DNA of 64,000 nt from Macrostomum lignano (taxonomy: Eukaryota), in assembly GCA_002269645.1 (NCBI GenBank), contig NIVC01002760.1, positions 62,001 through 126,000 of the forward strand, in the 5' to 3' direction. Each line of letters starts with the position of its first letter. Positions within the stretch are counted from its first letter, which is position 1. Below are positions 1 through 64,000 of this stretch, piece after piece. The notes under the pieces were generated by a model. The model worked only from the letters and a program-made list of their open reading frames with translations, made no database searches and was not told the DNA's origin. A program made the position numbers and the translations under genes.

Positions 1-60
1 TTCGGGTGACAGCGGCTTGTGTCTCTGCATTGACTGACTGCAGCTGTTGATCAAGTGCTC

Positions 61-530
61 AGTAAGCCTGAGTTGGTTAAACTGTGCTCAGTAAGCCTGA
101 GTTGGTTAAGCTGTGCTCAGTAAGCCTGAGTTGGTTAAGCTGTGCTCAGTAAGCCTGAGTTGGTTAAGCTGTGCTCAGTAAGCCTGAGTTGGTTAAACTG
201 TGCTCAGTAAGCCTGAGTTGGTTCAACTGTGCTCAATAAGTCTGAGTTATTTAAACTGTGCTCAGGAAGCCTGAGTTGGTTAAGCTGTGCTCAGGAAGCC
301 TGAGTTGGTTAAACTGTGCTCAGTAAGCCTGAGTTGGTTAAACTGTGCTCAGTAAGCCTGAGTTGGTTAAACTGTGCTCAGTAAGCCTGAGTTGGTTAAA
401 CTGTGCTCAGTAAGCCTGAGTTGGTTAAACTGTGCTCAGTAAGCCTGAGTTGGTTAAACTGTGCTCAGTAAGCCTGAGTTGGTTAAGCTGTGCTCAGTAA
501 GCCTGAGTTGGTTAAACTGTGCTCACAGAT
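61..530. repeat. 29-bp minisatellite (AACTGTGCTCAGTAAGCCTGAGTTGGTTA)n
   Basis: Directly visible head-to-tail copies with few substitutions and no spacers. The unit contains a CTCAG...CTGAG inverted pair. Confidence 0.95.
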
Positions 531-719
531 TGTCATTCTGAGTTGGTATCGATTTTTTAATCAATGCAATCTGGAGACTGTGCAGAATGTCATCGAATAA
601 TTTTGATGGCACGGCAACTCTACAATTATGAGATTATGAGGTCCATGTTTATTGTTAATTTACTTGGATGCCTTTGATTAATTTATAACAAATCGTTCGT
701 TTAGCATTTAGGCATTGAT

Positions 720-1580
720 TTAGGTCATAGACAATTGCGGTCATGCTCAGTAGGTCATAGACAATTGCGGTCATACCCAGTAGGTCATAGACAATTGCGG
801 TCATGCTCAGTAGGTCATAGACAATTGCGGTCATGCTCAGTAGGTCATAGACAAAATCGGTCATGCTCAGTAGGTCATAGACAATATCGGTCATGCTCAG
901 TAGGTCATAGACAATTGCGGTCATGCTCAGTAGGTCATAGACAATTGCGGTCATGCTCAGTAGGTCATAGACAATTGCGGTCATGCTCAGTAGGTCATAG
1001 AAAATATCGGTCATGCTCAGTAGGTCATAGACAATTGCGGTCATCCTCAGTAGGTCATAGACAATTGCGGTCATGCTCAGTAGGTCATAGACAATTGCGG
1101 TCATACTCAGTAGGTCATAGACAATTGCGGTCATACTCAGTGGGTCATAGACAATTTCGGTCATGCTCAGTAGGTCATAGACAATTGCGGTCATACTCAG
1201 TAGGTCATAGACAATTGCGGTCATGCTCAGTAGGTCATAGACAATTGCGGTCATACTCAGTAGGTCATAGACAATTGCGGTCATACTCAGTGGGTCATAG
1301 ACAATCGCGGTCATACTCAGTAGGTCATAGACAATCGCGGTCATACTCAGTAGGTCATAGACAATTGCGGTAATGCTCAGTAGGTCATAGACAATTGCGG
1401 TCATGCTCAGTAGGTCATAGACAATTGCGGTCATGCTCAGTAGGTCATAGACAATTGCGGTCATGCTCAGTAGGTCATAGACAATATCGGTCATGCTCAG
1501 TAGGTCATAGACAATTGCGGTCATGCTCAGTGGGTCATAGACAATTAGGGTCATACTCAGTACATGTAGATCATAGACAA
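720..1580. repeat. 30-bp minisatellite (TAGGTCATAGACAATTGCGGTCATGCTCAG)n
   Basis: Copies align with the 60-nt line length. Explains the 10-aa periodic ORFs 655-1647, 735-1373 and 1395-1586. Confidence 0.97.
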
Positions 1581-2642
1581 TCATGATCACAACTCGTACA
1601 TGTAGGGTAGCTGTGAAGAATCGGTCATAAACAGTAAATGAATTCAACGATCAAAATTAACAATAGCATGAAGCCTACGAACCCCTTTTACCTTCTATTC
1701 TACGCCCTTTCCCCTGATCTTACCCTCACCAGAATCTTACCCGAGTTTCACCAGAATCTCACAAAGATGGGGACAAAGCGACATGACATATGCATGAATT
1801 ATTAATTCTCCGATGCACGCCTGCATGCAGCCTACCAGAAAATTATGATAACTGCTGGATATGAAAGGGTTGAGAGAGAAGAGTAAAGAAGACTGTCATA
1901 TCAAACAGGAAATTCCCATGACTAACAGGAGACTCCCATGTCTAACAGGAGACTCCCATGTCTAACAGCAAAACTGTGCATTCATTTTAAAACCATACTC
2001 TGCTATCTAGAGTAGTCTCAAAAGTGTTTTCCCACCAAATTCGGTCCAAATAAAAGCAGAAATGCGGTTCTATTCTCATTTTCCTGCTCAAAACAGCGGC
2101 TGAGGTGGCTGAGCAGCCCCTCAGGCCCCGCCATTGTCTCAGTTCAATGCAATGCGAAGCCACTGCAAACACTTATTTATGTACATTTCACAGCGCACTG
2201 AGTGAGCACAGACTCAAGTGTCTGCCAGCATCATTGATGCAGCATCAGCTGTTCGAAAGAGATGCACAGAATGGCTGATGCTCGTTCGAACACACTTATT
2301 TTGCAGATGAAGCAACAAGCCGCACCACCCAGCCTCCAGGTGAGCACATTGCTCAGCTGTCCACAGACTCTCTCCGAGCTCGAGTCTCCCCCATTGCCAT
2401 GGCAACTGGAGCAGCTCTGCAGCGTCTGTGCAGTTAAGGGCTCTGCACATCTCTTTGCTCACTGCGTGAGGGGCCAAGCCGTGAGGCAGCCTCAGACCTC
2501 ATGACACTCTGCAAGCCCTTTGAAAACAATGGCCAGCTTCACTGCATGCCTGCTTCATCAGCTCTGCCTTCCCCGCACTGTTGTGTGCATTGCACTGAGT
2601 GAGGCTCAGAAATGACGCTGCGAAATATTGAAATATGAAATG

Positions 2643-3690
2643 GGACACAGCGGGTCACGGCAAGTCAGGACACAGCGGGTCACGGCAAGTCAGGACACAG
2701 CGGGTCACGGCAAGTCAGGACACAGCGGGTCACGGCAAGTCAGGACACAGCGGGTCACGGCAAGTCAGGACACAGCGGGTCACGGCAAGTCAGGACACAG
2801 CGGGTCACGGCAAGTCAGGACACAGCGGGTCACGGCAAGTCAGGACACAGCGGGTCACGGCAAGTCAGGACACAGCGGGTCACGGCAAGTCAGGACACAG
2901 CGGGTCACGGCAAGTCAGGACACAGCGGGTCACGGCAAGTCAGGACACAGCGGGTCACGGCAAGTCAGGACACAGCGGGTCACGGCAAGTCAGGACACAG
3001 CGGGTCACGGCAAGTCAGGACACAGCGGGTCACGGCAAGTCAGGACACAGCGGGTCACGGCAAGTCAGGACACAGCGGGTCACGGCAAGTCAGGACACAG
3101 CGGGTCACGGCAAGTCAGGACACAGCGGGTCACGGCAAGTCAGGACACAGCGGGTCACGGCAAGTCAGGACACAGCGGGTCACGGCAAGTCAGGACACAG
3201 CGGGTCACGGCAAGTCAGGACACAGCGGGTCACGGCAAGTCAGGACACAGCGGGTCACGGCAAGTCAGGACACAGCGGGTCACGGCAAGTCAGGACACAG
3301 CGGGTCACGGCAAGTCAGGACACAGCGGGTCACGGCAAGTCAGGACACAGCGGGTCACGGCAAGTCAGGACACAGCGGGTCACGGCAAGTCAGGACACAG
3401 CGGGTCACGGCAAGTCAGGACACAGCGGGTCACGGCAAGTCAGGACACAGCGGGTCACGGCAAGTCAGGACACAGCGGGTCACGGCAAGTCAGGACACAG
3501 CGGGTCACGGCAAGTCAGGACACAGCGGGTCACGGCAAGTCAGGACACAGCGGGTCACGGCAAGTCAGGACACAGCGGGTCACGGCAAGTCAGGACACAG
3601 CGGGTCACGGCAAGTCAGGACACAGCGGGTCACGGCAAGTCAGGACACAGCGGGTCACAGCAAGTCAGTACACAGCGGGTCACGGCAAGC
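2643..3690. repeat. Near-perfect 25-bp minisatellite (CAGGACACAGCGGGTCACGGCAAGT)n, ~41 copies
   Basis: Identical copies except the last two. Produces the 25-aa periodic ORFs 2628-3716 and 2635-3726. Confidence 0.97.
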
Positions 3691-5417
3691 CAAGCGGTGG
3701 CTGTATATTTAACTGAGAACTCTTGAGTAAGCGCTGGACTTCCTGCTCCAACAGTTGCTAATAAAAAGTCAGTCCAAAAATCAAATACAAAAATCAGTGT
3801 CGGAAAAAGCGCCAAACCGGTGGCTGAAAAATGTGAACAATTCTCGGCAACAGAAAATCTGGAGTAGGCATTGAGCAGTCTGAGCAGATTGGGGAAATTG
3901 TGATTGGCTTTGTGCCAGAGTTTCAAAATCAACATTGATCAGCTTGAAACTGAAATGGCACTCGAGTCAGCTCAAAAATGTCTCACTAATTGAAAGGAGC
4001 AACCGGTAAAACAAACCCGGCAGTCAAATAAATAAAATTTGAATTCGGAATCGCAGACGAATAAACAAAACTGTGATTGGATAATTGATCCGGGCATCGG
4101 GTAGCAGCAGGTGATCAATAGACAAAACGATAATTCAAAATTCGAAATCTAATCAGTTAAACAAACAAGGCAGTCAAATAAACAAAACAAAAAACACGCA
4201 GTTGAATAAACAAAAGATGTAATTAGACAACAAGAAGAGCGATCGAATAGAAAACAAATAAGCTAAACAAAAAGGTCAATCGGGTAAACAAAACTTTGTG
4301 TTTGTGTGTATTGTGTTTCTCACATATATCCTTCTCACCCATCTTCCTCTCCCCTATCTCCCTCTCACCCATCTCCCTCTCCCCTATCTCCCTCTCACCC
4401 CCTTATCCATCTCCTTCCCTTGCAGAAGGCTTAAGCAGCTGCAAGTCTCTGAGAATTTCTCACTCAGCTCAGTTGCTGGGCCGCTCATTTCGAGGTTCTC
4501 TGCGCTCCGCTCGCCCCACCTGTCCTTAGCAGCTGCGTCAGCAAATTCGCAGCCACTCCCTGCCTCTCCCAGCCTCCATTCGCTCTTCATCTGTCAGAGC
4601 TCAAACTGATGCAGCAGAGATGCTGAGCTCATTCGGCAAGTAGAGGTAGGTGCACAGCTGGTGAGGTTTGTGCAGGGGTTTTGGACAATGGGGCAGAGCT
4701 GATGAGGCACCGCTGTGTGCAGCTGGGCTGCTGTGTGCGGCCTCTGCATCTCCTCCTGTCTCTCCTTCCTCTGAGGCGCTCAGCCATGAGTTGAGGGCTG
4801 GGGTTGGGGCTGTGAGCACATCGAAGCGAAAAGAATGAGGCCTGTACTCACCCCGACCCCAGCTTTCCAAGCAGCTCCAGACCAGCCGAGCTCAATGCCC
4901 AGAGGACAATGGCGAAGCTGAGGTTTGAGGGCTGAGACAGCGGCATGCGAACGCGTGTTAAAAGAGGACTCAAATGCTTTGGGCTGGGGGTTGGTGGCAC
5001 AGAGACAAACTGCTTGAGCGCTAACCCTGCCCCGCTCAAACCATTCACTGCTTTACATTGCGCCTGTGCTCAATGACTGTAAAATTCGCTGCCTGCGAGT
5101 TTTCAGATGCGAGTCTGGCACTCATAATTGGGCCTTTGGAGGCCAGTGTGATTGCGAATTTGTGTCATGTAGACAGAATGTGGCAGGTAAATGAAACACA
5201 TTTTATAGGGCGGGTCTGGGACTGGGACCGGCTGGTGCTCGAACAGAGAATGTCGAAAAAATGTTTAGAAGTACATCTCTGAAACCGGTGAGAAGTCTAG
5301 GCAAATTAATAAATTCAAATTCCTGCTAGGGACTGACACCTCATTCTGCATCACTTACTCGTAGAGCTGACAGCCCCCTTACTGCAGAGGCTCTGACTGC
5401 TGAGATTTGTCAACTTG

Positions 5418-5722
5418 ACAGCTCAGCTTCTCTATTCTCCATCAGATCCCAGCTCAGTTTTCTCTATTCTCCATCAGATCCCAGCTCAGCTTCTCTATTC
5501 TCCATCAGATCCCAGCTCAGCTTCTCTATTCTCCATCAGATCCCAGCTCAGCTTCTCTATTCTCCATCAGATCCCAGCTCAGCTTCTCCATTCTCCATCA
5601 GATCCCAGCTCAGCTTCTCCATTCTCCATCAGATCCCAGCTCAGCTTCTCCATTCTCCATCAGATCCCAGCTCAGCTTCTCCATTCTCCATCAGATCCCA
5701 GCTCAGCTTCTCCATTCTCCAT
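5418..5722. repeat. 31-bp minisatellite (CAGCTCAGCTTCTCTATTCTCCATCAGATCC)n
   Basis: About 9-10 tandem copies, with a TA>CA variant in the 3' half. Confidence 0.93.
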
Positions 5723-6238
5723 CAATTCCAATGGAGAAAAATTAGAGCTCCATCAGAAGCCCTGCCGGTGCCCATGCTAGCAAATCGGATTGAGCACAAG
5801 TAATGCCCATGTGGCCTAATATCCATGCAGTCCAAGTGACAGCTCACGTTCAGGCTGGAGCAGCTTTGATAAATTACCGATATGACAAACTCGATGCATC
5901 TGATGGAGAATGGAGATCATGAGCTGTGATGAAGAATGGAAATGATTTCGGTTGCTTTGTTGCTGTGTGAGTGCTGGGTGCTGGTTGGTGCCCTCCTCTT
6001 TTGTCTTCTCACTGTCTACTCGAGAAATTTGCAGTTTCTCAGCTTTTCGAATGGCCAGCTACGCTCTAAAAAGGAACATGCTTTCATAGCAATTAAAGCA
6101 CCATGGAGATAAAATAAGGAAGAGTTTAAAAGGATAGAAGTGTAGGCTAATTTTAGAAAAAGAAATTTTGTTCTCATTCGATTTACGCCCAACATAAAGC
6201 TCCAAAATCTCCCGACAGTGTTGAGACGACACTGAGAG

Positions 6239-9200
6239 TCAGAGGTTTTTCCTCAGGAACTCGTGCTCAAGCAACTCCAGTGCGGCTTTTCTCTGCCTGC
6301 GGTCCTTGGCGGTGCAGCGGCTGTAGAAATCCCTCAGCTCTGCGGACCGGCCGTCCGGCAGGGCGGGGGCGCCCCTCCTGTCGATCAGCTGGGCCATTCC
6401 TAACATGCTTTTGGCGTTTGCAAACGGCCTCGCGCCGGAGGCCATCTGGAAGACCGAGCAGCCGAACGCCCAGATGTCCGACTCTCTGCTGTACTGCACG
6501 CTGTCCGACTCTCCCGCTCCGAGCAGCTCTGGTGCCGTGAAGTTCAGAGTGCCTTTGGGTGCCTGAGTGGAGGCTGACATGTGGCTGACTGACTGCTCCA
6601 GCTTGATTGACAGGCCGAAGTCGATCAGCTTGATTCGCGTGTTGTCAGCACAAACAATCATGTTCGAGCAGTTGATGTCTCTGTGGATCACGGGCGGCTG
6701 CCGGCTGTGCAGGTAGAGCAGCGCGCGGCAGATCTGCGAGCGGTCGGTCAGTGAGCAGTCATCATTCATGGGAACATGGAACAGGAGCATCAAGGATGCA
6801 CAATGCTCACCTGCTCGCTGAAGTCTCGAATCGTCAGCTCGTCCAGCGGCTTGTCGATAAACTTCTCCAAGCTTCGGCCGTCCAGCAGCTCCATGAACAC
6901 AACGACTGTAGTGGGCTCCGGCTGAGCGATGTGCAAGAACCTGACGATGTTGGGATGCCGCAGTCGGCACAGGTTTCTCTCGCTCTCGACAGCTCTGTGG
7001 ATCTCTTTGCTCACAGAGGGCAGCTCATCACCGAGCTGCACAGGCAGTCTGAGAGTCTTGGCAGCGCACGTGACGCCCGTGTCAGTTCGAACTTCGTGGA
7101 CTTCGCCGAAGCCTCCGCGGCCGATTAAACGAACGACGTCCCAGCGCTCCAGGAACGGGGGGTCTGAGGGTCTGAGGGGATGCGAATTGAGGCAATGAGG
7201 GATAATTTGCATGGTGTAGCTGTGTGTTGTAGCTGTGTGCTGTAGTTGTGTGCTGTAGCTGTGTGCTGTAGTTGTGTGTGCTGTAGCTGTGTGTGCTGTA
7301 GCTGTGTGTGCTGTAGCTGTGTGCTGTAGCTGTGTGTGCTGTAGCTGTGTGTGCTGTAGCTGTGTGCTGTAGCTGTGTGTGCTGTAGCTGTGTGCTGTAG
7401 TTGTGTGCTGTAGCTGTGTGCTGTAGCTGTGTGTGCTGTAGCTGTGTGTGCTGTAGCTGTGTGTGCTGTAGCTGTGTGCTGTGGCTGTGTGCTGTAGCTG
7501 TGTGTGCTGTAGCTGTGTGTGCTGTAGCTGTGTGTGCTGTGGCTGTGTGCTGTAGCTGTGTGTGCTGTAGCTGTGTGCTGTAGCTGTGTGGGCTGAATAA
7601 ACTCACACCAGTGCCAGAGGCTTGTCGAAGTAAATCTTGTACATGTACATACCCTCTGGTAAATAAGAAGCCCCTGCAGATTAAGCTTTGGGTGGCGCTG
7701 TATGGACATTGGGGGCGCAATCGGGAGATTGCGGCGCCACGAAGAGATTGGAGGCTCTCAAATCATTCAAGTGCCAATATTTTGAACATCACACCAAGTC
7801 AATCCCTAACTAAAATCGGAGAGTTTGAAACTACGGAGAGTTTGATGGCACTTGAACTCGATGATGCTTTGTGTTGAAAACTCCTGCAGATTGAGCTGTG
7901 GGTGGGCGGTTGGGTGCGCCATGGGGAGGTCGGGGGCGCCATGGGGAGATTTGAGACGCCATGAGGAGTTTGGAGGCGCCATGGGGAGGTTGGAGGCGCC
8001 ATGGGGAGGTTGGGGGCGCCATGGGAAGGTTGGGGGCGCCATGAGGAGGTTGGGGGCGCCATGGGGAGGTTGGGAGGCGCCATGAGGAGGTTGGGGGCGC
8101 CATGAGGAGGTTGGGAGGCGCCATGAGGAGGTTGGGAGGCGCCATGAGGAGGTTGGGGGCGCCATGGGGAGGTCGGGGGCGCCATGAGGAGCTTCACTGT
8201 CAGATTCATGACGCCTTCGCTTGACTGCGGCGCTGCTGAGAATTTCAGGGCGCCGATCATTAAAGCGCAATGAATTTTCGCCAAACAATATTTTCAGTAT
8301 TTTCAGTGTCAGGCAGCAGTTCTCAGTCAGGACTCACCCAGCTGAGGCGGCAGTCGGTGCTGAGCTGCCAGCGGGAGGCCGAGAGGCTTCGAGCCGCCGC
8401 TGCGTGGAGGAAATCCAGGCCCGCTTTGCTGACTCGTCTGTGTAGCACCACCGATTCTCAACATAATCAGCCGGTGTTTCGCCCTCGTTGTTCTTCAAGC
8501 TGAACATTTCGGCTCCGATTTGGTCAAAAATGAACTGAAGAGAGTCGACTGGCTGCCACTGAGCGGCCAAATGGACGGCCGTGTTCCCGTATTCGTCAGG
8601 AACTGTGAGACAGTCGTTGCCGAGCTCCTTCACCAGCCACTTCAGATTTGAATTGTCAGACTTCTTAGCAGCAAAGTGAAATGCTGTTCTATCCAACAAT
8701 CCCTTCAGCCGAAAGCAGTCAGTTCCGATCTGTCTCTTGATCCACTCCAGCGACTCGATGCCCTGATGCTCAGCGGCCAAATGGACGGCCGTGTCACCTC
8801 TAGAGTCAGGAACTGTGAGACAGTCGCTGCCGAGCTCATTCACGAGCCACTTCAGATTTGAATTGTCAGACTTCTGAGCAGCAAAGTGAAATGCTGTTCT
8901 ATCCAACAATCCTCCCTTCAGCCGAAAGCAGTCAGTTCCGATCTGTCTCTTGATCAACTCCAGCGACTCGATGCCCTGATGCTCAGCGGCCAAATGGACG
9001 GCCGTGTCACCTCTAGAGTCAGGAACTGTGAGACAGTCGCTGCCGAGCTCATTCACGAGCCACTTCAGATTTGAATTGTCAGACTTCTGAGCAGCAAAGT
9101 GAAATGCTGTTCTATCCAACAATCCTCCCTTCAGCCGAAAGCAGTCAGTTCCGATCTGTCTCTTGATCAACTCCAGCGACTCGATGCCCTGATGCTCAGC

Positions 9201-9761
9201 GGCCAAATGGACGGCCGTGTCATCGCATTGGTCAGGAACTGTGAGACAGTCGCTGCCGAGCTCTTTCACCAGCCACTTCAGACAAGAGTTGCTTTTTCTG
9301 TTCATAGCGGCAAAGTGAGCGACTGTCTTTCCATAATCAGCGGCAATTCTCAAGCAGCCTCTGCCTCCCCTCTCTTTAACCAGCTTCATCCAAGACTCGT
9401 CCTGATGCTGGGCAGCCAAGTGCACTGGAGTCTCACCATAACTTTTATAATTTCCATGTGTCAGACAGTCGGTTCCGAATCTGTCAATCAGCAGCTCCAG
9501 GCACGACGAGCTCACCGGCTTGCAGGCCACGTGATGGGCCAGCGGCATGCGAAGCTCTTCAAAGGGAAAGTCTTGCTTGTCGAAGCCGCCCACCTCCAGC
9601 CAGATGTTGCTGCCGACCTCACCGCACAGTCGCTGCAGCTCCTCGCTGTCTCCAGCCTCCAGCGCCGCTATCAGCTTCCGCTCCATCTCTGTTGCCATGG
9701 CTACACGGCTTCTCCTAGCAGCACTTCTCTGCCGATCTGCTGTCTGCCGCAGCTGTTCCAC
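6239..9761 (-). CDS. Ankyrin-repeat + Ser/Thr protein kinase (STE11/MEKK-like kinase domain), ~759 aa
   Basis: Model join(9761-8338, 7171-6811, 6733-6239). Donors GTGAGT at 8337 and GTGAGC at 6810, acceptors CTCAG and CGCAG, phases 2 and 0 are consistent. Ankyrin motifs ETPVHLAA, DTAVHLAA, RTAFHFAA, ETPADY. Kinase motifs GRGGFGEV, AAK, HPNIV, HRDINCSN, DFG, GTLNFTAPE, DIWAFG. The start could be the second Met (MATEME). Confidence 0.85.
7215..7590. repeat. 13/15-bp minisatellite (TGTAGCTGTGTG[TG]C)n in kinase intron 1
   Basis: Directly visible. Source of the HTQLQ/HSYST repeat ORFs. Confidence 0.93.
7918..8190. repeat. 20/21-bp G-rich minisatellite (GGGGAGGTTGGGGGCGCCAT)n in kinase intron 1
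   Basis: Directly visible. Source of the MAPPTS repeat ORFs. Confidence 0.9.
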
Positions 9762-10329
9762 ACGGCTTCAAACTGAGTGCTTTGCTCTTCTTCAAGCGAA
9801 TTTGCCTGCCAGCTCAGCAGCAGCAGCAAAAGTCCGGCTGTCACGGACTGAAATCTCTGAGCTCTCCCTGTGCAGAGAAATTTGTTTAAATGGATGAGGC
9901 CGATTCTCTTCTCTGACCCAGCGGCTGAGTTTGAGGGCTGAGTGGGTGCCAGGGGGCCCGGCAGCTGCTCTGCTCAGCGGGGTGAGAGATGCAGGAGCAG
10001 TGAGATGCTGCGAGCTCTGCTGAGTTAAACAATGAGAGCTGACTGTGGCTGCGTACTGGGCATAGCAAGTGCATTGTTAGTGGGCAGGGGTGAAGGGGCG
10101 GCAGCTGAGACACGAGGGGAGAGAGATGGAGAGGGAAGGGAGGGCAGGGCTGAGGCCTGGAAACTAAGCGGAGCTCTCTGACGATTTTCAATTTAGTTTG
10201 CAATTTTATGGCAAATATTTTGCAGAAAAATGCTTATGACTGAGGATTTTCTGTTGCTGAACTCGAAAAAGATGGAGAATGGTCGGCTGGGTTTGCCAGC
10301 GACACTTTAAATCAGTATCTAACAGATTA

Positions 10330-11260
10330 CACCAGTATCTAACAGGTACTCGTGACATCAGTATCTAACAGGTGACATCAGTATCTAACAGGTGACATCA
10401 ATATCTAACAGGTGACATCGGTATCTAACAGGTGACATCAGTATCTAACAGGTGACACCAGTATCTAACAGGTACTCGTAACACAAGTATCTAACAGGTA
10501 CTCGTAACATAAGTATCTAACAGGTACTCGTAACATAAGTATCTAACAGGTGACATCAGTATCTAACAGGTGACATCAGTATCTAACAGGTGACATCAAT
10601 ATCTAACAGCTGACATCAGTATCTAAGAGGTGACATCGGTATCTAACAGGTGACATCAGTATCTAACAGGTGACATTAGTATCTAACAGGTGACATCAGT
10701 ATCTAACAGGTGACATTAGTATCTAACAGGGGACACCAGTATCTAACAGGTACTCGTAACATCAGTATCTAACAGGTGACATCAATATCTAACAGCTGAC
10801 ATTTGTATCTAACAGGTGACATCAGTATCTAACAAGTGACACCTGTATCTAACCGGTGACATCAGTATCTAACGGGTGACATCAGTATCTAACAGGTGAC
10901 ATTAGTATCTAACAGGTGACACCAGTATCTAACAGAAGACACCAGTATCTAACAGGTGACATCAGTATCTAACAGGTGACACCAGTATCTAACAGAAGAC
11001 ACCAGTATCTAACAGGTGACACCAGTATCTAACAGGTGACATCAGTATCTTACAGGTGACACCAGTATCTAACAGGTGATATCAGTATCTAACGGGTGAC
11101 ATCAGTATCTAACAAGTGACATCAGTATCTAACAGGTGACATCAGTATCTAACAGGTGACATCAGTATCTAACAAGTGACACCAGTATCTAACAGGTGAC
11201 ATCAGTATCTAACAGGTGACATCAGTATCTAACAGGTGACACCAGTATCTAACGGGTGAC
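10330..11260. repeat. 20-bp minisatellite (CAGTATCTAACAGGTGACAT)n with longer GGTACTCGTAAC variants
   Basis: More than 40 tandem copies visible. Confidence 0.95.
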
Positions 11261-11756
11261 TGTCCCCTGGAGAGACCACGCGTTAGTGCCCAGTCGACGA
11301 AAAATATCGCGCCATTTAACTAATCAATAATTAATTCGCCACTTGAAATCACGATACTTGATTTTCTGATTTAAATTTAGTGAAATTTAATTTCCACGAC
11401 ACGCACAATTTATGCACGAATTTGAAAGTTGGATTAAATTTCCTTGGATTGATGCTTTGAAAAAATTACCTGATCAAAGAAATGATCTATTCAAATTGCT
11501 ATTTTTTAATTGCTTGGTTTAGAGGACTGCTGACTTTAGCCATACAGCCAGGGTGTCCTAGTAGCTTGACTACACGGGCTACTGTGGTATATTTGATTGG
11601 GTAAATATTTCATGTAACATAATATCCGCTAACATCCGCATAGAGAAGCTATTATTTGTAGATGGGCTTATTGAGGAATTAAAGCAAGCTTACGCGCAAA
11701 TATTTAATGTTTTTTTAGCATGTAGATATTATGTCAAACATTTGGAAAGTCTCGCA

Positions 11757-12920
11757 TCAACGCTTGACTTCAAACTTGACGTCTTTGCACCCGTTGGTTG
11801 TTTCGCAAGAGTCTGAAAACGAAAAAAATGTCAGTAAAGATATCTGGATTGTGAAATATTTTATTTGAAACTTTCTATTTGGTAGAGAAGGAACAGCTTC
11901 TTACCAGCAGTGCAGCAGATGCCTCTGGAAGCGCAGCGACCCTTGCCTCCTAGACAGGCAGTGGCGACGCGACCGCAGCCAAGGACTTTCGCTGGCAGAC
12001 GGCGGCACGCGGCGGTGTCCGGGCCGAAGCCGACGCGACATCCGCCGTGGGGGTGACAGCAGATGGCGCGGCCGAAACAGCGGCCCCAGCCGTGGGAGCA
12101 GCTCAGGCAGGGACCGTTATTGGTATTGGTTGCCGGTACATGACTGCCTGCAGGTTTGAAGTTATGGTAGAATTTAAAATACCTGCGTTTGGATTCGGCG
12201 TGCCGTTACATTAATTTGAGGTTCAAGGCCCAGGGCTGGCTGGCCATCTCAAAATGCCCACAGTGTGCATACTGTTGTAGCACAGTGATAGAGCGTCGGA
12301 CTCACGACTTGAAGGTCGGGAGTTCGATTCCCGATCCCACTCGGAACAATTTGTGTCCTTGAGCAAGGACAACTTAACTCTGCATTGCTTCAGTTCGCAA
12401 AGCTGTAAAATGGGTGCCAGCATTAGCTGGGGTAATTGAGGCTGTGTGTGGCGACCCCCCCCCCAGTCCTTGGACTGAACAGCCGTACGCAGTCTTCAGA
12501 TGCGCCGTGCAATAGCTGCGGCTGAGCTGTCGGTTGCACATCTGGCCCAACTGGGGGCAGGTGCAATCATTTATTATTATTATACTGCTTTACACTCAGA
12601 GTGTGTACCTGTGTGGTCAGGTGTCCGTGGAATGGCATTGACTGCTGGACTTCTTGCTGACGGCTGTGGTTATTAAAGCCCCCCCTTCTGATGAGTTGCC
12701 TGTTTGGCTTCAAATTTCTGAAGATTTTTAACGTGACTGCCTGCGACTCACCAATTTCATCAGCTTTCATCGACGCCAATTCAAACTCGTCTATCGAGCG
12801 TTTCTTTTTGCCGCCTGGCGCACAGTTTTCCATGAAACAGGCGCCGCAGCAATGCAACAGGTATGCCAGGCACAGAAGAGCCACGAGCTTGCGTTGAGCT
12901 GTTGTCGTCTTGTAGGCCAT
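11757..12920 (-). CDS. Oxytocin/vasopressin-family prepropeptide: signal peptide + nonapeptide CFMENCAPG-amide + neurophysin, 155 aa
   Basis: join(12920-12752, 12147-11905, 11812-11757) = 169+243+56 = 468 nt, both introns phase 1, GTGAGT/CTGCAG and GTAAGA/TTTCAG. Translation: MAYKTTTAQRKLVALLCLAYLLHCCGA-CFMENCAPG-GKKKR-SIDEFELASMKADEIGSHVPATNTNNGPCLSCSHGWGRCFGRAICCHPHGGCRVGFGPDTAACRRLPAKVLGCGRVATACLGGKGRCASRGICCTADSCETTNGCKDVKFEVKR*. The 14 neurophysin cysteines follow the canonical spacing pattern. A probable 5'UTR intron lies at 12930-13035. Confidence 0.93.
12272..12582 (+). mobile_element. tRNA-derived CORE-SINE, copy 1 (in intron 1 of the oxytocin-like gene)
   Basis: A/B-box head (GGAGTTCGATTCC), MIR/CORE-like TGTGTCCTTGAGCAAGG..ACTTAAC..CTGTAAAATGGG, a 3' body shared with copies 2 and 3, and a TTA-repeat tail. 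Confidence 0.8.
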
Positions 12921-13682
12921 TGTTAGTTTCTGTAAAATAGAACGAGAAGTATTCGATGGTAGCTGATACTATCGAAAAAAGCTATACAGAACTCTTAACG
13001 GTTCCTGGATATTGAAAAGCTGGTAGTCAACTTACCGGTTGCCGGTTCTTGCCCTGTCTTTTATAGACATTTTCAAGCCGCGAGTAGATGGCTTGGGCTT
13101 TGGAGGCGGCGATTTTGTCCCCAATTGGAATAATTATTCCCAACATTTGAAGCTCAAGTTTCATTTGCCCAAATTTGAAATTGGTCCATTTTTCTCATCA
13201 GCAGTTATAAAATTCAGTGAAAGAAGAAAATTGTCGAAACTTTTTGCCCAATTACTGAAGGGGCTCTCGGTAAAAGAAAAAACGCCTCTTACAAAGCCCC
13301 TAACAAATTCTTAGAATAAAAGTTTTCGCCTTTCATCTCACATGTTTATACAATTTATACTTTCGTTGTAATTTCTCGTAAATGAAAACTGTCGTGTTTT
13401 TTATTCTCGTTTGTTTTTTTTTCTTGCCGTAACAAGAAATTTTGTATCGGATAGAAAATATGGACTGGAAAGCAGTTGTTAGTTAGTCTTGAGGGATGCT
13501 TCTGGGTGTAGTGTCACAAAGTCGCTTTTCGCTGGACCCCTGAGCACGCATACGGATTACTTACTCATGCAAAGTGTACGAGTGGCTTTGAACTTTTCAA
13601 CAATAAAGGATTGCCACAACACGCGGAAAAACCTATAAGAACTGTGGAGCAGAGTCGGTCGTGTTAGGGCTCTGTCGATTTG

Positions 13683-13978
13683 TCATGAATCTCTTAAAGA
13701 TATAGATCAAGATCATGAATCTCTTGAAGATATAGATCAAGATCATGAATCTCTTGAAGATATAGATCAAGATCATGAATCTCTTAAAGATATAGATCAA
13801 GATCATGAATCTCTTGAAGATATAGATCAAGATCATGAATCTCTTGAAGATATAGATCAAGATCATGAATCTCTTGAAGATATAGATCAAGATCATGAAT
13901 CTCTTGAAGATATAGATCAGGATCATGAATCTCTTGAAGATATAGATCAAGATCATGAATCTCTTGAAGATAAATCAA
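13683..13978. repeat. 30-bp minisatellite (GATCATGAATCTCTTGAAGATATAGATCAA)n, ~10 copies
   Basis: Directly visible. Confidence 0.95.
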
Positions 13979-15109
13979 GACTTCAATTTGATAAGTGCAT
14001 GGACCTCTTAAAAGTTCAGGTTTTAACTAGATACATTGACATGTAAATGTTTTCTAGGGGTAACTTTCATGGCATCTCAGAAATCCACCCATGAGCCTTG
14101 ATCCGTATTGTCGATTCCCCCAGGAGTCGTTTATGGTTGAGAGGTCAAATACAAGCGTATTCTATGGTAAAACTGATGTTAACACTGTCCCTAACCTTTA
14201 TGTTTGATATGACGCTTCTTTTATGTTAGAGGTGGCATGACATGGTCCATGAACATAAGCTGTGATTTAGTTGACTCTTTGTGACAGCTTTTCCTTAACA
14301 GAACTGTGACACTTGAGAGCATGGTCTTATTGTCGTTTGCTGCTTCAGTAACACTGCTAATTAATTTGCTAATACATTTGCGTGCTAATTTTATTTTGAA
14401 TGCTTTCATGTTCTCAACTTCAATCAATATACTAGTATTATATTTATATTCTGACTAAGACATTCTCCGTACTGGGTTTGGGGTGGGTGCAAAATTTGGT
14501 GTAATTTGGTTGGGTGGTCCATCGCGAACAAATTTGTACACACACAGACGCTCATATACAGACAGACGGACAAAGTTTTCATTTTTGTTGCTAGAGGTTA
14601 TACCGGTATATTCATAAAACTTTAGTATAAACAATATTATATATAAAGAAAATCATTTTTTTCGATTTTCAGTTAAAAAATTGCCCACTAGCTAAGTGCC
14701 TCGATAATTATAATTAACTACGCAATTATTTAAACAAAAAAGAAGCAATTTTCAATTGCTCCATCTTCTATGCCGAAATTTTTCTGCAAAATCACAGCTT
14801 GCCGATTGCCGATTTGCGACTTGTTTTTATCGCTTCAAATGATTTCCTCCAGCATCTTCATAATTTTAACTCCAATTAAATCTTCCCACACCACAGTCTT
14901 CTTACTAATTCTGCATGCCTGGCGTTTGAAAATTTTGCGCGGAGTTTTTTTCTACTTTGACGTAATCGTTTTCCTCATCGGATAAATTACGGTAATCATT
15001 TCTAAGAAAAGAAAAATAAATTTCTCGATCTTCGACCCACGATTTTCGAGGATGCTTTAATTCTCACTTTTTTTAATTTATTTGCGAGGGATGCGAAGCT
15101 TATTGCCAC

Positions 15110-15322
15110 TTGGGGGTTGTCGAGGATGACAACGTACCGCCACACCAAGCCGATGCTGTTAGTCAACCGAAAGAACAGCTACAGCTGCGCACTCTGCGCT
15201 GGCCTTCCCGGTCACCGGGCATGAATCCCATCGAGCATGTCTGGGACTTCTTAAAACGCAGAATTCGAAAAGAGAATCCACCACAGAATGCTGCGGAGCT
15301 GCGTCATGCCATTGAAAACGCA
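15110..15322 (+). mobile_element. Tc1/mariner DDE transposase relic (C-terminal catalytic part)
   Basis: DDNVPPHQA...WPSRSPGMNPIEHVWDFLKRRIRK..PQNAAELRHAIENA matches the Tc1 QDNAPxH...WPxxSPDLNPIENxW signature. No intact upstream ORF. Confidence 0.85.
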
Positions 15323-15901
15323 TCCCAGATCTCAGATCCCAGATCTCAGATCCCAGATCTCAGATCCCAGATCTCAGATCCCAGATCTCAGATCCCAGAT
15401 CTCAGATCCCAGATCTCAGATCCCAGATCTCAGATCCCAGATCTCAGATCCCAGATCTCAGATCCCAGATCTCAGATCCCAGATCTCAGATCCCAGATCT
15501 CAGATCCCAGATCTCAGATCCCAGATCTCAGATCCCAGATCTCAGATCCCAGATCTCAGATCCCAGATCTCAGATCCCAGATCTCAGATCCCAGATCTCA
15601 GATCCCAGATCTCAGATCCCAGATCTCAGATCCCAGATCTCAGATCCCAGATCTCAGATCCCAGATCTCAGATCCCAGATCTCAGATCCCAGATCTCAGA
15701 TCCCAGATCTCAGATCCCAGATCTCAGATCCCAGATCTCAGATCCCAGATCTCAGATCCCAGATCTCAGATCCCAGATCTCAGATCCCAGATCTCAGATC
15801 CCAGATCTCAGATCCCAGATCTCAGATCCCAGATCTCAGATCCCAGATCTCAGATCCCAGATCTCAGATCCCAGATCTCAGATCCCAGATCTCAGATCCC
15901 A
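15323..15901. repeat. Perfect 14-bp tandem array (CCCAGATCTCAGAT)n, ~41 copies
   Basis: Directly visible. Begins exactly where transposase similarity stops. Confidence 0.97.
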
Positions 15902-16214
15902 TTTGAGTAGTTTCAGAATCTCCAAACCCATTTCAGTAGTTTCAGATTCCCTGTTGGCAGACCTGGCCAGGACCGTGCGCAGCCAGGAGGTCTGGGACGT
16001 CTGCAGGGTCGCCTGCCGCTTCTGACTGTTGTAGGACGATGGCCGCGCTAGAAAAACCCCGTGGCGCAGGTGAGCTGCTTCGTTTCGTTAATTATCTGTC
16101 ACAAACCTTGCAGATCTGCTGGATTTTAAATGCCGATTAACAGTTCTAATTTAACTAGTCCTGAAGTTCAGCCCCAAAATGATTTAAAATATAAAATCCC
16201 AATTCAGAATGCTA

Positions 16215-16645
16215 AAAGTCAAAATCCCAAATCTCAAATCCCAAATCCCACATCCAAAATCCCAAATCCCAAATCCCTAGTCCCATATCCCAAATCTCAA
16301 ATCCCCTATCCCAAATCCCAAATCATAAGTCCCAAATCTCAATCCCAAATCGTAAATCACAAATCTCTAATCCCAAGTCCAAATCCTAAATCCCAAATCC
16401 AAAATCCAAAATCTCAAATCCCACATCTCAAATCCTAAATCCCAAATTCAAAATCCCAAATTCTAGATCTCAAATCCCAAATCTCAAATCCCAAATCTCA
16501 AATCTCAATTCCCAAATCTCAAATCTCAATCCCAAATTCAAAATCCCAAATTCTAGATCTCAAATCCCAAATCTCAAATCCCAAATCTCAAATCTCAATT
16601 CCCAAATCTCAAATCCCAAATTCAAAATCTCAAATCCTAAATCTC
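16215..16645. repeat. Degenerate 7-bp array (CCCAAAT/CTCAAAT)n
   Basis: Directly visible low-complexity array. Confidence 0.85.
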
Positions 16646-16803
16646 ATGTCCGTTAAGTCCAAAGTTTTAGATCCAGAAAGTCTCGAATCCCTAAAAATTC
16701 AAACCACTCTATAATCCTAAACATTCTCCGAAACCAGACCAAACCTTTTGTAGACTGAGTCTTGTAGACTGTAGCCTTATGTTATTAGTTCGCAACTTCT
16801 CAT

Positions 16804-17105
16804 TGGTTGTAGCCTAGTGGTTGGAGCTTCGGATTCACGACGATTCCAGATCCCACTGGAACAATTTGTGTCTTTGAGCAAGACACTTAGTTTAGCTAGC
16901 TCTGCATTGCTTCAGTTCACCCAGCTGTAAAATGGGTGCCAGCATTAGCTGGGGTAATGTTAGTTGTTTTGAGTGGCGACCCCCCAGTCCTTGGACTGAA
17001 CAGCCGTACGCAGTCTTCAGATGCGCCGCACAATAGCTGCGGCTGAGCTGTCGGTTAAGCACATGCATCTGGCCCAACTTGGGGCAGGTGTAATAAATAA
17101 TAACA
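16804..17105 (+). mobile_element. tRNA-derived CORE-SINE, copy 2
   Basis: TGTAGCCTAGTGGTTGGAGC head, GGAACAATTTGTGTCTTTGAGCAAGACACTTAG, CTGTAAAATGGGTGCCAGCATTAGCTGGGG and GTCCTTGGACTGAACAGCCGTACGCAG all match copy 1. Confidence 0.8.
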
Positions 17106-17199
17106 GTAATCGCTATTATATCTCATGCTGTCGGTTTGCTCCGACTACTGACCATAATTACAACGCTATCCGTTCCAACAACTATGAGAACGCCTCTGG

Positions 17200-17632
17200 C
17201 GCTAAAATGAGTGCCTGCGGCGCTAAATGAGTGCCTGCGGCGCTAAAATGAGTGCCTGCGGCGCTAAAAAGTGCCTGCGGCGCTTAAATGAGTGCCTGCG
17301 GCGCTAAAATGAGTGCCTGCGGCGCTAAAATGAGTGCCTGCGGCGCTGAAATGAGTGCCTGCGGCGCTAAAATGAGTGCCTGCGGCGCTAAAATGAGTGC
17401 CTGCGGTGCTAAAATGAGTGCCTGCGGCGCTAAAATGAGTGCCTGCGGTGCTAAAATGAGTGCCTGCGGCGCTAAAATGAGTGCCTGCGGTGCTAAAATG
17501 AGTGCCTGCGGAGCTAAAATGAGTGCCTGCGGCGCTAAAATGAGTGTCTGTGGCTCTAAAATGAGTGTCTGCGGCGCTAAAATGAGTGCCTGCGGCGCTA
17601 AAATGAGTGTCTGCGGCTCTAAAATGAGCGCT
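17200..17632. repeat. 21-bp minisatellite (GCTAAAATGAGTGCCTGCGGC)n
   Basis: About 20 copies. Source of the MSACGAK and ILAPQAL ORFs. Confidence 0.95.
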
Positions 17633-19299
17633 GACAACACCGATTCTCAAAATACTGCACATGTAGAAATTTAGTCATGTGCAGAGTACATTTAAAATTC
17701 CTTGCTTTGTCCCTCCACCATAAAACTCATGGCGATCGACGCCCTCTCTGCTTCATGCCGCAGGGGCAGCTCAGCCTGTGCCTGACCACCATGAGCCTGA
17801 GCCTCTGGTTCTACTCGTACTTTTGATGGCTCCCAGCCCGGCCTATCGCCCGTCCGCGCCTGGCTGCCCTGCATCTTCTTCAGCGGCTCCGACACTAATA
17901 GAAAATTATTGCAAAGATTGCAATCTGATTGTAATTCTTCTTGCGAAAGATTGCAATATAAGTGCAATAATTATAATTGAAAATTACTATTGTTCGGGTG
18001 GGGGAGCGGGGGGTTTGGGGGGCGGCGAGCCCCCCACATTACGCAACCCTACCCAACAATTGCAATTATTATAATTATAACGCAATTTTATTGCAATCAT
18101 TACAATGGAAAAATCAAAGAGTTTTCTCATCCTTGCTTTAATGTGCGCGCACGGTTTGCCTTCAGCTGTTCTCCATGACTTTGCCTGCTTGGTATTGAAA
18201 CTTTCTACACTCGGATTCAGGAAAATAAGTAACACAAACAAAGTTCCAAAAGTTGTAATAACAAAACAGATTGCTATAATAGCTTAAACAGTAGCCAAAC
18301 ACACAGATGGCTTATTTAAGCTAAGGTCTTTAGGTTTTTTAAAAGAACAAGACAGTAAACATTAATTAATATGATTACATAGATTGTACCAAAGTACAAA
18401 TAAACAACACTATTCCGCAGTCCGCAGCCATTAAATTTTATTAGCGTTCAAAACGCTGATATGCTATTACAAACCTATCATAGATATTTAATGTTAGACC
18501 CACCCATTTGCCTGCACTAAAACAGCCACGCAGACCCTGTGTGCCCTCTCTGTGTTAATTTATCTAACTGCCTAACTATGCAAAAAAGCAAATAAGATTT
18601 GTGAGGCGGAAAAATATCACGCCACCACCCAACGCTGCCCCCGAGCACAATGCTGAGCATTATAAATACAATGCAATTGAAAGAGCCGAGGCTCTTCACT
18701 GCCTAGTTTAGTAGAGTTTGAGCTCAAACATAAGAAAAGGGCTTGTCTCAGATCTTCGAAGCTTCTGTCTGTCGTGGCAGAGGGGTAGCAGGCGTGTAAG
18801 GTAGTTGGTGTGAGAGGCCACCAGAGACTACCGATAAACCACCTGTTACAAATTTACTGACCCCCCGAATTTAAACAAAGGCTGTCGATTCGTCCACCTT
18901 TTTAAAGGTTCGCCTGCTTTCGCGTTTTGGGATCTGGACTGCCTTTGCAGCAGCACCAATTCATAGGGGAAAAACATGAGAAATAAACTACAAATTCTCC
19001 CCTCTAAGCCTACACCTCAACTTCATTCAATTTGTCCCTCTCTACAGTCTTCTGCCATCTCCTTCTCTATCCACTCTACTACACCATTAAACTGCTACTG
19101 CCACCAGCATGGTGGATATGGTATGGATTTAGTTAGCTCGTAATTAGTGCTGGCAATGCTTTCTTTTCTCATGTAAGCGAAATTGTGAGCACATTACGAG
19201 CTACCAGCATGCTAATCCAACATTGTACCCACCCTACTTCTACTCTCTACCCTTCTCCTCTTAACTCTACCCTCCCTACTTTGTCCTATCATCTCCTCT

Positions 19300-19670
19300 A
19301 CCGTCTCCTCTCATCTCCCTCCCCGTAAGTCTCTGTCGAAAATATTCTGTCCCTGGAGTCTCGGAGGGGCTCCTCTCGTGACCGAGGTGATCCTCATCTC
19401 CGAGCACTGCCACCTGAAACCCGCGGGCACAGTGGACAGCCGCTGAGCGAATTTCTCTGCTCTCTCCGCACATCTGACCTCCAAACTTTGATAACTTTTT
19501 TAAATGTCTCAAAGGTAAATGGAAACGAGTTTTTTTCAACTGGGGTTTCTCAATGCTACTCAAATTCAAAAAGGCAATATTTGAAGTTGGTGCATAAACC
19601 ACTGAAAGCAAAACAGGATGGACGCGAGACGCTAAGATGACGAATACATGAAAAATACATGTGCGCACAA
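19300..19670 (-). mobile_element. Possible degenerate LINE apurinic endonuclease fragment
   Basis: LLSVVYAPT...QVAVLGD resembles the APE-domain motifs ISVYAPT and VILGD. Similarity is weak and there is no downstream RT. Confidence 0.35.
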
Positions 19671-19789
19671 CATGGGAATAAGTATCTTGTGGGCAAGGTG
19701 AGTGGAAGGGGGCGAGAGAAATCTTGTGCCCAGTGTCCAGGAGAACTTGGCGCGACGCAGGCCTTCCGCTCCAGCTGAGTCGTCAGTGG

Positions 19790-19975
19790 CGGTAGGCAGT
19801 GGACCTGTTGGGGGAGAGGCGGTAGGCAGTGGAGATGCTGGGGGAGAGGCGGTAGGCAGCGGAGCTGTTGGGGGAGAGGCGGTAGGCAGTGGAGATGTTG
19901 GGGGAGAGGCGGTAGGCAGCGGAGATGTTGGGGGAGAGGCGGTAGGCAGTGGAGATGTTGGGGGGAGAGGCGGTT
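19790..19975. repeat. 30-bp minisatellite (GGTAGGCAGTGGAGATGTTGGGGGAGAGGC)n
   Basis: About 6 copies visible. Confidence 0.9.
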
Positions 19976-21001
19976 GGCTTGACTTACTTTGACTTAACTG
20001 CAGGGCTGTCCCGGAGGGGACACAGCGGGAAGGCGCGGGCGCCCATGAGGCGGTTGGCAGTGGAGATGTTTGGGGAGAGGCGGCCGTGCAGGTTGGCAGC
20101 GGACCTCAGCCTACATGTAGGCATGTAGGCTGAGGAATATTCAAAGTGAGGAGGAGAGGGGTAAGGAGTAGGGGTAGGGGTAGGAGGTGAGGAGGATCGA
20201 GAGGGGGTAGATGTGATCGGAGGACAGGAGGTTGGGTTGAGAGGAGTCCTGTCATGATCATAAACTGCACAATTTCACCTCAAAATAATCATGAGGGTAT
20301 ATAGGGGTAGAGTTAATCTAAACTGTGGGGGTCTCTGTGTACAATCTGTATACAAGACTTTATACAATCGAGTTTATAACTATACAACAAAAACCATACA
20401 ATCTTTGGGTCTTGCACCTAAAAGAGTTGACTACATGTATAAGGTCAGGGATGGTAGAGTGAGGAGAGAGGAGTGTAGGCGTTTTGTGACGTATAAAGTG
20501 GCGGCTTCGAGAATAATCGGCGAAGGCAAATAAATACGGCAGTGGCAAATTTGTAGCCGTAGCACTTGGCAGTAACGGCGGCTAATGCGAGCAATGGCCG
20601 CAGACTTCGTTTAGTGTAACGTATGTTATTGTCAACAGAGACAGGTCAAAGTACTAGTTAGGTTCGTAACGATGCACTGGTGGCTACGCAACAATGAGTT
20701 AGATAGTAGAAGGTCGATGAGTTGAGGCAGTGGCGAAGAGATGATGGCGGTGAACGTACGGTGGCGGTGCTCGTAGTGAGAGCTCGAACAGACAGTAGGA
20801 GTGGCGTGACAGAGAGTGGCAGAGGCGTGGTCTAGAACCGTGGCGGAGTGAGGCAGGAAGAGAAGGCAAGAACAAGAGTGCCGGGGCGGCAAGGATCTAC
20901 AGGCGGGGACGCAAAACCCGATTAACCCCGAGCGCACGGCCACACAGGACTGAGAAAGAGTGGGCTGGGGGGGGGGGTGGGCGCGTGAGAACTTAGTATA
21001 A

Positions 21002-24000
21002 TTAACCCGCAACCCCACCAGCAGCAAAAGGAAGGCAAAGGCGGCGGGTTGGCAGCGAGCACAAAGCAGCGACGAGGTGGGGAAGGCGACCCCTTCGGAT
21101 GTTGCACTTATTTTGAGCAATACACGGGCGTACGTCGAATTCGAAATTGATCGATAAAACCGGGGAGAATAAAACAAGAGAAATTAAAAAAAATAAAAAA
21201 TCTGAGCAATTGCACACAGACGGTCAAGCCAGAAAATACTGGGTTTAAGAACCCTCGGCACGCGGCGGAGGGGGGGGCGGAGGAGAGGTGGGCAAAGGGG
21301 GTGGGGTGGGGTTAACACACTTTACACTGAGGCCCACGGAGCAGGCCTAGTGTAAAGTAGACATTAACTCGCAACCCCACAAGCAGCAAAAGGAAGGCAA
21401 AGGCGGCGGGTTGGCAGTGAGCACAAAGCAGCGACGACGTGGGGAAGGCGACCCCAACCCCGAAAAAAGAAGAAGCGGGGGAAGTTAGTGATAATTAATA
21501 GAAGCAGCAATCTGCTGGACGGCGGAGCGCCTGCGGGCAAAAGCTGCATCGTCCGAGAAATAGCGGAAGACGGGGGTCGGAGCGCCAGTCACCAAGGCAG
21601 CGGATGTCGGCCACGGAGAGGCCACCCTGGAAGGCGGCGCTGGCTCCGCCCCTGCGCAGACTGTGGCCAGAGAAGTTTTCCTCAGCAGGGATGCCGCAGA
21701 TCGACAGGCCCCGCTTGAGCAGGCGGATGAAGTTCGAGGCAGCCAACGGGACTCTGCGGGCGCCCAGGACAGCGAAGAGAGGCTGGTGCGGCTCGACAAC
21801 TTGGTTCTCACGCAGATGAGTGGCGAGGGCAGAGACCGGGCAGATCGGTGGGCAGTCGGTGCATTGCGGAAGGAACACCAGCAGCTGACGCTCCTTGAAC
21901 TGGTTCGTCTTGGACTTGCCGATGGTCAGGCGGAGGCCACCGGGGCAGGTCGACAGCACACCGCGGCGCAAAGCAGCGCCAGCAGTAGACGGAAGACGCT
22001 CGCCCAGACGAAGGACGCCCCACAAGGCAACCAGCAGCGCAGCCTTGAAGGCCACGAAGAGGCGCCGCGGGGCAGCAATTGCTGAAGCAGAGGGCTGTTG
22101 CAGAGCAGGCGGAGATGATGCGGCTGCAGTGGCTCTGCCCTGCGTGGCTTTCTGCTTAGTAGATCTCACGGGAGAGGCAGTCCTTCAGCAAATCCCTGGT
22201 GCTGGCGGCCTTGTCCATGGGCAGCGACAGTGTTCCGTCATTTGTGTCGATTTGAACGCCGAGGAAGACCATCCGCTGCGTTGGGGCCGTGGACTTGCTC
22301 CAGTTGATGGTGAAGCCCACTGGCAGGAGGTGCACCAGGTAGTCGTAAGCGCATTCAGAGGCTTCATGTGAGTCGCCGGCAACTACCCAGTCGTCCAGGT
22401 AGTTGACCGTAGCTTGGAAGCCTTGCCTAAGCATGTGGCGATGAATGGCGGCTGAGAGACGGTGAAAGATCCCGCAAGAGACCCGGGCACCGAATGGCAG
22501 CCGGGCGTCGATGAACACCGAGGATTCGGTGTCAGCTGTGCAACGCCAGCTGATGCCTGTCAACGCCTGATCGTCCGGGTGGATGCCGACAGAGCGGTAG
22601 GCCTGCTTCAGATCGACCTTGCCGATAAACGAGCCGGGCCGGATGTGACGCAGCAGATCCTGCACGGAGAATCTCAGACTCCGCTCCTGCTCATAGCTGT
22701 CGTTGACCGAAGAGCCGGAAGGACTGGACAGATCGTGAATTATCCGAACGCTGCCATCAGACTTAGGGATCGCGCCGATAGCATTCACCATGACGCGTCC
22801 GCTAGCGGGTTTTAAGCGGCCAAGGCGGAGCTCTTCGGAGAGTTGCTTGTCAATCTGCTCGGCATGGTCAGTAGCAGAACGGTAGTTGGAAGAATGCGTG
22901 GAGGCAGGCGGAGGCTTGTTGATGAGGCGGAAGCCGTTATAAAGGCCTTTTCGGAGGAATCTCGTCTGGGTCGTTACGTAGCAGAAGATTCCAAGAAGCC
23001 AAGTTCATGTCAGAAGACAGCACCCGATGCGGCGGGGGAGGCGGGTCGGGTTGGCGGGCAGGGGTGAGGGGATGCAAGCAATGGAATGGGGGCGGGCGGG
23101 GGATAAAAGCATGGTGGCTATAAAATAAATCTAGTTTTTTTACCCCTCTGCCGCATCGCTGCTCTGACGATGCAGTTGGGCGGGATGCGGCTTGCCGCAG
23201 CCAGGCAGCTTGCAGACGTGCCGGTACCTGCAGCTGGACCGTTGACAGCCAGCTGTTAAGTTGAAGCTCAGGCAAACGGGCGCCTGCGGCTGCGAGATAC
23301 CTTCAGATTGCGTAGAGCGTTCAGGTGTCGATGGTACAGCTGCGGGGGTTCGCACCCCCACTGATGCAATTCTGACTCGGCCATCAGCTTCCTGTAGTCT
23401 TCATCGAACTCCCACACAACGTTTGGGCTGTAGTTGGCGTCCAGGAGTTCCCCGATCTTCTGGGAGTACAGCAGGTAGCCTCTCAGCTCGCTGGTGTTCA
23501 CAGACCCGTCGTCATTCAGATAGATGAGCGAGCCGTCGTCAATCAGGCGCTGTAGGATTTGAGCATTTCCATAGACCACGCAGGTGGTCAGGCTCTCGCT
23601 TGACTGATTGGCGTTGGGCTTGACAAAGTCTCGGATCAGGTAGGCCCGGCTGCGCTTTCTGGCCGACTGACCGCTCTCTACACCTGCGCAAGATAAAAAG
23701 GCCTCATGCACACCAGCAGGAAAAGCTGTAGGCTCACCTTGAGAGGAGGTAGCAGTCTAACTGATTCCCGTTGAGCTCGCGCTGCAGTTAAGCACGGCGC
23801 TGCGTCAGCGCCTTGATTTCCAGCTCTTCGACCTCCTTCCGCAGAGCCGCCAGGTCGCCAGCCGCGCCCCCCCGTCGCCTCTTGCCCGCCTGTTGACTGG
23901 TCGTCGATGATTCCTGCATCAAGAGTCGAGCCGGAGCTGTCATAGTCGGCTGCAGGAGCTTCAGACTGCAAGTGGCGGCATAGCCGTTCGTAGAGCTGAT

Positions 24001-24278
24001 GTTTGCAGCCTTTTTTTGGGAGACCGCGCTTGGCCAGCTCTGCTCTGAGCTGTCTGCTGTTAGTGCGCGTGCACTTTCCATGGTTGTTGACAAATAAAAA
24101 AATTGCAAATAAAAAATCTGAGCAATTGCACACAGACGGTCAAGCCAGAAAATACTGGGTTTAAGAACCCCCGGCACGCGGCGGAGGGGGGTGTAGGAGA
24201 GGTGGGCGAAGGGGGTGGGGTGGGGTTAACACACTTTACACTGAGGCCCACGGAGCAGGCCTAGTGTAAAGTAGACAT
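21002..24278 (-). mobile_element. Ngaro-type (DIRS order) tyrosine-recombinase retrotransposon, decayed and internally deleted
   Basis: Split direct repeats A1 (~24108-24278), ORFs, B1 (~21365-21453), A2 (~21192-21364), B2 (~21002-21093). Gag with SAP domain and C-x8-C-x4-C-x3-H-type zinc finger (CLSFNLTAGCQRSSCRYRH). RT motifs AIPKSDGSVRIIHDLS, KVDLKQAY, LPFG, YLDD, FLGV. Recombinase motifs LRLGE, KSKT, GHSLRRGGA, GDWRSD, with the catalytic Tyr (VFRY) in a shifted frame. Confidence 0.9.
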
Positions 24279-25355
24279 AATGCGCGCGGCTTTTCTATTG
24301 GCCAGCTGGGAAAAACAGAAAACCGAAATTATCGATCGCGCACTGTACGCAGGCTTTACAAATGTACGCAGATGATTAAAATTCTTTGGGCACTACTTTA
24401 AAAAGACGTGAGAGTACAAAACCAACAACATTATAGTTTGGTTTAGTTTGGTATAGTATGTCAAAACGGCCCTTGGCGGGGCTACTTAAACTGCATGACA
24501 ACGTCACAGTTTAGCGATGAGCGTCTAGCCATATTGGTCAATCGCTCACGTACACGTACGTTCTTCCAATCTTTTTTTCAAGGACCACTAGGAACACTTC
24601 GTTATAAAAGTCTAGTCTAGTAGTCCTTGTCTTTTTTTGCAGCAGCGCCCTCTACTCGCCGCAATTAGCGGCGCGATTTTACTAGGACCGCCGCCATCCC
24701 GTGATCCCCCGTCATATGAAGTTGTTTTCCCATTACGCTCGTACTAATTATAAATGCAGGCCGTTGTTCGAGCCAAAAACCCGACATGCCAGTGTAAAGA
24801 CCGTATGTAGCAAATACCAATTAAAACTAAAAACGCACGAACATGATGTATACGTTTAAAAAGCTTCAAAACATATTTTTAATAAAAATATAATTATAGA
24901 TAGACCTATTATGAAAGTTGCACTTACGTTACACAGTTTTCATGGTTATCAAACTCATATTGCTGTTAGCTTTTTTGTTTAAGTCTTTTAACTTCTTAGC
25001 AAATTGGATTTGATTTAAATGTCCCTTTTTAGATACGGCTCCGGACCTGTGCGCGCCGGGAGCTTAAATCTTGCTTTGCTCGCTTGCTGACGTTATAATA
25101 AACTCATAAAGGAAGCTAATATAAAAGTTACAACTCAGGCCTAGGCTAATTGAGTTAAAAAGCTTTCTGATTCGCTTATTTAGTCTTTGCTACTTTATTC
25201 ACGGTCAACATTCGAACATTGTCATTGTTAAGACTCTAGAGTAAGACTAAGGCTGAGTCTACTTTTTTCTGTTTAGGCTTAATTAATATAGTTTTTAGCT
25301 TAACAGAAAAGCCTTTTAATAACCTTCGTTCTGTTAATGAGAAACGTCCTTTAAA

Positions 25356-28300
25356 ATGGTCGAAAATTCAGTTCTGCATGAAGAAGTGACTAGTAAGTAC
25401 ATAGCCCAGCCATTGACCATCAATAACATTAAGTTATTTGACTTTAAAATAAAATGTGTTTTGTAATATGTCTGCTCATTCAGACTTCAGAATCATTCCA
25501 TGCCATGCCAACTATGTGCATTTTAACATTAAGAAACTTCCAGGTAAAAAATGCTTATTATACCCAGGGTTGGCCGGTTGGGCACCAGTCTATTATGTAT
25601 TAATAAGCATTAATCAATTAATATTAAGTCCTTATAAGTGTTAAGATTTTTTATTATGTTAATGGACTGCCATTATGGACTGCCATTAAGATTTTTTTGA
25701 ACTAGCAGATTAACAAATTTGCATTGACAAATTTATCGTTAACATTAACAACAATGTCAAAAGTCAAGACCAACAATGAAAAGAAAGAACAAAAATAAGT
25801 CTAACAAGAAGCTATAACATTATTATGAATGTATTTGAATTTACCTAAATGCCCAATTAATCTCTTTGTTTATAATGAGGGTGCTGACCAATTTGGTGAC
25901 AAACAAATTTGGCAATAGAGATTCACAATGGACTAATTCAGCCAAAGCAAATTCGGCAACAATTAATGAAGAAAAAACAATTGCATATGATCTGAATAAT
26001 TCTTTTTGTAGAATGGTATTCTATAATGCAGATTAGCTTTCCTTTTGTTAACTGAATTTGTTTTATCTATCATTTATTCTTAGTGAATTTTAAGTCCTTT
26101 CCAAGAAATGTTCTAATTTCAGGCTAAGCGGCCTCATAAGCAAAAACCTATTGGACTTGAAAAAATGAGAAAAATGATTTCTCGTATGCTTAATAAGGTC
26201 TTTCCATTGTTACAATGTCAAGGAAGGAATTCAGCCTTTTAACTGCCCCCCCCCTCTTTTGATGTGAGCCATTTAAGGCACCCAATTCATTCTAATTTAA
26301 ACCCCCTTTTCATGGTTATCTATCTGTTTTATTACTCTGCAATTAGTCACCTATCCTACCTCTGTGCATGCCCGCCAAAGAGTGCATGCAGGGTAGTGAT
26401 TGGTGCCTTGTTCCAAAGCGTGAATCTCATTTATTCATCACTTGGATGGCCTCTTGAGTATATAAGGCTCAAATATACCGGATTTATTTGTGTGAATGCA
26501 ACCTGGCAGGAATTCAAATGTGGAATCCACCCCATCTCATTTCATGAGTGTCAGCAACCAACCGATTTCAAGTCAAACACCAAGTTTTATTTTCTTTCTC
26601 TACCCCCACCTCATTTGCTTTAACTTGTCTTTTATTAGGCTAGCTATAAAAAGACATGTCACTAAATTTGCCTAGATTGTTGCCAAATTCGCTTTTACCA
26701 AATTAGTCCATTGTGAATCTCTGTCGCCAAATTTGTGTGCATCCTATAATGATAATCATGCAGATGTAGCAACTTTGGCAATTCTTCGGTTTACAATCAC
26801 TGTCTATTTTGCCAGTTTCAGTTTACAATCACCTATTTTTCCAGTGTTTGGTTTACGATCACCTTATATTTTGCTTATTGCAGTGCAAAAATGGCATGTT
26901 CAAAACTAAGACATAAAAACCAAAGGTAGTTTTAAATGAAAAGAATGCAAAAGTTGGCTGATCAACTAACTTTGTTTATTTGAAATTGAAAAGATTTGTA
27001 TATTGGTCACTAGTAGAACTTTTATATATAGCACTTTTGGATTATGATCATCTAAAGCTGGCTATTGGAAAGCATGTCAACCCTAGCTTAGGACTAGTAT
27101 AATTAATCTTTAGCGCTGCACCCTCCTCACTTTTGGTTTATAATCACTTTTCAGATGCACTCCATTAAAATGATCGGGAACTGAAGCTGGCTATAGGCCC
27201 TATTGGAATAAGTTTCAAAAACCTGTGGACGTGCAACACGGGTGCCAAAATTGTACCCTCAAAAGCACGACGCGACACCAAACAGTAAAACAACAAAGGT
27301 ACAACACTTAAAAAAACAGTGCACACATTGTAACTAACAAGTAACATTTCTAAAAATTATATTTGAAGTATTAGTTACTTTACCATCAAAATAAAAAAGA
27401 ACAATTCAAGAACTAGTTATTATCAAACATGTTTGAAACATTTAAATACCAAGAAACAACCTTAAACATATTACAATGAAACATAGTTTGCGAGGTTTTG
27501 GCTACATATCCAGGCTGCAACACGACACATGACAACGCCAGCCGCCAAGTTGCCATACTGTTACGTCGCGTGACGCAACACATGATGACACTAGATTTCC
27601 ACAGTGTCGCACAATGTGACACACCACTTGACACCACTGTCGCGCAATGCGACACCAGGAAAATCTGAAAATGCGACAGATGGTTGTCCGCATTTTGTCA
27701 ACTTATTCCAATAGGGGCTGTAGGAAAGCATGTCAACCCTTAGTACACTTTCTTACAGCCAGCTTCGGTTCATGATCATTTTAATGGGCAACATACATTT
27801 GGGTGATTGTAAACTGAAGGTGAAATATTTAGGCTACTATAGCTCAAACTTGCGACTTAACAGTTGAAATTAGTTTGATAGGTTTTTCTACTGCCAGCTT
27901 TCGTTTGCAATCATGTCAATGGGCAACATAAATTTGAGTGATTGTAAACCAAATGTGAAATATAAGGTGCTACAACAATCTTACCATTTTTTGAAATAAA
28001 CAAAGTCAGTTTGCCAACATTTGATTTTGTTACATTGAAAACTATGGATTTTATGTCTTACAACTATTTTTTGTGGTGATTGTCACTGTTTAACCATAGG
28101 CAGACGGATGGCCGTTTTCGTCCATTCTGTCTACCTCCAAGCTAGATGGCATAAAATCAATCTCTATGGGCCAGATTTGTTGGATTTTTTACCACAGCCG
28201 TTCCCGACGACTAGAGGCCGAAAACGGCCATATAAATATTATGTATAAGGACTACTGACTGCTATATATAACCATATTTATAATCAATAGAATTTCATTC

Positions 28301-31300
28301 CTTCATCTAGGCGGGAACGGTGGTAGCAGCAACATTTATGATCGTAAATTTGAAAACTGTCTATGGCTGTTTTCGGCCTATCCGTCGGGAACGGTTATAA
28401 GCGCCTAAAACTGCAGTCAAATAGAGGTTAAGGTGATTGTCACTATTTGGGATGATCGTAAACCAAAGGAATGCCGCAACTTCTTAATGATGAACTTTAA
28501 TAATTAATTAAAATTATGAAATTTTTTTATTGTGCATGAGTACTGATTGCTTTGATTTACTTCTTTGCCAATCTTTTGTAACTTTCTGCTGTACACCTGT
28601 TAATGCTATTGAAACTTTTTACTATTATTATTTGTTTTTTTAGCTTGTAAATTGCTTGGATACCTCTGTGCTTTGCTAAAAAGATAGAAAAACAAAAGCA
28701 TTAAAAAGTCTGTTTTAGAAAAAAAGTGCAAGGTTTTGTATTTACTTTGTTAACTTCAACAGATTAATGCTTATTAACAATTATCAGTTAATTATCAATT
28801 AACTTAACAAAATTGAGTTAAAAAGTTAAGATTTTTTTGTTTTGATGCTAACACTTTTGCCATTAATGGAAGTTAAGATTTTCATTAATGATGCCTAACA
28901 CTAATTATACCTAATAGTGGCAGTGCTAGTTTGGAATCTTGGATAATATCACTGAGTAAAGTGACAGATCACCTTACAACTTGTAAAATAATTAAGGTGC
29001 AATAGAAGTTTTCAAAATGACATGACAAACTGTTTCTTGAGACTCAAGATTTCAAGCATTCATGGAGCAAATGATTCTAGCACTTTAAAAAATTAACACC
29101 TTGTTTATCATATCAGTTTTGGTCTTTGGGATAATAATCATTAAAATATAAGAATTTCATTTAAAAATTATTGTGTTTCAAAAGCACAAGCTCTATTTCT
29201 TTCAAAAAAATAAAGTTAGATTGAGCTTTAAACTGAATTACAGTTGTTTTGCCCAACTTTATATATTTGCCCATAATTTCAAATATTTAATCCACTTCCC
29301 ATTCAAATTTTTCATTAAAAAAGTTATGCATAATCCCTAAAAACAGACTTTTTTAAAACAAATTTGAAACAAAATTGCCAAATAATTCTTAAAAAACAAC
29401 AAACAGATAGACAGACAGGCAAATAGTGCAAAATTAGTATATAGATTTGTATTTATTGTTGTTATAATGCAAGTTAATTATTAAATTGTGTTTTGTGATT
29501 TATGGTTTTAAATTATTATGAGTTTTTTCTAAGAAAGAAATTCCTTTCAAAAGTGCATAAGCCCTTTTAATCAGAGTTAGTACTAAGATCTGTCAACTTT
29601 CTGCAAGTTTGGACATCCATTGCCACCTTTGCCAAATTGGTCCAATTGGCTTAGAGGCAAAATAGTCCATGGCCAATATGGTCTGGGGGCAAAATGTTTA
29701 TTGCCAAAATGGTTTATGGGCAAAATGACTAGTTAACCTTAAACCACTTACACATGATGTCTCAAATATAATGGCTCTACTGCATGGAGGCCTTAGCTTC
29801 AATTTTGGTCTAAATATAAAAAATCTATAGATTATAAATAGTGTTCTACTATAAAAGAGGTCCATGTACTATCGCTATAGCCATAAGCAAAACTACCACT
29901 TATTATAATTCTTTGTATTCTATAGCCATAGGGATTCCAATATTATCATATTCCCATAGCTGTAGCCATAGTTTTGACAAAAATTCTCAATATTTAAGTA
30001 CTTTGAATCAGAAAAATACAAACCAAATAACTAACTGCAAAGGTTGTTTAAAAGACTGCAAAGAAAAAAATTTGCAAAACAAATCAGCAAACTAGCTGTA
30101 TTAAGCAAGAGTTATATTACTAATATTTAGCAAAATGGGCAACGCTTGCCTCCCTACTCAGTCTTTGGACTGCCTTACAGCTTAAGTTACTAACATTGCA
30201 AAAACATATATAAAAGCAAACACTAAGAAAGCATTTATTGGCCATACTTCTTTATTTGCATTATAAACAATTGCAATTATAAATTATATCACTTCCAAAA
30301 TGGAAAATATATTATAAAATTTCTTTTTATTTATTGTATTTTATTTGGTATAATTTATAAGTCTTTAAATCTACTATACAGTTTTCCAGGGTATCTTTGT
30401 TTTACTCTACCAATATTTTTTTCATTTTTTAAATTTATAACTATGGCTATATTAATCTACAGAATGTGACAGCAATTACTATATTTCCATAGTTGTAGCC
30501 ATAAGAGCAACTATCTACTAGAGGCATATCCATAGTTGCCATAAGCATTTATTTTACCATATTTGCCATAAGATCCCATAGCCATAGCCAGGTAGAATAC
30601 TAATTATAAGATAGAGTATGCTATCTTAGAGTATGATAGTATGCATCCCTTTCAATTTTAGAAGACAATCATTTTGATATTATTCATACTATTAATATTT
30701 GTATTGTTATTAGCAAATGATCATGAACCAAAAAATTAACAATTGTACTTAATAGCTCGTAGTTTAGACAAAAATAGTTATAGCATATAGCATAAACAAA
30801 CTTATTTGATAGGAATAGTTTCAGTGCACACAGTGCAGGCAAACTTTTTATAGGATAATTTAGAATGTGTTTTTATATATAGTCATTTTGTCTGACTTGA
30901 CTGCCTTTTATTTGCTAGTTAACAAAATGACTTTTAATTATTGTATAATTTTGTTTATTGCAAAATGTCACCAAAACATTATTAGAGTTCTATTATTATA
31001 GTTATGAATATAGCTATAGAAAGTTTTGGAAACAGAGGTTTTTTAGCAAAGCATATGGATATTGTTATGGGAACACATAGTTCTTATATCTAGATCCTGT
31101 ATCTAATAATACCACTTAACTAAAACTTAAACAACCATTGGAACTATTGACTTGATTGGGGTAGGTTATTGGAAATAAATAAATGCTGCCAGTTTAAAAG
31201 TTGGAAGAACATTTCGAGTCCCTAGAATTTTCAATGCCTTGTTGACATTGTGGTTGCATGGTAGGAGCTAAAGTTTATATGAATCACTTTTAGGGGAGCT

Positions 31301-33566
31301 TTATAAGTCCCTAGGGTTAGGGACTATGATGGGATAAGGACTGTGGGAGCTAAATTTAAGAAGATTGAAACTATATGCATATTGAGATTGAAATGAGGGG
31401 GGTTAAGTTTAAGATAAATGTTTTTACTTTCAATATAAAAGTTAAAATAAGCACGTTGTGGCTAGGATGGTAAGGGCTTAAGTTAAGATGAATGAAGCCA
31501 ATGGGGAAGCCACCTAGCATTTGCCACTATCAAAGGCTAGATTGCAAAGGAGTCTTCTTGGAAACCAATTGATGAGTTAGGCCATCACCCTCACAGAATA
31601 TTTTGCATAGTAGTAATTGGAAATTTTGTTAATTGAGTTACTTGAACAATATATGAAAATATTTCAGGAGAGAGATGAGAGGTAGAAAAGAGAGAGTCAA
31701 AGAAGGGGAAAATAAAAGATGATCTTGTCATTTGCCCTTGGCCTGCAGCTTGAGCAATATTTATTGTTCAAGCTATTGTTCAAGCTAGATATTTGCATAG
31801 CAGAAGGCATCTGACCAGATAACATGGCTAGTCAGTTGAAGTTGTTGCCTGCATAGCAGGTCAGGCCACATCAGGCGCACCCTTGTGTAGAGCACAGCTA
31901 ATAAAGTATATTGAGTCTTATTAACCATTATAAGGTGCATAAAATTCTTCTAAAAACCGTAAGCAAACAAGTTGCTATTTACCATAATTAAAAACATTTA
32001 TATTAGTATATGTTTGTATGTATATTAAATCCTTTTGAAGTTGTATACTTTAGAGAAATAATATGGAAACCTTTATATATTTATCCTTAGAAATACTTAT
32101 AATTGTTTATTGTTCAATAGTTAAATGGCAAAGAATGCAACCAACTTACACACAACACACATATTTAGAGCTGCTTGCTGGCGCAGACCTGAACGATCTC
32201 ACAGTGAAGAAGGTGCGCAAAGAGCTTGAGCAGCGACTCGGAGTCAGCCTAGCAGATAGGAAGACTGATATTGAACAGGCAATCGAGGCTGTACTGACAG
32301 CCCGCGGCAACAGTGCTAGCAACCAAGATGAAGCTAAAAGCAGCAATAGCGGCAATGAAGATAAACATGATGATGATGATGACACAGACTCCAGCTTATC
32401 CGAACTAGAAGACGCTGCTCCATCAAGGAAATCGGCAAAATTGTCTTCAGCTTCATCCGCTGCAGCAGCTTCGTCTTCTGCTTCTGCAAAAAAGAAGCAG
32501 AAAGCTCAGACAGACGAAGAATTGGCCAGGGAGTTGCACCTGAAAGAGAATGGCTTAACAACCCGTCGGCGCAGGACTGTCGGCTCAAGCGGTGATTCTT
32601 CCGCTACTAAAAGCAGAAAAGCGCCAAGAAAATCTGGCGGCGGATTCTCCAAGCCGTGCGCGTTGAGTCCCGCATTGGCCAGCGTTGTTGGCTGCGACTC
32701 TATGCCCAGACAGCAGGTGGGTGCAAGCATTGTGGCAGCCACATTTAGAGACTGGCGTTTGGCGAGGCAATTCCAAATCAGCACTCTGAAAGGCACTCTC
32801 TATTGTTGTCACTGTATGGGCACATAAATGCATATTCAATTTTTTAAAATAAAAGTCTAAACTTTATTGTGACTCTACTTTGACAAACCTTTCACTCCAA
32901 AAGTCACAAACCTGTCACTCTAAAAGTTACGAATCTGTCACTCTAAACGTCTCAAACCTGTCACTCTAAATACCACAAACCTGTCACTAAAAGACACCAA
33001 CCTGTCACTAAAAGTCACAAACCTGTCACTCTAAAAGTCACGAATCTGTCACTCTAAACGTCTCAAACCTGTCACTCTAAATGCCAAAAACCTGTCACTA
33101 AAAGTCATCAACCTGTCACTCTAAAAGTCACAAACCTGTCACTTTAAAAGACAAACCTGTCACTCTAAACGTCACAGAATGTCACTAAAAAAGTCACAAA
33201 CCTGTCACTTTAAAAGTCAAACCTGTCACTCTAAACGTCACAGAACTGTCACTTGAAAAGTCACAAATCTGTCACTCTAAAAGTCACGGATCTGTCAGTC
33301 CTAAAGTCACATTGCTTTTCACTTTGTAAGCACTCTTGCAAGCCCAATGAGAGTCACTCCACTAGTAGCACTCCATTAAATTCTCCTTCATCACGCAGGT
33401 GGTGAAGCGCCTGTGGGACATCGCCAAAGAGCGCGAAATGTTCGACCCGAAGAACAAGCAGTTTGTGATTTGCGACGCGGAATTTGAGCAACTGTTTGGC
33501 AAAAAGCGACTTCGGATGTTCGCTCTGATGAAGTATCTGAAGAATCATGTTAAAAATGTGGACTAA
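25356..33566 (+). CDS. DEK-C + SWIB/MDM2 domain protein (UAF30/Spp27-like), 250 aa
   Basis: join(25356-25392, 32169-32716, 33399-33566) = 753 nt, phases 1 and 0 consistent. N-terminus MVENSVLHEEVTKLLAGADLNDLTVKKVRKELEQRLG (DEK-C). SWIB part GGFSKPCALSPALASVVG..MPRQQ|VVKRLWDIAKEREMFDPKNKQFVICDAEFEQLFG. Confidence 0.88.
32895..33310. repeat. ~21-23-bp degenerate minisatellite (AAACCTGTCACTCTAAAAGTCAC)n in intron 2 of the SWIB gene
   Basis: Directly visible. Confidence 0.88.
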
Positions 33567-33754
33567 TTGGACACTGAGAAGGGTAGTTTTTTGCTTTTTT
33601 AATTTACATAATCTGTATTTGTAAGTGGTTCATTCAGCTTATTATTTTTGGAGATTCAAGATACAGTACGAACAAGCTGTCTTCAACTCAACGCATTGGC
33701 CTCACAGTTTATTGAATCGTCTTTCTATTAAGTAAGTCGCTCATCTCGCTAAAG

Positions 33755-34175
33755 AATAGGTCATAAATCCCATTTGAGAATGGGTCATAAATTCGATTTA
33801 AGAATCGGTCATTGATCCATTTGAGAATCCGTCATAAATCCCATTTGAGAATCCGTCATAAATCCCATTTGAGAATCGGTCATTGATCCCAGTGTAGAAT
33901 CGGTCATAAATCCTATTTGAGAATCGGTTATTGATCCCAGTGTAGAATCGGTCATAAATCCTATTTGAGAATCGGTCATAAATCCTATTTGAGAATCGGT
34001 CATAAATCCTATTTGAGAATCGGTCATAAATCCTATTTGAGAATCGGTCATAAATCCTATTTGAGAATCGGTCATTGATCCCAGTGTAGAATCGGTCATA
34101 AAGCCCATTTGAGAATCGGTCATTTGATCCCAGTGTAGAATCGGTCATTGATTCCATTTTAGAATTGGTCATTAA
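33755..34175. repeat. 24-bp minisatellite (GAGAATCGGTCATAAATCCTATTT)n
   Basis: Directly visible downstream of the SWIB stop codon. Confidence 0.92.
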
Positions 34176-35149
34176 TCCTAACATCTCACTTGATGAAAGT
34201 TTCTTTTATATTTAACTTTAATTACTGTATATGAAATATTTTTACTTTCAAGTAGCTGTCCTACTACTTGCAGTAACAATAGTAAAATTGAATGCTTATA
34301 TAAATTGTCAATTATTATTTAAAAGTAATACTTTATCTTATACTACTGACTATATAAGTAGTTAAACTGCGTTGCCTCTTCATCTCTGGCTGCAGTAGTA
34401 GCCAAGCGGCTTTCATGAAAGTTCATAAAAGTCCCATTTGCAATTGCCATACAATGTTGCATTTTGTCATCCGTTATCGCGTATTGAATATGAAAATGCA
34501 AAGTTAAACTGACTACTCAATAAATAGTAGCTTATGAGCGCACTGTCTCCGGTACTGTAGACACACGCATTCGCTGCAATAAATGTCTTAAAGATGTGTT
34601 TTGTTTTAACCATCTTTTGTATAGTACTAAGAGTACTTTAAGCTGCTTTTCACTTCAGTCAAACAAACAAAATAATAATAAATATTATTAAATAAAATGA
34701 CCTGTGGACTGTTTTGTTCCATCTGTTTGCCCCACCTGTTGAAATTAAATTGCTGTCTAATTATTATCTTTACATTCATTTTTCCATTGTTTCAAGATTA
34801 ACAACAAGAAACAACTTAGCAGTCACTGATTGGCAGGTGAAAACTGTCACAAATCACGAAAAGAGAACACTTATTAGTGTGTTTATTTGTGTGTATCAAT
34901 TTTTTATTTCGATAGCAAGGCAAATCACAGAGTTTCAAGTGGAAGATTAAAGCTTTAGCGTCCTTCACAAGGGCGCCGCACAGTGCATATCACAAAATTT
35001 ACGTTTTTTCTTTGGAAACACCAGAAAGATTTCAAAACTATATCAAAAGATTAAAAAAGAAAATGAGCCAGTTTTATTATTACAAGATAGAAAAAATACG
35101 GTTGAGGAGGCAGATCGACCTAGCTTAGTCAATTTTAATTGTATCTTGA

Positions 35150-35740
35150 TAAGCAAGATCTTGTCTTAGCCAATAGAATCGTAGCTTAAATCTAATTGGT
35201 AAAAAGGAGCCAGATCAGCTCAACTCTTAACCAATAGAATTTAGTTCGAATCTGATTGGTCAAAAAAGCCAGATCAGCTCCACTCTTATCCAAAAGAATT
35301 TAGCTTGAACCTGATTGGTCAAGAAAAGCCAGATTAGCTTGACTCTTAGCCAATAGAAATGGAGCTTGAATCTGATTGGTCAAGAAAAGCCAGATCAGCT
35401 TGTCGTAGCCAATAAAATCGTAGCTTGAATCCGATTGGTCAAGAAAAGCCAGACCAGCTTGTCGTAGCCAATAGAATCGTAGCTTGAATCTGATTGGTCA
35501 AAAAAGCCAGATCAGCTTGTCGTAGCCAATAGAATCGTAGCTTGAATCCGATTGGTCAAGAAAATCCAAATCAGCTTGTCTTAGCCAATAGAATCGTAGC
35601 TTGAATCCGATTGGTCAGGAAAAGCCAGATCAGCTTGTCTTAGCCAATAGAATTGGAGCTTAAATCTGATTAGTCAAGAAAATCCGAATCAGCTTGTCCT
35701 AGCCAATAAAATTCTAGCCTAAATTCTATTGGCTAAGAAA
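35150..35740. repeat. ~59-bp tandem repeat, each unit carrying CCAAT and ATTGG
   Basis: About 10 units of AGCCAATAGAATCGTAGCTTGAATCTGATTGGTCAAGAAAAGCCAGATCAGCTTGTCGT. Confidence 0.9.
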
Positions 35741-35833
35741 ACTCAGTTGATTTTATCAGCCTGGTTTCTAATTGGTCGATCAGTGCGCCTCAGACAATGG
35801 TAGATAAAGTTAAGTAGCAGCTTCTGCAGCCAA

Positions 35834-36576
35834 TCAGGCCAGCGCAAGGCTCTGATCAGCCAGCTGGGAGTTCATATTCGCCTGTCGCTGGTCGGCCCTC
35901 CTGCCCATCCGGTTGGCCCTGTTGGCCAGGTGAAACTCCAGGTCTTTCTCTCGAGTCCACCTGGGCGCAAGCAGTCCGGCCGGTGTCACTGGCACGTTGG
36001 TCTCCGGCATTTTCTGACCGTAGGGAAACTGCTCAGAATCTGCCGCTGTGGCCGCAGCAGCCGCTGCCGCCGCCGCAGTTTCGGCTTCTTCGGCCGCAGC
36101 CGACCTGTCCAGGAACTCCTGCCGCACCATCTCTGGTGTGAGTCCGGAGCCGCCGTCCTCCTCGTCTGGCAGCACGTGACTCGCGTCCTCTTCGTCGAGG
36201 CCATCGAGAAAGTCGGGGAGCGGCTCGCCGATGCCGGTGGTCTCAGTGTCGAATGGGTTGGTCCAGCGGGGCACCCAGACCCGGGTGAGGGTGGGCGTGT
36301 TGCCCAGAGCGGACAGGCCGGGGGAGGCGAGCTTCTTCCAGCTGGTGACGCCGCGGACAATGTCGCGTCTGCGCAGATGAGTTGATAGTAAATTATCTAA
36401 CTAACCAACTGACTAACTAACTAACTGAGCAACTAAGCAAATAGCTAACTATTTAACTAAATAATTAACTCGATAACTAACTAACTAAGCAATTAACAAA
36501 CTAAATAATTAGCTAGCTGGCTATCTAACTAGCTAACTAAATAACTGACTAACTAACTAACTAACTAACTAACTAG

Positions 36577-36618
<42 letters not shown>

Positions 36619-36619
36619 G

Positions 36620-36659
<40 letters not shown>

Positions 36660-36669
36660 GCTAACTAAG

Positions 36670-36711
<42 letters not shown>

Positions 36712-36784
36712 GCTAACTAACTAACTAACTAACTAGCTAACTAACTGACTAACAAACTAACTAACTGACTAACTAACTAACTAG

Positions 36785-36826
<42 letters not shown>

Positions 36827-36884
36827 GACTGACTAACTAACTAACTAACTAGCTAACTAACTGACTAACTAACTAACTAACTAG

Positions 36885-36926
<42 letters not shown>

Positions 36927-39900
36927 GACTAACTAACTAGCTAACTAACTGACTAACTAACTAACTAACTAACTAGCTAACTAACTAACTCCCTTACCTG
37001 TCTAAGCAGTCCCTCCTGCTGCCATATCTGGGCAGCGGGCACAGTCTGTAGTCAGGGTCGGTCTCCAGATAGGCAGGTGGCTGGTCGAAGGCCCGCATTC
37101 CGGGCGCGGGGTTGAAGGCGTGCATGGGGTGGTACTGGGTCGGCCGGGCCAGCGCCTCGGGCGGCTGCAGCAGCAGCGGCACCTCCGCCTCGGCGCTCTC
37201 CGCCTCAATTTCGCCCAGCGTTGCCACCCGGAAATCTTCCGTAGCCTGCGAGGCCAACGGCACCTCGACCAGCTCGTCGATGGCACCCTGGCGGAGCTGG
37301 CGAGGCCTGGCCGCGGTCACGTGACCCTTGGACAGGGCGTGCACGTCCACCCTGTCGTAGTGCTGCAGCTGGTAGTGCAGCGGCACCTGCAGCGGGTGGA
37401 AGGCGTAGCTTCTCCGACAGACCGGCTGCTCCGGCATCGGGGGGAACAGCGGCGGCGCAGCCTCCTCCATCTTCTTGATCTGTTGAGCCGTCTGGTGAGT
37501 CGGGAAGGTCAGCGTGCCGACGCTCTCGAGCTGCAATTGGCTGTCCTTCAGCTGCTCCTCAGCGAGCTCCTCGTCCTCCTCTTTGCGCTCCATGTCGGCT
37601 GCGAGGATTATCAAAGAGGATTAATGACGTAGGGATTGAAATTTGAAAGCGATTAGTGTTGATCTCACGATAAGAAATGTGGATTAAGAATAAATATACG
37701 AATTGTAGAGTTGAGGGATGGCATCGGGAAGTAGTGATAAAGATTGAGATTATCGATGGGGGATTAGGGATCAGAGTTGGATTAAGGGTGATAATTGGGA
37801 TTAAGGGTCAATTTAGGATTAGGGTTCTAGTTTGGGATTAAGGAGTCCAGGTTGGGATGAAGGGTCCAGGTTGTGATTAGGGATCAGGATTGGGATTAGG
37901 GGTCCAGGTTGGTATTTAGGGTCCAGGTTGGGATTAGGGGTCCAGGTTGGTATTTAGGGTCCAGGTTGGGATTAGAGGTCCAGGTTGGAATGAAGGGTCC
38001 AGGTTGTGATTAGGGATCAGGATTGGGATTAGGAGTCTAGATTGGGATTTAGGGTCCAGGTTGGGATTAGTGGTCCAGGTTGGGATTAGTGGTCTAGGTT
38101 GGGATTAGGAGTCCAGGTTGGGATTAGGGGTCCAGGTGGGGATTAGTGTTCAGGATTTATGATTAGGGATCAGAATTGGGATGATAGATCAAAAATGAAA
38201 TAAAAAGCAGAATTTTGAGTACTTTTGAGTGGGCTTTGGATTAAGGATGATCACACCTAGAATCTTAGAAGTGCGAGTGCCAGATAACTTCAGATGCAAA
38301 AGTGAACTTGGGTTAAAACTTCATCCTGCATCACACAGCAGAATTGGTACAATCGGTACAATAAAAATATTCTGCAACTGTTACTAAAAGAAGCTTTTAG
38401 CTAAAACATAAAAATTTCAAATTCGATTATTAGAGTCAAACGGAATACAATGTGCATTGTTGCAGACGCTAAATAAAATTTAAGTTTTGCATTCGCACTC
38501 GGTGAATATAATTGACCTCAACTTGTGCAACCTTATTCTTCTTCAAAAAAGTTGTGCAATGTGTCTATTGTTGCTTTTAAAACTCTACAACTAATTATAA
38601 CTTACACAGAAACGGTATGAAGGCGTTTTCTGAAATAATATTATTGTTTATTAATTTGCTTGGAAATAAAATCAATTCATTTGGCGAGTTTTTTATCATA
38701 AACATTGTTCAGATTGTGGTTAAATAAAATGCAGCGAATTTGATCACTGTTGCTAGGGGCGCAAATTTGGTTGCTAGGCCCGGTAGAACCCCTAGTTGTT
38801 TGGGCCGCTAAAATTCCAGTTACTAGGGATGCCAATATGGTTTCTAAGGACACTGAAATCTCCGTTTCAAAGGACGCTAACACGGTTGTTAGGGGTAACC
38901 GAAATTCCAGTTGCTAGGGACGCCAATATGGTTGCTAAGGACACCGAAATCTACGTTTCTAAGAACGCTAACACGTTGCTATGGGGACCTCAATTCCAGT
39001 TGCTAGGGACGCCAATATGGTTGCCAAACTCGCCGAAATTCTTGTTGCTAGGGACACCAACGCCTGTTACTAAGGATACCAAAAGGGTTGTTATAAGCGC
39101 CAATATATGGTTGCTAGGGCCATTAAAATTCCTGTAGCTAAGGGTTGCCAATTTCGGTTGCTAAGGCCACCCAAATTAGATGTAAAGGTCTCTAAAACTG
39201 TTGTAGTCTGTGTTGAAACCACAGCCTTAAGCAAGCTATAGTTGAAAGCGACCTTCAGTCCGACACACAAACAACGCTAGCAGCTCTACTCACTAGTAGT
39301 CAGGGCAGCGTATTTCCCTTTGCCCCAGTCGATGAACAGCTGCCTCAATCCGGCCAGTTTCTCGTCCGCCCGCCGTCTGACGATCACCTTCCAGGCCGCC
39401 TGCACAAATTGGAATCTCGCCGACCACCGACTCTCCCATTTGTCGTTTTTGTACAGGTCGAAATTGGCTGTCGGCGTGGGCGCCGAATCTTGGCCGTCGG
39501 ACGCGTCCACTTGACGCCGGGTGCGTCGCGACTGGGCCTCGGTGTCGGAGCGCTCCAGCTCCTCGGCCGGCGTCGGGTCGCCGCGCTTTCTCTGAGGGTC
39601 GAAGAGGCGGTGGGGAGGGCTCAATTTTTGACAGTGCCGTGAAAAGTCGGCTCATGAGTAGAAATACTCATTTTATGAGTAGAAATCGCCCCATGAATAA
39701 AAATCACCCCATGAATAAAAATCGCCTCATGAACAAAAATCGTATCATGAATAACAATCACCCCTTTAATAAAAATCGCTCCATGAATAAAAATCGCTGC
39801 ATTAAAAATCGCCCCATGATTTAAAGTCGTCCCATGAATAAAAATCGCCCCATTAATTAAAATCGTCCCATTAATAAAAATCGCCCCATGATTAAAAATC

Positions 39901-42900
39901 GTCCGATGAATAAAAATCGCCCCTTGATTGAAAATCGCCCCATGATAAATAACCGCCTATAGAAAATAAAAATCGCTAATGATGGAAAATCGCCCTAAAT
40001 GAACAAGAAGTAACCCCATGATTAAAAATCCAGCTTTCAAAAAGCAGTCAGTAAAAAACCATTAATTAAACCTTTAAAAAGTCACATTTCCCTCGAAAGA
40101 GTTTCCCCCACAAAAAATTCCCTTTTAAAATTGACATTTAAAAATTATATTTCAATCATCTGCGCAGTTTTTTGAAAATTGCGGCAAACTTTAACCTAGT
40201 TTCAACTTTTTAAGTACATGTATTACGAGCTATGTAAATTTCTTTGGTATGCAGACAGAAGGAAGGGATTGTGGTTTCTGGTTGTCATGGAAACGCCAAA
40301 AAACATTAGGACTGGGTTATATACTAAAAGTACTATAATTTTCGAACCGGGTGGTGCCTCCAGTCAATCATTGAGATAAGAATACAGCATGCATGTGGAG
40401 GAGACTAAACTACAGTAGAGGAACAAGCACGCAAGTGCATAGAGAGTCAATCCATCATGCATGCCAGTCTGCATCCGAAATGCAATATGCAAATACATGC
40501 GTGCCCTGTTCTAATTTTTTCAGCATTATTGCCTACTGCCTTGAGTTTCTTTGCTTCTATCTAAATTGAAGATGCACAGTTATAGCCTCGCTGGCTTTGT
40601 GTCTTCTATAGTTTTACTTTCGGTGTACACTTATTTTTGAAAGTAAATTTAATGCTAGTAGTAGGCTTTTACTACTTTTGTTTTTTTATTTGGAAATGCA
40701 AAGAGATCTAGGTGGGACGAAAGATAAATAAAGGGATAGAGAGAGCAGTAGAGGAAGGGAGAGAGAGGGGTAGAGGGGTAGAGGAAGGGAGAGAGCTGAG
40801 AAAGAGGGGTAGAGGAAGGGAGAGAGTGGAGAAAGAGGAGTAGAGGAAGGGAGAGAGTGGAGAAAGAGGAGTAGAGGAAGGGAGAGAGTGGAGAAAGAGG
40901 AGTAGAGGAAGGGAGAGAGAGGAGAGAGCGGTAGAGGAAGGGAGAGAGCGGAGAGAGGGGTAGAGGAAGGGAGAGAGCGGAGAAAGAGGGGTAGAGGAAG
41001 GGAGAGAGTGGAGAAAGAGGAGTAGAGGAAGGGAGAGAGTGGAGAAAGAGTGGTAGAAGTAAGGAAAGAGCGGAGAGGGGTAGGTGTATGGAGAGAGTGG
41101 AGAGAGGGGTAGAGGAAGGGAGAGAGCGGAGAAAGAGGGGTAGAGGAAGGGAGAGAGTGGAGAAAGAGGAGTAGAGGAAGGGAGAGAGTGGAGAAAGAGT
41201 GGTAGAAGTAAGGAAAGAGCGGAGAGGGGTAGGTGTATGGAGAGAGTGGAGAGAGGGGTAGAGGAAGGGAGAGAGCGGAGAAAGAGGGGTAGAGGAAGGG
41301 AGAGAGTGGAGAAAGAGTGGTAGAAGTAAGGAAAGAGCGGAGAGGGGTAGGTGTAGGGAGAGAGTGGAGAGAGAGAGCGGTAGAGGAAGGGAGAGAGCGG
41401 AGAGAGGGGTAGAGGAAGGGAGAGAGCGGAGAAAGAGGGGTAGAGGAAGGGAGAGAGTGGAGAAAGAGGAGTAGAGGAAGGGAGAGAGTGGAGAAAGAGG
41501 AGTAGAGGAAGGGAGAGAGTGGAGAAAGAGGGGTAGAGGAAGGGAGAGAGCGGAGAAAGAGGGGTAGAGGAAGGGAGAGAGTGGAGAAAGAGTGGTAGAA
41601 GTAAGGAAAGAGCGGAGAGGGGTAGGTGTAGGGAGAGAGTGGAGAGAGAGAGCGGTAGAGGAAGGGAGAGAGCGGAGAGAGGTGTAGAGGAAGGGAGAGA
41701 GCGGAGAAAGAGGGGTAGAGGAAGGGAGAGAGTGGAGAAAGAGTGGTAGAAGTAAGGAAAGAGCGGAGAGGGGTAGGTGTAGGGAGAGAGTGGAGAAAGA
41801 GGAGTAGAGGAAGGGAGAGAGTGGAGAAAGAGGGGTAGAGGAAGGGAGAGAGCGGAGAAAGAGGGGTAGAGGAAGGGAGAGAGTGGAGAAAGAGTGGTAG
41901 AAGTAAGGAAAGAGCGGAGAGGGGTAGGTGTAGGGAGAGAGTGGAGAGAGAGAGCGGTAGAGGAAGGGAGAGAGCGGAGAGAGGTGTAGAGGAAGGGAGA
42001 GAGCGGAGAAAGAGGGGTACAGGAAGGGAGAGAGTGGAGAAAGAGGAGTAGAGGAAGGGAGAGAGTGGAGAAAGAGGAGTAGAGGAAGGGAGAGAGTGGA
42101 GAAAGAGGAGTAGAGGAAGGGAGAGAGTGGAGAAAGAGGAGTAGAGGAAGGGAGAGAGTGGAGAAAGAGGAGTAGAGGAAGGGAGAGAGTGGAGAAAGAG
42201 GAGTAGAGGAAGGGAGAGAGTGGAGAAAGAGGAGTAGAGGAAGGGAGAGAGTGGAGAAAGAGGAGTAGAGGAAGGGAGAGAGTGGAGAAAGAGGGGTAGA
42301 GGAAGGGAGAGAGCTGAGAAAGAGGGGTAGAGGAAGGGAGAGAGTGGAGAAAGAAGAGTAGAGGAAGGGAGAGAGTGGAGAAAGAGGAGTAGAGGAAGGG
42401 AGAGAGTGGAGAAAGAGGAGTAGAGGAAGGGAGAGAGAGGAGAGAGCGGTAGAGGAAGGGAGAGAGCGGAAAGAGGGGTAGAGGAAGGGAGAGAGCGGAG
42501 AAAGAGGGGTAGAGGAAGGGAGAGAGTGGAGAAAGAGGAGTAGAGGAAGGGAGAGAGTGGAGAAAGAGTGGTAGAAGTAAGGAAAGAGCGGAGAGGGGTA
42601 GGTGTATGGAGAGAGTGGAGAGAGGGGTAGAGGAAGGGAGAGAGCGGAGAAGAGGGGTAGAGGAAGGGAGAGAGCGGAGAAAGGGGGGTAGAGGAAGGGA
42701 GAGAGTGGAGAAAGAGGAGTAGAGGAAGGGAGAGAGTGGAGAAAGAGGAGTAGAGGAAGGGAGAGAGTGGAGAAAGAGGAGTAGAGGAAGGGAGAGAGTG
42801 GAGAAAGAGGAGTAGAGGAAGGGAGAGAGTGGAGAAAGAGGAGTAGAGGAAGGGAGAGAGTGGAGAAAGAGGAGTAGAGGAAGGGAGAGAGAGGAGAGAG

Positions 42901-45852
42901 GGGTAGAGGAAGGGAGAGAGCGGAGAAAGGGGGGTAGAGGAAGGGAGAGAGTGGAGAAAGAGGAGTAGAGGAAGGGAGAGAGTGGAGAAAGAGTGGTAGA
43001 AGTAAGGAAAGAGCGGAGAGGGGTAGGTGTAGGGAGAGAGTGGAGAGAGAGAGCGGTAGAGGAAGGGAGAGAGCGGAGAGAGGTGTAGAGGAAGGGAGAG
43101 AGCGGAGAAAGGGGGGTAGAGGAAGGGAGAGAGTGGAGAAAGAGGAGTAGAGGAAGGGAGAAAGTGGAGAAAGAGGGGTAGAGGAAGGGAGAGAGAGGAG
43201 AGAGGGGTAGAGGAAGGGAGAGAGAGGAGAGAGGGGTAGAGGAAGGGAGAGAGCGGAGAAAGGGGGGTAGAGGAAGGGAGAGAGTGGAGAAAGAGGAGTA
43301 GAGGAAGGGAGAGAGAGGAGAGAGGGGTAGAGGAAGGGAGAGAGTGGAGAAAGAGTGGTAGAAGTAAGGAAAGAGCGGAGAGGGGTAGGTGTAGGGAGAG
43401 AGTTGAGAGAGAGAGCGGTAGAGGAAGGGAGAGAGCGGAGAGAGGTGTAGAGGAAGGGAGAGAGCGGAGAAAGAGGGGTAGAGGAAGGGAGAGAGTGGAG
43501 AAAGAGGAGTAGAGGAAGGGAGAGAGTGGAGAAAGAGGGGTAGAGGAAGGGAGAGAGAGGAGAGAGGGGTAGAGGAAGGGAGAGAGAGGAGAGAGGGGTA
43601 GAGGAAGGGAGAGAGCGGAGAAAGGGGGGTAGAGGAAGGGAGAGAGTGGAGAAAGAGGAGTAGAGGAAGGGAGAGAGTGGAGAAAGAGGAGTAGAGGAAG
43701 GGAGAGAGTGGAGAAAGAGGAGTAGAGGAAGGGAGAGAGTGGAGAAAGAGGAGTAGAGGAAGGGAGAGAGTGGAGAAAGAGGAGTAGAGGAAGGGAGAGA
43801 GTGGAGAAAGAGGAGTAGAGGAAGGGAGAGAGTGGAGAAAGAGGAGTAGAGGAAGGGAGAGAGTGAAGAAAGAGGAGTAGAGGAAGGGAGAGAGTGGAGA
43901 AAGAGTGGTAGAAGTAAGGATAGAGCGGAGAGAGAGAGAGAAGGGTAGAGGAAAGGGAGAGCGGAGAGAGAGAAGGAAAATGAGTGAGCGCCAGCGGAGA
44001 CAGGGGTGGCTCTTTGGAGAGAGGCTAAAGGAGGGAAAGGGTGAGGCATTTGACTGTAAAATCTCATTGTCAAACCATATTGCAGTGTTGTACAATTTTT
44101 TACTACTCGTACCCTTTCAATCTTAAATTCAGGAGCTCACTGACTGGAATTCCAGAATCCATCAAGCTGTTAAACGGAAGGCATTGAGCTTGAGCATGAC
44201 ATTGAGCTGTCGTTATACATTGAAACTCAGTCCTAACACTGCTATATACTCTAAGAGAAATTTATTGGGTAAAATGACAGCAGAACACAAGGTTGAAGTA
44301 TCAGAACCATTCAAAATTACAAGGGATGCATAACTTTATTTGGCTATTGAATTTTAATTGAAAGCCTACCTGGATCTTTTAATTGAGTTCTGAGTATTCT
44401 TTTAATATTATGTTTATTGAAATACTTGTTTCGGCGCTACTAGTGTCTGTTCTGGCGCTACTGGTGTCTGTCTTGGCGCTACTAGTGTCTGTTGTGGCGC
44501 TACTAGTGTCTGTTGTGGCGCTACTGGTGTCTGTTCTGGCGCTACTGGTTTCTGTTGTTGCGCTACTGGTGTCTGTTCTGGCGCTACTGGTGTCTGTTCT
44601 GGCGCTACTAGTGTCTGTTGTGGCGCTACTAGTGTCTGTTGTGGCGCTACTAGTGTCTGTTGTGGCGCTACTAGTGTCTGTTTTGGCGCTACTGGTGTCT
44701 GTTGTTTTGGCTTTACTAGTGTCTGTTGTGGCGCTACTAGTGTCTGTTCTGGCGCTATTAGTGTCTGTTGTTTTGGCGCTACTAGTGTCTGTTGTGGCGC
44801 TACTAGTGTCTGTTCTGGCGCTATTAGTGTCTGTTGTTTTGGCGCTACTAGTGTCTGTTGTGGCGCTACTAGTGTCTGTTCTGGCGCTACTAGTGTCTGT
44901 TCTGGCGCTACTAGTGTCTGTTCTGGCGCTACTAGTGTCTGTTCTGGCGCTATTAGTGTCTGTTGTTTTGGCGCTACTAGTGTCTGTTGTGGCGCTACTA
45001 GTATCTGTTCTGGCGCTACTAGTGTCTGTTGTTTTGGCGCTACTAGTTTCTGTTCTGGCGCTACTAGTGTCTGTTCTGGCGCTACTAGTGTCTGTTGTTT
45101 TGGCGCTACTAGTGTCTGTTCTGGCGCTACTAGTGTCTGTTCTGCCGCTACTAGTGTCTGTCTTGGCGCTGCTAGTGTCTGCTGTCTGCTGGCGCTATTA
45201 ATTAGACTCTCTCATTCAGCTTTCCACTTGATCTCTTTATTATATTGAACTCATCACAAATACCCGATGGACATTAATACCTAAATAAAAGAAGTCGGAC
45301 AGCAAAATTTCTCTGAGGCAGATGGTCGGAAATGCAGCAATGACAGCCTCCATAATTGCTAAGCCCCGAGGTCCGGAACCGGAAGCGAATATTGGCAGGC
45401 AGTTGATAGCTGAGGGGAGACTGCGGATGCTGGGTGGGGATGAGAGGCGGATTTTGTTGAGCCCCAGCTGCTGCTGACTCACGGCGGCATCTGCCTGGCC
45501 GGCTTTGGGTGGAAGCCACTCACGATTAACTACTCAGTGCTGCTGAATCAGCTGTGCACTTGAGCACTGGGGACTGCTGACTTAGAGGGGTGACAGCGGT
45601 GGAGATAGGCACTAAGACAGACAGAAACTTAGAGGCAGACAGACAGACAGACAGACAGGCTGACAGACCGACAGACAGGCAGACACACTAAGGCGGACAG
45701 ACAGGCGGACAGACAAACAGACAGACAGACAGATAGACAGACACTTGGAGGCGGACAGACAGACACTATGACAGACACTAAGACAGACAGACACTAAGAC
45801 AGACAGACACTAAGACAGACGGACGGACGGACAGACAGACAGACAGACACTA

Positions 45853-45908
<56 letters not shown>

Positions 45909-46020
45909 GGACAGACAAACCGACAGACAGACAGACAGACGCTTGGAGGCGGACAGACAGACACTATGACAGACACTAAGACAGACGGACACTAAGACAG
46001 ACAGACAGACAGACAGACAC

Positions 46021-46067
<47 letters not shown>

Positions 46068-49000
46068 CACAGACAGACACACAGACAGACAGACAAACAG
46101 ACAGACACACAGACAGACACACAGACAGACAGACACTAGGAGACAATCAAGCTTGCATAAATTCCCATGATTAAAACAAGCCCTAACAGAAATTCGACAA
46201 AGCATAGCTACCATGCAGACAAGACTTCCCTCATTCATGCTGGCTAGTTTGTAATCCAAAAATAACCCAGGTGCAAAGGTTCGCAGACAGCTTTGGCCCT
46301 CACCAAGGCAATAGAGATTTCGTGGAGGTTTCGAACGCCACTTGCCCGCCCACCCTCCAATCATCTTAAAGGAACTAGCCGTTAGGATACCGCCTAAAAA
46401 CTGCTGGATGCGGCAGAACAGACTTTCCAGCTGGGCAGTACAGGAGAATTCGGATCCGTCCTAGTCACTCTGTACTTTTACTCTCTCCTTCCATCGTTCC
46501 CTTGTCGGCAGCCAATGGGAGTTTACGGTATGATTGACTGGAAGATAACCATCAGGCTTACTAAGGTTGGCCGCGTTATTCGTAGCCCCTAGCAACCAGA
46601 AACCGAAGTACCTACTCAAACATACAGTATATAACTCCCCTAGATACAGTGCAAGCCTCATCTTGTTTACTCGACAAACTTGAGACCCCACAGTCAACTC
46701 GTTTTTTTAGATTGATTGATTGATTGCCGAAGCCAGTCACCAAGTCTGACCGAAGTTTGAGTAGCTTAAGTGGAAAAATTGAATGCCGCCCTGATTAGGA
46801 AGCGATCAAGTGAAACGAATTAGCTGTGTAGGACTGCACTGAGTACACATGCTCGTAGCTACTCTGAAGTACTCAACTATGAAAACTGGACGACAGTCTC
46901 CTTGAGAGTAGATCGCGTCAATTTGTATTTGGGGTTGACCGACCGAGCGATAAGAACCAACCATCCAAGTAGTCCGCAGACTCGCATGCATGCATCAGCA
47001 CTGAGGTACAGAGTCTGACTGACTATCGAGCAACTAAGACCCCTGGTTAAGATTCCCAATTTGACACTTGGCAACGAAAATTAAATTGTCTAGGAGGGGG
47101 GGGGGTTTCACAGAGCTCAGAGTGACATGCCTGACGATTAGCAAGTCACATTGGGCCACTGTAACCCTGTGTGAGTGTGTGAATGAGTGCGCGCTTTTAT
47201 GTCCTCAATAGTCAAGCGGAATCGAATATTTATTGTTTCGAGTAAGTATTGTAACCATGGCAACGTTAGCTCACCCGGTAGTACTGCCAGGCCATTTCTC
47301 GCTCCGCTAGCATAGCAGCCGTCTCCTCATCCGTGAGCACATTGTCGCCCAGCTTCACCTGCCAACGCAGCTGGTTTTGCCTCTCGTCGTAGACATTCTG
47401 CGTCACCTCCTGTTCGAACACAGCCTCCTTCATCTGGCGCGAAGCTGACAGACCGGTTGCAGAGTTCTCCAGCGCGTCTCTGAGCTCCTTCATCTTGAGC
47501 CGGCCCTGCTTCTGGTTGAGCACCTGGGCAACAGCGAAGGGACTGCGAAGGTGCGGCGGAATTCGAAGACCGTTGCGTTCCACGGGTTGACGAACTCGCG
47601 GCTGTGGCAGAGACAACTGTTGCTGCTTTGAGGCGGCTCCTTGTGTTTTTTGTCGCTGCTGCTGCTTCTGCAGGGACTCTTGGCTGGCTCGCAGTTTGTT
47701 CCTTCGCGCACGTTCCAACGGTGAGAAAGCCCTGGGGTCCAGGCTCTGCTGCAGGGCCGCCGGGTCGCTGGGGTCCTCAAGGCCGTACATTTGGTACACC
47801 TGGTCGCGCTCCATTCCCGGAGCCGAGTGGCCCATCAGGTGGCAGGTGAGCGGGGCGAAGTTGAACTGCGACACCCGCAGCTCCATGGTCATCTCGGCGG
47901 TGACGAAGTCGATCGGGGCGAAGGTCACAGCAATGTCAACCTCGCCGTCAGCTGGAATCGAACCGCTGAGCGGCTCCACGGTGAACACCGGATTAGGATG
48001 GGTAATCTTGATCTCGAATTCGAACTCAACCGGAGCTCGAGAGCGTAGCGGAATGATCTGAGTGCGCCGGTAACCAACCGGTATTGCCGGGAATTTCACC
48101 TGCTTGGGGAACTCGTTGTAGCCCAGGACTGGGTAGGCGTGGATCGGGATGATCAGATTGTTCTTGTCGTCCTGCGAGAGGTTGTTCGGTGCAAAAATGG
48201 TTCATAAGTACACATCGGAACACAACCTGTCTAAAGTTATCTACACTTGAAAAAATCCGTCCCTACGGACATGGCTGGCCATAGACTATCGCTGTCCTTT
48301 TTAACACCCAGCAATGCGATGCCTTTACAGCCGAGAAGGGAGCGGGACAGGACTAGCATTGCTGACAATTCTCTGGACCATCTTACACACCTCAGGCTTG
48401 TCTACAGAAGCACGAAGCCTGATACTGCAGAATGCTAGCGGTTGTAGCCTGATGGTTAGAGCGTCGGACTCACGACTGAAGGATCGAGTCGGGGGGGGGG
48501 GTTCGAATCTCGACTCAACTAGGAACAATTTGTGTCCTTGAGCAAGACACTTAACTTACCAGCATTAGGAGGTACTCAGATAAGCTGGGGTGTAATTGAG
48601 GATGTGTGGGACCCCCCCCCCCTTCCAGTCCTTGGACTGAACAGCCGTACGCAGCCTTCAGATGCGCCGCGCAATAGCTGCGGCTGAGCTGTTGGTTGCA
48701 CCTATTCCAGAACTGAGTCAAATAATGTATTGAATTCAATTACGAGACGCAACTCTCTACTCACCTTGCTGTGAATCCGCAGCGCGTCGTAGTAGTACCG
48801 CACCTCGGTGGGCTTAAACTCCAGCACGCACTGGACAGCAAAGCCGGGCACCAGCCGATCCCGCTTCTCATAGGTCAGCTTGAAAAACGGCGTCTCAGGA
48901 GGTAGGATGTGAAATCTGGTCACCTCGGTGCTGACGTTGGCGAATTTCACTTTGCGCACGTGGATTTGATTCGGCGTGAAGCCGGCAAAGTGCACGACGG

Positions 49001-49399
49001 CTGGGTGCGCTTCTACGATGGCGTTGCGGCCCATCTTGTTGAAGATCTCTGAGTGAATGCGGGGCGTGCGAGAGGCTCGATGAGCTATAGCAAAGACTCA
49101 AAGGCGCGCGAAAATTTCCTCGTCCGTACAGAGTTCACAACTATGTCCGAGGACTCAACTTAAAGCTCTCAATACAATAGCTCGTACAGAACTCATCCAT
49201 AGCTATCACAAGACAGACAGACACTAAGACACTAAGACACTAAGACGCTAAGACAGACGGACACTAAGGCGCTAAAACAGACGGACACTAAGACTTTAAG
49301 ACACTAAGACAATGAGATAAGACACTAAGACAGACAGACAGACACTAAGACACTAAGACAGATAGACAGACAGACAGACAGACAGGCAGGCAGGCAGGC

Positions 49400-49436
<37 letters not shown>

Positions 49437-49475
49437 GGCAGGCAGACAGACAGACAGACAGACAGGCAGGCAGGC

Positions 49476-49540
<65 letters not shown>

Positions 49541-49804
49541 CAGACAGACAGACAGTTGGAGAAAGTTAAGAGGTGAAAAATGTTAGGCCTTACGCGTATC
49601 AAGGAAGTAGTTGGGCACAGGGCGCCTGCCAGTCTCCGGCTCCGCAAACAGGTCGTCTCTGTCGACGAGCAGCTGCCGCGGCTCCTGACCCTGCTGCTCC
49701 TCCTGCTCATCCTCCTGCAGCAGCTCGCTGTTGGCATCCTTGAGCCCGCCAGAGCTGGCAACGGACAGTGTGGGAGCCAAGGCCAAGCCTCCAGACTCCG
49801 ACAT
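35834..49804 (-). CDS. CFAP221: Cilia- and flagella-associated protein 221 (PCDP1), ~941 aa, 6 exons
   Basis: join(49804-49594, 49048-48765, 48171-47275, 39591-39294, 37598-36998, 36368-35834) = 2826 nt, all GT-AG, phases 1,0,0,1,2 consistent. Motifs recognised from CFAP221: [120 protein letters not shown]. Confidence 0.93.
36400..36990. repeat. (CTAA)n tetranucleotide microsatellite filling CFAP221 intron 5
   Basis: Directly visible, with CTAG/CTGA interruptions. Confidence 0.97.
37780..38180. repeat. 19-bp G-rich minisatellite (GGGATTAGGGGTCCAGGTT)n
   Basis: Directly visible in CFAP221 intron 4. Confidence 0.9.
38745..39170. repeat. Degenerate repeat built on GTTGCTAGGG
   Basis: About 13 recurrences of GTT(G/A)CTA(G/A)G at irregular spacing. 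Confidence 0.7.
39650..40030. repeat. 18-bp minisatellite (CATGAATAAAAATCGCCC)n
   Basis: Directly visible just upstream of the CFAP221 exon 4 acceptor. Confidence 0.88.
40281..40294. promoter_or_regulatory. RFX X-box-like motif (GTTTCCATGACAAC on the - strand)
   Basis: Matches the DAF-19/RFX consensus GTHNYY-AT-RRNAAC. Lies in an intron of a ciliary gene. Function not shown. Confidence 0.35.
40735..43960. repeat. 3.2-kb polypurine minisatellite, ~31-bp unit GAGTAGAGGAAGGGAGAGAGTGGAGAAAGAG with higher-order variant blocks
   Basis: The + strand is almost all purine. A recurrent longer variant block is GTGGTAGAAGTAAGGAAAGAGCGGAGAGGGGTAGGTGTA. Confidence 0.97.
44425..45195. repeat. 21/24-bp minisatellite (GGCGCTACTAGTGTCTGTTCT)n
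   Basis: Directly visible. Gives the LALLVSV repeat ORF. Confidence 0.95.
45610..46140. repeat. (GACA)n microsatellite with ACTAA interruptions
   Basis: Directly visible. Confidence 0.95.
47251..47264. promoter_or_regulatory. RFX X-box motif GTAACCATGGCAAC
   Basis: Exact match to GTNRCC-N2-RGYAAC, 10 nt inside intron 3 of the ciliary gene CFAP221. Confidence 0.45.
48437..48701 (+). mobile_element. tRNA-derived CORE-SINE, copy 3 (partly deleted), in CFAP221 intron 2
   Basis: A box TAGCCTGATGG, B box GGTTCGAATC, GGAACAATTTGTGTCCTTGAGCAAGACACTTAAC, and a 3' body shared with copies 1 and 2. The CTGTAAAATGGG segment is missing. Confidence 0.8.
49210..49555. repeat. (GACA/GGCA)n microsatellite in CFAP221 intron 1
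   Basis: Directly visible. Confidence 0.95.
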
Positions 49805-50049
49805 GATTTGTTTTGATCAGTAATTGTTCTATGCTAAATTGTTACTTGAAAGTTAAACAGTTCAACGTTGTGACGTCATCAGAGTCCAGCTGGCAGAAAT
49901 GTTGGTTGTATAAGACATTTTTGGCAATGGTTTGTAATTTCAAAAGCTCGAAATGTCACATCGTCACAATCGTTTAAACTATTAGATAGCACAAGCGAAG
50001 TACAAGACTACTGGGCACTTACCCTGCGGAAACGGGGGAGGGGAACACC

Positions 50050-50480
50050 TGAGGGGATATACCAGAAAAGATATACCGGAATAGATATACCGGAGAAGAT
50101 ATACCAGAGGAGATATACCGGAGGGGATATACCGAAGGGGATATACCGGAGGAGATATACCGGGGGATACGAGTATACCGGAGGGGAGATACCGGAGGAG
50201 ATATACCGGAGGGGATATACCGGAGGAGATATACCGGAGGAGATATACCGGAGTGGATATACCGGAGGGGATATACCGGAGGGGATATACCGGAGGGGAT
50301 ATACCGGAGGGGATATACCGGAGGGGATATACCGGAGGAGATATACCGGAGGAGATATACCGGAGTGGATATACCGGAGTGGATATACCGGAGGGGATAT
50401 ACCGGAGGGGATATACCGGAGGGGATATACCGGAGTGGATATGCCGGAGGGGATATATCGGAGGGGAAACGCCGGAGGAG
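50050..50480. repeat. 14/15-bp minisatellite (CCGGAGGGGATATA)n upstream of CFAP221
   Basis: Directly visible. Confidence 0.93.
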
Positions 50481-51200
50481 AAATAACCGAAAGCCCCAGC
50501 AAAAACTAAGTCACGTGAGTTAGTTAATCGATACTAAGTTTATTGCATGCCTCGAACTTTGAGTGTTGATTACGACTCCATAGATCACCCAAGCGGAGCA
50601 GCTGAGCTTATCGCTGATATTAAATTTTTGCCCTCAATTGCAACGTCCTACACTTGGGCCATAACGCTGTGTAGGCGTTGAGAGTTCGTTGAGAGTTGAG
50701 TGTGACCGCGGTTTATTTATTAATCACGGTAACCCCACCTCGTCTCGTTTCTGTTTATCGTTAGATGTAGCAGGCATTTTTGGGTTTATGACCTCTGTGT
50801 CCCAAAAAAATAACTCACCACTTAGGAATATTAGGTGCAGATTCATTTATGAGGAATTACAAATGTAATATTTTTGACACAGAATATTAAATGGCTGCTG
50901 TAATTTTGACCATACATCTAACTTAAAGCCTTATAGACTTATTCCAATTTCACATTCAAAGATGAATTAATTTTTAAATCGAGCAAAAAACTCTTTAGAC
51001 AAATAACAATTTTCAAAAGTTCGACTTGAATTGATCTACAAAAACCCACGGAAAAGTCTACACAGTCGGCTTCAACCTCGAAACTGGACAAGCCTGCACC
51101 TCGGAAAAAAACATTTTTGCATCTGCGAGGCTACAACCGCCACCGCTGCCGGTTTTCAAATATACAGTCTGACGGCTTTCTATCTATCCGGCAGCATTGA

Positions 51201-54200
51201 ACACGGCCCTAGGGATGGAATAGTCTAGATTGTACATGCATGGCTGCAGTTCCAGCTGGGAGAGGATAGCCATATGCATGTGGAAGCAAGGGGGAGACAG
51301 ATTGGTATGCAACCGTTCCGGCTGAAACATGTTTTCTCCATTCGCGCAGATCTTGCCTGCCTCCCTCCCTCCTATCCTCGGCTGCCCGAACGTTATACTG
51401 GATATTCGAGACTTGGTCACGGAGGAGGGGTGGACTGCATGGGCCCAGTAAAATATGCGGATGGATCATCTGCAGGGCTCTACCAGCGGGGGATTTTTTG
51501 TTCAGGGAGCTGGGGGGAGGCGACAAAAGTTCTGGGTTAGCCATAGCCAATGAACGAGGCTTGAGGCTAACACCGGGGGAGTGGGGAGAGGATTATCGAA
51601 GGGCCGATCATCGATGGTTCGTGCTGCAAAAACGGATGGAGAGGGGAAGGGAGGGGAGAGCTGAATGGTCGGCAATTAGGGCAGCCATAACAGTCGCTAG
51701 CGTTGCTATACACGGCTAGCTGTATCCAACAGTTCGCGTGCGTGCCGCTGCTGCTTGCATAATAATAACCCCCATGACAACCCCTTCCTTACTCCCCCTG
51801 AGACTTGCTTCTGATTTCTAAAGCCTACAACAAGAAGGCCCCTTCCTACAGCCGAACACTCACTGCGTAGAGCGCAGTTGTTCTCTTCCGTTCCAAAAAA
51901 GTCTTGCAAGCAATAACCGGTGCTGAGTGCTACTGGAGGAAGCTTTCCAAATTGACTATAAGAAAGCGTGAAGCGCTACTGCTCCGAAAGAAGAATCGGT
52001 CTCTGTCTCCTTGTTAATAGTCAGTCATGGGCGTAGGATGCATTGGAAAGTAAGTAGCTCAAGTATGGACTTTGATTTTTTTATAATTTTTTTAAGTTCG
52101 TTGAATATAAGTTGCCTTCCACGACACCCCGTCAATAATTTTAGAGTTCCGATAATGTACATCGCCAACAAGGCGGTTCTGTGGGGCTGTTACGCCCTCA
52201 TAATGTCGTTAATTCTGTTTGGACTTATTGGTAAGATCAAGCTACATTAAGATGAACTGCTTTTTCTCCATATTATCAAGGCTTAGCATATTGAGCATAG
52301 ACTCACATCGATCATCGAGGTCAAACTAGCAATAGTAAAACCGTCCGCTATTTCCAGGAAACATCCTGTCCTTCCGCATTCTGGGCTACAACAAGTCGCG
52401 CAGAAATCAGTCCAGCACTTTCTATTTACGAGCTTTGGCCGTGGCGGACTCAGGCGCTCTGATCTTGAACTCGCTGCTGATGGCGCAGATGATGATGCTA
52501 CGACCAGCGATACACCTGCACCCACTGAGCTTATTGTCCATCATGCTGAACTCGTACCCGATGTGCAATGTGAGGATGTACTTGTCGCGTTCGACCACAC
52601 TGATAGCGGTGTACATTATCGTGCTGTTTAGCATCGAACGAGCTCTGGTAGTGATCAATCCGTTTCGCTGGATGAGATTCTTCACTTTGCGCAAAGCAAA
52701 ATTAGCGGTGATTGGTTTGACGCTCATCAGCTACAGCATCTGCATTCCTGCAATGTTCAGCTTCAACAAGGAGAGCTTCAACTACCCGAAGCGTCTGTAC
52801 AATGTGACCACGAATAAGACCATTGTGGCTCCGACACTCCTGGCTATGGCGGACTGCTCGCGTCTTAGACGGGAGGGCGTCAACGGAACTGGCAGCCTGG
52901 TGATGGAGGAGCCAATGCCGATGCTGGGCATTCTCGCTCAGCTGGCGTTAAACAAGGAGAGCATCCGGATAGAGGGCAATCTTTCCACTGTGCACCGGAT
53001 GCTGCTCAACCAGAGCAAACAGGAACGCGGTCTGATGAGACACATCGGACTGGAATGCCAGAGCATCGCCGAGTGCCGCATCAATTTTCCAATTTTCAAG
53101 CCTTTCATCATGTTTTACAATATTTCCATATCCCTGATCCCATTTATCATCACTGGAGTTTGCAACTTGATCATTTTAGTGTCTCTTCGTAACGTTGAGA
53201 CAAAAAACCTGCGCAAGTCAAAGCCCAATGAAGAGGTTCAGGATCGGCAGGTGACAAAAAAGTTAATCATCGTCTCGACGGCTTTCGTGGTGCTGAGCTT
53301 TCCGTTGGCTCTGTTTCACTTAATTACCGGGATAATGCGAGGCAGTTACTGCAGCACCTTTTGGTCGAACTACCTGACTATAGGTCTGACCCTGAGCTCC
53401 TCCAACCACGCCGTCAATTTCATCATCTACTGCATCAGCGAGGAGCAATTTAGACGGCTGGTTGTGTCCGTCCTGATGTGCAAGCGGCACCGCCTCACCA
53501 GGCTGCTCAGCTACATCAACGAGCCGAGGAATCGAGGCGCCTGTGGCGGCGGCAGGGCCGGAGGATACGGCGCGAAAGGGCGCAGCAGACGAGGCAACGT
53601 TGGCACCACCAACACTGGCCCGGCGACTGCAACCACCGGAACTGGCTGCCGGAAGATGTCCACCCCGTACACAAACATCACTAACTACAGCACAAGCCAG
53701 AGTCAGAGTCAGTGTCCGGACCAGTCGGAGATGTCAGTAACGGATGTCTTGGTGCACCAGCCGGTCGAGAGAACACCAACGCCACCGCCGCCGCCGTCAA
53801 CGCCACCGCAAGAGCCTCCGCCTCAGGAGACGTCAAAGACGAAAGAATCGCCCAAGCAACGTCAAAAGACGCTCTCATTTGCGAAGCGACTCAAAGCCAG
53901 ACGGCGTAACGATGAAATTGTAGCAGACGATGCTGTTGAAATCCCGCACGACTTCAAGAACTGCAGCCTGGTGCGGGACGACTGGGCGAGCGAGCTGTTT
54001 GCCGACGATGTTGAAGACAGTCAGTTGAGGGCCATAATGGCACGCTGGAGTGAAATCACACCAGAGTGACTGGACTACTAGCTTTCTTAGCCATGTTTCC
54101 TGTATTCTAAGTCCATGGTCAATAGTCACTTGGCAGAAAACTTTCTGTGCACAACTAAATCCCCCCAAAAAGCATATTTATTTATTCTACAATATCTAGA

Positions 54201-54302
54201 AAACTCTATTGCCGTTGTAAGTTGTTACGCGGCAACCTTCTCTCCCAGCTGAAACTGCAGCCATGCATGTACAATCTAGACTATTCCATCCCTAGGCCGT
54301 GT
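51201..54302. mobile_element. Pair of ~63-bp inverted repeats (51201-51264 and 54240-54302) bracketing the GPCR gene; possible TIR element
   Basis: Left arm ACACGGCCCTAGGGATGGAATAGTCTAGATTGTACATGCATGGCTGCAGTTCCAGCTGGGAGAG equals the reverse complement of the right arm with two differences. No target-site duplication seen. Confidence 0.55.
52027..54069 (+). CDS. Orphan rhodopsin-class (class A) peptide-receptor-like GPCR, ~606 aa
   Basis: join(52027-52049, 52145-52230, 52358-54069), phases 2 and 1 consistent. TM1 ending in LIGN, TM2 LRALAVAD, TM3 SIERALVV, TM5 LIPFIITGVCN, TM6 FVVLSFP, TM7 NHAVNFIIY. Exon 1 is the least certain part. Confidence 0.9.
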
Positions 54303-54331
54303 GTAATTTACGGTTAAGTCAAGACCATTTA

Positions 54332-54749
54332 TTTGAAGGCCTAATCTCTCTTAAAAATGTATTTGCAATATTAGGGGAGTCACATGAAGTCAGCAGGTGT
54401 TGGTTTTGAAGCGGATTTATTCACAAATCGACTCGTACTTTGCTGTAATGTGTTCTGTGGACGTATTTTTCTATTTGAGTTTGTTTGTATCCGTCTAAGA
54501 TTGTCCATGGTAAAGCCATATTTCATGTTATGCATTTTGCAAAAAAGTCCGTTTAGAGAACGCACAGTACATGTACTTTACTTTTCTCCACTTTTAGTAC
54601 AGGTTAAACGGAGTTTTCCAAAAAAACTTTATGCATGTTAGAAGTGAGATACTGAAAATTCAATAGTATGCTAAAACTCGTTGATATGAAACAGAATAGT
54701 TCCTGTCTCACAATAACAAATATACTTTTAGTGAGATTAGGCCTTCAAA
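54332..54749. mobile_element. Small MITE-like element with 17-bp terminal inverted repeats
   Basis: TTTGAAGGCCTAATCTC at 54332-54348 and its exact reverse complement GAGATTAGGCCTTCAAA at 54733-54749. Confidence 0.5.
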
Positions 54750-55358
54750 GGAATTGTCTGTAGAATACCGGTGTGTGAGGTTCTGATGCAACTATATAGT
54801 GATTATTTAGTAATCTATGAATTTCGCCAGTTAAAAATTGACTCCAAATCTAATTTAATTGACAGAATTCAGTTTCTTGTTTAAATTTTCTGAGCATAGA
54901 GCTTTGCCATTTCACAATATATGCATTGAATGTGTAAATGATCTGCAATATTATTTTTGTTGCAATAATGTTTTTAAAAAGTTCACTAATTCACTCTTTG
55001 TTTGATAAAAAATATCCATTGGCCATTTTAACTGTTTATAATGATCAGTTCATAGCTCGTAGATAAAGTCCCTGTGAGTTTACTGGACCAATTTTTTTGT
55101 ATAAAATGATAATGCTCATAATTAGACCAGTAATCCTGCAACACAGAACATTTTCCAACTTTGCTAACATGGTTAAACTATACTACTGAATCAGAATATT
55201 TAAGTAGTGTTTTATGTATTAAACTATGAGTCCATTTGTTAAAGTTTCTTAAATAAACTTTTGAATTAGCTTCAAAAATGCAGTTATTGGCAAACTAACA
55301 CTTAAATGAATCAAGTAAGACAGGTGCATGATCTTATTAACAGTAGAAATACCAAATA

Positions 55359-56090
55359 AATTCCCTCCCTGGCAATTGTTTTGCTGCACCAGAACTGAGC
55401 AATGCAGGCACACAAAATTCAAGAAAATGGCCAATTTTTTGTTGTGCACTTTCTCAAACAAGAATCAAGTTGCTAGCCCTTTGGACAGTTGAGATATTGG
55501 ACTATTCTGCTAGTAGGTTGAATTTTTCCCATAAGCGCCAGTGTATTCAGAATACCCCTGTTCGCCAATCAGCATTGCACCTCAGTGCAGCCTTGCCAAG
55601 CCTCCAAATTTCATCAGCACATCGACCACATGTGTCTGCATCAGCCCTGACTTCGTTGGTCACTGGCCTTCACCCAGCCGGAGCTTCTGGACCTTCAGCA
55701 GGTGGCAAAAGGTGACTATAACCACCCTGATACAAATTTCTCGAGTTTTGCTGTTTAGACATCGGCAGTGAGCAAACCTCAACTGCTGGACATCCTTAAC
55801 TAGTCTCTCAAGCATTCAGTTATCACCCAGACGCCGTTGGCACCTTCAACAGGTGGCACCATTCGACTATGAACATCCTGTTGCAACTGTGCCAGATTTT
55901 TATTATCAAGCTTGAACAATGGGCAAACCATCTGGCAGAATTGTTGAATATCTCGATGGTCTGCATGGCTGGTGACTTGACTCTAGTTTGAGAAGGTGCG
56001 CAGCAAAAAGTTAGCTTGTGTTCTTGAATTTCGTGCACCTGATTTGCTCCATTCTGGCGCAGCAAAAAATTGTCAGGGGGAGGGGGAATT
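55359..56090. mobile_element. Non-autonomous DNA transposon / MITE with ~105-bp imperfect TIRs
   Basis: 55359-55462 aligns by eye with the reverse complement of 55985-56090 (AATTCCC..GGCAATT..TTTGCTGC.CCAGAA..GAGCAA..CAGG..CAC.AAATTCAAGAA..TTTTT..TG.GCAC.TTCTCAAAC). Confidence 0.65.
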
Positions 56091-57685
56091 CCCCCCTTCT
56101 TGATTCTGTGGGCGGAAAAATGGCTTGGTATTCCTACTGTTAATTTCCTATTGGACTATAATTGAAAATGGATAATTTAAATTCAAATAGTTTTCTATCA
56201 GTACAATATATTTTGATCACAGCAGTAAAACAAAATGTTAGTTTGTTAGTAAACAAAAGAAAGTGACTATAAATATAAAAGACAGAAAAATCAAGCAGCA
56301 TTTTTCAACTTAAACAACTCAATAGGCTTTAGGCTAAATAAGCCTAGGCCTAGTGTAGTTTACAATAAAATTTCTACAATGTTTAACTAAGTTAAATCTA
56401 GAAAGAATAGTATTGACTTTATCATTTAATTGGTAAATTTCATAATGATAACATCCAATTTTTTTAGCAATAAAATCCATGGGGGATGTTTTATTCATTT
56501 CACAATATGGAGTGTGTATTTTTTTGATGTTCTGATGTTAAAAAAATTTATGAAGTTTTTTAAACTATTATATAATATGCTTGTACATACTACAAGGCAA
56601 AATTTTAAATAAATAAAATATAATACCTTTTGCTAAATTAGATTTTCATTTTGAGTCATAGACTTTGTACCATTTTGTTACATTATTTATAACTTCTGCT
56701 TTGTTTGTATGTATCAAAAATATTAACATTTTTAGAGAATGAGAAATGTGATGGAAAATAATAGTACTTTTAGGGCAGCCCTCAAAAGTCATACAGAGGG
56801 TGCATGGGTTGGTGTGTTGAGAATATAGAAACAGCTATAGCAAGAGCAGCTAAAATTTTCTGATCATAATCAAGTTCTGGCTATTTCTTTAAAAATTATT
56901 ATGCTTAAAATTGTTTTTATCTAATTTAAAAAGATATGATAGAGCATAAAAATAATGGCTTGTCCGAACTGAGCAAGAAGCTGGGCGAATGCCAAATGGG
57001 CTGCTTTGGTTTGGTTTGGTTAGGACGTCAGCACTCATGAGGAGCCCTAATTCTGTATCTGAAGCAGAGAACTTTGAATAAATCCTTTATTAACTGCCCT
57101 ATAGCATTTTTTGCTCCTAAAGGGCCCATCCTTCCAAAATATTTGGTGTACAGTGTACACGAGTGTTAATTCGTGTTACAAATAATTGAAAAACATTTCA
57201 CTTAAATCCTTTACTGTAAAAATCCAATTAAGCACTTTACTGTAAGTTGCTAAAATTGAGCTACACAGATAATACAAAAATTTAAAGCAAGACGATGCCT
57301 GAAAAGCCGTTAAGGCGTTGTTCTTTTTTAGCAGCACAACTGTCGAAAACCTGTTAAGATTTAATCGGCCAAAAAAGTTTAGTTGAATTGCATCCCCGTT
57401 AAAAATGTGTTAGTAACAACTTCATAAAATGTATTGTATTATATTAACGACCAAAAAAGTATTTTAAAAGTTTTTAAAAAGCTTTATTGGTCTTTTAAAA
57501 TACTTTTGCCGATAAATTAGCAAATATTTATATTTCTGTAGTTAAAGTAAGCGCATTACTTAAAAAGATCCTTTCCAAGAACCTTTGTCAGGATGCTTTT
57601 TAACGTTATATATTGTATATTCAGTGAAGAGGATTTCGAAGTATTGACATCTTTTTATTCTTTTCTCCTATATGTAATTTTCAAA

Positions 57686-60600
57686 ATGGGACGCTTAAAC
57701 GTAGATATTTTGCGCTATTTGTCCACAGAAGAAATGCGAGTCCTAACAGCTGTAAGTTTGCTGTTTGTTCCTAACTTCCTACTCTACTTTTCAACTAAAT
57801 ATATATGTAATAAGATTTAGATAAATTTCAAGCCTTCCTGTATGCTAAAATCCGTATCTAATAATATGTTTCAAAATATATTTCCAACTTGTATTTACAA
57901 CACAAACCATATTGCTAAAAAGATATTTTTTGAAAATAATTTTTAATATTATTGTGGTTAAATTTTACCATAAGCACAACTGTTATTTGGGTCTATGAGA
58001 ATTTCCAGTAGGAGAGGTTTGGCTAGGCCTATGCAAGCTTTTTTCGCAGCAAGGTTTTCCCACTCCCCATACTCTGGATCATATAGTATATGCCTGAAAA
58101 TTAGGCATGCATGCATAGTTGGCATTTACTGTTTTTTAAGTGTTTATCATTCCTAAGAAAATATTAGCCTAATGCATGCACACCTGGTATGCACTTTATA
58201 CAATCACGTGTAAGAGTTATTGTGAAATAGAAAAAAGATGAAAAAAGTGTCCCAGGGCTCTTAATTGTTCTTCTGTTAATCTTACTCGCTGCCACCAAGT
58301 TGTAACAGTGATTATTGTTCTCTCTAATAAATCCTATCACTTAGTCACTAAGTTGTTATAGGGCTTAACTTCTGTCTTTATAAATGTTGGTAGCTGCCAT
58401 CAAGACTATTCTATTAATAAATTATAGGTTTATTAATCTTAGAATACGTCTGGGTATTTAGTCTATGTTTTTAATCTGAGTATTTAGTCTGAGTATTATT
58501 CTTAGAAAACTATTAGCTCTTAAAGATTTTACTCCTTGGTTATTCTGGTTCTGTTATTCTGGTAGCATTCTACTTAATAATTTGGCCTGAGCGGTATTTT
58601 GGCTTACTAGTATATATATTTCATGTACTTTGCAAGTCCTTGGGTGTTACAAGATCAGAGGGTCACAGCCTCTAGTTATTCTTACACGCATTACTTCAGA
58701 TCTACTTTGTATATTCTTACTACTCAACTCTGCTAGTTCTCAGTAGTATGTACTGTATACACTTCGGTCTACTTTGCTCTTACTTCTTAAAAAGAATTAA
58801 CACAGGAAAACACTTCTTCAATTATATTTTTCTTGGAACTCCTATTCTTTGCTATAACTGTTTCATTAGTGAACCGCAATGTGCGAGTTTGGTTCTCCCT
58901 TTGCTTCTATTTTTACTATTTTTACTTGTAGATTAAAACAAAAATTGTATTCGTAAAATTATGAGAAATTATGAGAAAATCGTATAAGTTAACAAATTGT
59001 TTACTTAGTTTTTATCCACAAATTTGAAAGCATTGTTACTTGTAGGATTATAAATTGCCCTGCACAAAAGTTCATTTTAAGTGTAAATTTCAAGCTTTCT
59101 AGCTCTTTTTTCAAGCTTGTAAAAGAGCATTTAAACAAATCTTTGTGTGTATCCCATAGTCCAGATCATGTTAAGTGCACGCTAGAATGCTTTGAACCAA
59201 TGCATGCCAGTGCCAAGCAAATGTACACTAAACTAATATATTACAGAAAAAAACATACAACTTTTTACTTTTAAAAATGCCCTTCAAAAAAACAAAGACT
59301 TCAATGTCTTTTAAAACTTTTGTAACATCCAAATATACAATGATTTTTTTGGCACATTAAAATTTATTTGTCATTTTTCAATAAAAATAAGTATGAATTA
59401 TTGTCTTTACAAGACCATATCTTTTCACAAACTTTTGTCTCAACAAAACATGCGCCTCTATCATGCCAGGCCACATTCTACATCAGCTATTCTATGTCAT
59501 AACATGCCAACATGCCACTTTTGGCATGCAATAGCCACAATTTTTAGGCCAAACCAAATGCATGCCAATGTATGCCTTCTGGAGTATGGTATGTATCAAA
59601 TTTCTACTATAGATAGTATCACCAAAAAAGCTTAAAAATCAACCAAATTAACTGCTTATTACACAATTTAAAAAAGGTCACTTATTGTTGCAACACTGGC
59701 ATAATTTTTAGAATAGGTGTGTGCACTAATTTTTTTTGCATGCATTTATAATTATTCAATTTTTGTTTGAGAATGCACTTAGCATGATCCAGACTATGGC
59801 CTGCTCCTGCATGAGCTTTTTCCATTGGAGGTTTTCTAGCTGAGCCTTTGCTGCCAAGATTTTCTTATAGCAAGGTTTTCTGCAAGAGTTTTCCTTGCCA
59901 AGATTTACCTATAGGCCTAGGCCATAGTTTTGATCATATATTAGTGTATGCCAGCTTCGGTAAAAGAAAAAGTATAGGACCATGTTATACTAAAAAAGTT
60001 TTCATACACATACATGCGCAACCTCCAAAATTTGGTCAGCCATGCAACTTAGTTTTAATAAAAATGCAACATCGTTTTTGGCCAAAAATGCAACGTACAT
60101 GTAAAAAACCTTTCAACTTCAATTTGGTATGGCAATCAATGACTTTGCTGATGTTGTAATTTGCAGCATGGTCTTGAGTATCAAAAAAGAAGGGGTCCCA
60201 ATGCTGCCAAACTCTATGCTCTCAGTCACTCTTATAATTGAGGCAAATGGCATCATTTGATTGGCTCTCTATCTGTCATGTTCTAATCAATGGAAGCATC
60301 CACTTGAACTTTGCTCATAGCTCAAGCATTGAGTTTGATTGGCTGTTGTTGCAATTGCATAGTGAAGTAAAAGGTTTCCACTATAGTCTCTGTGAATTAA
60401 AATATTACTATTTGGTACCAATAAGTTTCCTTTGTATGAAACACATTCAAAGCTTAATGCACTGTCTTAAAGCCAACAGGCTCATTCCATATAAGATGGA
60501 CATATTTGGAAAATAGAAAAAAGTCAATATTTTTGCTTGCCATTGCCTAATTAGCCTATTTTTTTACCAAATGTTTATATTGTGCAATATATACAATCTA

Positions 60601-63245
60601 AGAATAAAGGAATGGTAAAATGTTGGATTAGTATGTTATCAATTGGCAAAAAGTCATTTTTGTAAAAATTTGGACATTTTTCAAAGCAAAAGACATCATT
60701 AAGATTTTGTACCTTTTAAAAACAAATAGAAAGCTTTTGAAGGTTGAAACAAACTATAGATAAAAGTATAGTACTTGCATCATCAGATAAAAGCATTGGT
60801 GACCAAATAATCTATTATATTTTTAATGTATTAGTACCTCAAAGTTACTGAATTGACAGAAAAAAATATGTTACGACCATAATGTTACGACCATAAGGCT
60901 GCCTTTTCTTTTGTATCTTTGTTGCCTTTTGAGTTTATATATTCTAATAAAAGAGTATGATTTCTAAAGATGTTCTTAGTCAAATTTTAAAAATGTATTG
61001 CAAAATATCAAAAATGAAAAATGTTATAAGACTTTTACCTTTTAGTTTCTATATGTCAAAAATCCTGTCGTTACGACCATAAGTGTCATTTAAGGTTTAA
61101 TAGCATCTATACTAATGATGATATCTATATGAAACTCTATAAATATATTCTAGACAAAATAATCTTTCATTTAAAATATTGGTTTAGTATATTCTATTAT
61201 TAGATTTCATTTTATAAGTAAAAATAACCTGTCATGTTACGACCATGCTTATATGGAATGAGCCAACAGTAGTACTAAATAAGCTAATTTAATGTAATAA
61301 AGTAGAAAAATAAATTTAAGAACATATACTATATTTTTTATTGAATTAAAACACACTAGTTTCATTGCAATTTAGAGCAAAGTCTAGAAGCCAACAGGCC
61401 AATTGTCCTGCAACTTAAAATAGTATGGATCCCAATACATGGACTGATAAACTGCCTATTCTTGCAGACCTATTCATAGCCAATTGCCAGAAGCCATAAT
61501 GACTTCAAATTCTAGACCTAAGTAACCTGGGAACATCTCACTGCATATCTTAACTTCATCAATGGGCTCTTTGACTTCTGGCAAATGCCAGTTCTCGTGA
61601 CCAACAACCTTTTTGAAGGCACTATGCAAACATACATTCAGCTGCAGGTGCACATGGCACTGTGTGTGCTGCACAATGCGCTTAGCTGCTAGCAACTCTG
61701 TATATCTCTATATTGATTTCAATGTTATTGGAGCCAAGCAATGATAGGATGGCAGCCATATCCATGACCGAAATATCAGAAATCACAGTATGTTTTGCAC
61801 TTCACCTTTCTAACAAAGGCCAGTCAATGTCTATAGACTTGCCAGTCTCAAGCCAGCTGTCAAGTAGTGGCACTCCCTTGAAGATATCACTGGGAACAAT
61901 TGAATTATAGCACTCCTGCAGTTAAAAGTAATCCTCAAGATGAAAGCCATTTGATCTGGCCAGGAGATGCTTTACACTAGGAATAGGGTAATCCTCAAAC
62001 TTAATTTTACATTCACATGTATGCTATAATCAGCACACATTCTGAGTATCCATCCTTCACCCATACAACCAGAGAGAAGTTGCTTACCAGGCCATCCATA
62101 GGCTCAATCACACCCAGTTGTTGAAGTCTTTCTAGCTTACTGTTCACCATAGACTAAGTCAAAGGTAGGCCTATTTAACAAGGAGTGATAAAACAATGAT
62201 CAAGTGTTAGTAGCTAATATTTATCTTAAAAAAACAAATAAAACCTGTAAATAATAGACACTCAATGCTTCATACTATATATCAGTACAGTATATTAGTA
62301 TAAGTGCCAGACATGGTATAATATTTATAGTATATAGGATTAGCCCTATATTTAATATTTTAGGCTTTTAATATTCTTGTCTGAATATTTAACTCATTGT
62401 GATCATAGAATAGTATTTAGCATATTTCATTTTTTGCCTATGCTATATTGGTATGATAGTGCAGAAAATTCTAGTTGTTAGACTCTGTCCTAGTTAATCT
62501 ATTTGACCTTCTTATTTATGATCCTTGTTGATAAGGCTCTAGTACCTTTAAGTGTCCCTTAGCATATTTTTGTTATACCCTTGATATATCTCTACAATTT
62601 TATTTGTCCCAATATAATAAGCAATAAGTTGGGAGAACTAACTTTATTATCCCATTGCATATTTAAAAACCAAAAGTAGTCTAGATGAAAGTCTAGTGGT
62701 TACCTTCAAAGAATAAACCAAAACATTTTGAGTGCTAGGACTAGTATTCTATTAGCACATTTTTCATTACAAACAAATGTCTTCTACATAGTCTCAACTA
62801 GTTTGATATTGAATTTAAGCCATATCTTCACAAATTAAAGAGTAAAAGTAACAAATCTGTAATATTCAATTAATGCTAATAACTTTGTTATAAAAAGTGA
62901 ATACCAATGAATTTTAATTTAATGATGAGCACTGATAAATGAACTTGATTTTTTATATTTAAACTGTCCTTCATTCCTGACTTGAATTGCAAAGCCCTAA
63001 CTCATTGACACATGGCTTCTCAACAATGCAGGTTGAAATGGGCATGAAAAATCATGAGTTTGTACCAGACAAATTGGCCAAAGCCATCTCAGGCCTGAGA
63101 TGCTCAGATAGTGGCGTGCTCAAAATCTGTCGCGATCTCTGTCAAAGACGACTGCTCAGTCATGTTGATGCTGGCTACAGATTGACGGTTGCTGGATATG
63201 ACTGTCTGGCACTGAAGGCGCTGGTTAACTCTGGAAAGCTGACAG
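57686..63245 (+). CDS. RIOK2: Serine/threonine-protein kinase RIO2, exons 1-2 (gene continues beyond the window)
   Basis: join(57686-57751, 63032-63245). MGRLNVDILRYLSTEEMRVLTA|VEMGMKNHEFVP...GYRLTVAGYDCLALKAL matches the RIO2 N-terminal winged helix. Donors GTAAGT and GTATGT. Confidence 0.95.
59154..59799. mobile_element. MITE-like inverted-repeat element in RIOK2 intron 1
   Basis: CCATAGTCCAGATCATGTTAAGTGCA (59154-59179) versus the reverse complement of 59774-59799: 26 bp with 3 mismatches. Confidence 0.4.
61470..62170 (-). mobile_element. Ty3/Gypsy LTR-retrotransposon reverse transcriptase relic
   Basis: Frame-broken motifs KLERLQQLGVIEP, VKDG-LRMCADY, VN, EDYPIPSV typical of the Gypsy RT N-terminus. 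Multiple stops and frameshifts. Confidence 0.6.
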
Positions 63246-63254
63246 GTATGTTTT

Positions 63255-64000
63255 GGAATCTTGAGGGTAAGAATCGTGAGGTTGTGGGGGGGGGGGTAAG
63301 AATCATGAGATTCTGGGGGTAAAAATCGTGAGATTCTGGGGGTAAGCATCGTGAGATTCTGGGGGTAAGAATCGTGAGGTTCTGGGGGTAAGAATCGTTA
63401 GAAGATTCTGGGGGTAAGAATCGTGAGGTTCTGGTGGTAAGAATCGTGAGGTTCTGGGGGTAAGAATCGTTAGAAGATTCTGGGGGTAAGAATCGTGAGG
63501 TTCTGGGGGTAAAAATCGTTAGAAGATTCTGGGGGTAAGAATCGTGAGGTTCTGGGGGTAAGAATCGTGAGGTTCTGGGGGTAAGAATCGTGAGGTTCTG
63601 GTGGTAAGAATCGTGAGGTTGTGGGGTAAGAATCGTTAGAAGATTCTGGGGGTAAGAATCGTGAGATTTTGGGGGTAAGAATCGTGAGGTTCTGGGGGTA
63701 ACAATCGTGAGGTTCTGGGGGTAAGAGTCGTGAGGTTCTGGTGGTAAGAATCGTGAGGTTCTGGGGGGTAAGAATCGTTAGAAGATTCTTGGGGTAAGAA
63801 TCGTTAGAAGATTCTGGGGGTAAGAATCGTGAGGTTCTGGGGGGTAAAAATCGTTAGAAGATTCTGGGGGTAAGAATCGTGAGGTTCTGGGGTAAGAATC
63901 GTGAGGTTCTGGGGGTAAGAGTCGTGAGGTTCTGGGGGTAAGAGTCGTGAGGTTCTGGGGGTAAGAGTCATGAGGTTCTGGGGGTAAGAATCGTTAGAAG
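63255..64000. repeat. ~22-25-bp minisatellite (GGGGGTAAGAATCGTGAGGTTCT)n in RIOK2 intron 2
   Basis: Directly visible to the window end. Confidence 0.95.

What the first reader, a model, noticed from the sequence alone, without database searches (positions are those of the whole stretch)
11757..12920. Hidden oxytocin/vasopressin-type neuropeptide gene with an unusual nonapeptide (CFMENCAPG-NH2)
Manual splicing yields a complete precursor: signal peptide, C-x4-C-x2-G nonapeptide, Gly amide donor plus KKKR, and a 14-Cys neurophysin. The second intron falls just after the last CC pair, as in vertebrate OXT/AVP genes. The ORF track shows only exon 1 read into its intron, so automated annotation could miss the gene. 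The peptide departs from the family consensus: the near-invariant Pro7 is Ala, Pro sits at position 8, and positions 3-4 are Met-Glu. VP/OT signalling was long considered absent from flatworms; from memory, it has since been reported as platytocin in some free-living species. I cannot tell whether this sequence variant is already described.
Basis: partly seen in the sequence, partly recalled or inferred. Interest (0 to 1): 0.85.

Follow-up and report, generated by a model that had tools for sequence, protein, structure and literature searches.

The report
Second vasopressin/oxytocin-type gene in a flatworm

Summary
On the minus strand, exons 12920-12752, 12147-11905 and 11812-11757 join through GT..AG introns into a 155-aa precursor. 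It has a signal peptide, CFMENCAPG, a Gly amide donor, KKKR, a spacer and a 14-Cys neurophysin (Pfam Hormone_5 52.2 bits, cut-off 27.2).

The organism is Macrostomum lignano. UniProt fragment A0A1I8I2P0 is identical to the exon 2-3 product.

VP/OT-type genes are already published for this species (Kobayashi 2022). Three of the four accessions cited there belong to a different gene, Mlig003431. That gene encodes CFVANCPPG and is about 34% identical to this one. It has the same three-exon layout, and both introns have the same phase.

The window gene belongs to the Mlig008727 family. Every database protein found for that family lacks exon 1. They are 98-aa fragments named "GRANULINS/EB domain", plus the chimeric PAA80927.1, whose locus has lost exon 1 through a 665-bp deletion. 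The string CFMENCAPG appears in no searchable paper.

Divergent features are Ala7 (precedent: Saccoglossus CFISDCARG), Glu4, a long spacer, and Leu in place of the hormone-binding Glu47 of neurophysin. Expression, processing and receptor are untested.

Verdict: a real gene, a new member of a known family, of moderate interest.

The parts
13058..13065 (-). TATAAAAG, a candidate TATA box 138 nt upstream of the ATG (inferred only)
   Evidence: Read from the sequence. No transcript data.
12921..12932 (-). End of a pyrimidine-rich ...TTTTACAG acceptor followed by AAACTAACA before the ATG. It could be a 5'UTR cis-splice or SL trans-splice acceptor (speculative). The start context is AAACTAACAATGG.
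   Evidence: Sequence reading only.
12840..12920 (-). Signal peptide, residues 1-27 (MAYKTTTAQRKLVALLCLAYLLHCCGA). It has a basic n-region, a hydrophobic core at residues 12-22, and Cys at -3 and Ala at -1.
   Evidence: Hydropathy reaches about 2.7 over residues 12-20. In all aligned precursors the hormone Cys1 follows the leader directly. No SignalP was available.
12813..12839 (-). Predicted nonapeptide CFMENCAPG (residues 28-36), with a Cys1-Cys6 ring
   Evidence: C28, C33 and G37-K38 are invariant, and N32 and G36 at least 90% conserved, among 15 VP/OT precursors. Position 34 is Pro in all the others and Ala here.
12798..12812 (-). Gly37 amide donor plus the KKKR prohormone-convertase site
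   Evidence: It aligns with GGKR/GGKKR of the other precursors.
12752..12920 (-). Coding exon 1 (169 nt). The donor is G|GTGAGT, phase 1, splitting Gly57.
   Evidence: The paralog Mlig003431 also has a phase-1 intron splitting a Gly codon after the hormone.
12148..12751 (-). Intron 1 (604 nt). It holds a dispersed repeat of about 250 bp (about 12289-12567), with two more copies in the window.
11905..12147 (-). Coding exon 2 (243 nt): the end of the spacer and most of the neurophysin
   Evidence: UniProt A0A1I8I2P0 (98 aa) is identical to the exon 2+3 product, and PAA80927.1 uses the homologous acceptor.
11813..11904 (-). Intron 2 (92 nt), phase 1, splitting Asp138 just after the last CC pair (..ICCTA|D|SC..)
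   Evidence: Mlig003431 has the same codon and phase (..VCCDL|D|SC..). By alignment the site corresponds to the bovine neurophysin residue 76/77 boundary.
11757..11812 (-). Coding exon 3 (56 nt including the TGA stop): the last two neurophysin Cys and the tail ..KFEVKR
11784..12109 (-). Neurophysin domain, residues 70-147, 14 Cys (interrupted by intron 2)
   Evidence: Pfam Hormone_5 52.2 bits; PDB neurophysins; fold matches; all Cys columns invariant.
11703..11708 (-). ATTAAA, a candidate polyadenylation signal about 50 nt after the stop (inferred)

Best explanation
This is a genuine, structurally intact vasopressin/oxytocin-type neuropeptide precursor gene of Macrostomum lignano. It is a second, highly divergent paralog (family Mlig008727) beside the published Mlig003431 'oxytocin' gene.

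Inferred mechanism, by homology:
1. The 155-aa prepro-protein enters the secretory pathway and signal peptidase cuts after Ala27.
2. Cys28 and Cys33 form the six-residue ring.
3. A prohormone convertase cuts at KKKR, carboxypeptidase trims the basic residues, and PAM converts Gly37 into the C-terminal amide. The product is cyclic CFMENCAPG-NH2 (calculated monoisotopic mass 967.335).
4. The 14-Cys neurophysin acts as the folding and packaging carrier in dense-core vesicles.
5. The peptide is then released to act on a G-protein-coupled receptor that is still unidentified.

Shown here: the exon structure, the domain homology, the identity of the organism, and the distinctness from the published paralog. 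Inferred: splicing in vivo, processing, secretion and receptor signalling.

The carrier's hormone pocket looks remodelled. Leu107 replaces the Glu47 that salt-bridges the hormone's amino terminus in bovine neurophysin, and the loop is basic (CRRLPAKVLGC). The peptide has gained an acidic Glu4 and lost Pro7. Hormone and carrier may therefore have co-diverged.
For: - Exact in-frame GT..AG model.
- Hormone_5 above the Pfam threshold, PDB neurophysin matches, and neurophysin-only fold matches.
- An exhaustive HMMER search returns only canonical VP/OT precursors, with alignments running from the signal peptide to the end of the neurophysin.
- All hormone-ring and neurophysin Cys are invariant in the alignments, as are the amide-donor Gly37 and the first basic residue Lys38.
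- Exon 1 alone aligns with exon 1 of Mlig003431: HCCGACFMENCAPGGKKK against HLCELCFVANCPPGGKKR, E 8e-8.
- The annotated paralog has the same three coding exons, with both introns in phase 1 and in the same codons, Gly and Asp.
- The exon 2 and 3 boundaries are confirmed independently by A0A1I8I2P0 (100% identical) and PAA80927.1.
- All 14 Cys are kept in the five sequence variants of the family. Window against L001 shows 5 synonymous and 5 non-synonymous codon differences over 72 and 222 sites, a dN/dS of roughly 0.35.
- Platytocin, the polyclad homologue, is an experimentally shown secreted and active hormone (PMC8896804).
Against:
- No second copy of exon 1 was available, so its conservation is untested.
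- Exon identity between the window and L001 (96-97%) is no higher than that of the 3' part of intron 1, so the signal for selection is weak.
- At least one family copy is 5'-truncated, and a copy of the other paralog is degenerate (P0037). Decay therefore does occur in these families.
- The neurophysin lacks the Glu47 equivalent.
- Kobayashi et al. found no clear VP/OT receptor ortholog in M. lignano.
Confidence: 0.8

Rival explanations
1. A decaying or silent paralog. The reading frame is still open, but the gene is no longer expressed or processed as a hormone. In that case Ala7, Glu4 and the loss of the Glu47 equivalent would reflect relaxed constraint after duplication in a repeat-rich, recently duplicated genome.
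For: - The sister copy in L001 has lost exon 1 and the promoter-proximal sequence.
- Exon and intron identities between the copies are similar.
- The gene sits on a long unsupported branch in the NJ tree.
- No protein or transcript-derived sequence with exon 1 was found in a collection of 15 billion proteins.
- No receptor has been reported in this species.
Against: - The 468-nt frame is intact and all four splice sites are canonical.
- Every Cys and the processing motif G-KKKR are retained.
- The synonymous to non-synonymous ratio leans towards purifying selection.
- TATA-like and ATTAAA signals are in place.
Confidence: 0.14
2. Nothing new: this is the M. lignano VP/OT precursor already reported by Kobayashi et al. 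2022, with the peptide already known.
For: The paper states that VP/vasotocin precursor genes exist in M. lignano and lists four accessions.
Against: - PAA50340.1 and PAA85176.1 and PAA46766.1 are Mlig003431 copies encoding CFVANCPPG, 34% identical to the window protein.
- No database protein carries the window's N-terminus.
- 'CFMENCAPG' occurs in no paper of the library.
Confidence: 0.04
3. A gene-model artefact: exon 1 is a chance ORF or a relic that is not joined to the neurophysin exons. The real product would then start elsewhere, as in PAA80927.1.
For: The only GenBank model of the family (PAA80927.1) joins exon 2 to an exon 10 kb upstream with no hormone.
Against: - That upstream exon has no counterpart in the window and no signal peptide, and its locus has exon 1 deleted.
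- The window's exon 1 is homologous to the hormone exon of Mlig003431.
- It splices in frame with the same phase as in that gene.
- The motif is expected 0.06 times per window by chance.
Confidence: 0.02

Closest known systems
Macrostomum lignano Mlig003431 'Oxytocin' precursors (PAA50340.1/PAA63765.1, PAA85176.1, PAA46766.1; UniProt A0A1I8HHA6), the genes cited by Kobayashi et al. 2022
   Same: - Same species and same precursor architecture.
- Three coding exons, with both introns in phase 1 and in the same Gly and Asp codons.
- A shared His/Cys-containing end of the signal peptide, GGKK(K)R, and Gly-Arg instead of Gly-Pro before the first CC pair.
   Different: - Only about 34% identity.
- The peptide is CFVANCPPG (Pro7) against CFMENCAPG.
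- The spacer is 9 aa against 28 aa.
- The locus and neighbours differ: TMEM117 there, an Ank-kinase gene here.
- The NJ tree does not group the two genes.
Platytocin precursor of polyclad flatworms (Stylochoplana pusilla BCO16375.1, Notocomplana humilis BCO16377.1)
   Same: A flatworm VP/OT-type precursor with signal peptide, nonapeptide, GKKR and a 14-Cys neurophysin. Platytocin is experimentally shown to be secreted and active (PMC8896804).
   Different: Platytocin is CFIRNCPPG. Identity is 30-33%. The polyclad neurophysin keeps the CxxE Glu, and a cognate receptor is known in polyclads but not in M. lignano.
Saccoglossus kowalevskii VP/OT-type peptide CFISDCARG-NH2
   Same: It is the one described family member with Ala instead of Pro at position 7 (PMC7181382).
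   Different: It is from a deuterostome, so the change is independent. Positions 3-5 and 8 differ (ISD..R against MEN..P).
Vertebrate vasopressin/oxytocin-neurophysin genes (bovine NP-I/NP-II structures 1NPO, 1L5C, 2BN2)
   Same: - The neurophysin fold and its 14 Cys.
- A three-exon organisation, with the second intron at the equivalent of neurophysin residue 76/77. This rests on the alignment plus textbook knowledge that exon B encodes residues 10-76.
   Different: - There is no copeptin.
- Intron 1 lies 12-13 residues further upstream, inside a longer spacer.
- The Glu47 equivalent is Leu.
- The peptide does not match Pfam Hormone_4. Validated invertebrate precursors do not match it either.
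Database entries for the same gene family: PAA80927.1 (BOX15_Mlig008727g1, 'hypothetical protein'), UniProt A0A1I8I2P0, A0A1I8IKP1, A0A1I8I0Z5 ('EB/GRANULINS domain-containing')
   Same: They are 95-100% identical to the exon 2-3 product.
   Different: None contains the signal peptide or the hormone. PAA80927.1 comes from a copy with exon 1 deleted and carries an unrelated 76-aa N-terminus.

Membership tests
VP/OT-neurophysin precursor family | Neurophysin domain with 14 conserved cysteines (Pfam PF00184 Hormone_5) | tested here: met
   52.2 bits against the curated cut-off of 27.2, covering model positions 3-79 of 79. All Cys columns are invariant. PDB neurophysins match at E 4e-7. All 10 fold matches are neurophysins, although the model has only pLDDT 59.6.
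VP/OT-neurophysin precursor family | Hormone placed directly after the signal peptide, with a Cys1-x4-Cys6 ring, a hydrophobic or aromatic residue 2, Asn/Asp5 and Gly9 | tested here: met
   CFMENCAPG at residues 28-36. C28 and C33 are invariant, and N32 and G36 at least 90% conserved. The leader has signal-peptide features. The cleavage site is inferred, not predicted by a dedicated tool.
VP/OT-neurophysin precursor family | Pro at hormone position 7 (near-invariant, not universal) | tested here: not met
   Ala34. The other 14 aligned precursors all have Pro. There is a precedent for Ala7 in Saccoglossus, so this is not disqualifying.
VP/OT-neurophysin precursor family | Gly amide donor followed by a dibasic cleavage site | tested here: met
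   G37-KKKR. G37 and K38 are invariant columns.
VP/OT-neurophysin precursor family | Three coding exons, with the second intron just after the last CC pair of the neurophysin | tested here: met
   Phase-1 intron in Asp138 after ICCTA. The annotated M. lignano paralog has the identical codon and phase. The site aligns to bovine NP 76/77. The vertebrate exon limits come from established knowledge and were not tested here.
VP/OT-neurophysin precursor family | Hormone-binding Glu of the neurophysin (bovine Glu47, the CxxE motif) | tested here: not met
   Leu107 in CRRLPAKVLGC. Most aligned precursors have Glu. The role of Glu47 is from established knowledge of the 1NPO complex.
VP/OT-neurophysin precursor family | Pfam PF00220 Hormone_4 match to the nonapeptide | tested here: inconclusive
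   No hit at E <= 10. The controls platytocin, cephalotocin, tardigrade conopressin and Mlig003431 do not hit either. Only a CYIQNCPRG-type precursor does.
VP/OT-neurophysin precursor family | Spliced mRNA, neuronal expression and a mature amidated cyclic peptide | not testable with these tools
   No M. lignano transcript or peptidome data could be reached. Supplement searches for Mlig008727 found nothing.
VP/OT-neurophysin precursor family | Cognate VP/OT-type GPCR in the same genome | not testable with these tools
   Kobayashi et al. report no clear ortholog in M. lignano. The GPCR exon at window 52435-54069 resembles opioid and somatostatin-type receptors, not OXTR or V1/V2.
Platytocin orthologue (the flatworm VP/OT gene as published) | Groups with polyclad platytocin or Mlig003431 in a phylogeny, or is one of the accessions cited for M. 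lignano | tested here: not met
   The traced accessions are the other paralog. In the NJ tree the window gene is an isolated long branch with no supported partner. PAA87831.1 remains untraced.

The most novel reading that the evidence does not exclude
M. lignano has a neofunctionalised VP/OT-like hormone and carrier pair. The peptide (Glu4, Ala7) and its neurophysin (loss of the Glu47 salt-bridge partner, a basic loop) have co-evolved a new mode of binding. The peptide signals through a non-canonical receptor in an animal that reportedly lacks a recognisable VP/OT receptor. That would make it a natural experiment in how hormone, carrier and receptor are re-matched.
Probability: 0.15. Interest if true: 0.7.

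Novelty: new member of a known kind. Interest (0 to 1): 0.42.

Why it matters
VP/OT signalling was long thought lost in flatworms (review of 2020). It was recovered in 2022 with platytocin and one M. lignano gene family.

A second, strongly divergent paralog in the main macrostomid model species adds three things:
- Flatworms join cephalopods, nematodes and tardigrades as invertebrate lineages with duplicated VP/OT genes.
- It provides a rare natural Pro7-to-Ala, Glu4 variant, together with a neurophysin that lacks the canonical hormone-anchoring Glu.
- It sharpens the open question of what receptor these peptides use in M. lignano.

On the practical side, gene sets for this genome should be corrected. 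The family is currently labelled "GRANULINS/EB domain" or "hypothetical", and its hormone exon is missing.

Tried and rejected
1. A search with the N-terminal 73 aa against the 5.8-billion-cluster protein collection found nothing. The word index seems imperfect, because P0001 shares four 5-mers with the query and was still not listed. A full-length match would nevertheless have shared more than 50 words.
P0001 is not on record. I therefore could not fetch the window's own record or other copies that carry exon 1.
3. A literature search for the peptide string and the gene IDs gave no hits. Supplement searches in four papers for the gene IDs, the species name or the peptide strings gave no hits.
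4. Pfam Hormone_4 as a membership test was rejected as uninformative after controls.
5. An NJ phylogeny meant to place the paralog was unresolved: the gene is a long branch at distance 0.62-0.72 from everything.
6. The AlphaFold model has mean pLDDT 59.6 and the hormone segment is below 50. That is too poor to judge hormone docking.
7. tRNA and Rfam scans of the window and Pfam scans of the plus-strand ORFs under the gene found nothing, so there is no competing feature on the other strand.
8. I considered whether the GPCR exon 40 kb away could be the receptor. Its best solved relatives are opioid and somatostatin receptors, so nothing links it to VP/OT.

Full report
**1. What is in the sequence**

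The ATG is at 12920. Exon 1 ends at 12752 with the donor G|GTGAGT. Exon 2 runs 12147-11905, after ...CCTGCAG and with the donor G|GTAAGA. Exon 3 runs 11812-11757, after ...TTTTCAG, and ends in TGA. The exons are 169, 243 and 56 nt long. They give a 468-nt frame and a 155-aa protein, and both introns are in phase 1.

The protein reads as follows:
- Signal-like leader MAYKTTTAQRKLVALLCLAYLLHCCGA, with a basic n-region, a hydrophobic core of mean hydropathy about 2.7, and Cys at -3 and Ala at -1.
- Nonapeptide CFMENCAPG.
- Gly, then KKKR.
- A 28-residue spacer.
- A 78-residue domain with 14 Cys.
- The tail DVKFEVKR.

A TATAAAAG lies at 13065-13058 and an ATTAAA at 11708-11703. Both are only read from the sequence. 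Nothing competes on the plus strand: no Pfam hit in its ORFs, no Rfam family and no tRNA. A nonapeptide-type motif occurs once in the six-frame translation, against 0.06 per shuffled window.

**2. Is it a neurophysin precursor?**

Yes.
- Pfam Hormone_5 scores 52.2 bits against a curated cut-off of 27.2 and covers almost the whole model.
- The score is similar to that of the other M. lignano gene (54.8) and lower than platytocin (68.6).
- Bovine neurophysins I and II are the only PDB sequence matches, at E 4e-7.
- An AlphaFold model built on 17 sequences is only moderately confident, with pLDDT 59.6 overall and 75-80 in the N-terminal half of the domain. All ten of its Foldseek matches in the PDB are neurophysins, with probability 0.84-0.99.
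- An exhaustive HMMER search of 1.84 billion representatives returned 20 proteins. Every one whose sequence I read is a VP/OT-type precursor, and several alignments run from the signal peptide to the end of the neurophysin.
- In multiple alignments the two hormone Cys, the amide-donor Gly, the first basic residue and all neurophysin Cys are invariant.
- Pfam Hormone_4 does not hit. It also fails on platytocin, cephalotocin and the other controls, and recognises only a CYIQNCPRG-type precursor. That test therefore says nothing.

**3. Whose gene is it, and is it already known?**

The best database match is a cluster of four Macrostomum lignano proteins. UniProt A0A1I8I2P0 (98 aa, "EB domain-containing") is identical to the exon 2+3 product. 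This fixes the species and independently confirms the exon 2 and 3 boundaries and intron 2. A0A1I8IKP1 and A0A1I8I0Z5 ("GRANULINS domain-containing") are 95% variants that also start at exon 2.

The only GenBank member is PAA80927.1 (BOX15_Mlig008727g1, 174 aa). It has an unrelated, non-secretory 76-aa N-terminus joined at the same exon 2 acceptor. I fetched its locus as L001. It is homologous to the window from 11454 to 12302 and again over 12968-13021. The 665 bp between these stretches, which hold the ATG, the whole of exon 1 and 449 bp of intron 1, are missing. No nonapeptide motif exists anywhere in its 30 kb. That copy is therefore 5'-truncated.

No protein in the collection shares the window's N-terminal 73 residues.

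Kobayashi et al. 2022 (PMC8896804) named platytocin in polyclads. They state that VP/vasotocin precursor genes also exist in M. lignano, listing PAA85176.1, PAA50340.1, PAA46766.1 and PAA87831.1, and that no clear receptor ortholog was found there. I could trace three of the four accessions. All three are copies of another gene, Mlig003431, named "Oxytocin" in UniProt, with the peptide CFVANCPPG. That gene is 34% identical to the window protein. PAA87831.1 could not be traced and is the one residual doubt about novelty.

The strings CFMENCAPG, Mlig008727 and Mlig003431 occur in no paper of the library.

**4. Independent support for the exon 1 join**

- Exon 1 alone aligns with the hormone exon of Mlig003431: HCCGACFMENCAPGGKKK against HLCELCFVANCPPGGKKR, E 8e-8.
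- I reconstructed the annotated structure of Mlig003431 at two loci (L002, L003). It has three coding exons. Intron 1 is in phase 1 inside a Gly codon after the cleavage site. Intron 2 is in phase 1 inside the Asp codon of ..CCDL|D|SC...
- The window gene has the same phases, in Gly57 and in the Asp138 of ..CCTA|D|SC...
- In the alignment with bovine neurophysin II, that Asp is the residue aligned with Glu77. This is the classical exon B/C boundary (residues 76/77) of vertebrate genes, according to plus established knowledge.

**5. How far it departs from the family**

- Position 7 is Ala where all 14 other aligned precursors have Pro. The only described precedent I found is Saccoglossus CFISDCARG-NH2, noted as unusual in the 2020 review.
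- Pro8 is not unusual. Platytocin is CFIRNCPPG and many protostome peptides are CFITNCPPG.
- Glu at position 4 and Met at position 3 are not seen in the aligned set.
- The spacer before the first neurophysin Cys is 28 residues, against about 7-15 in most precursors.
- In the neurophysin, the loop between Cys 7 and Cys 8 is CRRLPAKVLGC, where most precursors have CxxE.... Leu107 aligns with bovine Glu47. From established knowledge of the neurophysin-oxytocin complex and of the delta-Glu47 diabetes insipidus mutation, Glu47 anchors the hormone's alpha-amino group.
- The peptide has gained an acidic residue and the loop has become basic, so co-divergence of hormone and carrier is a reasonable hypothesis. 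It is only an inference.
- In an NJ tree the gene is an isolated long branch, at distances of 0.62-0.72 to every other precursor including the other M. lignano gene. The age of the duplication is unresolved.
- Shared oddities hint at a common flatworm or macrostomid origin: Gly-Arg instead of Gly-Pro before the first CC pair, GGKK(K)R, and His/Cys at the end of the leader.

**6. Functional or decaying?**

For function:
- The frame is intact.
- All four splice sites are canonical.
- All processing motifs and all Cys are kept, including in five sequence variants of exons 2-3.
- There are 5 synonymous against 5 non-synonymous codon differences to the L001 copy, over 72 and 222 sites, which gives a dN/dS of roughly 0.35.

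Against function:
- The numbers are small, and exon identity (96-97%) is no higher than that of the adjoining intron.
- One family copy is truncated, and one copy of the other paralog is degenerate (P0037).
- I could obtain no expression evidence.

I put 0.8 on a functional hormone gene and about 0.14 on a silent or decaying copy. The remainder goes to "already described" or "model artefact".

**7. Mechanism**

By homology with vertebrate and platytocin precursors, the steps are:
1. Co-translational signal cleavage after Ala27.
2. Cys1-Cys6 disulfide formation.
3. Convertase cleavage at KKKR.
4. Carboxypeptidase trimming.
5. Amidation from Gly37, giving cyclic CFMENCAPG-NH2 (monoisotopic mass 967.335).
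6. Packaging with the neurophysin in dense-core vesicles, release, and action on a GPCR.

All of these steps are inferred, none is shown. The receptor is unknown. The literature reports no canonical VP/OT receptor in this species.

**8. Verdict**

The thing is a new, divergent member of a well-known family, in a phylum and species where the family has already been reported. Its hormone exon has been missed by the protein sets I could query. The interest is moderate (0.42): useful for neuropeptide evolution and for fixing the annotation, but not a surprise of principle.

Noticed in passing
window 52435-54069 (+): A 544-aa open frame encodes most of a rhodopsin-family GPCR (Pfam 7tm_1 61 bits, also 7TM_GPCR_Srw), with ERA in place of DRY and NFIIY in place of NPxxY. 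Its best solved relatives are kappa, delta and mu opioid receptors and somatostatin receptors (E 1e-8 to 1e-4). No oxytocin or vasopressin receptor is among the top 60. It is a peptide-type orphan receptor about 40 kb from the hormone gene, and the proximity is probably coincidental.
   Followed up: partly
L001 19972-20832 (NIVC01000558.1), against window 11454-13021: A paralogous or homeologous copy of the gene has a clean 665-bp deletion that removes the ATG, exon 1 and 449 bp of intron 1, and homology to the window stops 100 bp upstream of the ATG. GenBank annotates this truncated copy as PAA80927.1 by joining exon 2 to an exon 10 kb upstream that has no signal peptide.
   Followed up: yes
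window 12289-12567, 16841-17094, 48457-48701: A dispersed repeat of about 250 bp, at 76-85% identity, sits inside intron 1 and occurs twice more in the window. One end has a tRNA T-arm-like GGGAGTTCGATTCCC on the plus strand, which suggests a SINE, but ARAGORN calls no tRNA. The 3' breakpoint of the L001 deletion lies at its edge.
   Followed up: partly
window 6239-9761 (-): An ankyrin-repeat plus Ser/Thr protein-kinase gene lies directly downstream of the hormone gene on the same strand (Ank_2 117 bits, Pkinase 108 bits). It contains a 213-bp in-frame tandem repeat at 8562-9282. Ank and kinase genes also flank the paralog in L001.
   Followed up: partly
window-wide, e.g. 55-525, 721-1562, 2643-3689, 10311-11260, 15322-15901, 40748-43936: More than 25 minisatellite arrays with periods of 4-213 bp and up to 3.2 kb in length. 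Many create long spurious ORFs in several frames, for example the 1146-aa frame at 40655-44095. Several arrays are shared with L001.
   Followed up: no
window 15110-15300 (+), 21495-22791 (-): Transposon remnants: the C-terminal end of a DDE_3 (Tc1/mariner-type) transposase running into a 14-bp satellite, and a reverse-transcriptase fragment (RVT_1 47.7 bits) with an adjacent ORF.
   Followed up: no
P0037 = PAA46766.1 (Mlig003431g4), not in the window: This copy of the published M. lignano VP/OT gene has a scrambled stretch (..ADEMRGLSRPADLSAQSAAVHFGARRRC..) that lacks two neurophysin cysteines. It is likely a frameshifted or degenerate copy, although it is one of the accessions cited as a VP/OT precursor.
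   Followed up: no
window 32063-32827 (+), 47266-48099 (-): Exon-sized ORFs with a DEK C-terminal domain (46 bits) and a CFAP65 Ig-like domain (46.6 bits). These are further host genes, not examined.
   Followed up: no
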